Shown: positions 1 to 64,000, counted from the first letter of the stretch. The stretch is DNA of 64,000 bases from Mobula hypostoma (GCF_963921235.1 NW_026948113.1:248001-312000), one strand, 5' to 3'. The notes: generated by a model not told the origin, from the letters alone. A program made the numbers and translations.

Positions 1-990
1 GGTGTCCCACAAGGATCTGTTCTGGGTACTCTACTTCTCGTGATTTTTATTAATGACCTGGATGTGGGGGTAGAGGGGTGGGTTGTCAAGATTGCAGATA
101 ACACCAAGGTTGGTGGTGTTGTAGATAGTGTAGAGGATTGTCGAAGATTGCAGAGAGACATTGATAGGATGCAGAAGTGGGCTGAGAAGTGGCAGATGGA
201 GTTCAACCTGGAGAAGTGTGAGGTGGTACACTTTGGAAGGACAAACTCCAAGGCAGAGTACAAAGTAAATGGCAGGATACTTGGTAGTGTGGAGGAACAG
301 AGGGATCTAGGGGTACATGTCCACAGATCCCTGAAAGTTGCCTCACAGGTGGATAGGGTAGTTAAGAAAGCTTATGAGGTGTTAGCTTTCATAAGTTGAG
401 GGATAGAGTTTAAGAGTCGTGATGTAATGCCGCAGCTCTATAAAACTCTGGTTAGGCCACACTTGGAGTACTGTGTCCAGTTCTGGTCGCCTCACTATAG
501 GAAGGATGTGGAAGTATTGGAAAGGGTACAGAGGAGATTTACCAGGATGCTGCCTGGTTTAGAGAGTATGCATTATGATCAGAGATTAAGGGAGCTAGGG
601 CTTTACTCTTTGGAGAGAAGGAGGATAAGAGGAGACATGATAGAGGTGTACAAGATAATAAGAAGAATAGATAGAGTGTATAGCCAGTGTCTCTTCCCCA
701 GGGCAGCACTGCTCAATACAAGAGGACATGGCTTTAAGGTAAGGGGTGGGAAGTTCAAGGGGTATATTAGAGGAAGGTTTTTTCCTCGGAGAGTGGTTGG
801 TGCGTGGAATGCACTGCCTGGGTCAGTGGTGGAGGCAGATACACTAGTGAAGTTTAAGAGACTACTAGACAGGTATATGAAGGAATTTAAGGTGGGGGCT
901 TATATGGGAGGCAGGGTTTGAGGGTCAGCACAACATTGTGGGCCAAAGGGCCTGTACTGTGCTGTACTATTCTATGTTCTATGTTCTATG
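1..990 (+). mobile_element. CR1 LINE 3' portion (RT C-terminus, 3' UTR, (TTCTATG)n tail)
   Basis: ORFs 40-399 and 427-921 are one CR1 ORF2 split by an in-frame TGA at 397-399 (KIADNTKVGG, RPHLEYCVQFWSP). Microsatellite tail at 970-990. Confidence 0.92.
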
Positions 991-3870
991 AATGCAATGT
1001 TAGCATTTATTTTGAAAGGATTAGAATATAAAAACAAGGATGTAATGTTGAGGCTTTATAAGGCACTGGTGAGGCCTCACTTGGATTACTGTGAACAGGC
1101 TTGGGCCCCTTATGATAAGATGTGCTGACACTGGAGATGGATTAAAGGAGATTCATGAAAATGATTCCAAGACTGATCAGCTTGTCGTATGAAGAGCGTT
1201 TGAAGGCCCTGGGCCTTTATTCACTGGAATTCAGAAGAATGAGAGCTGACCTAATTGAAACTTACTGAATGATGAAAGGCCCTAATAGAGTAGATGTGGA
1301 GCGGATGTTTTCTATGGTGGAGCCTAGGACCAGAGGAATAACTGAGCATCCTTTTAGAATGGAGATGAGGAGGAATTTCTTGACCCAGAGAATGGTGAAT
1401 CTGTGGAATTCATTGTTACAGGCAGCTGTGGAGGCCAAGTCTTTATAGAAACATAGAAACATAGAAAATAGGTGCAGGAGTAGGCCATTCGGCACTTCGA
1501 GCCTGCACCGCCATTTATTATGATCATGGCTGATCATCCAACTCAGAACCCCGCCCCAGCCTTCCCTCCATACCCCCTGACCCCCGTAGCCACAAGGGCC
1601 ATATCTAACTCCCTCTTAAATATAGCCAATGAACTGGCCTCAACAGTTTCCTGTGGCAGAGAATTCCACAGATTCACCACTCTCTGTGTGAAGAAGTTTT
1701 TCCTAATCTCGGTCCTAAAAGGCTTCCCCTCTATCCTCAAACTGTGACCCCTCATTCTGGACTTCCCCAACATCGGGAACAATCTTCCTGCATCTAGCCT
1801 GTCCAATCCCTTTAGGATCTTATTCGTTTCAATCAGATCCCCCCTCAATCTTCTAAATTCCAACGAGTACAAGCCCAATTCATCCAGTCTTTCTTCATAT
1901 GAAAGTCCCGCCATCCCAGGAATCAATCTGGTGAACCTTCTTTGTACTCCCTCTATGGCAAAGATGTCTTTCCTCAGATTAGGGGACCAAAACTGCACAC
2001 AATACTCCAGGTGTGGTCTCACCAAGGCCTTGTACAACTGCAGTAGTACGTCCCTGCTCCTGTACTCAAATCCTCTCGCTATAAATGCCAGCATACCATT
2101 CGCCTTTTTCACCGCCTGCTGTACCTGCATGCCCACTTTCAATGACTGGTGTATAATGACACCCAGGTCTCGTTGCACCTCCCCTTTTCCTAATCGGCCA
2201 CCATTCAGATAATAATCTGTTTTCCTATTTTTGCCACCAAAGTGGATAACTTCACATTTATCCACATTAAATTGCATCTGCCATGAATTTGCCCACTCAC
2301 CCAATCTATCCAAGTCACCCTGCATCCTCTTAGCATCCTCCTCACTGCTAACACTGCCACCCAGCTTCGTGTCATCTGCAAACTTGGAGATGCTGCATTT
2401 AATTCCCTCATCCAAGTCATTAATATATATTGTAAACAACTGGGGTCCCAGCACTGAGCCTTGCGGTACCCCACTAGTCACCGCCTGCCATTCTGAAAAG
2501 GTCCCGTTTATTCCCACTCTTTGCTTCCTGTCTGCTAACCAATTCTCCACCCACACCAATACCTTACCCCCAATACCGTGTGCTTTAAGTTTGCACACTA
2601 ATCTCCTGTGTGGGACCTTGTCAAAAGCCTTTTGAAAATCCAAATATACCACATCCACTGGTTCTCCCCTATCCACTCTACTAGTTACATCCTCAAAAAA
2701 TTCTATGAGATTCGTCAGACATGATTTTCCTTTCACAAATCCATGCTGACTTTGTCCGATGATTTCACTGCTTTCCAAATGTGCTGTTATCACATCCTTG
2801 ATAACTGACTCCAGCAGTTTCCCCACCACCGACGTTAGGCTAACCGGTCTATAATTCCCCAGTTTCTCTCTCCCTCCTTTTTTAAAAAGTGGGGTTACAT
2901 TAGCCACCCTCCAATCCTCAGGAACTAGTCCAGAATCTAACGAGTTTTGAAAAATTATCAATAATGCATCCACTATTTCTTGGGCTACTTCTTTAAGCAC
3001 TCTGGGATGCAGACCATCTGGCCCTGGGGATTTATCTGCCTTCAATCCCTTCAATTTACCTAACACCACTTCCCTACTAACATGTATTTCGCTCAGTTCC
3101 TCCAACCCACTGGACCCTCTGTCCCTTACTATTTCTGGAAGATTATTTATGTCCTCCTAAGTGAAGACAGAACCAAAGTAACTATTCAATTGGTCTGCCA
3201 TGTCCTTGCTCCCCATAATCAATTCACCTGTTTCTGTCTGCAGGGGACCTACATTGTCTTTACCAGTCTTTTCCTTTTTACATATCTATAAAAGCTTTTA
3301 CAGTCCGTTTTTATGTTCCCTGCCAGTTTTCTCTCATAATCTTTCTTCCCCTTCCTAATTAAGCCCTTTGTCCTCCTCTGCTGAACTCTGAATTTCTCCC
3401 AGTCCTCAGGTGAGCCACTTTCTCTGGCTAATTTGTATGCTTCTTCTTTGGAATTGATACTATCCCTAATTTCTCTTGTCAGCCACGGGTGCACTACCTT
3501 CCTTGATTTATTCTTTTGCCAAATTGGGATGAACAATTGTTGTAGTTCATCCATGCAACCTTTAAATGCTTGCCATTGCATATCCACCGTCAATCCTTTA
3601 AGTGTCATTTGCCAGTCTATCTTAGCTAATTCACGTTCATACCTTCAAAGTTACCCCTCTTTAAGTTCAGAACCTTTGTTTCTGAATTAACTATGTATAT
3701 TTAAAGCAGAGATTGACAGATTCTTGACTGGTCAGAGCATGAAGGGATAAGATATGGGGAGAAGTCAAGAGATTGGGGCTGAGAGGGAAAAGAATTAACC
3801 ATGATGAAATGGTGGAGAAGACTCAATGAGCTAAATGGCCTAATTCTGCTCCTATAGCTTATGGTCTTAA
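991..3870 (+). mobile_element. Older CR1 3' fragment (991-1445 and about 3692-3870) split by a younger CR1
   Basis: Degenerate RPHLDYC..WAP coding sequence breaks at gaggccaagtcttt (1445) and resumes at tatatttaaagcagagattgacagattcttg (about 3692). Confidence 0.75.
1446..3690 (-). mobile_element. Young 5'-truncated CR1 LINE with 520-aa open RT ORF (1543-3105)
   Basis: Uninterrupted [33 protein letters not shown] and KFADD motifs. (ATAGAAAC)n tail at 1445-1467. Frameshifted upstream coding in 3249-3608. Confidence 0.95.
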
Positions 3871-4399
3871 AGTGAACCCCAACTCAATCTTTTATTTGGT
3901 GACATATATGTTCTTTGATAATAAATTTACTTTGAATTTCGAACTTTGGTTATGACTAGAATTAACTCATATATGAGCAAGGAAATGCAATTGCCTCCCA
4001 CCACAACAGATCTACAGCAGACACAATCTCACTGGCTCTCCATTTGACTTTGGAGCACCTGATCAATGACAATACTTGCATCAGGCTGCTGTAGTATGAC
4101 GAATTACTGGGTGAACAAGTAGTCTTCGGTGTACTGCAAGTTTGTGTCTTCATTGAAGCTTTGCTGCATGTTTGAGTGCTTAGTGGGAGGTGCAGATGCC
4201 TTTTTGCTGGTGGGGGGACCATCGCTTTGCTGCTACTTATGTGTGGGAGGGGGAGATGGGGGGCTTTGGGGATCTAAGATTTAATTGTCATTAATTCTTT
4301 GGGACACTCCTCTGTTTTCGTGGATGTCTGCGAAGAAAAAGAATTTCAGGATGTATATTGTATACATTTCTCTAACATTAAATGTACCTATTGAAACCT

Positions 4400-5360
4400 G
4401 GGTCTCTGCACCTCTTCCTGCAACCAGATTCATGACTCCTTACAGGAAACCACAGTCAGTTTGGATTGGAAATAACATCTCCTTCTCACTGGCACAACCT
4501 CAAGGATGGGTGCTTAGCCCACTACTCTACTGTTTCTACATCATGACTGTTTGTTTAGAGACAGCTCAAACACCATCAATAAATTCATCAATGACACCAC
4601 TATTGTGGGCAGAATTCCAAATGGTGACAAAGAGGCAGACAAAATGAGATGCATCAGCTGGTTGAGTGGTATCACAATAACAATCTTGCACTCAAATTCA
4701 GCAAGAACAAGGAGTTGATTGCAGACTTCAGGAAGCTGAAGTCACGAGAACACATACCAATCCCCATTGAGAAGTCAGTGTTAGAAAGGGTGAACAGCTT
4801 CAACTTACTGGACATCAACATCTCAGGGGATCTACCCTGAGCCAAAAATATTGATGCAATCATGTAGAAGGCACAGCAGTAACTACACTCCATTAAGGAT
4901 TTGAGGAGATTTGGTGTATCATCTGCAGATTTCTACAGATGTATCATGGACAGCATTCAGACTATTTGCATTATCGGTTGGTATGGAGAATCCAATGTAC
5001 AGGATGAAAAGATCCTGCGGGAGGCTTGTGACTCAACCAGCTCCAGCATGGCCACAAGCCTCCCTACCATCGAGTACATCCTCAAAAGTCAGTGCCTCAA
5101 GAAAGGTGGCATTCATTATTAAGGGCAACATGCCTTCTTCTGATTACTGCTATCAGGGAGGAGGTACAGGAGCTTGAAGACCCACAGTCAATGTTTTTAA
5201 AACTGATTCAGTCCCCCACCATCAGATTTCTGAATGGTCTATGAACACTACTTTACTATTCCTCTTCCGCACTATTTATTGTATTTTTTGTAAAAATTTA
5301 ATTACTTTTATGTCTTGCAGAGTACGACTGCTCAAATTTCATGACATACTTTGGTGATAA
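4400..5360 (+). mobile_element. Rex1/Babar-type LINE 3' fragment
   Basis: Degenerate PQGWVLSPLLY and LVEWYHNNNLAL...KELIADFRK RT/C-terminal motifs typical of the Rex1 clade. Confidence 0.8.
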
Positions 5361-5928
5361 TAAACCTGATTCTGACTCACACTAAAACATAGGAGGAACA
5401 TTGTACGGCTTATAAGTTTGTCAGATACAAAAATAGGACAGATAGTCCTATTTAGACGATAGACAGAGTCCCTTTCCCAGGACAGGGGAGTTCAGAACCT
5501 GAGAGCATATATTTAAGGTGAGAGTGGGGAATGTTAAATGGGATTTGAGGGTGAAGATTTTCCATTCAAATGGGTAGGGCTATCTAAAATGAACTGCCAG
5601 AGGCAGTGGTGCACATGACATTTATAAGACATTTGGACAGATACACGAGGTTCTGCAGATGTTGGAAATATTGAGCAACATGCACAAAATGCTGGAGGAA
5701 CTCATAAAGTCATGTAACATCTATGGAGGGCAAACAAAAGTAGGACATGGAAAGTAAATTGTAAGACTATGGTTGGTTGGTTGACAAAGAAAGCTTGGGA
5801 TATTTCCAGAAATCTTTGAACATGGCATCACTGATTGATAGGGTGTTGAGGGAGGTCAATGTCTTTTGACTGCAGGGAGGTATCTATGGAAAATAGTGCC
5901 TATGGCAAGCACTGAAATTGTGCCCCTG

Positions 5929-6273
5929 AGCAATAGTCATAGTCATAGTCATACTTTATTGATCCCGGGGGAAATTGGTTTTCGTTACAGTTGCACCATA
6001 AATAATAAATAGTAATAGAAATAGTAATAGTAATATTAATAGTAATAGTAATGGAAATAATAAATAGTAATAGAAAAATAGTAATAAATAGTTAAATAGC
6101 TATATGTAAATTATGCCAGTAAATTATAAAATAAGTCCAGGACCAGTCTATTGGCTCAGAGTGTCTGACTCTCCAAGGGAGGAGTTGTAAAGTTTGATGG
6201 CCACAGGCAGGAATGACTTTCTATGACGCTCTGTGCTGCATCTCGGAGAAATGAGTCTCTGGCTGAATGTACT
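5929..6273 (-). mobile_element. LINE (Rex1-like) 3' tail fragment nested in the hAT end, with (CATAGT)n and (AATAGT)n repeats
   Basis: (catagt)n tail plus tttatt at 5935-5960; AT-rich microsatellite 6000-6095; degenerate C-terminal coding 6130-6270. Confidence 0.6.
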
Positions 6274-7344
6274 ACACCCATCCTTTAGATAACTTTACCA
6301 TAATATCAGCTCAAAAATACAAGTCAAGCTCGTTAATCTTTTAATTAGCAAATTATGGCACTACATGAAAATTGTAACCGCACCTTCCTTGCTTTCACTG
6401 ATGCAAATTGGTCTATGACGTGATCAAAGTCAGTTTTTTTCAGTTTCTTCTCTTTCTACACTCAGCAGAGCAAGATCACAGAGTCTGCCTTGACCCATAG
6501 AGGCTCTCAAATATGAAAGTATTAGTCCTAACTTGCTGAATGATCTCTCACAGCTGGCGATGGAAACTGCGATGGTTAGCATTATCTGAATAGCAATGCG
6601 AAGATTGGGGAAGACGCTCTCATCTCCTTACTGAACAATAAATTCAAGAAGCTCTTCAGGTCTTGATATTTTCATGTTGACCTGCCTTGATAGCAACATC
6701 CTGCAGTCCAAAATTTCTTCATATAGCTGCTGTCCATCAACATCAGATCTGTACAAATCGCCCAAATTTTCGCACTTCTTCTTTCGGTCGTTACTGTCGG
6801 CGCCGTAACGCAGTCCCTCGACATCGAAAAGGAACCCGAACTTGGTGTCAGTGTCGTGCGAACCTTTCGTCCATTTATCTGTGAAGACGGTCGAGTGTTC
6901 CCTTCATGACTCTTTCCATGTCCTCTTTAGCTGTTAACCCAGCGTCTCTCGAGTTCGCATCAGCCATTCGTTTCTTTCGTCTCTGACGTCTTTCAACTTA
7001 TTCCATTCTTGACGAGACCGACTCCTTCTTCGAGTGACTTACTGACCAACACTTCTCTTTCATCATAAAAATGATCTCGGAAGGCTTTCAAATCCAGGGC
7101 AGTATTGTGGAAGTTCATGCGAGGATCCTTCAGCCTCTTTTGAATACGGTCAATGCGAATGAGTACTTTGTTCCAAAATTCTAGCAAAATCAGAAGATCG
7201 TAACTCAACATGCGGTTGTTCAGCTGCGTTGCTTCACTTCTTGTTTAACTGGTCTTGTTTTCATTGTCTATCATGTCCTGGAGAACTTGAAGTGTCTCCC
7301 CGAGGTACTTGTTGACAGACGTCACTGCTTCTGTCCTTACACTC

Positions 7345-8170
7345 TGTTACGTATCCCGTAACTGGGTTGCCAAACCAGCAGAAATGGATCACTCAGTTGG
7401 AGTCTGGATTACTAGAATTAAGAAAGTTTTATTAAAGAAACAAGCAACACAGTACTCTAATCAAAAGGATAATAAATGCAACAGTTCAGCAATGATAAAC
7501 ATACATGTACACAGAATTCAGATAACAGGATCAATCAAGCTCTGTCGTTGTCTAGGGGCAAATGACCAGTTTCAAAGTGACGCAAAGTTCAGTTCAATTC
7601 GCAGTAATCGTTGCCGTGGCGATGGACGGTGGGGGAAGGAGAGAGAGAGCAAAAACGAATGAATATTCAAACGGCTTCCACACACAGACCTTCGCAGTCA
7701 GCTGTCGGGCGAGTCCTTTGTGATGTCATCTGAGGTCACCGACCGTGACCCCTCCGTTTCCAGATACGATCGTTTCCCTGCGCTGAACCTGGCACCCAGG
7801 CAAGGGTGGACACACACCAGGTTCCCGTCGATCGTGCCTTTCCACCCTGTGCGTTTATGGCCCGATACTTCCCACCGACTTGTGAGAGACGCACGGCTTC
7901 CAGGGTCTTGTTACCTCGGGTGTCGTGTGTGTCCTGCCTTAGCAAACCTGTCCCTTTTTATCCCCCTGCTGGGGTATCGCCTGTCCATCACTTCAAACAG
8001 TTCAGGGTTCAAAGGGGGAGCCGCTCTTGACAGCTCTCCTTCCCCTTCATTACACATCTCCATTGCTGCTCCATTGTTTTCCTTATCTCTCTCTCCTGAA
8101 GACAGGTGGCAGACCAACTGCTGATCACACAGGACAGCTAACATCTTAATCTATGTGTATTCTTGTCACA
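7345..8170 (-). mobile_element. Solo LTR (Gypsy-like, 826 bp) inserted in the hAT transposase
   Basis: TGTTAC...GTCACA termini with a perfect 4-bp TSD ACTC (7341-7344 and 8171-8174). AATAAA lies near the minus-strand 3' end. Removing it restores the ETRWS-VRTEAV frame. Confidence 0.9.
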
Positions 8171-8949
8171 ACTCCACCTGGTTTCGGACTCTGATTTAAC
8201 GACCACAGGTACGGCGTTTTTGAGTTTTTTCCAGCGCTGTGTTGAACGGGGGGAAAAACACATAGAGAGCTTCGATGGTTCCAAAAAACGTGACCATCGT
8301 TGTATCCTGCTTGACTGCATGTGCACACACCAAGTTGAGTGAGTGACTGCCGCAATTCGCAAACACTGCCAGGTTGTTTTTCTCAGTTATTCTTTGATGA
8401 ACACCGCCTTGTGTCCAGCCATCACATCACCGTGGTCATTGCACAGTGGCCGACAATCTTGTAGCTCCATTTCATCCTTCTCTAGCTGTTTCAAGATGTC
8501 TTCAACCAAGCCCTCAGCATCCTTCTGGCTTATTTGGATAAAACCAAGGAAGGACACTCTAACACGGACTGTTTTCCTCTCAAAATCAACTTCCACATAC
8601 CTCACTACTTTTAACATCTGCTCAAGGTGTGCCTGATCTGGAGTCGAGTAGAACATGAGACCATAGTACAAAGTACTTGGCTTTACGAATGCTTCTCAGT
8701 AAACTCTGGCGAACAGTGGATGCCACCATGTGGATGAATTCGTTTTGGACACCGGGTAAAAGATAAGACGTGGATCCAGGATGACTTTTCAGATGAGTGA
8801 GGTGTTCTTTTTATGACAGGGTCAAAGATGGTCAGTAGTTTCAGTAAGCCAAGGAAATTTCCCACGTTGGAGTCATCGTCTAGCTGAAGTGAATCCCTGT
8901 GTCCTCGCAAAGCCGGGTTCTGAGTCCTAAGGAATTTTATGCAGTGAAG

Positions 8950-9536
8950 CAACACCCGCAACACGCTGGAGGGACTCAGCAGGTTGGGCAGCATCCGTGG
9001 AAATGATGAGTCAACGTTTCGGGCCGGAACCCTTCGTCACAACTGTAGAGGGAAGGGGCAGAGGCCGTATAAAGAAGGTGGGGGGAGGGTGGGAAGGAGA
9101 AGGCTGGTAGGTACCAGGTGAAAAACCAGTAAGGGGAAAGAATGGAGGGGGAGGGAATTACCGGAAATCCCAATGTCACTCTGCCCCCTCCCCCAGCTGC
9201 CTATCACCTCCCTCATGGTTCCGCCTCCTTCTACTACCTATTGTGTTTTCCCCTATTCCTTCTTCACCTTTCCTGCCTATCACTTCCCTGCTTCCCCTCC
9301 CCCACCCCTTTATCTTTCCCCTTACTGGTTTTTCACCTGGAACCTACCAGCCTTCTCCTTCCCACCCTCCCCCCACCTTCTTTATAGGGCCTCTGCCCCT
9401 TCCCTCTACAGTCCTGATGAAGGGTTCCGGCCCGAAACATCAACTCATCATTTCCACAGATGCTGCCCGACCTGCTGAGTTCCTCCAGCGTGTTGTGAGT
9501 GTTGCTTTGACCCCAGCATCTGCGGAGTATTTTGTG
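8950..9536. mobile_element. Penelope-like fold-back insertion (about 200-bp inverted arms) in the hAT transposase
   Basis: 8950-9145 is a near-identical reverse complement of about 9310-9505. A 14-bp TSD tttatgcagtgaag / tttatgctgtgaag flanks it. Removal restores NLHSIKFLRTQN. Confidence 0.8.
9409..9446 (+). ncRNA. Minimal type I hammerhead ribozyme motif (partly decayed) in the Penelope-like repeat
   Basis: CAGUC-CUGAUGA-A-GGG(UUCCGG)CCC-GAAA-CA-UC-AACUC. The catalytic core is intact; stem I and the palindromic stem III loop carry CpG-type decay relative to the consensus GAAACGUC-GACUG seen in other copies. Confidence 0.55.
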
Positions 9537-10709
9537 TTTATGCTGTGAAGGTTTCTCGTCAAGATATCACACCACTTCTGCTTCTCCTTCTCAATCTGTG
9601 ACTGAAATACCACGTCAATACCTCTTCTGTTTCCAGCTAAATTTCTTTCCATTTCTTTCCACTGTGTGAAGCATTCCCGATGATTCTTGGCATTTTCATG
9701 AACACCACTCCTTTCAGGTGCTTTCCACTAGTTGAATCCACTTTCCTGCTCCAATGAGGATTGATGGTCTGACCGGGAATAGAGAAGACAACAGATACAA
9801 AATGCAGACTTTTTAAAAAGGGGAATAGACCAGTCATGAGTGAGTCACTTCCTCACCACGACCATTTCCCAATTTCCACTTGAACCAAGTTTTGTTCATT
9901 GAGCAGTTATTTGTTGGTAGGAAAGGTCCCTCACTGTCTTGGAAATACTTCAAACCCAGCTTTATTATTTTTGTTCTCAACGCGTCAGGCAGAATTGCTT
10001 TTCCAGTATCCTTGTCGAACTTCAGAAGTCCAGTGTCATGCTGTTCAATCACTTCTGGTATGACAGTTCGAGGCTCTTTGACACCATCTAGTTCACTGGA
10101 TTCAGTGTCATCAGGTTCAATCTCATCAGGTAAAATCTCGTCAATAAACTCAACATTATCATCACCACCATTGTCTTCCTCTCCTGTCATGTCCACGTTC
10201 TCTGTGGCAGCCTCACTCTTAATTTCGTCATACTCGGATTTAACTGACTTGACTTCCTCCTCGGCTTGTGATGCATTTGTACTTGATCCACCTTTGGATT
10301 CTAACAAACTTGTAGCAGGTGCAGGCGACTCCAAGGAACGTGTCGAACTACTTGTTCCAGGCTTTTCAAAGAAGGGCATGAAGAACTTGCTCGACTTCTT
10401 GGCTTCCTCTGCATCCCACTTTTGTCTCTTCTGTCCTTCAGCTCCACTTTGCTTCTCTTTGTCAAGAAACATTTCAAGGTCTTCTTGCACAATGCTCTGA
10501 AATAAGGCCATCCTAGTGCTTATCACCCCCTTCAAGTGGTGCCCAAGGCACGTGGCATATCTGCCATACCTTAGATATGCCACTGTTTGGCTATCTTTAT
10601 TTGCTGTGGCATAGAATATGTCAGCAGGGATGTCACATTATAGCTTTCTAAAACATTTGTTAGACATGCTTGAGGTATCGTGCACAGTTTTGATGGTAAA
10701 AGTTATTTC

Positions 10710-11060
10710 TCAGACCCTCCTTCTGGTTCCCTTCTTCCTCCCTTTATTCCATGGTCCACTATCCTCTCCTATTCAATTCCCTCTTCTTCAGCCCTTTACC
10801 TCTTCCACTTACCACCTCCAAACTTCTCACTTTATCGTCCAGACCCACCCTCCACCCTCCCCCTCACTTGGTCTTACCTTCCAGCTTGTACAACTCCCCC
10901 TCTCCCCCCTACCCACCAACATCTTATTCTGGTCTCTGGCCTCTTTCCAGTCATGATGAAGGGTTTCAGCCCGAAACATCAACTGTTCATTCCCCTCCTT
11001 AGATGCTGCCTGACTTGCTGAGTCCCTCCAGTATTTTGTGTGTGTTTCTCAAGATTTCCA
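10710..11060 (+). mobile_element. Penelope-like 3' repeat fragment
   Basis: C/T-rich tract, then cagtcatgatgaagggtttcagcccgaaacatcaactg and the gatgctgcctgacttgctgagtccctccagt family signature. Confidence 0.7.
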
Positions 11061-12459
11061 GCGTTGGCAGAATCTCTTGTATCTCTAAATCTCTTACCTC
11101 TTGCCCTAAGCCCATGTCTTCCAGTCATAAGCATCTCCTCTATAAAAAATATTCCCTCCTCCTTATCCTATCTATGCCCTTCAAATTCAGGTATCACCTC
11201 AGCCTCTTCCTCTCCAAGGAAAACAAGTTCAGCCTATCCAGTCTCTCCTCATAACTAACAACTTCCTTGTGAATCCCCTCTGCTCCCTCCTGTGTGCAAT
11301 CACATCCTTCCTGCAGTGTGCCCACCAGAACTGCAGGACCCCTCTACCTTTAGACACTTTCACTATGGAATATCTTGCTTTAATATTGTGTTAATAGAGG
11401 AGTTGTTAATATTTCTTTTGTTGATCATGTTACACTTACGTAGCATGAACATCACTGAGCATATAGGTATTACGTACCAGTCATGCCTGTATGTTCCCTG
11501 TATTTTTCTGTGCACAGGCTCAGACTGCTTCATCATCCTTAGTGGTTGCAAATGGAATTGAACATTACGAGATTATCTGTGGACATCCCAAATTGATCTT
11601 GCGATGGAAGTAATATTAGACTGAGATTCTTATCTGATCTGGAGCCTGCTGAGCTTCAGGATGCTGGTTATTGCTGAATACATGAGTGCATGTGTCTTTC
11701 TTGAGGCATCAACAGCCTCTGAAGCATTCAAATTCTCCTGTTGCCTCTGCCTCCAGACAAATTACATATGCTATCCTTATTCTTTTCACACACCTACCTT
11801 AAAAGTTATAGAAAGATACAGCAATGGAAGCATGACAGTCAGTTTGGATGCACTGGCCCTTTGGCCCTGTGCGTCCACACTGTCCACCAACTACCCATTT
11901 ACACTAATCCTGTATTAATTCTAGTGTTGCTAATACACCACACATTCTCACCTAAAGAGACGAGGCAACTTATAATGACAACTTAACCTACTAACCCACA
12001 CATCTTTGGGATGTGGAGGAAATTGGAGCACCAGGGGAAAAGCCACACCTAATATTCTCTCTTCTGCCATCCCCGCCCCCCCACCCCCACCAACACTGGG
12101 TCAAAGATACAAAAGCCTAAAGTCACATATCTCCAGGTGCAAAGACAGTTTCTGCTGTGCTGTTATAGGACTATTGAATGGTCACCTAGAATAATAAGAT
12201 GGACTCCTGCATCTGATTATCTGCATGCACCACACTTTCTCAGTACTGTAACTGTACCATTTTATACTGCACTCTGTTATTACAGTTTTCCCTTCTACTA
12301 CCTCAGTGTACTGTTGTAACGAAATGATCTCTGTACGGCTGGCATGAACATTACTGACCACATACCAGTCATGCCTGAATGTTCTCAGTTCAGATTTTCA
12401 TTGTATCTCAATACATGTGAGAATAATAAACCAATTTATTATTGGTTTGGTTACTATAT

Positions 12460-12955
12460 TGGTGGGGACACTATAGAGAGAGCACAGTGGAGATTTACAA
12501 GGATGTTGCCTGGATTGGGGAGCATGCCTTATGAGAATAGGTTGAGTGAACTTGGCCTTTTCTCCTTGGAACGATGGAGTATGAGAGGTGACCTGATAGA
12601 GGTGATGAGAGGCATTGATCGTGTGTATAGCCAGGGACTTTTTCTCAGGGCTGAAATGGCTAACATGAGCGGGCATCATTTTAAGATGCTTGGAAGTAGG
12701 TACACGGGGGATGTCAGAGGTAAGTTTTTCACACAAAGAGTGGTGGGTGCTTGGAATGCACTGCCAGCGACAGTAGTAGGGGCAGATACAATAGGGTCTT
12801 TTAAGAGACTCTGAGATACGTACATGGAGCTGAGAGAAATAGAGGGCTCTGCGGTAAGGAAATTCTAGACAGTTTCTAGAGTAGGTTGCATGGTCGGCAC
12901 AACATTGTGGGCCGAAGGGCCCGTAATGTGCTGTAGATTTCTATGTTTCTAAGTT
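12460..12955 (+). mobile_element. CR1 3' fragment
   Basis: ERAQWRFTRMLPGL...FFTQRVVGAWNALP motifs with a ttctatgtttcta tail. Confidence 0.85.
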
Positions 12956-15900
12956 TCTATTATCAATTTACCCAAATAGTCACAGTACAAACTCCACACA
13001 GATAGTTTCTGAGAGCAGGATTGAACCTGGGTCTCCAGTGCTGTCAGGCAGGTTTCCACTAGCTGCGTCATTGTGTTGCCGAATCCCTCAACCCAGTGAC
13101 CATGGCATCCACTAGCAGTTACGGCCCAGAATGATTCTGAAGGTGTGAGTGCGAAGGCAACCTTGACCTTGACAATGAGAGCATGACATTTATTTGCCTG
13201 TGGTGAAGCTAACTTGCACATACCTGGGTCATCAGGAAGCATTTGGGTGCAAGTCCCCATAAACCCTAAAGACACAAGAGACTGCAGATTCTGGAATAAA
13301 CAAGCTGCTAGAGGAACTCAGCATGTCAGGTAACGTGAGTGGAGGAAAGGGGGTGGACATTGTTTTGGGCCAAGATCATCCATCAGGGCCAAAAGATAAC
13401 CAGTATAAAGATGGGAGAGGGTGGGCTGAGACAGGAGCTGGCAAGCAACAGGTGGATCAATTAGAGTCAAGGAATGGCTGGAGTTTTTGTGATTAATTCA
13501 GGAGGACCAGGATAGATACATACCAAGAAGAAGTATACTAAAGGCAGAATGATGCAACCATGGCTGACAAGGGAAGTCAAAACCAACATAAAATGCATGT
13601 GTCAAAGTTATCAACCTCCAGCAAGGGCCTCCTCTCTTAAATGTGTCTGGGCTTCAGGACTTTATACAATTAAGCTATAACTCTGCTCAGTGTATCAGGG
13701 AACCCCAGCCTAGTCAGACTCTCCTATCCAGCTATCCAGACATGCCAATATCTCTGTAAGTATCCTCTAGACTGCTGTAGTCGGGAGGTCAGAACTGCAC
13801 ACAGTTCTCCGTCTGTGCACTATCTATCCAATCAATGCCCCTGATAGGTTTGTACATATCAAGCTTCTCTACTCCAAGGAAAATAAACCCAGCTCATCCA
13901 TGATGCTCTATCCCAGACCACATCCTGATAAATCTCTCCTGCACCCTTTCCGGTGTAATCACACCCATTGCAAGATGTATCCAGTGATCAACAACGTTGT
14001 TTTGCAGGCAGCTCACCAAACTTCGAGATACCCTAGTAGACATACTTCTTCTGAAATGCTATTGCTACGGTCCGCAGCCTGTAATTTCCCTTTAATGGAT
14101 GTGCTGTCGAACTGACTAAATGAACTGGCACTTTTGTATTCTCCAGGGGATTCGGCAAATTAGACTCTAGAGATTGCTTCTACATCCGGGACAGCAAACC
14201 GCTGGCTGAGAATGCTGCGTAGAGGCCAGATAACAGAAGATGAACCTGTGCTCGGCTCCATTATTCTGTGACATTTAAAACATCAAGCAGGATTAAAATT
14301 GTCGAGGAATGGGGGATAGAGGGCAGTGGGTGACTCGATTAGGGAGCACTCATTCTGGAGTCCTGATTGGGGTTGGAGCAAACGGCTGAACCTTGTGTTG
14401 TGAGTAGCTGTCAGGGTGTAAGTGGTGGTGGGGGGACGGGGGCGTTGGTGGTAGAGATGGGAGGAAATGCTGGAGGAGATGGAGGTAATGAACGGGAGGT
14501 GATATTGAATGATAGGAGTTGTATGGAGAAAGGTAAATGGCAAGGTTTCTGAGAAATGGAAGAATAAACAGCTGGTTGAGGATTGTAGTGCTTACCGTCT
14601 CATGATGAAGGCAGTGGTCAGGATTTAATTAAAATAAGGCAGGAAGGTTTAAAGGTTTTGTTAAGTTTTGGATGTGGACTTGTTTCTAGCATCAATCCAA
14701 ATAGACTACCTAAGGATTTGAAAAAAAAGCATTTGAAGATAGTGTGGACACAAAACTTTTAAAAGATGGGACACTCTCAGTATTTTGTAAAGATAGTAAG
14801 CAATGTGAAAAAGCTTTGGGGTTAAATGTTTGAAAAGGTTTCATAATAGAGTATGAACAGATATATTATTGGTGTTGATTAATGATGATGGGAAAAAAGT
14901 TGCAGGGAGTTTTAGGTTATATTGAGGTTATATGAGTTATGGTTCAAGTCCATGGTCTTGAGATATTTTCAAGAGCAGAAGTTTGGTCATGTAGCAGCTG
15001 TGTGCAAGCGTAAAAAGCGGTGTGCTAGAGGTGGTGAAGAGCATGGTTATGGCAATTATGCAGAAGGTGTTGGCTAATATGTAGTAACTGTGGAAGAGAG
15101 CATAGCTCAGCTTATGCCGGGTGTCCTGTATATCAGAAAGCTGTGGAAGTGTAATATGTTCAGGTGAAAGTGGGCATATCATATGCAGAGGCTCTGCAGG
15201 AAATACAGAAGACAGTGTCAAAGGGACCTATTAATATCGAGATAGTTTAGGGACAGTGCGTAAAATGCATGATTTTATAACAAAGGATTAATTTATAAGC
15301 TAAAATTTGTCACTTTCATGGTAGATGTGGTAAATTAAATAGGACAAACAGAAAATAGGACAGAAAAAATTTATATTAAAAGCTGCAGAAGAACATCCAG
15401 AAATAAAACACTTACCGTAACTCTGTAAGTTATTAATGATGCCTTACAGGAGGAGTAAATAATGTTTAGACTTCAAAGGAGGGTTGTAAATGGTTTTCTA
15501 ATATTACTGTAATACCAGAAGCCCATTATCTAATGGACAAGAATTTAAGGCATTTATTAAAGATTTACCAAATAGAACTGATATTATATGTGTACAGGAA
15601 ATCTGGTTAAAATCTTGTCTATGTTTTAAGATACAAAGTTATGTTGATATAAGATGTGATCGGAAAATGGGTAATGGAGGAATAGTAGCTACCTTTATCA
15701 AAAATGAGACAGCTAATAGACTTATGGAAATAAGAGTTGTTTATGAGTCAATTGTGATTGAAATTTGGGGAAAGAATAGTAAAGTTCAGATAATTTTTTA
15801 TTACCCTTATGAAAGTTTAATGCCTAATATATTGGAAAGTGTGGGTGGAAATTGGGAAAGATATGGTTGAAACGTGTGGGAATTTCAATGCTCATAGTAC

Positions 15901-17707
15901 CATGTGGGGTTGCAGTGACACAAATGTGAATGGGACAGCGGTGGAAGATTTTCAGGAAGAGAAGTGTTTGGAGTGCTTGAATGATGGTAGGACTACAAGG
16001 GTAAATCTATTCAGCAGCACGCTTTCTGCTATAGATCTTACACTGTTATCTGAGGACACAGCAAGTGTGTGGAACTGGGAAGTGCATAAGGATACCACGG
16101 TGGGGAGTGTTCATTTTGCCACTATCTGTATAGAGAAAAGACTCTCATATCCCCAGATGGAACTTTAAAAAGGCAAGTTTTTGATGTATTTGATGATTTA
16201 TGTGAAAGTAAGTTCCCAGATTATTTGGTTTTTGATAAAGGTAGCACCTCCTCCTCCATTACCCATTTTCCGACCACATGTTATATCAACATAACTTTGT
16301 AACTTAAAACACAGACAAGATTTTAACCAGGTTCCCTGTACACATATATCAGGTTTATTTGGTACATCCCGTGGACTGTTGGGCGGTATATAATATAGCC
16401 CCATTAACATGGTCATACTTTTCTTATTCTGCAGTTCTACCCGTAAAGCCTCGCTAGACCAGTTCTCCAGTCTGTCCTGAACTGAGCACTGCTATGACAT
16501 TTTCCCTGACTAGCAATGCCACCCACCTTTAATCCCTTGCACTACGTCAGGCTTGTTCATTTTGTGGAAAGTAGTGGAAAATTAGCTGTACAGTATACCT
16601 ATTTCAATTTGGTAATGGGAGAATGACCATGAACTCAGTGTTAAGTTTGGAATCTAATATTCATAAGGACTAAGCTAATGAAGAATCGGAGGTAGCAGTT
16701 TTCTTTGATCTAGAGAAAGTTTATGATATTTTATGGACACAAGGTTGTTGCTGGAAATGGTAGAATGTTCAATTGAATTCAAGATATTTTTATGGGGATA
16801 GGAAGATATAAGTTAGGGTGGGAAAGAGTTTGAGATGGAGGATGGGACTCCACAGGGGAATGTGTGTAGCCCACTCCTTTTTAATATTATAATTAATGAT
16901 ATTTTCTTAAATGTAGGCTCAGACATTCTGTTCCAAAGACTCCAGTTTTTTGTCTTTCTAAAAGGAACATTACACCCACAATTGATCGCGAGTTATATTG
17001 TCAATCTCTTAACCAAGAGTCAGCAGTCAAATTTGTCGGTATGTGGATGCACACAAGACTAATATGGAAAATGCATGTGAACAAAGTTGTAGATAAGTGC
17101 AAAAAAGCCATTAATGTGCTCAGGTGCTTAGTTGGGTGTGATCGGGGTGTGCATAGGAGGTCACTTAAACAACTGTATATCACTTTATCAGATGTCTTTG
17201 ATCGTGGATGTGTTGCTTATGGGTCAGCCTCACCAGTGGTCTTAAAGCACCTAGATAAAGTAGAAGCTCAAGCATTAAGATTATTTTGTGGTGCTATTAA
17301 ATTATCCTCAATTTCAGCATTACTTGTGAAGTACTATGCAGGTTATAGTTAGCAATGACTTATTGGGTTAACATAAAGTTGGTAATCCAATATTGGCAAC
17401 ATTAGTAGTGTTGGGAACACTACATTTGTAAGGACTTCAGTTTTGTGTGGATTGGAAACGAATGGGCACAAAATCTTGGGTTGTTTAATATGGAATATGG
17501 TCCCAGTGTACCCTTTTCTGTCGCTCCTCCATAGTTTTTCCCTTTGCATGTGGCAGATTATGTACTTCTGTGCTCTGATTCATTCTCATTTTGACACCTA
17601 TTAAAACATGAATTTAAAATTTTAGGCCAGATATTCCTCGAGATTGGACAACATCTGTTCAGCCTGCAGTGTTTGGCATTGTGTATATAGTTTTTATGGG
17701 TCCCTGC

Positions 17708-19083
17708 CAATGTTCCCTCTAACTTTTAGTAGTTAGTGTGTGCAAAAATCATATGTTGTGCAAATCTTTTTCCTTTGACATTTTATGTCAAATGTTTTGT
17801 AAACCTAGATAACCCTGCAATGCGCACTGAATGCACGCATTGCAGGGTTATCTAGGTTTACAAAACATTTGACATAAAACCGCACAGAATAACAACAAAA
17901 TAACATACGTATTTAAGCCACTCTTATTTTTTTCTCTCTCCTGTCTTTGGCATTTACCCATTCTTTGTAAGCTCTATCTAGACTAGTAGAACTTCCATCC
18001 AATTGATAGCTTTTGATTCTCATTAACATATCCAAATGACATTCACCTAAACGGTTTCTCAGTTTGTTTTTGAGTTGATTCATTAGGCTAAAACCTCGCT
18101 CACACTCCGCACTAGACGCAAGAAAGGTTCCCCCAATGTCCATCAACTGTGCAAGGTTGCAAAACTGTTCATTTTGAAGTACAAATGCCACCATTTGAGC
18201 AAAGTTTGAAATCAGTTTGGATTTCATTTTTTCTTGCACGGAAAATTTGAAATCATTGAACTGTCTAACTATTACAGTATTTTCAGCTAGGAAACACGAT
18301 ATTTTAGACATAAGGCATTAACTTGTTCATCGCCAAAGGTGAAGTCGCAATCTGCAATTGTGGAGAAATCAAAAGCTGACCATTCTTGTACCTCATCTTC
18401 AGGAAACCTTCCTTCTAAATGAACACAAATACTACTTATAAAAGTGAACAGCAAACTTGTGTGTACTGTGACGTTTTCTTCACGTTGTTGGCTTAGCAAT
18501 ACTTTAACCTTGTCACTCCACGAAACATTGTCTCCTAGATACTGCTTTCTTATCTTCTTAATTTTACCTCACACAAAATGAAGTGCATCAATCGGTGTCA
18601 GGCCACTCTTTTGCAGAATCTTTCACAGTGCAGCTAGTTCATCAAAGACATCACTTAAAACCTGTAAAGCTACTTTGTATGTGATGTTTATCAATTTCTT
18701 GTGACAGTACTTAGCCACAGGGTCATCTGACTGATCTTTTTCAATAAAAACTTAGTCAGCTATCTATAGGATTTCAAACAGATCTTTGTAAACTTTACGA
18801 TATGAACACTGTCCGTCAAAGATGGCTGCCGCCGTGATGCAGCTGTACAAACCGGAAAAGGAAAGGTGAGGTGACGTAAATTAGTGACGTGCATTGTGGT
18901 ATTTGAAAAACCGACTAACTAGTTAACAGAAACATTTAGCTAAAAGATTATTTTCAGTAAGTATAATTATTAATTACTAAATCATTTTAGGTAATTAACC
19001 TATTGTGCACACATTAATTTCCTTTGTGCGCTGGTTGAAAAACGTGTGTGCGCGCACACGTGCACAGCTTAGAGAGAACATAG
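17708..19083 (-). mobile_element. Internally deleted hAT transposon inserted in the LINE RNase H region
   Basis: TIRs CAATGTTCCCTCTAA / CTATGTTCTCTCTAA; 8-bp TSD gtccctgc / gtcccttc. ORF 17913-18311 encodes the hAT dimerisation domain (SSAECERGFSLMNQLKNKLRNRL). Confidence 0.9.
17781..17879. repeat. Perfect 44-bp inverted repeat with an 11-nt spacer
   Basis: ttttatgtcaaatgttttgtaaacctagataaccctgcaatgcg (17781-17824) and its exact reverse complement (17836-17879). Confidence 0.95.
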
Positions 19084-20529
19084 GTCCCTTCCCATGTTGA
19101 GGTTAAAGGAAACGGGATGGCAGACATTCTAGCCAAGCAATCATTTTAACGTTATAAATCCAGTGATGCCTTTGCATAAAAGTTGCGGGGGGGGGGGGGG
19201 AAGTGGTGAAAGCCATAATTAAAAAGTCTATTCAATCAATGTGGCAGCAAAGTTGGGTCAAGGAAAAGAAAGGGCATCATTTATATAACATGCACGGTAT
19301 AGTGGGAACTCATTTGGGAGATGGGTACAAAAGGAGAGAAGAAGTTACACTTACACATTCCTGTATTGGGCATACTAGGCTGAATAATTCCTTGTTCAGA
19401 ATTAATGTGCATAATACTGGCATTTGTAGTGAGTGCACTTCTCCAGAAATGGTGCAGCATGCATTATTTGAATGCAGTTCCAATGAGGTGCAAAGGAAAC
19501 ATCTCATTGCTAAATTGTGATTTTTGGGACACTGCTTAACATGGAAAGTTTTTGTATCTGACTTCCTGAAACGCATTAGACTTTTTGATATGATTTGAGT
19601 TATTTTTGGGGAGGGGGGAATTTAGTGGGTTTACCTCCTGTCTCTTTGCTCCACACTCCAATTCAATATGTCGAGATACTGCACCTTATATTGGTAGCCA
19701 ACCACCATGAAACCTTACAAGAAGAAATTATTGAGGCCAAGAGCAGAAAACAAGCAGGTGTTCAGCACCATCTGCCCATATTTGACCAGTATCCCTTTCT
19801 ACTTGCCACTGCCATCGGGCAGGAGGTGCAGATGTCTTGAATCCCATGCCGCTAAATTTGGAAGCCATTGAGCTCCTGGACAGACTTCTCTCACCTCAGT
19901 GTTGAACCACTGTGGTTGAAGTTAAGTGCTTCCAATGCAAGGCCTTTCGAAGGGGTTGCATTGTCCATATTTCCCACTCCACCAGTGATTATGAACCACT
20001 GTTATGTATATGCTGTAAACAGTTTATATGAAGATAGTTGAAATCCCCTATTAATATCTCAGTATTCTTGCAGGTATTTCTCCCCCTCTCCCCGTCTGGG
20101 AGCCTTTGGTGATCTCCCAGCGATGTAAATTAAACGGTGCGGGAGATTTCAAAAAGATTTGGGTGTCCTTGTATAAATAGAGTTAGGATCGGGTGCAGCA
20201 CATAAACATGGAGGTCAACTGACTTTGGCCTTTATTACAAGGAAGACAAAAAATTAGGTAAGTCTTGTTTCACATGCCACACCTGGAGCACAGTTTTGGT
20301 TCATTTTAGGGAAGGAGATTAAGGTCCATTTCAGAGATCGCTAGGTTGATTCCTGACTTCAGGGTTGTCACGGACAGGGATAGCATGGAAACAGCCCCTC
20401 AGACCATCCAGTCTGCACTGACATCGACTTCCATTTACGCTAATTCTCCATTAATCCCAATTTTTACATTGTCAGCAGCTCTCCGTTCAGCAGCTTCTAC
20501 CACTTTCCTACAGACCTGGTGGAATTTAC

Positions 20530-21660
20530 AACGGAAAAATTGAAATTTGAATTGCTTTATTATGTCAATTGTACCAAAATACAAATGCAAAGTCTTGTTT
20601 TGCATTTGGTTCATCCAGCTCAAATCTTTGCACAATGGAGGATGAACTGAAACATTTTACAGAGATCGTGCACTGCAAGTAAATAAGATGCAAGATTATA
20701 ATTGGGTAAATTGTGAGGTCAAGGGTCCATCTTATTGTGTGGGGGTATTATTTAATGGTGGGTAGCAGCTGAACTTAAGCCTGGTGGGACATGCTTTCAT
20801 TCTTTTGTATCTTCTGTCCAAAGCGAGAGTGGGATAGAGAGAAATCCGGGGTGGATGTGGTCTTTGATTAAGCTGACTGCTTTAGTGAGGCAGAAAGAAG
20901 TATAGTCAGAGTCTATAGATGTGGGGCTGGCTTCCATGGTGTGCTGAGCTGTGTCCACAAGTCTTTGCAGTTCTTCTCTAGTCGTGTGCAAAGTAATTGC
21001 CATACCTAGCTGTTATACATCCAGATAGGATACTTTCTATGGTGCATCAATAAAATTGGTCAGGTCGACAGGGACGTGCCAAATTTCTTTTAGCTTCCTG
21101 AGGCATTGAAGAGATTTCTTGGCCATGATATCAATGTCATTGGACCAAGACAGGCTATTTGTGACATTCACTCCTAGAACTTGAAACTCTCGATCCTCTC
21201 AACCGCAACACTGTTGATGTAGACAGGAGCATGTGCACCACCTCACCCCCTTCCTGAAATTAATAACCAGCTATTTTGTTTTGCTGGTATTGATGTTGTT
21301 GTGACACCATGTTGCTAAGCTCCTATCTCTTTCCTGTACTTTGACTCATCGTTATTGGAAGTACGGCCCACTAAAGTTCTATCATCTGCAAACCTGTAGA
21401 GCAGAGTCCGGCCACACAGTCATGAGTGTACAAGGGGCAGAGCAGGGGCTGAGAACGTAACCTTGTGGAGCACCATTCTTCAGAATAATCATGACAGACA
21501 TATTGCCACTTAAGCTTACAGGTTGTGATCTGTTAGTCAGTAGGTCAAGGACCCAGTTGCAGAGTGAAGCATTGGTTCACAGGGTCCAGAATTTGGTGAC
21601 GAGTTTGCTTGGAATTATATTATTGAAGCGAACCTGTGGTCAGTAAACTATAGTGCAATG
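20530..21660 (-). mobile_element. Rex1/Babar-type LINE 3' fragment
   Basis: REELQRLVDTAQH...DHIHPG motif. Degenerate RT (GAPQGYVLSPCS.LYTHDCVA) at 21410-21480. Confidence 0.75.
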
Positions 21661-21939
21661 AACAATCGTATGGCACACGTTCTGTAAATCACTCCAACTG
21701 TGTAGGTGAGTGACGGAAAGAGGGGAACTGCTGACAGTGTGGGGAAAATAAAACTACAGATGAATTTAGTATGAACGTAAATGGGTGCTTATGTACTGAG
21801 TGAGCCAAAGAGCCTATTCCCATGCTGTTTCTCTCCGAGCTCCCTTTCTCTTCAGCTCCTTATTTTCAAACTTAAATGAGTGGCGTGGGGCAATGGATAA
21901 CTGTTGGGGTTCGGTGTCGCACAAAATTATAACAAACCC

Positions 21940-22190
21940 CGGTCCACAGTTTCGGAGTAAAGACCCAAACTTAAGATCCCAGTATTAAAGACCCACTTGC
22001 CAGTTTCACAGTTTCAAAGACCCACCCCCAGTCCTGTGGTATCAAATACCCAACCCCTATTCTCATGGTATCAAAGACCAATCTACAGTCACACAGTATC
22101 AAAGATCTAACCCTCAATATCAGATTAATCCAGAGTTTTGGAATGAATACCCACCCACCCAGACAGTACTGGCTTGTGATACCCCACAGT
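21940..22190. repeat. Degenerate minisatellite (unit of roughly 25-30 bp, core cacagtatcaaagaccc)
   Basis: Recurring (g)tatcaaagaccc / cacagt motifs about every 25-30 nt. Confidence 0.65.
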
Positions 22191-22609
22191 GACAAAATGC
22201 TCATGTACTCATCCCTGTTCTCCATAGTTCACTGGTAGTATGTTGTTCACTGTGCTGGGACTCAGTATCTAGTATCTCTCATTATTGTGTGTGACTGAAG
22301 TGCTAATGTTATCTTGCAGTACAGGATGAAATTTACCCATTTTGTAAACTTTGTGCATTGTGATAAAACTTTCCCTGCTGGTTCTTCTGAACCCTCTCAC
22401 ATAGGATGTGGCTATCCCTACCATTGTTCCTATTAATTATTCTTTATCATTCCTGAGGGGGCAGCTAGGCGTGCACCACATTGCTGTGTTGTGCCACTCC
22501 TCAGGGAAACTGAAATATTTCTCTGGCTCCTTACCCAATTATCTATCGACCGCTACCACAACATATTAACCTGAATCCGTTCAGATTCTCCTCCTCAATT
22601 ATCATTGCA

Positions 22610-22800
22610 AACCAGCGGCAGCATAGTGTCACTACCTCATAGCTCCAGTGACTCTAGTACAATCCTGAACACAGGTGCTGTTGATGTGGAGTTTGCAAGT
22701 TCTCCCTGTGACCGTGCGGAATTCCCCAGCATTCTCCTGTTTCCTCCCACGTCGCAAAGATGTAACTGTAAGTTGCCCCGAGTGTATGGAAAATGGTAAC
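22610..22800 (+). mobile_element. HE1/V-SINE-like SINE
   Basis: tgtggagtttgcaagttctccctgtgacc...tttcctcccac core. Related copies at about 12975-13085 (-), 44640-44830 (-) and 52890-53130 (+). Confidence 0.6.
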
Positions 22801-23269
22801 CTGGGGAGGATGGGGAGAATGAAGCATGGTGTTCATGTAGATATGGCTCATGCAGATGGCTGCTTTATGGTCAGCACAATCAGCTCTTGGGCAGTTCACA
22901 GCAGAGCTGCCCGTGGAGTCACACAACAGGCCCTTTGGCCCATCACATTCATGCCAACCATCAAGCACCCAAACACTCACCGGGAAAATGTGAAAACTAC
23001 ACATATCAAAACACAAGGTCAATCAACCCCAGGTTACTTGATGACCTGAATGTCCTTTTTTCCCTAATGACAACCTTAATCACTCCCTCTGTATGGCAAT
23101 ACTGTGAGAACTTTGTACTACGATGGATTTTTTTTTTGTCGTGATTGTTTTCTTTCTTGTCTAATTTATATTCTTCTTGTCAATGTTATGTCTCTAATGC
23201 TATGTGCCTGTGACCCTGCTGCAAATTTTTCATAGCAGTTGTGCATATGACAATAAATTTGACACCATT

Positions 23270-23690
23270 GTATGGAAATCTCAAAGCTCCCTTTCCTCAA
23301 AAGCTACCTAACCTGCTTAATGTCACCTCACATGGCAAACTTCCCTCCGGTGCTCCGCCCCCTTTTCTTTCTTCCATGGACTTCTATCCTCTCCCATCAG
23401 ATAACCACTTCTCCAGCCCTGTATCTCTTTCACCAATCAACTTCCCAGCTCTTTACTTCACCCCTCCCAGTTTCACCTATCGCCTTCTGTTTCTTCCTTC
23501 CCTTCCCCCACCTTCTAACTCTGACTTATCTTTTTTTCTCTCCAGTCCTGATGAAGGATCTTGGCCCAAAACGTTGACGATACCCTTTTCCATAGATGCT
23601 GTTTGACCTGCTGAGCTCCTCCAGCATTTTATGTTGCTTGGACTTCCAACATCTGCAGATTTTCTCTTGTTTGTAACTGCTTCAGAAATT
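23270..23690 (+). mobile_element. Penelope-like 3' repeat with a degenerate hammerhead
   Basis: cagtcctgatgaaggatcttggcccaaaacgttgacg (G12 mutated to A) followed by gatgctgtttgacctgctgagctcctccagc. Confidence 0.7.
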
Positions 23691-23789
23691 GAAAACATTA
23701 TGTAAGTGGTAGTTGCTGTTTTTTGTATTCTTGATACAAACACTGACATTGATTGGTTCTTTGTTCTTGGAGTCACAAATGAGAAAACA

Positions 23790-24529
23790 AGGAGATAAGG
23801 TAAAATGTATTTTATTCACTTATCCAGTGATTTACACATAAAAAGCCAATTAACACTAATGATAAATCCCCCCACAAAACTGAGCAGTTAATGCAACTAT
23901 GATTTTTAAAAAAGCATTTTCGACATATTGCACCCGCGTTGCTTCGATCAATAACAAAACCCAACAGCTAGAAATAGAACTCGGTCCTGCAAGTCACCAA
24001 AGTGGAATGGGAACTGTAGGAAAGATGCACAAGTAGGGTTGGCCAGAGATGTTCCAAAAGCAGCATCACACCTGGATTCCAAACTAAATGGGTCTGGGTG
24101 GGCTGGCACAGGTTAGAGTTGCTGTAAATCATGCTGTGTGCGAATGAGTACAACAATCCATAGGATGGGTCGATGGATCAAATACTATTGAATGAAGTGG
24201 AGGGGAAGGAGGAGGAGGAGGAGGAAGAATATTACTAGTTGCTTCTATAAGCCATGACTTACAGGCCAGTCCTCTGCAGCAAATGGAAGGAAAATTTAAT
24301 TTCGAATAAACTATAATAAGAAACATATTGACTGGTCATCAGCAAAATTAATAAGGAGCAAACATTAGAACCATAGAGCCTTGTATCTAAAGTAAATCAT
24401 CCATATCATTTCAAAAAAGACAGACTGTAATATATTTTTTCGACTTTAACAGCCGGATCAAAACATGCGATCATGTTGAAAAGATGAAATTTTGAAGTCA
24501 ATCCATTCCTGTTGGGCTGGTGTTCATGC
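23790..24529 (-). other. B2M: B2M non-coding exon 4 (3' UTR)
   Basis: Acceptor cttcctcactctcttttgtcttgcag|G after an 86-nt intron (24530-24615). Non-repetitive AT-rich sequence runs down to an AATAAA followed by a U-rich tract. The 3' end is approximate. Confidence 0.75.
23811..23816 (-). terminator. B2M polyadenylation signal AATAAA
   Basis: tttatt on the plus strand. Downstream on the minus strand is the U-rich tract ttttaccttatctccttgttttctc. Confidence 0.7.
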
Positions 24530-24630
24530 CTGCAAGACAAAAGAGAGTGAGGAAGCTGAACATTAGGCCAGAATATTATCATCAGTAAAAACAAGAAGTG
24601 TCAGAGTTTGCTTACCTGTGGCGCAACAGC

Positions 24631-24638
24631 TTAGGATT
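24631..24638 (-). CDS. B2M: Beta-2-microglobulin exon 3 coding part (G|AA TCC TAA = E-S-stop); whole exon 24616-24638
   Basis: Acceptor ttttcctgccttcacttacag|AATCCTAAGCTGTTGCGCCACAG|GTAAGC. A tiny stop-containing exon 3 is the typical B2M layout. Total CDS is 52+279+8 = 339 nt = 112 aa plus stop. Confidence 0.88.
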
Positions 24639-26168
24639 CTGTAAGTGAAGGCAGGAAAAAACACATAATTAGTGAACAGAAGAGATGAGAACGATGCATA
24701 GATATTAGTGGACTAAGTGACCAAAGTCTGTTGAAGTTTCCATACACCATCATGTCAACTGCAAGATCCTCTGCTAACGGAGCCGCTAACTAATAGCAAC
24801 GATCAACCAAATCATACGTGAATCCACAACTTGAGTATGTCCACAGTGGAAGGATGATCTGGGAGCCAGGGACCTAAAGCTTCCTGTCACCATTATCAAG
24901 TTGTGTCTCAAATTATTCACACGGTGCACCTCAAAGTACAATTTTTGGTATATGAAACTATGAGAGGCATCTAAGAGGCAGATAGAATCCTGTCTGGAAA
25001 TGTCAAATACACTGGTTGTCCTCTCCACTTGTGTGGTCTTTCATTGATTATGGCTATTGAATTTAATGAGTAGGTCTGTAAGAAAATGAATTTGAGGGTT
25101 GTATATAGTGACATATCTGTACTTTAATAATGAATTTACTTTGAAGTTTGAGGTGAAATTAGTCAGATTCTTCTGATTGTTGGCATGGACATGGTGAAAT
25201 GAAGAGCTACCTCCAGTGTTGAAGTGTTCTATTTGCTGAGTGCTGACAATTGGCTAAGTCAGACAGGTTTTGGAAAACATGCTCTGGACCTGTATCGAGA
25301 AAATTGTTGCATCGATACCGTATCCTACAGCCTGATTTCAGGGACTAGCATAGCTCCATTGTAAGACACTCAGCCAAATCACAGGTTAAGGGTTGAGGCT
25401 CATTTCAAACACATGACCACAGAAACTACACTGACATTTCATACAGTCTTGAGCAGAGTCACAGGTTTGGATTGTGGATGGGGCCTTAAATCCACTTCCC
25501 ATCATAAAAATTTTCACAGCTTCATTAAAAAAAAATTTCCTCTGGGTATCTTGGCCACCCTCCACATGGCCTTGTTAACATCTCATTTGAATTTGCTTTA
25601 TTTTAGGGGAGAAAAATGGTCAGTATATGTTAGTTATAGGTACGTTACATTATTGAACTTTAGGCCAGACACCTACACATGGTACCTGGAAATGAGGTCT
25701 AAGCAGGAATTCAGGTGACTATTTAAGGATTAAACGATACCTGGGAATTTTCCAGGGTAGAATCTAATTAAGTTTTGATATTAGGTGGAGAAGAACTTGT
25801 TATTAGAGCTTAATTGTGCATATTGGAGTAAAGAATGTATGCTTATATACAGTTCAGCTGCAAAAATCTGCTATTTTTATTAGATTAGGCAGTAGGTTTA
25901 TTATCTATCTCATCAATGATACTACCTGCACTCCCATAAAACTTACTAGGATCCCAGTTCCTTGGGATCCTCTAGAATTCACAGGTGCCCTGGGCCTCAA
26001 GTTCCTGTTGCACTTACTGTGTTCACCGAAAATGTATTGCAATACCATGTAACATACAAAAAAAAAGAACTTAAACTGCTTTGCGAATACGACAACTTTC
26101 AATTGTCAAGAAAACCTTGCAGTCCAACACCACCGAAGTCCTGAGTGTGTCAGATAATCGGAGACTTA

Positions 26169-26974
26169 TAGCGGATTCCGGTTAATCGGGGCCATCGGTT
26201 ATTCAGGACTGCAGCTTATTTGGGACAACTCTTTGAAAAACAAAATCAAATCAAGAAAATTGCTGGTAGTCCCCTGCCACTTAATTGGGACAGGAAACTG
26301 TTACAGAACAGTTTCTAACTAACATCAGTGGCATGCATGTCATGTTGCCTTCAGACACTACACTGTAGTTTTTAAATAGTAAGTGTAAGGGCATGTGTAG
26401 CACTTGTTCTGCTTACAAGGATGAGTGCCGGGAGGGAGATCAGTGGGAAGGGATGGGGGGGGGGGGGGGAGGGGAACGTATGACTGCAGTTTCAAGCATT
26501 CAGGCTTGAAGACACCAGAAATCGCCAGGAGTGAAAATGAAATGATTTCACTACTTTAACAAGTTAGAAACTACTAAGAATTTGAAGGTATTGACAATCA
26601 TCTTGAATGTTACAATGACAATGATGATTTGGAGGATGGCATCCTCGAAAACATTGTCTGAAGGCATCCATTATCTACACGAACTGTCTGCACTAATTTT
26701 GCTCATGTACAGTCAATCAAGAGAACATGTGCCATACACTAAGATTCACAATAACTATTAGGAACTAATACAGAGTTTTACAGTAGTTTTGGTAGTGTTC
26801 TAATTTGTTCTGTATTTCATTTAAATACATAATTTGTTACTCAGTTAAATGGTAGTTTGACTTTTTTAAATATCTTATTAAATATTTCCATGAAACTTCA
26901 GCTAATTGGTGCAATAGCTTAATTGGGCTAGAATGTACTGGTCCCAAAGTCTCCCAAGTAACGGGGATCCATTG
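26169..26974. mobile_element. Tigger/pogo-like non-autonomous DNA transposon in B2M intron 2
   Basis: TA-flanked imperfect TIRs tagcggattccggttaatcggg / cccaagtaacggggatccattg. Confidence 0.7.
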
Positions 26975-27009
26975 TAATATGATTGATGAGGATCACATGT
27001 TTTACTCAC

Positions 27010-27288
27010 CCAGTTTAACAGTTTTGTTAACGCCATTGTGCAGCACCCTGCAGGCATACTGCACTCCTTCCTTGGGAGAGATTTCAACATAACTGGTCAA
27101 TTTGAATTTCCAGTTTTGTTCAAAGCTGATGTCAGATTGTTTTGTGTTTGGTATCAGAAGACCATCCTGCAGCAATTCCAGCTTGATGTTGGGTGGGCTG
27201 AATTCCTTGGCATGACAAAGGAGAACGTTGTCTTCACCTGTCACGAGGGGTTTGTAGGTGTAGACGTTGACCTGTGGTGAACTTACAT
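27010..27288 (-). CDS. B2M: Beta-2-microglobulin exon 2 (C1-set Ig domain)
   Basis: Acceptor ...gtgtatctgcag|AT and donor CTG G|GTGAGT, 279 nt. Reads (N)VSSPQVNVYTYKPLVTGEDNVLLCHAKEFSPPNIKLELLQDGLLIPNTKQSDISFEQNWKFKLTSYVEISPKEGVQYACRVLHNGVNKTVKL. C25, P32, D53, F56, W60, F62, Y78, C80 and H84 fall at the same mature positions as in human beta2m. Confidence 0.97.
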
Positions 27289-27829
27289 CTGCAGATACAC
27301 AGGAGGGTCACAGTGAGTGCATGTAATAAAGTCCATTCAAATTCTGGTATCATTATGAGTCTCCTACACTAAAAATTCCATCACAAGCTTGCCCCTAGAA
27401 CATAGACTAGTGTAGCACAGAATAGGCTTTTCAGCTCACTATGTCTGGCCGACTATTATGCCAGTCCAACTAATCCATCTGTCTGCATATGCTCTCTACA
27501 CCTCCATTCTCTGCCTGTTCATGTGTCTGGCTAAATTTCTTTTAAACATTGCTGAACCTATTCCAGCATTCAGTTCCAGGCACGCACCACTCTCTCCTTT
27601 AAGAAAACTTGCACTGAATGTCTCCCTTAAACTTCCCCCATCTCACCTTAAACCTGTGCCCTCTAGTACTTGACAATTCCCCTGGAAAATTATTCTACCT
27701 GTTCTGTGTTCCTGCTCACGAGACAATCCGTCTGGGTGCTTCCCCTATATTTCATTTACGTATGAAAAACATTTCCAATAATTACTGTGCATTCTAACTC
27801 CTCTTTCCTAATCACATGTCCAATAGCAA

Positions 27830-28060
27830 CGTAACTTCATTGGACATGTGAATAGGAAAGAGGAGTTAGAATGCACGGTAATTATGGGAAGGATTGAAGG
27901 GAAGAAAGCAAGAGGAAGACAAAGACAAATGATGATGGAGACAGCAGCCAGAGAACTGGAAATGAATACCAATGATCCACTTGATCTGAAAAAGGAGTGT
28001 GTGGGCCATGGCAGTCAAAGCTGAAACTGGGCACGGCACATGATGATGATGATGATGATG
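27830..28060 (+). mobile_element. RTE LINE 3' end with (GAT)n tail
   Basis: IMGRIEGKKARGRQRQMM C-terminal RTE motif, then (gat)n. Confidence 0.75.
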
Positions 28061-28624
28061 AAAATCAGATATCACTGGCAACACCCAGTTTTTTCCCCAG
28101 ATAAAATGATATTCTTTTACAATAATTTTAGTCTTTCTGTTAAAGGCACTCCCACAATGCTGTTGGAGCAGACATTTCAGGATTTAGACTCATAATGAAG
28201 GCTAGGTGATATATTTCTTAATTTGGCTGATGTATGACAAGTCAGGAATCTATTGGTAATGCTTTTCCGCTGTCACTGTTGTCCTTCCTTGGTAATCGAT
28301 ATCACTGGTAATCATTGCAGCCATTATGCTTCCAACCTCTCCACATCCTGGTCAGAGAAATTAAAACATTCCCCAACCCCTTCTCCATCTAACTGTCCAG
28401 TGTCCAAATTCAATACATCATCTACTACCAGACATATTTCACCCCTCTTGCAGATTCCTGTCTCCTCGTTGAATCTCACGGCCCAAACTCATCCAACCAA
28501 CTGCCCTTCACAATACATCGTTCCACCATGAACCACGAACTACATGAAATGCAGCACTCACCCTCTCGCCCCTTTCCTTCTCACCAACTTGGGTATCAAA
28601 GGCTCCTTCCAAGTGAAGCTGATG

Positions 28625-29185
28625 TCTACCTGCACCATTTAACATGGTGTTGACCATGCTAAATTGATCAGTCCATCATGGGTAAAGCCCTCTCCTCCAC
28701 TGAGCACATCCACATGGAATGCTGTAGCAGTAACGTAGCATCCATCATCAGGGAACCCCACCATGCAGGTCATGCTCTCTTCTTGCTGCTGCCACCAGGA
28801 AGAAGGTACAGGGGCCTCAGGACTCACACCAGCAAATTCAGGATCAGTTATTACCCCTCAACCACTAGGCGCTTGAACCAGTGGGAATAACTTCACTTAA
28901 CTTCATTCACCCATCACTGAACTGTTCCCATAACCTATGCACTCACTTTCAAGGGCACGTCATCACACATTTTTGATGTTTGTTGCTTATTTTTTATCCT
29001 TTGAATTTGCACAGTTTGTTTTTTACACATTGCTTGTTTCCTACCCTTTTGGGTGCAATGTAGTCTTACACTGGTTCTATTATGGTTCTTGTACCTACTA
29101 AATATGCCTACAAGAAAACAAATCTCAGGGTTATATATGGTGACATATATGTACTTTGATAATAAATTTACCTTGAAACTTGAAC
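28625..29185 (+). mobile_element. Rex1-type LINE 3' fragment
   Basis: IIREPHHAGHALFLLLPPGRRYRGLRTHTSKFRISYYPST motif plus the family 3' UTR. Confidence 0.8.
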
Positions 29186-30191
29186 AACATGGTTTCCTCA
29201 ACAACCACTGCAGACTGAGTGGCCATTTTGCAGGACCGCTCTGTTCAGTTCACAAAAATAACCTTCAACTTCCTACATCTTGTAAATCTCCACAGCATTC
29301 TCACTCTGACTCTATGTCTTTACTTTTATATCAGTTTTCATCTGAATAGGTTATTCAATGTCAAATTCAACAATTTCAGATAGCCAGGCTTTCCAGTTTG
29401 TGTTAGACATTATCAATTTCAATGGAAGCAGGGACTGCTTGGTAGATTGGGCTGTATCTATGAGGAAGGAGGTATGGTTGGTGTTTCAGATCTGTGACTG
29501 CTCATGATTTTGATGTGGACCATTATGTTTCCTTCCTTTTGTAGATGAGGCCTGATCTGGATGTTTCTGACAGTTTCTGTTTATATTTCAGATTTCCAGT
29601 ATCTGCATTTTTTCACTTTTCATTCCCTGACCACTTCTGAAGACAGTATCCTTCTCTTTGGGCTCTCCAAATAGATTCCCTTATTTCGGATTTCCAGTAG
29701 ATGCTACATTTGGTATTGCACATTTCACAATGAAGAGTTTGTCTTTATTTCTTTCCTCAGCACCTTCTCCATTTTCACTTCCTCCTGTCAAATCAACATC
29801 CTTCTATCCTCTGCTAGTCTATTCCAACCTGTGGCATCCATTTACAATCTTCCATCCACCCCACTTCACCATATATGCCTGTTAACTAATTTTCCCCAAT
29901 TCAACTTACCAACCTGAAACTCAAACCTGTTTCTCTCTTTACAGGTGCCACCTGACCAACTAACTGATTCTAGTGTTTTCTAGTTTTGATTTAGACCACT
30001 GAAAGGGAACTATTTAGGCCAGAATACTAGGTGATGAGAGATTACTTTATCATGCACTCACCTGACCTACCATCCTCAGACACCTTACATAGTGCAGGTG
30101 CACTCGCTAAACAGAAGGTGGTAGTTTAAGGTTGCTTATGACTGTCTTCTCAAGATGGTGGGGGGGTGTAACAAACTCTGATTTATAGAGC

Positions 30192-30240
<49 letters not shown>
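30192..30240. repeat. (CA)n microsatellite in B2M intron 1
   Basis: About 24 uninterrupted CA units. Confidence 0.95.
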
Positions 30241-30242
<2 letters not shown>

Positions 30243-31608
30243 AATTCCAAGAATCAACAAATCAAAACTTTACAGCCACAGAAAAGCTTAACTCTTTAGG
30301 CTTAACTGTTTCAAGGGAAATCTAGTATAATACTATGTAATCTCTTTTTTTAAAAAAAAACTGAATTAAATGCACATTGAGGTATTAATGAAAAGACTAT
30401 CCAAAAGTCCAGAAAGTTTGATGGTCCAACCTGAGTGATATTCAGAGTTTTATCAGAATATTTATTCACTGTGCCAAGATCCTCACTCCCCCACTTAATG
30501 GAGTTGTTCGTATATTAGTCAGGGTCTGTCAGCCATGGAAGAGCCACACAAAAATCAAAAATATTGTAAAGTCATATACGAACAGCAGTTCAGGAGATAC
30601 AAAAAAAAGTAAAGTTGCTATGTGAAGAAAGATGAATTTAAAATCTGAAACTGAAATCTAAACAAGGCAGGCAAGTTTGAAGTTGTGGTGAATAAGCATC
30701 ACGAAGGCACACAAGATTACACACTGTGCCTAATGTGCAAGTGTGTGGTGGAACTGACGGGCATCCAGAATTGATTACCATAAAAATCAGTAGAGGAATG
30801 GGATTGCTCTGTGAGCTAGGACAGACTTGACAGGCAGAATGGCCGACTGATATGTTAGAAGGAAATAGGGAAATACGGACATTGTATGAACCTCTTGTGT
30901 ATCAATGTCAGATCATGGCAATGGATTCTGTTCACACTGCATTAAAGACACAATGATATACACACATACACATATACTGTACACAAATACATACAAAGTT
31001 AAATCAGTTTGCTGAAGGAATCTGTTTTAGGGATGGTTTCTTCATAACACTTAAGTGTGGAAATGCAATAAAAATGCTTGCCGAGTATTGCACAAACACC
31101 TACGGCCAACTGTGGAGAGTAATTATGACACACTGCTGCCTGATACAGTCCAAGGTTCAGTCAACTGGCACTTTGATAAGGACCTAGACTATGAGGGAAC
31201 TCTTTCAGAGAAAGGGCAGTGGGGCACTGGAACTACTTGAGAGCCTTCAAAAAGAGGAAAGACAATACAGACACTGCAGAGCTTTCAGTAAGAGGGTGAA
31301 GTGGCTTTGAAGTTAATAGAGAGAAACTAAATGTGAAGCACACCATTCAGCCCCTCCAGTCTGTTCTTCCATTCAACGACATTGCCTCTGGTCTTCTATC
31401 TTAACACCACCTTCTTAGACTAACCCCATATCTCTCAATTCCCTCAGTTCACCAGAATCTAGCAACCTGTTTTGAATGTACCAATGACTAAACCTCTACA
31501 GTTCTGGGGCAGAGAATTTCAAAGGCACACCAGCCACTGTGTGAAGATAATTCTCATGCACTCATGTAACTACACATTAGTTTGGAGAATGTGACTCTAG
31601 GTCTAGAC

Positions 31609-32411
31609 CAGGGGACCCCAACCTTTTTTGCACTGTGGCCCAGTTTAATATTGACAATATTCTTGCGGACCGGCCGACCGGGGGGGGCGGGGGTGGGGTG
31701 TTCAAGTAGGGTTAAACTCACCTCAACATGTCTTTTACAGTTAGGGTTGCCAACTTTCTCACTCCCAAATAAGGGACAAAAGTAGCAGTTGAATCCTGAC
31801 AAAGGGTCCCGGCCCGAAACGTCGACTGTACCTCTTCCCATAGATGCTGCCTGGCCTGCCGCATTCACCAGCATTTTTTGTGTGTGTTGACGAGACACTT
31901 GTGTTTACCCTGATAAAGACTACCATGACCATGAAGCCTTGCGCAGGCTCCTGTGTGTGCATATGTGACGTGCGCATGCGCGTACATGCCAATTTCCCCC
32001 CCCCCCACAAATCAGTTTTGGCTTAATCTTCCCGATTACATTGTACATACGTTATTTCTACTTTATATAGGCTGTGTATTTATCATATCATTCCTGCTTT
32101 TACTATATGCTAGTGTTATTTTAGGGTCTGGGAACAGTCAAAAACTTTTCCCCATATAAATTAATGGTAATTGCTTCTTCACTTCACACCATTTCGGCCC
32201 AAAAGGTTTCATAGGAATGCTCTACCTTAGCGGGGGAAATACGTGGACAAACCAATTTCGCCCAATATACGGGATGTCCCGGCAAATACAGGTGCAGTAT
32301 GTTCAAGTTGAACAGTGCGTGACAGGGAATGAGTAAAGGTGCAGCTGACTCATATCGTTTCCTCGCAGCTTGGTAGCACATGCTTTGCGGCCCGGTGGTT
32401 GTGGACCGCTG
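31609..32411. mobile_element. hAT (Charlie-like) non-autonomous element in B2M intron 1
   Basis: Perfect 8-bp TSD GTCTAGAC (31601-31608 and 32412-32419); TIRs CAGGGGACCCCAACC / CAGCGGTCCACAACC. Contains a nested Penelope-like piece at about 31793-31890. Confidence 0.9.
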
Positions 32412-34214
32412 GTCTAGACTCTTTAGCCAGTATAAACATCCTCCTGACATAAACACTGTCGAGCCCTTATACTTATAAAGCTTTGAGCACTCAATTACTT
32501 TTCAAATTACAGACCTTGCCACCACAGTAACCAATGAGGTGAATTGTTATTATACCTCAATATGTCCCTCCATAGCAAGCACATCCTTCCTTAAGAAAGC
32601 CACCAGATATTCCATTTATTCCTATTATTCCCTATGTGTTAGCCAACTCCAATCCATAGATGTTAATTATCCTCAATTCTATCTGTTCTAACTTGCTGCA
32701 TGGGACCTTACCCACCCACTGAATCCCCCTTATTTGACACATCCCAAGTAACACCAATAAAATTAGTTGAACAAGATTTTACTTTCTTCGATCTATGATG
32801 AGTCCAATTTGTCAAATTATTTTCTAAGTGTCTTGATATCACATACTTTACTGCAGAACTCACAATTTTCCCATGTTCCATTGTACTGTAAGTCTAACAG
32901 ATTGGTAGCTTCCAGTTGTTACTCTCCTTCTTTTCTAAATGGTGGGGTCATATTTGCTACACTCCAGTCTGCAAGGTCCATTTCAGAATCTACAGAATTT
33001 TGGAAGATGATAACCAGACTGTCATCATCCCTTCAAAGGTCCACTATGTAGATCATGGGATCTTTGGAAATTACCTGCTTTCAGGATCTACTTTTTAGTT
33101 CTATCCCTTTTACTCATATTTATTTCTTTTACTTTCTTGCAACTGACTGCCCTATCTCCCTTATTTGACTCCATGTTGCATCTTCCTTTGGTAATAGATT
33201 CCACCATATACTGACTGCCCTTTGTCACCTCCACCTATCACCTCCGAGCCTATCTACACTTTCCCTCCCCCAACTGACTTCAACTGCCAATCAAACTTTC
33301 CTCACCTGGATCCACCAATCGCTTGTCAGCTCTCAGCCCACTTCTTCATACTATCTCCCCTCTACTCATTTAGTCCAGATGAAGAGTCTTGGACCAAAAC
33401 ATCAGCTGCCTATTTCCCTCCCCAGCCCCCACCACGGAAGCTGCCTGATCTATTAAGTTCCTCCAGCAGCTCGATTTTTGCTATAAATTCTCCCAGCTCT
33501 CACTGTGCTCCACACATGCCCAGGCTAGTTTTCTTTTTTACACAACTATATAAGCTTTTACAGGATGTTACCCTATGTGCCTTTCTTTACCAATTTCTAG
33601 ATGAACTTTGTTTTGAATTCTAAAAGATTCTCAATCTTCAAGTTTGCCAACACAGAGATGAATCTCAAGCTTGTAAATAGTATACATACTTTGATGATAA
33701 ATGTACTTTGAACTTTCAGAATCAGGTTTATGATCACTGACTTATATATTGTGAAATTTGTATTACAATGCAAAGACATAAAACATTTACATAAATTACA
33801 AATAATTATGCTGTTTATCCCATAATCTATGATGGGTCCACTTCTTTGGTTAGTTCTATCTGCCTTGAAGAAATATTTTACAAGTGATGCACTTTTCCTT
33901 TAAATACAAGCCATGGCTCATTTGAGGTCATATCCTCCAACGGAGTTTCCCAATTAGTTCTGGCCAACCCTCCCCTCATAATTTTACAGTTGATTTTATT
34001 TGCATTAAAAACCCTGGTTTCAGTCTGAATCATACCACTTTCTAATTGCATGTAGTATTGCAGTTAAGGTATGTCCTCTGGGCCCCTTTACCAGAGTTTA
34101 TTAATTAACCCTTTCTTGCTGCACAGTACTGATTCCAAAACTATTTCCACTTGTTGGTTCCCAAACATATCCAGTCCTCTACACTTCACAAATTCATCCT
34201 TTTCACGGGGGCAA

Positions 34215-35560
34215 CAGGTCCAATAGGGAGAGAGGGGTTCCATCAGACATTAGATTAACTGGAAGCTCACTCTGTGAGGGGGAGGACATGGAACATTAAG
34301 TTTAATGGGGCCAGCTTTCAGGGAGAGGGCATGGTGCTTTGGACAACACTGCTTTCAAATACAATGCGCATGGGCATAGGGTCTAAAGTGACTGGGTAAG
34401 GGCTTTCCAAGATGAAGGGGGCACAGGACATTAATGGGAACACATTCAGAGGGGGGCAGAAGGTATTAATGGTGTGTCTTTCCAGAGGGGCAGTGCGCTA
34501 ATGGGGCAGGTATTCTGAGAGTTAAAGACATGGGTTTCTGGAGTAATGGGTGTCTCTTTCAGAAACAAAGGACACACGGACAGCAGAGGGAATGGGAAGT
34601 GCACGCGCCAGACATCGGGCACTGAGGTTGATGAGTAATTTGGGGCTCTTACAGAGAAAGTGCGGAAGCCCACTGCATCTAATAGAAGGAACAAGAGACC
34701 ACTCAGACCTTTGAATTTACTTTCCATCTCAACACTATTCATCCACATTCAGTTCTATGCTACAGCTCTTTTCCCCGATTCCCCCTAGCCCCAGGAACAG
34801 TTTCCAACTCCAGGGTCAGTGGGTCTCACTTACAAATGGGGCAAAAGTGGGGCACAGAGAATGGGGTTAACTGACAGGCCGTCAAGAAGGAAACAACAGC
34901 CGGGCATTCAGGATAATGGGAGGGATTCTTTCCAAAGGTGATGCAGGTTGAAGACATGGGGCAGATGGCCAGAGGTAGTGTTCTCTCCGGGAGAGAACAA
35001 ACGTCAGGTTTTAAGGTGATGGCAGGGCATGTGACACTGGAACAGGGATTCCTTCCAAAAAAGGAGCATGCATGGGATACTGGGACAAATAACATTTGAT
35101 GGGTCTGAGGGAGAGGGAAGTCTGGTTAAGTGTCTTTTGGAAAAGAGATCATGGGACATTGGGATTTAAGGGGTGTGGGGGCTCCTGCCCGGGGAATTAG
35201 CTCTAATCGGAGGGGGACACGAGGTATTGGTATTAATGAGGACAACTTCTTTTGAGAGAGGGTAAGGGTCATTAAGACCAGTGGGAAGGGCAGAGAGAGG
35301 GAATGGGACATTATGGAAAGGTGTTTCTCCAGAGGTGGAATTGAGCATTACACCCAGTGGGAAGGATTGCTTTCCAGAGCGCTGTGGGGGTATTGGGTGT
35401 AATGCGAAGCTCTCCTTTCAAGAGCGTCATGGGGCAATAGGGCTAATGGGTAAATCTTTCAGAGAGCAGAGAGGGGACGTGGGTGTAACAGGTTAGGTGG
35501 AGGACTCTTTGAGTCTTGGGGCATTAGCGTAAATGGGGAGGTCGCCTTTGATACGAAGAC
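34215..35560. repeat. Ancient degenerate G-rich tandem repeat in B2M intron 1
   Basis: Recurring taatggg...ctttc(c)agag...gggg motif at roughly 35-45 nt spacing. Confidence 0.55.
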
Positions 35561-35691
35561 TTAAGAATCCGGACCTAGGGTATTCTTTCAGTGAGCGGGC
35601 ACTGGAGTATAGGGCCAAATAGGACCCGAGAATTTTCCCAACCCTGCCTACTCCCTACAGACCCAAAACGACAAATTTACTCAGTGCTAGA

Positions 35692-35824
35692 GTAAGTCAG
35701 TAGGTCAGGTAGCATCTACGTAGAGGAATAAGTTGACGTTTCGGGCTGAGATCCTTCATCAATCTCGACCCGAAAGATAGACGGTTTATTCCTTTCCACA
35801 GACGCTGGCTGACCTGCTGAGTTC
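35692..35824. mobile_element. Penelope-like fold-back (imperfect arms of about 60 bp)
   Basis: gtcagtaggtcaggtagcatct...ttgacgtttcgggctgagat is inverted relative to atctcgacccgaaag...gctgacctgctgagttc. Confidence 0.65.
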
Positions 35825-35905
35825 TTCAGGCACTTAATGTATCAATATTTCAATCACTCAGTATTTCCAGCAGTTGCAAAATTTCGAGTTTATAAATTTA
35901 CTTAC

Positions 35906-35957
35906 TCGCCACACAAATCAACCCAAGAGAGAGCAGGATCAGAACACGTAGCATCAT
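35906..35957 (-). CDS. B2M: Beta-2-microglobulin exon 1 (signal peptide MMLRVLILLSLGLICVA plus the first base of the next codon)
   Basis: Minus strand reads ATG ATG CTA CGT GTT CTG ATC CTG CTC TCT CTT GGG TTG ATT TGT GTG GCG A|GTAAGT: a hydrophobic 17-aa leader and a perfect phase-1 donor that joins in frame to exon 2. It lies directly below a CpG-rich promoter. Confidence 0.92.
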
Positions 35958-36014
35958 TTTCGGACACACGGCACACACCAGCTACTAGAAAGGAATTCGC
36001 TTCTTGGTCTCCGC

Positions 36015-36252
36015 AACTGATCACTCGCGCTTGCACCCTCAGATTATGCGAAACAACCGGCCGCCCGGTACCAATAAGAAAACGGCACTCCGCCCTTTTG
36101 CCTCGGCACAACCAATGGTAATATTTAGAAAATACGCATCATCAGTCTCCGGGTGAAAGATCTCGGTAGAGTTTGCGGACCGGGAAACGAGGGCGGATCG
36201 TTCAGACGCGACCCTCGGCGATCTCTTAAGAAAATTTAAGAAGGAAAGTCAC
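36015..36252 (-). promoter_or_regulatory. B2M proximal promoter with X1/X2-Y module, GC boxes, CCAAT, TATA-like element, Inr and kB/ISRE-like site
   Basis: Sense strand: X1X2 CCCGGAGACTGATGATG (36137-36153); 20 nt later Y box ATTGG (36112-36116); GGGCGG at 36090-36095 and 36061-36066; second ATTGG at 36071-36075; CATAAT at 36043-36048, 30 nt before Inr TCAGTT (36015-36020); GTGACTTTCC at 36243-36252. CpG-rich. Confidence 0.8.
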
Positions 36253-37179
36253 TCTGCAATTCCGACTGCCTGTGTCACAGCATTGACAAATCTACTTTAG
36301 GCGCAGTATGAAACATCACAAGCAAAACATTAGAGTGATTTGCTGGAATTTCATAAATCATGTATTTGTGGAATAATTATTCCGAGGCAGTTGGATTCTG
36401 GCCAATTCTAGTGTTTTCATAGGACGGTGAGATTCAGTATATCCGTTACTCGTCAGAGCTCGGTTACACCTTATCCATTTAAGATGCCTCAGATCATACC
36501 ATAATAATGCTAAAAAATTAACTAGGTAGTTACCATTTTGCAGTCTCCTGTGACAATAAACTTGCATTGTACAAATGTACTGAAAATGTACAAATGGCGT
36601 GAATATTAGATTTTTTGCATCAGCAGCACAGTACATAAGTTGACATGAACTTAAATTAACATGCATTTTATGTAACTTACACGATAAAATAAACATCATA
36701 AACAAAACGATATTAATGCAAATCGAGAGAGAAAAAGACATTATAGGAAGATAAATACGGAAACGAAATATGATTCAGATTATTCAATAATGCAAGGACA
36801 AATGGACTTTTTGTCGTAAGTGTATACTTGTAAAATTTATGTTTTGTTGCGTATGCTGCTTACATGATGCTATTTGCCTGTAATACCTTTACACATAAGC
36901 TTTTATTGCACTTGTGTATATCTGTACTTGCGCATATGACAACAAACTCGAATTATACATTAAGTTAGACATTTATGTTATAAACTCTCACCTAGTTATT
37001 ATCCTTTTGCAATGGCCCGGGTTACCCAACTATGATGCTAAAACAAAATCTCAGCTAGGGTTTATCCTTTGGCAATGGCTCTGGTTACCCAATATTAATG
37101 TTAAAAACTGCTCTAAACATTTCTTGTTTTGCATTTCTTCTTACAGGGAACACAGGGTTTGCAGACCTGGGATTAATAT

Positions 37180-37440
37180 CCGATGAGTCACGCAGCCTGT
37201 TACTGACACAAGTCGCCGCCCTCCCGTTCAGCTGCGCAAATGCGCATGCTATGTTTATACTAATTTCACAAGTCGCTTAGAGAGAAATCTGACGGATTCC
37301 CGGAATTACCGTTTCAGGCTCCAGTCCAAGTGACTTTTGTTCCTACACTCTGAACCCAACATAGCCCGGTCATCGCTAAGAGTTCAACTGGCCTGCGCTT
37401 TCGACTCTGGTCTTACCGCAGGAGAACCTGAAACTTCGGT
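37180..37440. promoter_or_regulatory. Second CpG-rich regulatory cluster (distal B2M enhancer or divergent promoter)
   Basis: TGAGTCA (AP-1) 37184-37190; GC box about 37216; TGCGCATGC (NRF1-like) 37241-37249; perfect GAS/ETS TTCCCGGAA 37297-37305; ISRE-like GAACCTGAAACT 37424-37435. Confidence 0.55.
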
Positions 37441-39189
37441 AAATCCCGGCACAGTGCTTAGATTGATATTGACGAAATCCTGTCAAATCTGAACACGTTT
37501 ATTGTTATAAACAATAAAACAAATGTGAAACTGAATCTACCTGCGACAGAATCTGCGGCCCCAAAGTCAATTTACAGTGTGATTGAAGCTGAACATATTG
37601 TTAATCGCGCAATCACTTCAGTTGAGGCCTAAATGTGTCAGTCTTCTTTATTTTCAATTTTCAATGCTCAGAATTTAGAGAATATTGGAGACTCAAGAAC
37701 AATATCGTCCCTACTGCAGCAGTTTCAAAATTGTAAAGGAGGGGAGGAAATTGAATCCAGGGGATTTCCAGAACTGAAAACAGAATCTCCTAAAATTCCT
37801 AAGTCGTGTCTACGGAGAGATAAACACAATTAATGTTGCAGATCGAAACATTTTAAATGTCGGGGAATTTATGGTTTTGGATCGCGTTCAATTTTTTTTT
37901 TGGTAAATTGTACACTTGAAGTTGTACTAGACGCTGGTGAGGTCGCATTTGGAATATTGTGTTCAGTTTTGGTTACCCCAGAATAGAAAATATGTTGTTA
38001 AACTGGAAAAAGTGCAGAGGAGACTTACCAGGGTGCTGCTGGGACTCCGGAGACTGAGTTATGGAGTTAGGTTGAGCAGGTAGGGACCTTTTACACTGGA
38101 GCATATGAGACTGGGGGTGGTCTTATAGAGGTATTTAAAAGCATGAAGTGCACAGATAGGGTCAATCCATACAGGATCCACTTCCATGCTGTATGACTAT
38201 GACTCTCAGTAATACTTTATTCCCCTCTCTCTCTCAATTTCTGGTATGTGTTTTGTGCCCTCTTTTGAGAAGGAAGATGACTTACACTGTCAGTTCCTTG
38301 TACTCTTTTTTTAAGGACATGAGAAATTGCTTCAGGAATGGGCAATCCAGCCTTCTAAACCTGCTTCCCCAATTATTAAGGCCAGCAGAGGTCTGACACA
38401 GAGAAATAGATGAGGCCTGGAGCAGATCACCCATACTGAATGACAGGGCAGGCTTAAGAGGGTGTGGCCTATCCTGCTGCTATTTTCTTATGTTCCAGAT
38501 CATGGCTCATATTCTAGTTCAGTAGTATGTTCCAGCATGAACCCTGAACGGTCTATTTCTGTGCCTTAGTACCCTATCACTCTATGGATGTACATTTGTT
38601 CTAATGAACAGCAGAACAAATTTCCTCTCACTCTCCACTTTTAGTAATTGTTCTTCCTTGTCAGCTGTGTGTGTATTTTGCTGCCATTCCTTGCATCATT
38701 GTGGAGTTATGATTACCGTAGCCAGAGATTTTTGTGTATTTTCTGACTTATGGAGTTTTTTGCAAAGTACAGCACAGAAACAGGCCCTTCAGTCCATCTA
38801 GACTGTGCCGTACCAATTAAACTGCCTAGTCCTATTGACCTGTACCAGGACCACAGCCATCCAAACCTCTACTATCCAAGTACCTTTCCAAACTTCCTTT
38901 AACGTTGAAATCAAGCTTACATGCACCACTTGTGTGTGGCAGCTCGTTCTGCACTCTCACAACCTTCAGAGTGAAGACGTTTCCTCGCATGTTCCCCTTG
39001 TATTTAAGGCAGAGATTGATAGGTATCTGAGTAGCCAGGGCATCAAAGGTTATGGTGAGAAGTGGGGGGGGTGGAGTGGGACTAAATGGGAGAATGGATC
39101 AGCTCATGATAAAATAGCGGCGCAGACTCGATGGGCCAAATGGCCGACTTCTGCTCCTTTGTTTTATGGTCTTAAACTCTTCACCTTTC

Positions 39190-40380
39190 ACTCTTAATCC
39201 ATCATCTTTCATTGTAATCCCACCCAATCTCAGCGGAAAAGACTGCTTGCATTTACCCTATCTATACGACTCATATTTTTGTATACCTCGATCGAATCTG
39301 CCCTCAGTCTTCTACATTCCAGGGAATAATGCCCTGACCTAGTCAATCTGTACTTATTACTCAGGTCCTCCAGTCCCAGCAGCATCCTTGTAATTTTTCT
39401 GTACTCTCTCTCAGCCTTATTTACATCCTGTAGGTAGGTGACCAAAACTGCACACAGTACTCCAAATTAGGCCTCACTAGGCCTCATATACAATTTCAAC
39501 TTAACATCCCATCTCCTGTACACTGCACTTTGGCATATGAAGGCCAATGTGCTAAAAGCTTTCTTTATGACACTATCTACCTGTGATGCCATTTTCAACA
39601 AATTATGGACCTGTATTCCCAGATCCCTTTGTTCTATCGCATTCAGTGCCTTGCTGCTCACCGTGTAAGACCTACCCTGGTTGGTCCTACTGAAGTGCAA
39701 CACCTCGCACTTGTCTGCATTAAATTCCATCTGCTATTTTTCAGTCCCATTTTTCCAGCTGGTCCAGATCCTGCTGTGAGCTCTGATAGTCTTCCTCGCA
39801 ATATTGGTGTCATCTGCAAATTTGCTAATCTAGTTAGCCACATTCTCATCCAGATGATTGATATAGATGACAAATAATAACAGACACAGCAGTCACCGGT
39901 ACTCCACTAGTCAGAGTCCTCCAGTCTGGCTTCACCCCCAAAGCCAATGTCTAATCCAATTTACTAACTCATGTTCAATGTCAAGCAACTGAACCTTACT
40001 GACCAACCTCCCATGTAAGACATGTCAAATGCCTTGCTAAATTCAATATAGTCAATATCCATTGCCTTGCCTTCATCAACTTTCCTGGTAGTTTCCTTGA
40101 AAAACTCTGTAAGTTTTCTTAGACATCACCTACCACTCTCAAAGCTATGCTGATTATCCCTGATCATTCCCCATCTAACCAAATACCTATATATTCAGAC
40201 CCGAATACCTTTCAATAACTTTCCTACTATGATGTTAGACTCACCAGCCTATAATTTCCTGGTTTAGTTTTAGGGCCTTTTAGAGTGGAATAACATTAGC
40301 AGTTCTCCAACCCTCTGGTACGTCACCTGTCGCTAAGGATGATTTAAATATCTCTGCTAGGACCCCTGCAATTTCTGATT
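39190..40380 (-). mobile_element. Degenerate CR1 RT fragment
   Basis: MEFNADKCEVLHF...RDLGIQVHN and YRKITRMLLGLEDL motifs in shifted frames. Confidence 0.85.
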
Positions 40381-40559
40381 TCTTCCTTAAGTGTTCTCTT
40401 GCATTTCATATACACCTTAAGTACCTCATTTGTTCCTACCTGCCTATACCTGCTATGCATCTCCCAATTTTCATTAGCAGGGCTTCAATATCTCTTGAAA
40501 ACCAAGGATCCCTAAACCCGTTATCTTTTGCCATCGTCAGGTCGCATCTGGAATTTCCA

Positions 40560-42910
40560 GTTGGCGGGCTATTTCCCTCCATGCTTCTCTGTCCCAACAC
40601 TTGTCCACAACATCCCTAGTCTTGTCCAGCTTGGTCCAATCCTTCTTGATATCCAGTCAATTTGTTCTTTGCCTTCATCTTCCTTTCTTTCCCTCCACCT
40701 TTCCATATAGAAAATCCAACAAGATGTTATCTCTCTGCATAACGTGTCCACAATAAGCAACTTTTAACTTCATAATCTTCTCCAGCAATATCCATGGTCT
40801 ACCAACTTCAGACAAAACCCTCTCATTTGAAACTTTCTCTACCCAGCTGATCTTCTACATTCGTCAATAGGAGCACATTTCAAAAGCAGTCATTCATTTT
40901 ATGTCATCCTTCTTCAGGGTCCATGTTTCTGATCCACACCTCAGCACTGACCATACATAACACTCGAGGAAGTGGATTCTACTGCATAGTAGATCTTTTA
41001 GCTTCATGAACTGGGTCTTAGCATACCTATTCTCCTTCTGATCTCAACTTCACATCTCCCGTCATCTGTCAGACAACTGCCAAGATATTCAAACTTTCAC
41101 ACCTGTTCAATGTCTGGTCCATTCACTTGTAACGATATCATCATGAATGAGTCTTTAGAGTTTACTTTGCTTACCACCATCGATTTTGTTTTCTTAGGGT
41201 TGATCTTTAGTCCATAGTCAAGGCTTTGCTCATTCACTTTAGTCAGCATAATTTGCAGTTCACATTCGCCGTCAGCTAACAACGCGGTGTCGTCCGCATA
41301 CCTGATGTTATCCACCTCCAGCCTCCGATTGGAATACCTGTCTCCTGATGGTTGCATTCCCGAAAAATCCATTCTCCGTAGAGGTTGAACAAATCCAGCG
41401 GTACAACATAGCCTTGCCTTGTGCCTCATTTAATACATGCCCATGGTGATAGCTCTTTTTCTACCCTGACCACTGCTTTCTGTTTCCAATCCAAGTTCTT
41501 TATTATCTGCACATTCTCCCACCCCAGATCGAACTTGTTCAGCACTTCTATTACTTTCTTGTGTCTTACTTTATCAAAAGCCTTTTCATAGTCAATAAAC
41601 ATAAGTAAATGGTCTTTTGTGCCTCAATGCATCTGTCCATGATGTTTCTCAATGCAAATATTCATTCTCTTATTCCTGAGCCTTTATGAAAACCAGACTG
41701 TTTCTCCAATTTCATCGCTGATTGTACCTTTCATTCTGCCGAACGCTATTTTCAACAGTAGCTTGACGCAATGAGACATTATGTTTATTGTCCTGTGTTC
41801 GTTACATCTTATCATCCTTGGCCTTTTTGGTAAGGCGATAAATACTGATTTGAAAAAGTCATAATACTGTTGTTTAATATCACTAAAAGGTTTGTTTTTT
41901 TTCCGTTCGGACCAAGTGATATCAGAATTTCAATGGAAATCGTATCTTCACCAGCCACCTTTCTGACTTTTAGACTCCAAATCGCACTTTCCATCTCTGA
42001 CATCAATATTTTAGGTTGATTAGTCATTTGATTTAATTCTGGTAAATCCTTAATCCTGTTATCTTCAAATAATTCCAAGATGTACTTAACCCGTCTGTCC
42101 ATGACCTCTTCTTTTTCATAGCATGGATTACCACTACTGTCTTCGATACACCCAGTTGATGGCATGGTCCTCTTTAATTTCGTCATATCCTTTACCTTTT
42201 GGTGAAGGTCTCTGTAATCATGACTTTGTTCATACTGCTCAATTTCTTTGCACCGTTCATTCATCCAATTCTCTTTTGCTTCCTTACATTTTCTTTGAAT
42301 CAAGCAGTGTAGGGCGTGATGCACTATCAATAACTCCAAAAGACTGGAAGTAAAGTGAATACTGAAAGGCTTTTATTAGCAGTAAAATGTGACCTCCACC
42401 ATGCTGAGTATCTGCCCCTGGACTGAGGAGGAGCAATAGCGCAATCACCTTTATTTAGGGATCTGTGGGAGGAGCCACGTGAGCAGTCAGCAGAGGGGCG
42501 TGGCCAGACAGGTAACCAAGTTACAACATATATATATGGTTTACCACAGGGCTTTGCTCATTTATCCCAATGTTTTACCTTCCTTCTTTCTTCAGTTAAC
42601 TTTCTCAACTCATCGGTGAACCAAGGGTTATGTCTCTTGCTCTTTTTCCGATAACCCAAGGACTTTTCTGCAACTTCTGTCACTGGTGTTTTAAACTCTT
42701 CCTAGATGTTCTCCACTGCCATTTTGCTTTATCTTTACTTTTTCTGATAGGCACATACAAGCTTTGTCCTCACAGAATTTCTCTTATGAAGGCCAAATTC
42801 ACCTTTACCAGAAAACTAGTCAGATTCTTTCTGATGCCATCAAAATTGGCCTTTCTACAATTTAGAATCTCAACCCACAGACCAGACCTATCCTTTTCCA
42901 TTTTTACTTT
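40560..42910 (-). mobile_element. RTE-clade LINE, degenerate
   Basis: NIRYADDTALLAD...YGLKINPKKTKSMV RT motif; CKEAKENWMNERCKEIE linker typical of RTE ORFs. Confidence 0.85.
42308..42548 (-). mobile_element. Short solo-LTR-like insertion in the RTE
   Basis: TGT...ACA termini with minus-strand AATAAA motifs, interrupting RTE coding. No clean TSD is seen. Confidence 0.5.
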
Positions 42911-45094
42911 GAAACTATTGGCATTACGATTACTAGGTGCAAAGTATTCCCCCACACAAACTTCTGCTACCTGCCCTCTCTCATTCCTTAGCATGACAGT
43001 GCCTCTACTTCCAGCATCCATTATCAAAGATCCTCACCACCCAGGCCATGCTCTTTTCTTGCTGCTGCCATCAGGTAGAAGATCGAGGTGCCTCGGGATT
43101 CATACTATCCCTCACCCATCAGGCTGTAGAACAATGGGGGATAACTACACTCATTAAAGGACTCATTTATCTTGTTATTTCATGCTTGTTATTTATTGCT
43201 ATTTATTTACCTCTGTACTTGCACAGTTTATTGTTCATTGATCCCATTTACTGTTACTGTTCTATAGATTTGCTAAGTATGCCCGCAGGAAAAAGAATCT
43301 CAGGGTTGTATGTGGTGACATGTATGTACTCTGATAATAAATTTAGTTTGAACTTTGAACTTTTGAACTTTAATAGCAGCTCAAGTATCGCACACTCTCT
43401 CATTGGGACTTTCATGTACTGATTCAGGAAACTTTCCGAAACACATTTGTTAAGCACTAGTCCGTCTTTTACAGTATGGGAGGCCTAGTCCATGTGCGTA
43501 AAGTTAAAATGACCTACTATAACAACCTTATGTTTCTTGCAACAGTTGCAATCTCTCCACAAATTTGTTCCTCTAAATCCCACAGACTGTTGGGTAGTCA
43601 GTAATATAGCCCCATGAACAAGGTCATGTCTTTCTTATTCGCAAACACGAGGAAATCTGCAGATGCTGGAAATTCAAGCAACACACAAAAAATGCTGGTG
43701 GAGCGTCGACTGTACCTCTTCTTATAGATGCTACCTGGCCTGCTGCGTTCCACCAGCATTTTTTTTACAAGGTCACCAGTACTTTGTCTCCTTATATATC
43801 ACAGGGAGAGTTCCTTAGGGTCACAGGCTGGGGAATCACAAACGAGAAGACACAGGTCTAGAGCAAGAGGGGTGAGACTTAATAGGAACCCGAGGGGCAA
43901 CATTTTCACCAAGAGGCTGTTCAGTATATGGAATGATCTGCCAGAGGAAGTGATTGAAGCAGAAACATTAACAACACTTAAAAGGAACTTTGGCAGGTGC
44001 ACGGATAGGAAAAAGTTGGAAAGATATGTGTCAAACGCAGCCTAGCTTAAATGGACCAGATGGGCTGAATGGTCTGTTTTCTCTGTTGTATGACTTTATG
44101 TGATCAATGTTTTCGGTTGGCTTCCTGTGATTACTTGACAACAAAAGTGGTCTGCCCCAGCTCTGTCTTGATCCTTCCTGGGCTGGCTGACGGGTATCCT
44201 CCAGGAGAGCAGGGGTTACTCATAGTGACTCCTCCAGCTCCAAGCGAAAAGAAGGAGCAAAAACGGCAGGAATGTGAATATGTGGAGAAGGCAAGCCCAG
44301 ATACAAAATGGAGGCGGTGTGCTGTTCGTGGTAAACACACGGTGCTGGGTTGAGCCCTTTCTGCGCTGAAACTGTGCCAAATGAAAGTGAAAGAGTTGGG
44401 TTTTGATTGTGTCATGCAGTATGTGTGATAAGAAAAGAGGGGGATTTCCAGCACAACAGTCCTATTCAGCATTGCCCCACCCTTCAGCCGGTTTTTACTG
44501 CTTCTTTTTTCACTCCTACCACCCTACTCCTATTACAGTATTGCCTGTTATTTCTGTATGTCCTTAACAAGGCCATTTGACCCACTGAGTCTATTCTAGC
44601 TCTCAGAGCAATCCCATTCTCTATAATTTAGTCTCCCCACATTCCAATTAATTCCCACATCCACCTGCATAGATGGAGCAATGTACAGCATGCAATTAAC
44701 CATATGGGGGGAAACCGGAGCACCTGGGGGAACTCATGGAGTCACAGAGGGCACCAGAGGTTAGGATCAAACTCAAATTCCTCAGACTGCGAGGCTGCTC
44801 CACACACTGTGCCACTGAGCCAGTCACAGTGTTTCCTTCCTTGGGCCTCCTTTAGTAATATCCCTTTCCTTCAATAGCATTCTGCACTGGGGACTTAAAA
44901 CGTTTGGATCATAGACAAGCCACGATTTCAATATCAAAGTTAAACAACAAACTTCCATGATTACCTACACAAGAGATTGAGGATGCTAGAATCTGGAGCA
45001 ACAAACTATCTGCTGGAGGAACTCAGTGGGTTGAGCAGCATTTGTGGGGGAAAGAAAGTGTCAGTGTATCGGGCTGATACCCTGCATCAGGACT

Positions 45095-47600
45095 TCCCTG
45101 TGATCTGACTCGGAGGCTGTCTCTCAGGAGGGCAAACCCTCCCAAGGCAGCAGGCCCTGATGGGGTACCTGGTCAGGCTCTGAAAACTCGTGCCAACCAA
45201 CTGGTGGGAGAGTCCAAAGACATTTTCAATCTCTCACTGCTACAGTCAGAAGTTCCCACCAGATTCAAAAGGGCAACGACTATATCAATGCCCAAGAAGA
45301 GCAGTACAAGCTGTCTTAATGACTATCATCCAGTAGCACTCACAACTACGGTGATGAAATGCTTTGGGAGGCTGGTCATGGCCAGATTTAACTCCTGCCT
45401 GCAAGGACCTGGACCCATTGCAATTTGCCTGTCATCACAATAGGTCTACAGCAGATGCAATCTCATTGGTTCTCCAAGTGGCCTTAGATCACCTGGACAA
45501 TACAGATACCCATGTCAGGCTGCTGTTTATTAACTATAGCTCAGCGTTTAACACCATTATTCCTACAGTCCTGATCAAAAAGCTACAGAACCTGGGCCTC
45601 TGTAGCTCCCTCTGCAACTGGATACTCGACATCCTAACTGGAAGATCACAATTTGAGCGGATTGGTAATAATATCTCGGCCTCCATGACTCACTGGCACA
45701 CCTCAGGGATGTGTGCTTAGTCCACTACTCTACAATCTTGTTACAAGATTCACTCCTCATAATAATAATAATAATAATCAGTGATGCACAAAAAGAATCT
45801 GTATTTACCGATATTTATTATCTCAATGGAGGAACACTTGAACTTGCACAGCCAATACCTGTGTGCACACCAGCTAAGTTTTCATGACCTTCCATGAGCA
45901 GTCAAAGTGCAGTAAAGATATTACCAGTTAAAAGGGAGTTTCTGCTGCTGACCACATGTTCCTCAGAGTCCTGTTTCAGATCTCCACGTGATTGGGGCAC
46001 CTCACATCCGCGATAGTTGTTCACATTTGTGGCTGAAGGACTACATGCTGAGGGGTGCACCGGAACTTGGTGCAACCACTGCAAGGGCCCGGTGGGGAAG
46101 GACCATGGTTTAGGGTTCTTCTCCCGTGGGAGTGAGAGGGGTTAGGTGGCGAGGACTATACCCCTCAACAGTGGTTATACAATATGAACCAACAGAGTGC
46201 CATGTAAGTGGCTGAAATTGTGAAACTGTATAGAATGTAATGGTAATGTCTGTAAAGAATTTAGAGTTATTGAATAGTTTGTTATAAGTAATTTTATTGC
46301 GAGGAAAGTATATTTTGTTAATAAAATAAAGTTGTTCTCCTACAGAGTAACCACTGCCAGCAAACTATAAGTGGCTGCTTTTATATTCATTCCTTACCAA
46401 TTCAAATGGTACATTCCAGTGTCAATGGCTGTAGGTCATGTATCTAACCTTTAACACCTTTTTATTGGCTATTCTCCAGGCCAACATCCACTTATTGTCT
46501 TCTTCCCTGCAAGTGACAATTGGCAATCGATGGCTCTTTATTCTCAATCAGCATCTACTTGAATCACACAGACCAGACAGAGACCACATTTACAAACCTG
46601 CATGCTATATCCAACCCAAAAACAGCACTCAAATAACTTCTCATTTGGAAATGATTCCTCGTTCAGTCGATTCCCTGAGGCATCATTGAGTCAACTTTAC
46701 AAGATTGATTACTTTAGCACAAAATGGAGAACTCTTTCATAAAATGGCAGCCTCCATCTCCCCCCTTATGGTACGAACAAAGACAATTGGTCCATCTGCT
46801 TCCGCTATGTTTGCTTCATTCGAATTCACTGATTTGCAGACTGTAGTTCTTTATGGCTAACACTCTTTACATCCATGACTTCATGGCTAGATACTATCAT
46901 TGTTGGCAGAATCTCAGATGCTGACGAGAGGACATATAGGAGGGAGATATACCAGCTAGTTGAATGGTGTCACAGCAACAACCTTGCACTCAAGAGTCAG
47001 TAAAACCAAAGAGCTGATTGTGGACTTCATATAGGGTAAGGTGAAGGAACATACACCAATCCTAACAGAGGGAGCTGATGTGGAGAGAGTGAGCAATTTC
47101 AAGTTCCTGGGTGTTAGTATCTCTGAGAATCTGATCTATTCGCAGCATATCGATGCAGCTACAAAGAAGGCAAGAGCGTCTATATTTCATTAGAAATTTG
47201 AGGAGATTTGGAATTTCACCTAAAACACTCGAAAATTTCTACAGATGTATCGCGGGGAGTATTCGGACTGGCTGCATCACCGTCAGGTATGGGGGGCTGC
47301 TACTGCACAGGATCAAAGTATTCTGCGGAGCATTGTAAAATTAGTCAGCTCCATCATGGGTATTAGCCTCTGTAGTATCGAAGATATCTTCATGGAGCGG
47401 TGCTTCAAAAAAGAACCCCCACCACCCAGACATGCTCTCTTCTCACCGTTACCATTAGGAAGGAAGTACAGAAGCCAGAAAGCACACACTCAAAAACTCA
47501 GGAACAGCTTCTTTCCCCCCGCCATCTGGTCTCTGAACGGACACTGAAACACGACCTCACTACGTTTTTTATTTATGTGTTTGCGCTACTTATTTAACTA
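45095..47600 (+). mobile_element. Rex1/Babar LINE (RT to 3' UTR) split by an insertion of about 1.1 kb
   Basis: [31 protein letters not shown] and [11 protein letters not shown] end at about 45730. LYTHD...DTTIVGRIS resumes at about 46860. Confidence 0.8.
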
Positions 47601-50600
47601 TTTTTATATACACACTCCGCAACAAATGGCGAGGTACTCTTCAGCAACACCCAGAGCGAGGCGAAAGAGTGATCCTGAGTCAGTCTGAGAAGAGCACAGT
47701 GGACAGCGGACAACAATTCCACGACGCCCGACACATGCAGCAACAGCAACCATTGCGATTCCAGGATCAGCCTCAATAGCCACAGCCGACGCTGCTCGAC
47801 AAACCGGTGAGTACCAGAGGCGCAGTACCTACGGTCAACCACGACCGACGGAGGCCACACGTACATACTTAGTGTATGTATATGTATATAAAAATAGTTA
47901 AATAAGTAATATTATTTACATATTATGCATTGCATTGTGCTGCTGCCGCAAAGTTAACAAATTTCGTATGAATTGAATTGACTTTATTACTTACATCCTT
48001 CACATACATAAGGAGTAAAAATCTTTGCGTTATGTCTCCATCTAAATGTGCAATGTGAGATTTATAGTAATTTATATTAAATAGTGTGTACAACAGGACA
48101 GTCAATATAACATAGAAATACAACTGTATCAGCATGAATTATTCAGTCTGATGGCCTGGTGGAAGAAGCTGTCCTGGAGCCTGTTGGTCCTGGCTTTTAT
48201 GCTGCGGTACCGTTTCCCAGATAGTGCCAATGACACTAAAACCTAATTCTGATTAGCTTTGCACTGACAAATCTCCTTTAGGATCAGGAGCAGTGACATA
48301 TCTCATGACGCAAACACGAGGAAATCTGCAGATGCTGGAATTTCAAGCAACACACAAAAAATGCTGGTGGTATGCAGCAGGCCAGGCAGCATCTATAGGA
48401 AGAGGTACAGTCTTCGTCAGGATTTGTTTTTATTTTGGGGCAGCAGTGCATAAAAATATACGTTACCAATATTAAATGAATAAATAAATAAATAATACAA
48501 AAGAGGGATAGTGAGGTGGTGTTAATCAGTTCATGAACAATTCGGAAATCTGATGGCAGAGAGGAAAAGACTATTCCTTTAGGGAGGAACAGGGCATCAG
48601 GAATCCCTGCGACTGATAAAGGGCTAAGGGGAGGGCAGTTAATTAGTACTGGATTCATTGAAGGTGATAGGGGCGAGATTAACTTTGGATTGATACCAGA
48701 TCATGGGGAAAGAGCAGAGCAGTGTTTTGAGCAGACAGAAAGTGGGATAGTATCAAATGGATAGAGGATGAAGAGAAGAGGATGAAATAGTTTTGGATTT
48801 ATAGATGGAGAGAGAAAAGCGTTGGAATGCATTTTGGATCAGTACTGTGCAATGGGAGGGGAGCTGGGCAATGGGGTGAGTTCAGGAGAGCTCTTATCTC
48901 CCATGAGGAACTTAAAGCCGCAGATTTTCCAAGCAGAAATTGCACTCCTACCAAATGAGCTGGCAGTGGGAGCAATCCCAAGATATGTAGTCTCCAGAAT
49001 TCTCACCGGTTCATTATATTTAGGAATTTAGGGAGCTGGGAAAGAGATTAAAGTGCAGGATCTCAGGATTATTACCAATGTGAATGAGTTCAGAAATAAA
49101 AGGATGGGGCCGATAAATGCATGACAAAAGATAGAAAGAGAAGGAGGGCTTAAGGTATCTGTCATTCGCTGTAGCGGATGATTTAGAATCATTATAAGTC
49201 AGGGAAACATTGGTCCAAGGTGTCCATGCGGACCAAGTTGCCAACTTGCATTGGCCCCATTTGGCCCACAACTCTCTAAACCTTTCCTATCCAAGTACTT
49301 GTCCAAATGTCTTTTAAACATTGTAATTGTAATTGCTGAGAGGAATTTAAACTCTGGCTGATAGCCTGTAGCTTTAAGTTCTACATGGGAGACTAGTGCA
49401 TTGGATTCGCGGCTGACCCTCCAGTCTAGCATGTGAGGGACCTACACTGCGGGCAAATCATTAAAGGAAGATGCAGTCACTTTAATGCCCAAAGGTCAAT
49501 TTAAGTCAGAGGTCTTGGAGTGACACTAATTTATTGCAATCACTTCTGCAGCATGGGAGTGGTATTTCTTCAGACCTCAAGCAAGTTTGGGTCTTGGTAC
49601 TGATATTAGCAATGCTATACCTTAGCCTTACGTGGGGATGGAAGCTTAAAGAGAATTCAGGGAGAAACTAAACAAAGCAGGAAGTGGAAAACTAGATAAA
49701 TAATAATTAGTCATTGGAACCAAAGTCATGCAACAAATGGAGTCAAAGTACAGTAAAAAGTTTAAGAAGCAAAGCAAAAACTGCTCCATCTAAATGCTCA
49801 CAGTATTGGCAACAAAGTAAGTGAGAAAATGATACAAAATAAAAATGAGTATTATCTCAGTGCCAGTACAGAAGAATGGCTGCATTGTGACTAAATGCTC
49901 AAAGATGTACAATCTTTGGAGGGAGAAGATAAGTGAAATTCTTGGTGTTGTATTATCAGTAAGGAAAGAGGTCAGCACACTGGTGAGAAATTATCTCACA
50001 AACAAGAGAAAATGTGCAGATGCTGGAAATTATCTTGTTTGGATGGATCATGATCTTGAATTAAAATCATTTCATGCTAAGTTAATAGCAATGGGCAGAA
50101 ACATTGGTAGGAGTTCCTCTTGGGTAACCAAATAGTGGTCATAAACGTAACACTGATCGTGACAAATTCAGTGGATGAAAAAAGGTAAGATAACGATGGG
50201 AAAATTTTGTCTACTAATACACAGGATTAGCAGTAAGGGGGAACTCATGGAATGCACATGAGGTTGTTTTCCAATTTAACGTATGGACAAACCACTAGGG
50301 TAAAAGTTATTTTAGATCTTCCTTTTTTGTTTGCATTGAAAGGGGTTAATTGATCATTTTGTTGTTAGGGTCTGTGGTAAATAGTGATAATAACATGATC
50401 GGATGTAGTTTAACCTGACTCAGTTCTTACATCTTAACAGATGAATGGATGAATGAGAGGACACTGAGATGTGGCTAATTGGGAAAATACGCTTAAGGAA
50501 ACGATGATGGGCTTGCACTTATGAGATAATATATCATTTGCAAAAATATCATCAATGACCAAAATATGCTTAGTCTTGATGAGAGAATTTAGAATTTAAT

Positions 50601-50639
50601 TGAAGACAGAGGCTTATAAAGTTGCCTGAAATAGTACTA

Positions 50640-52830
50640 TGCTTGAGATCCGGGACAAGAAGGCACAGCCTCAGGATAGAGGGGCATCCATTTAAAACAG
50701 AGATGCGGAGACATTTTTTTCAGCCAGAGGACGGTGTGTTCGTGGATTTTATTACTACAGATAGCTGTGGAGGCCAGGTGGTTGGGTGTATTTAAGGCAG
50801 AGCTTGATAGGTTCTTGATTGGACATGGCATCAAAGGTTACAGGGTGAAGGCCGGGGAGGGGAGCTGAGAAAGGGGAAGAAAGGATTAGCTATGATTGAA
50901 TGGCAGAGCAGACTCAATTAACCAAATAGCCGAATTTTGCTCCTGTGGCTTATGGTCTTATGGTCTAACTCTGACTTTTTACTTTTTTCCCCCAATTAGA
51001 ATATAGTCTAGATCTTTATTCCTTCTACCAAAGTGCTTGATCATACACGTCCCTACACTATATTCCATCTGCCACTTTTTTTGCTCATTCTCCTAATCTG
51101 CCTTAGTCCTTCTGCAGACTCTCTGTTTCTTCAACACTACCTGCCCTCCAACTATCTTTATATTGTTTGCAAACTTGACCAGAAAGCCATCAATTCTGCA
51201 TCCAAATCGTAAAAAGAAGCAGCCCCAACATCGACCCCTGCAGAGCGCTATTGTTCACCGGCAGCCAACCAGATTAGGCCCCCTTTAGGCCCCCTTTATT
51301 CCTTCTCTTTGCTTCCTGCCAAGCAAGGAATTTTCTGTCAATGGAAGTACCTTTCCTGTAATACCATGGGCTCTTATTTTGTTAAACGATCTCACGTGTG
51401 AGGCCTTGTCAAAGGCCTTCTGAAAATCCAAGTAAACAACATCCTGTTTGTTATTTCCTCAAATAATTCCATCAAAATTGTCAGGCAAGATTTCCCCTTA
51501 AGGAAACTATGCTGACTTTGGCCTATTTTATTGCATGCCTCTGAGCACTCTGAAACCTCATCTTTAATAATGGTGTCCAAAATTTTCCAAACCACTGACA
51601 TCTGGCTAACTAGCCTATGGTTTCCCTTCTTCTGCCTCCCTTCCTTCTTAATGAGTGCTTGCAATTTTTCGGCCCCCCAGAACCTCTCCAAAATATAGTA
51701 ATTCTTGAAGGACCACTGCTAATGTCACCACAATCTCTTCAGCCAGCTCTTTCTGAACCCTGAGGTGTATTCCATCTGGTCCAGGTGACTTACTACCTTC
51801 AGACCTTTCAGCTTCCGAAGCACATTCTCATTAATAATTGCAACTACACTCAATTCTGCCCTTTGACACTCCTGAATTTTTGGCATACTGCTAGTGTCTT
51901 CCACCATGAAGAATGATACAAAATACTTATTAAGTTCATCAGCCATTTCTTTGTCCCCCATTACTACTTCTCCAGCACCTTTTCCTGGCGTCTGATATAC
52001 ACCAAAGTCTCTCTTTTGCTCTTTTTGTATCTGAAAAAAGTTTTGGCATCCTCTTTGATTTTATTGGCTAGCTTACCTTCGTATTTCATCTCTCCTCTCT
52101 TTATTGCTTTTTAATTGCCTTCTGTTGGCTTTTAAAAGCTTCCCAATCTTCTAACCTCCCATTAATTTTTACTATATCATATGCCCCTTCTTTTCCTTTT
52201 ATGCTGTTGTACGTTTCCTTGTCAGTCACAGTTGCCTCATCCTCCCTTTAGAATACTTCTTCATCTTTGGGATACATCTATCCTGCACCATCTGAATTGC
52301 TGCCAGAAACTCCAGCCACTGCTGTTCTGTCATCATCCCTGCCTGTGTCCCCTTCCAATCAACTTTTGCCAGCTCCGCTCTCGTGCCTCTGTAATTCCCT
52401 TTATTCCATTATAACACAAACGCATTTGATTTTATCTTCTCCCTCTCAAACTGTAGGGTGAATTCTATCAGATTATGATCACTGCCTCCTCAGTATTCAT
52501 TTACCTTAAACTCTCCAATCAAATATGGCACATTACCCAATCCAGAATTGCCTTTCCCCTAGTGGATGCAACCAGAAGCTGCTCTAAAAAGTCATCTTGT
52601 AGGCACTCTACAAATTCCAGCACCAATCAGATTTTCCCAATCTACCTACATATTGAAATCCCCCATCAGTATTGTAACATTGCCCTTATCACATGCTTTT
52701 TCTATCTCCCATTGCAATTTACATCTCAGTTCCTGGCTACTGTTTTGAGGCCTTTATGTAACTCCCATTAGTATCCTTTTACCCGTGCAGTTTCTTAACT
52801 CTACCCACAAATAATCTTCATCTTTAAACC
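50640..52830. mobile_element. CR1 fragments (50640-50970 plus; 50990-52830 minus)
   Basis: CR1 3' UTR, SQHSFLKGKSCLT and MADELNKYFVSFF motifs. Confidence 0.8.
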
Positions 52831-53459
52831 TATCTCACTTGTTTCTAAGGATTTGATTTCATTTTTTACCAACAGAGCCACCCTACTTGGTGGGGTGGAA
52901 TGGCACTGCAGTGATTATCACAAAACTTTACAGTACAGGTAATTTGGGTTCAATTTACACCACTGCCTGTAAGGACTTACTGCTTTCTCCCCATGGCGAC
53001 ATGGGTTTCCTCCGGATGCTCAGTTTCCTCCCAAAGATGTACCAGTGTAAAATTGTCCCATGGTTAGGCTAGCATTAAATTGGGGGAATTGCTGGACGGC
53101 GTGACTCAAAGGGCTGGAAGAATCTACTCTGCACTGTATCTAAACAAACAAAAAAATAAATACCCCCACCCCCTCTGCCTACCTGCCTGTCCTTTTGATA
53201 CAATGTGTATCCTTGGATGTTAAGCTCCTAACTATGATCTTACATCAGCCATGAGTCAGTGATGCCCACAACATCATACATACCAATCTATAATTGCACT
53301 AGAAGATCATCTACCTGAAGTCCCATATTCAACTCCTTTTTGATTTTGCCCCCATGTTACACTTCAACTCATCCCACATATTACAATTTTATCCTATCAT
53401 CTGCCTGTCCTTCCTCGCAGTATCAAAATTCAATGTTCAAAGTAAATCAATGGCGCGTA

Positions 53460-55147
53460 CAGTGGTGCTAGGAAGTTTGTGAACCCTGTAGAATTTTCTC
53501 TATTTCTGCATAAATATGACCTAAAATGTGATCAGATCTTCAAGCAAGTCCTAAAACTAGATAAAGAGAAAACAATTAAATAAATAAAACAACAATATTA
53601 TACTTGTTCATTACATGTAGTTGTTGTGAAAAGTATGTGACTCTTTGCTTTCAGTAACTGGTGTGACCCCCTTATACAGCAATAACTTCAAATAAGCACT
53701 TCCGGTAACTGTTGATCAGTCCTGTACATCTGCTTGGAGAAATTTTAGGCCCATTCCTCCTTACAAAACTACTCTAACTCTGGGATATTGGTGGGCTTCC
53801 TTGCAGGAACTGCTTGCTTCGGGTCCTTCCACTACATTTCTATAGGATTAAGGTCAAGTCCTTGTTTCAGTCATTCCAAGGAACTAATTTACTTCTTTTT
53901 AAACCATTCTGTTGTTGATTTACTCTTGTCTTTCAGATCATTGTCTTGTTGCATTATCCAACTTCTATTAAGCTTCAGGCAATGAACTGCTATCCTAACG
54001 TCCTCCTGTAAAATTTCTTCATACAATTTTGAATTCATTGTTCCCCCAACGATTGAAAGCTATCAATGCCCTGAGTCAGCAAAGCAGCCCTAAACCATGA
54101 TGCTCCTTCCACTTTGTGTCACAGTTGGGATGAGGTTTTGGTGTTGGTGTGTGATGTCCTTTTCCTCCCAAATATAGCAATGTGTATTTCTGCAAGAAGT
54201 TCAACTTTTGTCTCATCTGTTCACAGAACATTGTCCCAGAAGCATTGTGGAACATCCATGTGGTCTTTTGCAATCTTGAGACTTGCAGCAATTTTTTTTT
54301 GGAGAGCAGTGGTTTCCACCCTGGTGTCATTCCATTGACATCTTTCTTGTTCAGCGTTTTTCCTGTAGTGGGCACATTAACAGAAACTTTAGCAAGTTCT
54401 AGAGATTTCTGCAGGTTTTTTGTTATTACCCTTGGGGTAATATTCACAGTAAGTAAAAGAAACACAATGGAATCAATGAAAGATCACCCCCAACAGAATG
54501 GAGAAACAATTAATCTGCAAAAGACAATTAACAAAATATAAAAAGAGAAGAAAATAATAATAAAATTGCAAGCTGTGTTCCTGGTGTGATCTCTGCAGGA
54601 TGCCCACTCCTAGGGGAAGTTGTAACAGTACTGAACTTCCTCCATTTGTAGTCAATTTCTCTAACTATGGACTGATGAATACTCAGGTCTTGAGAAATGC
54701 TTGTGTAGCCTTTTCCAGCTTCATGCATCTCCACAATCCTTCTCAGGTCCTCTGAAAGGTGTTTTCATCAAGGCACAGTGCACATAAACAGATCCTTCTT
54801 GAGAAGGGCAGGCTCTGTCCGTAACCTTACGTTGTGTGTCTTTTTTTTAATCGGACAGGGCGTCTCAACAACCCACACTTCCAATCTCATCTCATTGACT
54901 GGAACACCCGATTCCAAATAGCTTTTGTAGAAGGCATTACCCCAGAGGTTCACATATTTTTTCCAACAAATACATGTAATATTGGATCATTATTCTCAAT
55001 AAATAAATGAACAAGTACAATGCTTTTGTGTTACTTATTTAGCTGGGTTCTTTTTAGGACTTTTAGGAAAATCTGATCACATTTTAGTCATATTTATGCA
55101 GAAATAGAGAAAATTCTACAGGGTTCACAAACTTTCGAGTACCACTG
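53460..55147 (-). mobile_element. Tc1 DNA transposon with long TIRs and a decayed transposase
   Basis: TA-flanked CAGTGGTGCTAGGAAGTTTGTGAACCC / CAGTGGTACTCGAAAGTTTGTGAACCC, with inverted similarity over more than 100 bp. HEAGKGYTSIS...RSGHP paired-like HTH and WNNVLWTDETK DDE remnants. Confidence 0.92.
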
Positions 55148-55149
55148 TA

Positions 55150-58040
55150 TATGTCACGGTATACAACCCTGAGATTGATTTTCTTGTGGTATTCACAGTA
55201 AGTAAAAGAAACACAATGGAATCAATGAAAGATCACCCCCAACAGAATGGAGAAACAATCAATCTGCAAAAGACCATTAACAAAATATAAAAAGAGAAGA
55301 AAATAATAATAAATAAATAAGCAATAAATCTTGAGAACATGAGATGAAGAGTCCTTGAAAATGAATACAGTTCAGTTGAGGCAAGTAAGGTTGAATGAAG
55401 TGATCCCCTCTGGTTCAAGAGCCTGACGTTTGCAGGGTAACTGTTCCTGAACCTGGTGGTTTGGATCCTGGGACTCCTGTATCTTCTACCCGATGGCAGC
55501 AGCAAGAAGAGAGCATGACCTGGATGTTGGGGGTCACCGATGTTGGATGCTGCTTTTCTGCACCAGTACTCCATGTAGGTTGCTCAGCGGTAGAGAGGGC
55601 TTTACATGTGAAGGACCAGGCCATATCCAGTACTTTCTGTAGGCTTCTCCATTCAACAGCATTGGTGTTTTCATACCAGTCCGTGATGACATGCACCCTG
55701 AAGTACGTATCTTCACTCTCCAGACAACGTACTCTTCAACACATATGTATAGAAGTTTGTCAAAGTTTTAGATGACATACTGAAACTTCACAAGCTCCTA
55801 AAACGGTAGAGGCACTGCCATGCTTTTTTCATGACACTTACGTGCTGGGCTCAGGACAGATTGACTGAAAGGATAACACCGAGGAATTTAAAGTTGGTGA
55901 CCCTCTCAACCTCTGACCTGATCCCCCAAAGAGGAATGACCTACAGTGAGAGTTTGTTATGGAGATCCAAAACAATCACCTTCCTATATGCTGATTCCTT
56001 ATCACCTTTCAGTCAACCAATGACAGTGGTATTGTCACCAAATTTAAACATGGCATTGGAGCTGTGCTTAGTGTCACAGTCATAAGAACAAGGCAAACAG
56101 AGCAGGGGGATAAGCACACAAGCCCTGAGGTGCACCTGTGCTGATGGAGATAGTGGAGGCGATGTTGTTGGCAACCCAAACTGACTGGGATCTGCAAGTG
56201 AGGAAATTGAGCATCTGGTAGCTCAAGAGCTATTGAGGCTAACATCTTGATTATTGATTAGTTCTGATGGGATGTTGTCAATGACAAGCATCCTGATGTA
56301 TGCACCTTCACTGTACAGGTGTTCCAGAGATGAGTGAATATCCAATGAAATGGTATTTGCTGTTGACCTGTTGTGATCGTAGGAAAGTTGGAGCACATCT
56401 AAATCGCTTCTCAGGCAGGAATTGATATAATTCATCACCAAACTCTCAAAGCTCTTTATCTCAGTGGACATAAAAGTAACTGGATGTTAATCATTGAGGC
56501 AGATTATCACATTCTCCTTAGGCACCTGTATAATTGAAGTCTGCTTGATGCAGAACTGTACTTCATACTTCCGAAGTGAGAGGTTAAAGATATCGGTGAA
56601 TGCTGCAGCCAGTTGATCAACACAGGTCTTTGGTACTCGGCCAGGTATCCTATCTGGGCAGGATGCTTTCTGTGGGTTCTCCCTCCATGTGTTCACTTGC
56701 CTATAAATACTGATGAGACCCAAAGCCAAATAACTCCAGAAAAAACTGGAATTCAAAGTAACCCTTTATTCAGTAAAACTACATCAAACTCAAACACATT
56801 CCCCAGCATGACTATTTAAATGGTTTATTCCAGAACAATTGAGTCTTTGATTGGGACAATGACTAATCAGTAAAATTCAGCCTGGGATTGGTTTCAGCTG
56901 ACCACTTGGTGCTGATGGTTTTGGCTTGCCATAACAACCCTCATGAAGGAAGCTCTCATGATGTCCTCAGAAACTGAAATCACAGGGTCTTCAAGGGCTG
57001 TTGGAGTCTGTGGAGGTGCCTCCATGTTTTTGACAGTCAAAGCTAGCATTAAAGACGTGCTCATCTGGGGGTGAAGCTTTATTGCCACCTATGTCATTTG
57101 GTTTCACTTTGTAGGAGTTGATAGCATTCAAGTCCCAGCACAGTTGTTGAGCATCCTTCGGTGATTCAAATTTGGTCTGGAATTGCCACTTTGTATGTGA
57201 GATGGCTTTCTGGATATTGCATCTGAATCTCTTGTATTTACTTGGGCCAGACCTGAAAGCTACTGATCTGGCCCTCAGCATTTTGTGGATCTCATGATTC
57301 ATCCATGGCATCTGATTGGAGAGGGCTCTGAATGATATTCTAAGGATACACTCATCAACAACTGTTTTTATAAAGTCCGTGATCACCATTGCATATAGGT
57401 TCAGATCCTCTGGTCCTTCAGGTTCTTGAACGTGGCCCAGACCACCAACTCAAAGGAATCCCATAGCCACTCCTCTGCCCCCTGTGACCACCTCTTTGTA
57501 TGCAAGTAAGAGGAGGACAGCCATTGGTAGGCAGTCCTAATTATAGTATGTCAGTGGTTAAGTGTTTTAGGAACCCTGGTGCTGCAGCTGAAATGTTCAT
57601 GATAATTGGGAAGAGATTTCTTCAAGCAAGCTTGACTGAAATACTTAACAATGATTTGAAAGGTGTCAGGGTAGTTTGTTTCTTGTTTGCTGATGATGGC
57701 ACTCCATACATTGACAGCCTACTTAACATCAGCCTTTGATGGCTTGTAAACTGCAGTCAGGATCACGGAGGAGAACTCTCTTGGTAGGTAGAATGGTTGG
57801 CACTTAATCATAAGATGCTTCAGGGTGGGGGAACAAGAGTGCAACAAGACCGCTATATCCGAGCACCACAAAGGGTTTATCACGAAATACAGACTTCCAT
57901 TTTTTGCTTTCTCTGAATCAGCAGTCTGTTCCATCCTGTGTATTGAGAAGGCTTGGAGCCTTAGCGACAAATCCAGCATGTCTGGAATGAGCCATGTCTC
58001 TGTGAAACAGAGAATGCAGCAGATCCTCATTTCACTCTGA
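55150..58040 (-). mobile_element. Long Rex1/Babar LINE (APE endonuclease, RT, 3' UTR), degenerate
   Basis: CFTETWL...SVILTAVY endonuclease; NQMPWMN linker; PDRIPGRV...FTDIFNLSL RT start; GHALFLLLPSGRRYRS C-terminus. Confidence 0.88.
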
Positions 58041-58042
58041 TA

Positions 58043-58686
58043 CAATCAGCGGGAGGAGAGAGAAGCAGCACGCCATGCGTGCGCAGCCCTCCGGTGAAAA
58101 ATAATATCATATGCATTAAATAGGGGCCGTGGACAATTCTGATTTGATGGAGATGGACGTGAAAGCACAGAGGAACATCTGGAAAAATTTCTGAAACGCT
58201 TGTTCGCTGCTGTCGTTACTGCACGGTCGGGAATCTTTCGGAGGGAAGGCCTCAAAATCCCTGGCTTTGCCTGCAGTTGGCGACCGAGATGGAGGTCAAA
58301 TCGTTCGGACAGAGATGGCGCTCAGTACTCAGTGTCGGAGAGTTGATCAGAGCTCGAAGTTTTTGGAATTCTCAGAGTTGGACCGTGGTCGGGTATGGCA
58401 AGGAGAGGTTTTCTTCTTTCTCCCGTCTGCATGAGATGTGGGACATTTGAGAGACTTTGAATTTTAACTGTGCTCATGGACTTCTTACTCAAGTTATGGT
58501 ATTGTTACACTGTTGTAACTATATGTTATAATTATGTGGTTTTGTTAGTTTTTCTTCAGTCTTGGTCTGTCCTGTGTTTTGTGATATCACACCGGAGGAA
58601 ATATTGTATCATTTCTTAATGCATGTATTACTAAATGACGATAAAAGAGGACTGTGTGTCTTCATAATCTAATCTAATCTAATCTA
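58043..58686 (+). mobile_element. CpG-rich non-autonomous retroelement with (AATCT)n tail
   Basis: GC-rich head, AT-rich 3' region, then ataaaag and an (aatct)4 tail at 58666-58686. Confidence 0.55.
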
Positions 58687-60529
58687 CAACAATTATGCTC
58701 TTAGGTCCTCAATCTTGTTCTCCAGCAACAGTACATTTGCTAACACAATGCTGGGTAGAGGAAGTGTCATACCACTTCATTTGACTCTGTTTTGCAGTCC
58801 TCCCCCCCTCCCTCCCTTTTGGCGTAGTGATGTACCTTCATCTGCTTAGTGTACCTGAAAGTTAAGTCCTCTGAGTCTTTCAGAAGATTGTGAAATCACT
58901 AATTTGTTATGACGGTTTAAAACCATATTATTTAAAGGGAAATTACAGGCTGCAGATTGCAATGAGAGTTATTCAAAAGAACTATATTTAGGAGTTTTAT
59001 AAACTGCCCACAGCTCATCACCATGGTTCACCAGCATCATCTTGCTGAAGCTATGCATTGACACAATGCATCAACTTGCATTCCAACTGCACCATCCATC
59101 CAGTTCTCTTCCCCTTCCAAAATTGGCTTAAACCTGACATAACATTCTAGCAAACTTGTTTGGTTTAAACCCGACATAACATTCTAGCAAACCTGTCCAC
59201 AAGAGTATTGGTTCCTCTTGGGTTCAGATGTAACCTGTCAATTTTTTACAGATAATGCCTTCCCCAGAAGAGATCCCAGTGCCCAGTGATCCAGAAATTT
59301 GAAACCCTGTCCCCAGCACCACTTCCTCAGCCACTCATTCATCTATATTATCATACTATTCCTGTCTTTACTAGTACATGGTACTGTGTGTATTCAAGCA
59401 ATTACTACCAATTACTTCAGCCTCTTTTCTAACTCCTTGTACTTTATACTTTATTGACACCAAACAATTGATACTAGAACGTACAATCATCACAGCGATA
59501 TTTGATTCTGTGCTTCCTGCTCCCTGGAGTACAAATCGATAGTAAATATTAAAAATTTAAATTATAAATCATAAATAGAAAATAGAAAATGGAAAGTAAG
59601 GCAGTGCAAAAAAAAAACCGAGAGCCAGGTCCGGATATTTTGGAGGTTACGGCCCAGATCCGGGTCAGGATCCGTTCAGCAGTCTTATCACACTATGCAG
59701 GACCTCCTTCCCCTCTCTACCTATGCCATTGTGCACCTCAGCCTCTGATTAATCACCCTTCCTCTTGAGAATCTTCTGCTCTCACCCAGGAGGCAACACA
59801 CCATCCTGGCATCTCTTTTGTGGCCATTGGATCTCCTGTCTATCATCAAGGAGATGGTTAGGTAGCCTACAATCCCACATCTTACAGGAGGAACATTCCA
59901 CTGACTTTACTACCATCCTGTCAACTCTTGTTATACCTCCAACTTCTCGGGCTTAAATTCTAGCCTGTGCCTATTCTCACTGAAGCCTGTGGAGCCAAAT
60001 CCTGGCCACTCTAACATTGTCTACTCTACCAGGGCTGCTTTGATTATACCTTGCTTCTTTCTATTGGCCCCTGCCGAGTCCCTAAGAGATTGTTATGATT
60101 GCAGCCTACTGAAAAGTTCCGAAAGGCCCCAAGCTCTTTTTAAACCACACGCTGCCTCACCAATGAAGTACATCTGCTGATGATTGTAGCCCACTGATAT
60201 TTGCATTAACCAGCAGATCCACAGGTTACCTAATAAAGTGACCACTAAGTGTATTTTGATTCTAACTTCCCCTTGTCAAATCCATTTCCACCGATGCCCA
60301 GGACATCCCACATACTCTCCACCATTTTAACAACTTTCAATTCTCTGGCCTCCACCACCTCATTTTCGACACCTTACTTCCCTTCTATTCCCAATCAGGA
60401 TGGCCCAAGAGCTCTCTGCTTTTTTTCTGAAACATAGATCCAACTAGTACCTCTTAACTAACACCCTCCTCTACCTTGTGGAACCTGAGGTTACCCTGAA
60501 CAAATTCTCTTTTGGTTCCTTCCGCTTTC

Positions 60530-60780
60530 CAGTTCAGATGAAGCATCCCAGCCTGAAACATTGACTGCTCATTTCCCACTACGGATGCTGCCTGGGTTCC
60601 TCCAAAAGGTACATCCAATCTGCTGGAGGAACACAGCAGGCCAAGCAGCATCTGTGGGAAGAAAGGTTGTTTCAGGTTGATCTATGCGAGTGTCCTGATG
60701 CAGGTTTTAGACCTGAAACCACTCCACAGCAGCTACCTGACCTGTTGTGTTCCTTTAGCATTTTCTTGTGTTGCCAAGGA
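60530..60780. mobile_element. Cluster of three Penelope-like fragments (+, -, +)
   Basis: cagttcagatgaag...gaaacattgactg; inverted tgctggaggaacacagcagg; gtcctgatgcaggttttagacctgaaac. Confidence 0.6.
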
Positions 60781-60999
60781 TTCAGGACTGTTTATTAAAC
60801 AAAAAGCAACAAGTGGGAATAAACATTGTTATTCACAAGTAGCATGGCTGTTACTAGGGGGATTCCATGGAAATCATATCAAAGATTTAGTCCAACTAAG
60901 TCTTACTACCCAGTTGCTGATACAATAACAGTCAGACTAGTGAGCTGGGAGGAGGATGTGAGAATGTATGGAAGAAGCTAAAGATGAGATGAACTGACT

Positions 61000-61620
61000 G
61001 AGAGAATAAGTGAAAATATGGCAGTTAGACTGGTGAGCCTGACATTGGTAATTATTGGAAGATACTCTGGAGGGCAGGAGATTTAGATAGACAGAGCCTG
61101 CTTAAGGCTAGTCAGCATGGGTTTGACCATGGTAGGTCATGTCTAATCAATCTTATAGCATTTATAAAGGAGGGTACCAGAAAGTTGATGAAAGTAAAGC
61201 AGTTGATGTTGTCTGAGCAGACTTTGGCAAGGCCTTTGATAAAGTTCTGCATGGGAGGCTAGTCCAGAAGGTTCAGTCACTTGCATTCATGATAAAGTAG
61301 GAAGTTGAATTCAATATTGTCTGAGCAGCAGAAGCCAGGAAGTGGCAGTAAATGGTTGTTTCTCTGATTAGAGGCCTGTACAGTTTGAGGTGCAGTAGGA
61401 ATCGGTGCTGGATCCATTGATTTTTTTGTCATCAACTGTATATCAATGATCTGGATGATGATCAAATTTGCAAATAACCAAGATTGGAGATGTAGTGGAC
61501 AGCGAGGAAAGCATCGGGATCTGGACTAGCTGGATAAAAGGGCTGAAAAATGGCAGATGGAATTTAATGTAGACAAGTTTGAAGTGTTGCACTTTTGGAG
61601 GACAAACCGAGGTAGGACAC
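61000..61620 (+). mobile_element. Degenerate CR1 RT fragment
   Basis: QHGFDHGRSCL, DFGKAFDKV and WQMEFNVDKFEVLHF remnants. Confidence 0.75.
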
Positions 61621-61789
61621 TGACAATCCACATCCTAGAGTAGAAGTGGCCCCAGAAATAGTGGAGGCATTGGTGGTCATTTTCCAAATTTCTTGCAGGT
61701 CAGAGGATGGCAAAGGTATCCCTACTATTTAAAACCAAAGGGCTGATTGACTACAAGAGGAGGAAACTGAAGGGCCGTGAGCCAGTCCT

Positions 61790-62585
61790 CTTCAGGGATT
61801 AGAGGAGGAGAGAGTCAGCATCTTTAAATTCCTGGGCATTATCATTTCAGAAAATCCTGGGTCCAATACATAACTTCCATTATAAAGAAGGCACAGCAAC
61901 ACCTTACTTTGTTACCCCAAGTTTCTTAGAAGTTTGCAAAGGTTCAGCATGTCATCTAAAACTTTGACACACTTCTATTGATGTGCAGTGGAGAGTACAT
62001 TGATTAGTTTCATCTTGGCCTGGTATGGAATCACGAACGCTCTTGAACAGAAAAGCCAACAAGAAGTAGTGAATACAGCTCACTCCATAATGGATAAAGC
62101 CCTCCCCACCACTGAGTATATCCAGAAGGGACACTATCGCAAGAAATAAGCATTCATCATTGATGACCCCTTCTCGTTGCTGCCATCAGAAAGGAGGCAG
62201 GGGAGCCTTAGGTGCCACACCACTAGATTCAGAAACAGTTATTACCCGTCAAGCATTGGAGAAGGGATAACTACATTCAACTTCATTGACCCCAAAACTG
62301 AACTGATTCCATAACTTATGGAGGCACTTTCAAGAACTCTCCAACTCATGTTCTCAATATTTGATGCTTATTTATTTATTATTATTATTTTGTATTTGTT
62401 GTCTTTTTGTATTTGCAACAGTTTGTTGTCTTTTACATATTGGTTGTTTGTCCATCCATCAGTTTTTCACTGATTTGATTGTGTTTCTTTGTATGTAATG
62501 TGAATTCCTGCAAAAAAATGGATCTCCAAGTAGTATATGGTGACATATATGTTCTTTGAAAATAAACTCGTTTTGAACTTTGAAG
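61790..62585 (+). mobile_element. Rex1-type LINE 3' fragment
   Basis: RRFSMSSKTLTHFY.CAVESTL motif plus the family 3' UTR. Confidence 0.75.
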
Positions 62586-62959
62586 TGCAGTCTGATTAAT
62601 GTTTTAAAAAGCCCCAGCATTACATCTTTGCTTTTACATTCTAGTCCTCTAGAAATGAATGCCAGCAACATCTTCATTACACTGACTGCAAGGTAACCTT
62701 TAGGGAATCCTGCGCTGATTTTTCTCCCCATTTAGAAAATAGTCTGGCCCTTTGTTCTTTCTATGAAAGTGCATGACCATACACTTCCCTATGCTATATT
62801 CCATCTGCCACTTCTTTGCTCATCTTCCTAATCTTTCTAAGTTTTTCGGCAGACTCTCTCTGTTTCCTCAACACTATATGCCACTATGCAGGGATGTCTT
62901 GTTGTAGCTATAGAGGGTCCTGGTGAAACCCATCAGGAGGTGTATGGTGTGGGTCTCCT

Positions 62960-64000
62960 TATCTCAGGAAGGATGTTCTTGCAGGAAGGTTCAGGGGAAT
63001 ATAACCATATAACAATTACAGCATGGAAACAGGCCATCTCAGCCCTTCTAGTCCGTGCCGAACTCTTACTCTCACCTAATCCCACCGACCTGAACTCAGC
63101 CCATAACCCTCCATTCCTTTCCTGTCCCTATATCTATCCAATTTAACCTTAAATGACAACATCGAACCTGCCTCAACCACTTCTGCTGGAAGCTCGTTCC
63201 ACACAGCTACCACTCTCTGAGTAAAGAAGTTCCCCCTCATGTTACCCCTAAACTTTTGCCCTTTAACTCTCAACTCAAGTCCTCTTGTTTGAATCTCCCC
63301 CACTCTCAATGGAAAAAGCCTATCCATGTCAACTCTATCAAGTCCCCCCTCAACCTTCTACGCTCCAAGGAATAAAGACCTAATTTGTTCAACCTTTCTC
63401 TGTAACTTAGGTGATGAAACCCAGACAACATTTTAGTAAATCTCCTCTGTACTCTCTCAATTTTATTGACATCTTTCCTATAATTCGGTGACCAGAACTG
63501 TACATAATACTCCAAATCTGGTCTTACACAATTTCAACATTACATCCCAACTCCTATACTCAATGCTCTGATTTATAAAGGCCAGCATACCAAAAGCTTT
63601 CTTCACCACCCTATCTACATGAGATTCCACCTTCAGGGAACTATGCACCATTATTCCTAGATCCCTCTGTTCTACTGCATTCTTCATTTACCATGCATGT
63701 CCTATTTTGATTAGTCCTACCAAAACGTAGCATCTCATATTTATCAGTATTAAACTCCATCTGCCATCTTTCAGCCCACTCTTCTAACTGGCCTAAATCT
63801 CTCTGCAAGCTTTGGAAACCTACTTCATTATCCACAACTCCACCTATCTTAGTATCATCTGCATACTTACTAATCCAATTTACAACCCTTCATCCAGATC
63901 ATTAGTATATATGACAAACAACACTGGACCCAGTACAGATCCCTGAGGCACACCGCTAGACACCGTCCTCCAATACGACAAACAGTTATCCACCACTACT
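62960..64000 (-). mobile_element. CR1 LINE 3' portion running off the window
   Basis: [29 protein letters not shown] and FFTQRVVAVWNELP motifs in shifted frames. Confidence 0.92.

What the first reader, a model, noticed from the sequence alone, without database searches (positions are those of the whole stretch)
36112..36175. MHC-type SXY enhanceosome module conserved in a cartilaginous-fish B2M promoter
Seen in sequence: on the B2M sense strand, CCCGGAGACTGATGATG (36137-36153) is followed exactly 20 nt later by ATTGG (36112-36116). A candidate S box CAAACT (36170-36175) lies 16 nt upstream of the X box. Established knowledge: the mammalian B2M and MHC class I/II promoters use a spacing-constrained S-X1X2-Y module bound by RFX, CREB/ATF and NF-Y to recruit NLRC5 or CIITA. 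The human B2M X box, as I recall it, is CTTGGAGACAGGTGACG, about 21 nt before ATTGG. Inference: NLRC5/CIITA-style co-regulation of beta2m dates back to the common ancestor of jawed vertebrates. The S-box call is the weakest part.
Basis: partly seen in the sequence, partly recalled or inferred. Interest (0 to 1): 0.7.

Follow-up and report, generated by a model that had tools for sequence, protein, structure and literature searches.

The report
Conserved SXY module in ray B2M promoter
The switch region in front of a devil ray's beta-2-microglobulin gene holds the same spaced set of docking motifs (S, X1, X2, Y) that turns on MHC genes in mammals, and two sharks, a skate and a sawfish keep it too, so a known regulatory design now reaches back to the shark-ray ancestor.

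Summary
On the minus strand, CAAACT (36175-36170), CCCGGAGAC-TGATGATG (36153-36137) and ATTGG (36116-36112) lie 16 nt and 20 nt apart.

The gene is B2M. Exon 1 plus exon 2 translate 110/110 identical to the Mobula hypostoma B2M-like protein. RNA contigs place the main transcription start at about 36024-36031, so the module sits at roughly -85 to -150.

I fetched B2M promoters from a sawfish, a skate and two sharks.
- All keep S-16 nt-X1X2-20 or 21 nt-Y.
- Ray-versus-shark identity is 0.80-0.94 in the motifs and 0.28-0.56 in the spacers.
- The S-X block is the only significant ray-shark similarity in 700 bp upstream.

The spacings equal those published for mouse NLRC5 targets (16 bp; 20-22 bp). 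The X1 core GGAGAC matches human B2M.

It is therefore a real, constrained SXY-type module, a new member of a known kind. Factor binding, NLRC5/CIITA recruitment and an origin in the jawed-vertebrate ancestor remain inference; no chimaera or bony-fish promoter could be fetched.

Other notes of this scan report SXY-like modules elsewhere in this genome (TAP1, PSMB9, class I and class II regions). I did not check them.

The parts
36170..36175 (-). S-like box, CAAACT
   Evidence: Letters read. It lies 16 nt upstream of CCCGGAGAC in all five species (the Rhinoraja distance was read from the alignment). Ray-versus-shark identity is 0.94. The published S-X distance in NLRC5 targets is 16 bp.
36145..36158 (-). 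X1 box: TTTCA + CCCGGAGAC, an RFX-type site with core at 36153..36145
   Evidence: CCCGG[A/T]GAC is present in all five species. Ray-versus-shark identity is 0.85. The GGAGAC core is identical to human B2M as printed in primers. The fit to the RFX consensus GTNRCC-N-RGYAAC comes from my own knowledge and was not tool-tested.
36137..36144 (-). X2 box, TGATGATG (a CRE/ATF-like half-site, degenerate in this species)
   Evidence: The aligned position reads TGACG in Pristis, Rhinoraja and Heptranchias, TGATG here and TGATA in Stegostoma. Ray-versus-shark identity is 0.81.
36112..36116 (-). Y1 box, ATTGG (inverted CCAAT; NF-Y type), the Y of the SXY module
   Evidence: It lies 20 nt after the X 17-mer here, in Pristis and in Heptranchias, and 21 nt after in Rhinoraja and Stegostoma. 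Stegostoma reads ACTGG. Published X-Y distance is 20-22 bp.
36090..36095 (-). GC box, GGGCGG (Sp1-type), between Y1 and Y2
   Evidence: GGC.G is kept in all five species. Ray-versus-shark identity is 0.73. Letters read.
36071..36075 (-). Y2, a second inverted CCAAT box (ATTGG), proximal
   Evidence: ATTGGT is invariant in all five species. It lies about 40-47 nt upstream of the mapped 5' ends.
36230..36250 (-). Degenerate ISRE/IRF-like stretch, GACTTTCCTTCTTAAATTTTC (weak call)
   Evidence: The sharks carry perfect TTTCNNTTTC cores 60-71 nt upstream of X1. No ray promoter matches the core. The position corresponds only loosely in the alignment.
36024..36031 (-). Main transcription start zone
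   Evidence: An X3 contig runs from exon 1 to 36024 and then into Illumina adapter. An X9 contig ends at 36029. X2 summed depth falls from about 35,000-40,000 to 77 upstream of the 36014-36064 bin. The 5' end of a stingray transcript contig (L005) aligns to 36031.
35906..36031 (-). B2M exon 1: 5' UTR of about 68-74 nt plus the signal peptide, ATG at 35957
   Evidence: The peptide MMLRVLILLSLGLICVA equals the P0001 N-terminus. The donor is GTAAGT. Spliced contigs join 35906 to the start of exon 2.
27010..27288 (-). B2M exon 2 (Ig C1-set domain)
   Evidence: Pfam C1-set, E = 4.9e-16. The best homologues are elasmobranch B2M. The joined CDS is 110/110 identical to P0001.
24631..24638 (-). Candidate coding start of exon 3: AATCCTAA, which completes ...E-S-stop
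   Evidence: Pattern search behind an AG acceptor with a polypyrimidine tract. It fits the P0001 C-terminus ...KLES. It was not confirmed by reads.
38029..38057 (-). 3' end of a minor upstream exon, spliced to the acceptor at 36226-36225 and reading through the SXY promoter
   Evidence: The loose end of X1 contig 7 matches 38057..38030 exactly. The donor is G|GTAAGT and the acceptor TTTTCTTAAG|A. In X2 the extended form has contig depth 77, against about 35,000-40,000 summed depth over exon 1.

Best explanation
This is the proximal promoter of the devil ray B2M gene. It contains a true counterpart of the mammalian MHC class I/B2M 'SXY' enhanceosome platform.

Reading 5' to 3' on the gene's strand, the layout is: an S box (CAAACT); 16 nt; an RFX-type X1 site (TTTCA-CCCGGAGAC) abutting an ATF/CREB-type X2 half-site; 20 nt; an inverted CCAAT Y box. 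A GC box, a second CCAAT box and the transcription start about 40-47 nt further on then follow.

The likely mechanism is as in mammals. An RFX5-type complex on X1, a bZIP factor on X2 and NF-Y on Y bind cooperatively on one face of the helix. Together with the unidentified S-box factor they form a platform that recruits an NLR co-activator (NLRC5-like, possibly CIITA). This would give high, MHC-coordinated B2M expression.

Shown here:
- the motifs exist;
- they lie upstream of the mapped TSS;
- their sequence and spacing are under constraint across the shark-ray split;
- the spacing equals the published mammalian values.

Inferred: which proteins bind, and that an NLR co-activator is recruited. 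I put that last step at about 0.5.
For: (1) Gene identity and promoter position. The CDS is 110/110 identical to the M. hypostoma B2M-like protein. Transcript 5' ends lie at 36024-36031 and RNA depth falls about 500-fold upstream of them. The module therefore lies at about -85 to -150.

(2) Conservation in five elasmobranchs (three batoid orders, two shark superorders). S-X is 16 nt in all five and X-Y is 20 or 21 nt.

(3) A test that is a priori with respect to the four comparison species.

(4) Ray-versus-shark identity is 0.94 (S), 0.85 (X1), 0.81 (X2) and 0.80 (Y1), against 0.28-0.56 in the spacers.

(5) In all six ray-versus-shark blastn comparisons of 700 bp upstream, the only significant HSP is the S-X block, extending through Y in some pairs, with E from 4e-4 to 1e-11.

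(6) Ludigs et al. 2015 found S and Y at 16 and 20-22 bp from X in NLRC5-occupied promoters, including B2m, which is RFX5-dependent (PMC4374748).

(7) Human B2M carries GGCTTGGAGACAGGTGACGG upstream of exon 1. That matches 13 of 17 positions of the sawfish X box, with an identical GGAGAC core and TGACG.

(8) CIITA and NLRC5 orthologues are reported in whale shark (PMC8455134).

(9) A related organism's RNA contig over 35997-36226 differs only in spacers: 36131 A>T and +C after 36053.
Against: - No binding or reporter data exist for any cartilaginous fish.
- The window's own X2 reads TGATG, not TGACG, and Stegostoma reads TGATA. ATF/CREB binding may therefore be weak in this species.
- Stegostoma Y1 is ACTGG, which breaks the CCAAT pentamer.
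- The ISRE that accompanies SXY in mammalian class I/B2M promoters is perfect in the sharks. No ray promoter matches the ISRE core.
- The mammalian S-box consensus is held only as a figure, so sequence-level S homology could not be tested. The S-binding factor is unknown even in mammals.
- In salmon and zebrafish, IRF1 rather than the enhanceosome appears to drive IFN-gamma induction of MHC genes (PMC7573153).
- Only elasmobranchs were compared. No holocephalan or bony-fish promoter could be fetched.
Confidence: 0.7

Rival explanations
1. It is a conserved RFX/NF-Y platform without an NLR co-activator role. The module binds RFX-family and NF-Y proteins and supports constitutive B2M transcription. 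Immune induction in elasmobranchs would run mainly through IRF/STAT sites, as proposed for teleosts. The NLRC5/CIITA dependence would be a later, or only tetrapod, refinement.
For: Salmon RNA-seq found no RFX5 or NFYA/C transcripts during IFN-gamma induction. Zebrafish MHC II induction runs through IRF1 and the ISRE (PMC7573153). The sharks keep a perfect ISRE next to the module. B2M mRNA is very abundant in the laid runs, which fits strong constitutive drive.
Against: The S box is the element that confers NLRC5 specificity in mouse. It is the best-conserved hexamer here and keeps an exact 16-nt distance. That is hard to explain if no S-dependent co-activator were involved. CIITA and NLRC5 orthologues exist in whale shark.
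Confidence: 0.17
2. It is a generic conserved core promoter. The conserved blocks would be ordinary CCAAT, GC-box and bZIP sites plus binding sites for unrelated factors, and the likeness to SXY would be coincidental.
For: CCAAT and GC boxes are common in TATA-poor promoters. There are two of each here. X2 is degenerate in two species and Y1 in one. The X1 half-site GGAGAC departs from the RFX consensus at two positions (my own knowledge of the consensus).
Against: Four features coincide with the mammalian module: element order, orientation, S-X = 16 and X-Y = 20-21. The X1 core and the TGACG next to it equal the orthologous human gene's X box. Such a match in the same gene's promoter is very unlikely by coincidence. 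The composite occurs once in 64 kb, with 0 expected.
Confidence: 0.1
3. It is a chance resemblance, or the blocks are kept only because cartilaginous-fish DNA evolves slowly.
For: Mobula and Pristis align over about 560 bp of promoter at 69% identity. Batoid-only comparisons therefore cannot separate constraint from slow drift.
Against: Between rays and sharks everything except the module has diverged beyond detection. Spacers are at 0.28-0.56 identity while motifs are at 0.80-0.94. The permutation test gives 0 of 20,000.
Confidence: 0.03

Closest known systems
Mammalian B2M promoter SXY module (human B2M, mouse B2m; NLRC5- and RFX5-dependent)
   Same: It is the same gene, with the same order and orientation S-X1-X2-Y. 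S-X is 16 nt and X-Y is 20-21 nt, against 16 and 20-22 bp published. The X1 core GGAGAC and the adjoining TGACG are as in the human sequence printed in primers. The module lies in the proximal promoter, upstream of the TSS.
   Different: Three of the first ten X-box positions differ from human (CCCGGAGACT against CTTGGAGACA). The ray's X2 is TGATG. There is an extra GC box and a second, invariant CCAAT box between Y and the TSS. No ray promoter matches the ISRE core, and no consensus NF-kB site was found within the scanned span around the module. Binding and transactivation are untested.
[quoted passage not shown]
   Same: It has a composite, spacing-constrained S-X-Y architecture. Spacing is conserved while the spacer sequence is free, which is the signature of cooperative assembly on one face of the helix.
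   Different: Whether the S box here is of the NLRC5 type or the CIITA type could not be decided, because the consensus logos are figures only. The trans-acting factors were not examined in this genome.
Chicken B2M promoter with X and Y boxes (Riegert et al. 1996, PNAS 93:1243; cited in PMC4046983)
   Same: It is a non-mammalian B2M gene whose promoter carries MHC-type X and Y boxes.
   Different: The text of that paper was not held, so sequences and spacing could not be compared. The present case is about 450 million years more distant from mammals (my own estimate) and includes a conserved S box.
Teleost MHC class I promoters with W/S, X2 and Y motifs (reviewed in PMC7573153)
   Same: Enhanceosome-type motifs are present in fish antigen-presentation gene promoters.
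   Different: Those are class I heavy-chain genes of bony fish. Their function is questioned there, with IRF1 dominant. Here the gene is B2M in cartilaginous fish, and motif spacing was measured across five species.

Membership tests
MHC-type SXY enhanceosome module | X1 box: an RFX-type site at the centre of the module | tested here: met
   CCCGG[A/T]GAC is kept in five species. The GGAGAC core is identical to the human B2M X box printed. This is met at the sequence level only; RFX binding was not tested.
MHC-type SXY enhanceosome module | X2 box: a CRE/TRE-like half-site (TGACG) directly 3' of X1 | tested here: inconclusive
   TGACG is at the aligned position in Pristis, Rhinoraja and Heptranchias. 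The window has TGATG and Stegostoma TGATA. The position is conserved, at 0.81 identity.
MHC-type SXY enhanceosome module | Y box: an inverted CCAAT 20-22 bp downstream of X | tested here: met
   ATTGG lies 20 nt (three species) or 21 nt (two species) after the X 17-mer. The published range is 20-22 bp. In Stegostoma the pentamer is ACTGG.
MHC-type SXY enhanceosome module | S box at a fixed distance of about 16 bp upstream of X | tested here: met
   CAAACT (CAAAGT in Pristis) lies 16 nt before CCCGG in all five species, at 0.94 identity. The published distance is 16 bp.
MHC-type SXY enhanceosome module | S-box sequence matches the NLRC5-type (or CIITA-type) consensus | not testable with these tools
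   The consensus logos of Ludigs et al. 2015 are figures and are not held as text. My recollection of mammalian S boxes is only a lead.
MHC-type SXY enhanceosome module | Location in the proximal promoter, upstream of the TSS of an antigen-presentation gene | tested here: met
   The TSS zone is 36024-36031, so the module lies at about -85 to -150. The gene is B2M.
MHC-type SXY enhanceosome module | Cooperative binding of RFX5/RFXAP/RFXANK, CREB/ATF1 and NF-Y, and recruitment of NLRC5 or CIITA | not testable with these tools
   This needs EMSA, ChIP and reporter assays. The only indirect support is that CIITA and NLRC5 orthologues are reported in whale shark (PMC8455134).
Mammalian class I/B2M promoter architecture (enhancer A/kB + ISRE + SXY) | A functional-looking ISRE just upstream of SXY | tested here: inconclusive
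   Perfect TTTCNNTTTC cores are present in both sharks. No match is found in the window, Pristis or Rhinoraja, where only degenerate T-rich stretches occur, e.g. 36250..36230.

The most novel reading that the evidence does not exclude
B2M would already have been wired into the same S-X-Y enhanceosome as the MHC genes in the last common ancestor of cartilaginous and bony vertebrates. In this reading the S-16-X-20/22-Y geometry and even the GGAGAC...TGACG X box have been kept in one orthologous promoter for more than 400 million years. The conserved CAAACT S box would be the docking determinant for an ancestral NLRC5-type co-activator, which would give a handle for identifying the still-unknown S-box factor.
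Probability: 0.45. Interest if true: 0.55.

Novelty: new member of a known kind. Interest (0 to 1): 0.42.

Why it matters
The SXY enhanceosome is the textbook case of a spacing-constrained composite promoter element, and it couples B2M to MHC expression in mammals. This work shows that the B2M orthologue of rays and sharks keeps the same elements at the same distances while the spacer sequence drifts freely. That pushes firm comparative evidence for the B2M module down to the shark-ray ancestor. It also makes its presence in the jawed-vertebrate ancestor a concrete claim that can be tested.

The work gives a five-species footprint that names the bases to mutate. It also shows that the S box, whose binding protein is still unknown in mammals, is the most strictly kept hexamer. 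Elasmobranch sequences could therefore serve as bait for finding that factor.

The general idea is already accepted for vertebrates, with evidence from mammals, chicken B2M and teleost class I genes. This is a solid extension rather than a surprise.

Tried and rejected
- **Orthologue DNA that could not be fetched.** Look-ups for Mobula birostris, Hypanus sabinus, Heterodontus francisci, Cetorhinus maximus, Scyliorhinus torazame and a frog (Staurois) returned no DNA because the files are too large.
- **Exact k-mers shared by all five promoters.** This was too strict, because single substitutions in Rhinoraja X1 and Stegostoma Y1 break the words. Only three shared 6-mers were found (10 of 300 shuffles do as well). 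I replaced it with pairwise local alignment and a column permutation test.
- **More copies of the X box in the window.** Only two 3-mismatch matches turned up, at chance level (13 of 100 shuffles). There is no second module in these 64 kb.
- **Metagenome scan for the S+X composite.** No match.
- **Rfam over 35300-38300.** No RNA family, so no structured RNA explains the conservation.
- **Papers not held.** Ohta et al. 2011 (nurse shark B2M-MHC linkage), Dijkstra and Yamaguchi 2019, and Riegert et al. 1996. An earlier description of a shark B2M promoter therefore cannot be excluded.
- **Sequencing runs.** None was on record as RNA. Laying the runs nevertheless showed spliced, adapter-terminated B2M contigs.
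- **Chance and slow drift.** Both were considered and rejected.

Full report
**Observation**

Read on the minus strand, the window holds CAAACT at 36175..36170. Sixteen nt further on comes CCCGGAGAC-TGATGATG at 36153..36137. Exactly 20 nt after that comes ATTGG at 36116..36112.

The composite GGAGACNGATGA-N(20-24)-ATTGG occurs once in the 64 kb window and in none of 100 dinucleotide-preserving shuffles.

**The gene**

- A signal-peptide exon starts at ATG 35957 and ends at a GTAAGT donor (35905).
- About 8.6 kb downstream lies an Ig C1-set exon, 27288..27010 (Pfam C1-set, E = 4.9e-16).
- The best database relatives of that exon are elasmobranch beta-2-microglobulins.
- Joined, the two exons translate 110/110 identical to P0001, 'beta-2-microglobulin-like [Mobula hypostoma]'. 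A candidate third exon at 24638 supplies the last two residues and the stop.
- No other cellular gene is evident in the window. I did not search the other long open frames; several look like LINE or reverse-transcriptase fragments.

**Is the module upstream of the transcription start?**

The runs that hold this stretch were not labelled RNA, but they behave as RNA.
- Contigs of X1, X3 and X9 end at exon 1's last base (35906/35904). Their continuations read the reverse complement of the start of exon 2, so they are spliced.
- One X3 contig (depth about 4,900) runs from 35906 to 36024 and then straight into Illumina adapter sequence. That marks a cDNA 5' end.
- An X9 contig ends at 36029.
- In X2 the summed contig depth is about 35,000-40,000 over 35912-36013, about 2,600 in the 36014-36064 bin and 77 upstream of it.
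- A stingray B2M transcript contig (L005) has a 73-nt 5' UTR whose first base aligns to window 36031.
- Skate SMART-seq contigs (L006-L008) carry template-switch-oligo remnants. By eye, their first transcript bases fall about 30-35 nt downstream of the second CCAAT box in the Rhinoraja promoter. Blastn aligned only the coding part there, so this point is weaker.

Contigs cannot give exact starts, but all lines agree on a main start zone at 36024-36031. Counted from about 36027, this puts Y2 at about -45, Y1 at about -87, X at about -110 to -126 and S at about -145. That is a proximal-promoter position like that of mammalian SXY modules.

I obtained genomic B2M loci for four more species:
- Pristis pectinata, a sawfish (L001);
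- Rhinoraja longicauda, a skate (L004);
- Heptranchias perlo, a sevengill shark (L002);
- Stegostoma tigrinum, a zebra shark (L003).

With the window these cover three batoid orders and both shark superorders.

| Feature | Result across the five promoters (alignment A2) |
|---|---|
| S | CAAACT; CAAAGT in Pristis |
| S-X spacing | 16 nt in all five |
| X1 | CCCGG[A/T]GAC, preceded by a conserved TTT |
| X2 | [T/C]G[A/G]TGA[C/T]; TGACG in three species, TGATG in the window, TGATA in Stegostoma |
| X-Y1 spacing | 20 nt in three species, 21 nt in two |
| Y1 | GATTGG in three species, CATTGG in the window, GACTGG in Stegostoma |
| Further blocks | a GC box, then ATTGGT, invariant in all five |

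Of these, 21 are invariant across all five, against 7.7 expected from the density of invariant columns in the 185-column core. None of 20,000 permutations reaches this.

| Region | Ray-versus-shark identity |
|---|---|
| S | 0.94 |
| X1 | 0.85 |
| X2 | 0.81 |
| Y1 | 0.80 |
| S-X spacer | 0.56 |
| X-Y spacer | 0.36 |
| Y1-GC spacer | 0.28 |

In unbiased blastn comparisons of 700 bp upstream of the ATG, every one of the six ray-versus-shark pairs has a single significant HSP. It is always the S-X block (window 36184..36139 for Mobula). In some pairs it extends through Y1 and Y2. E-values run from 4e-4 to 1e-11.

Slow drift is therefore not the explanation. Outside the module the promoters have diverged beyond detection. 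Mobula and Pristis still align over about 560 bp, which is why batoid-only comparison would not have been enough.

An RNA contig from a related organism (X2) covering 35997-36226 differs from the window only at 36131 and by one inserted base after 36053. Both lie in spacers. This has low power but is consistent.

**Comparison with the known system**

- Ludigs et al. 2015 (PMC4374748) defined the module occupied by NLRC5 in mouse T cells. B2m is listed as an RFX5-dependent target that carries the module.
[quoted passage not shown] They showed that spacing is critical and that the S box confers NLRC5 specificity. The elasmobranch values, 16 and 20-21, coincide. Motif boundaries in that paper are defined in figures I could not read, so the coincidence may not be exact to the base.
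- Two papers print primers for the human B2M exon-1 amplicon. Human B2M therefore reads GGCTTGGAGACAGGTGACGGTCC just upstream of exon 1.
- The sawfish X box (CCCGGAGACCGATGACG) matches the human CTTGGAGACAGGTGACG at 13 of 17 positions. The GGAGAC core and TGACG are identical.
- From my own knowledge of the RFX consensus (GTNRCC-N(0-3)-RGYAAC), the elasmobranch TT[Y]RCC-C-GG[A/T]GAC is a fair dimer site. That would explain the conserved TTT upstream of CCCGG. This was not tool-tested.
- On the trans side, CIITA and NLRC5 orthologues with NACHT domains are reported for whale shark (PMC8455134).

**Prior art**

SXY is described as present in mammalian MHC I, B2M, TAP and LMP2 promoters and as "highly conserved across vertebrates" (PMC7281430; PMC7573153). 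[quoted passage not shown] W/S, X2 and Y motifs are reported in many teleost class I promoters.

I found no held paper that describes an SXY module in a cartilaginous-fish B2M promoter. Several key papers are not in the library, so a prior description cannot be ruled out.

This scan's own notes report SXY-like modules elsewhere in the same genome. They include one upstream of a leader exon about 29 kb beyond this window's end, and others at TAP1, PSMB9, a class I region and class II genes. These are unchecked leads, not evidence. If true, they fit a genome-wide co-regulated set.

**Mechanism and caveats**

The pattern of conserved boxes, free spacer sequence and fixed spacer length is what cooperative assembly of several DNA-binding complexes on one helical face predicts. 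It matches the mammalian enhanceosome in order, orientation and geometry. I therefore hold, at about 0.7, that this is a homologous SXY platform bound by RFX-type, bZIP and NF-Y factors. I put the step that it recruits an NLRC5-type co-activator at about 0.5.

Points against:
- This species' X2 is TGATG rather than TGACG.
- Stegostoma's Y1 breaks the CCAAT pentamer.
- The sharks have perfect ISREs (TTTCGCTTTC and TTTCACTTTC) 60-71 nt upstream of X1. The three batoids, including the window, have no match to the ISRE core.
- Work in salmon and zebrafish suggests IRF1 can do without the enhanceosome for IFN-gamma induction.
- Nothing here tests binding, and no chimaera or bony-fish promoter was compared. 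The dating to the jawed-vertebrate ancestor rests only on the elasmobranch-to-human/mouse likeness.

**Verdict**

The cis-module reading is supported, and the deeper evolutionary and co-activator inference is plausible but untested. The finding is a new member of a known kind and of moderate interest.

Noticed in passing
window 38029-38057 (minus strand) joined to 36224; intron 38028..36225: There is a minor B2M transcript form. An upstream exon ending ...CAGCACCCTG with donor GTAAGT is spliced to an AG acceptor at 36226-36225, so the RNA reads through the whole SXY promoter into exon 1. It is seen in contigs of two organisms (X1, X2). In X2 the extended contig has depth 77, against about 35,000-40,000 summed depth over exon 1. 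The start of the upstream exon was not mapped. It may be an alternative distal promoter or a cryptic donor within a repeat.
   Followed up: partly
window about 35694-35830 (intron 1 of B2M): This is a highly repeated element. Hundreds of RNA contigs at 85-95% likeness pile up here, with summed depth of about 6,000-14,000. The minus strand carries a hammerhead-like TGATGA...CCCGAAAC core (about 35766-35737). Rfam at gathering threshold found no family.
   Followed up: partly
L002:2640-2975 (Heptranchias perlo): About 340 bp of tandem repeats (units built from GGAGTGGACTGAGTGTAAAGCC and GGAGTGAGAGC) lie between the conserved promoter and the B2M start codon. They push the SXY module to about -500 from the ATG. 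Either the 5' UTR is very long or an unannotated intron or TSS shift exists.
   Followed up: no
L002:2427-2441 and L003:2715-2729; L002:2617-2625 and L003:2913-2921: Both sharks carry a perfect ISRE (GAGTTTCGCTTTC and GAGTTTCACTTTC) upstream of S and an ETS/PU.1-like AGGAAGTGA downstream of Y2. The three batoid promoters lack both. This suggests that the interferon and ETS inputs to B2M were rewired in rays.
   Followed up: partly
P0002 against window 27010-27288: The Mobula birostris 'B2M-like' protein is only 85% identical to this window's exon 2, although the two species share a genus. The gene is either evolving fast or the two are different paralogues or lineages.
   Followed up: no
window 35977, 35993, 36053, 36131: RNA contigs of a related organism (X2, partly X9) differ from the window in four places: A>T at 35977, G>A at 35993, one inserted C after 36053, and A>T at 36131. 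All lie in the 5' UTR or in promoter spacers, and none in the S, X or Y motifs.
   Followed up: no
window 1546-3156 (minus strand), 1-918 (plus strand) and elsewhere: Long open frames elsewhere in the window look like LINE or reverse-transcriptase debris, for example a 537-aa frame at 1546-3156. B2M seems to be the only cellular gene in the 64 kb. Scan notes place MHC class I-like genes 29 kb and 107 kb beyond the window's end. If correct, that fits the reported linkage of B2M to the MHC in sharks.
   Followed up: no
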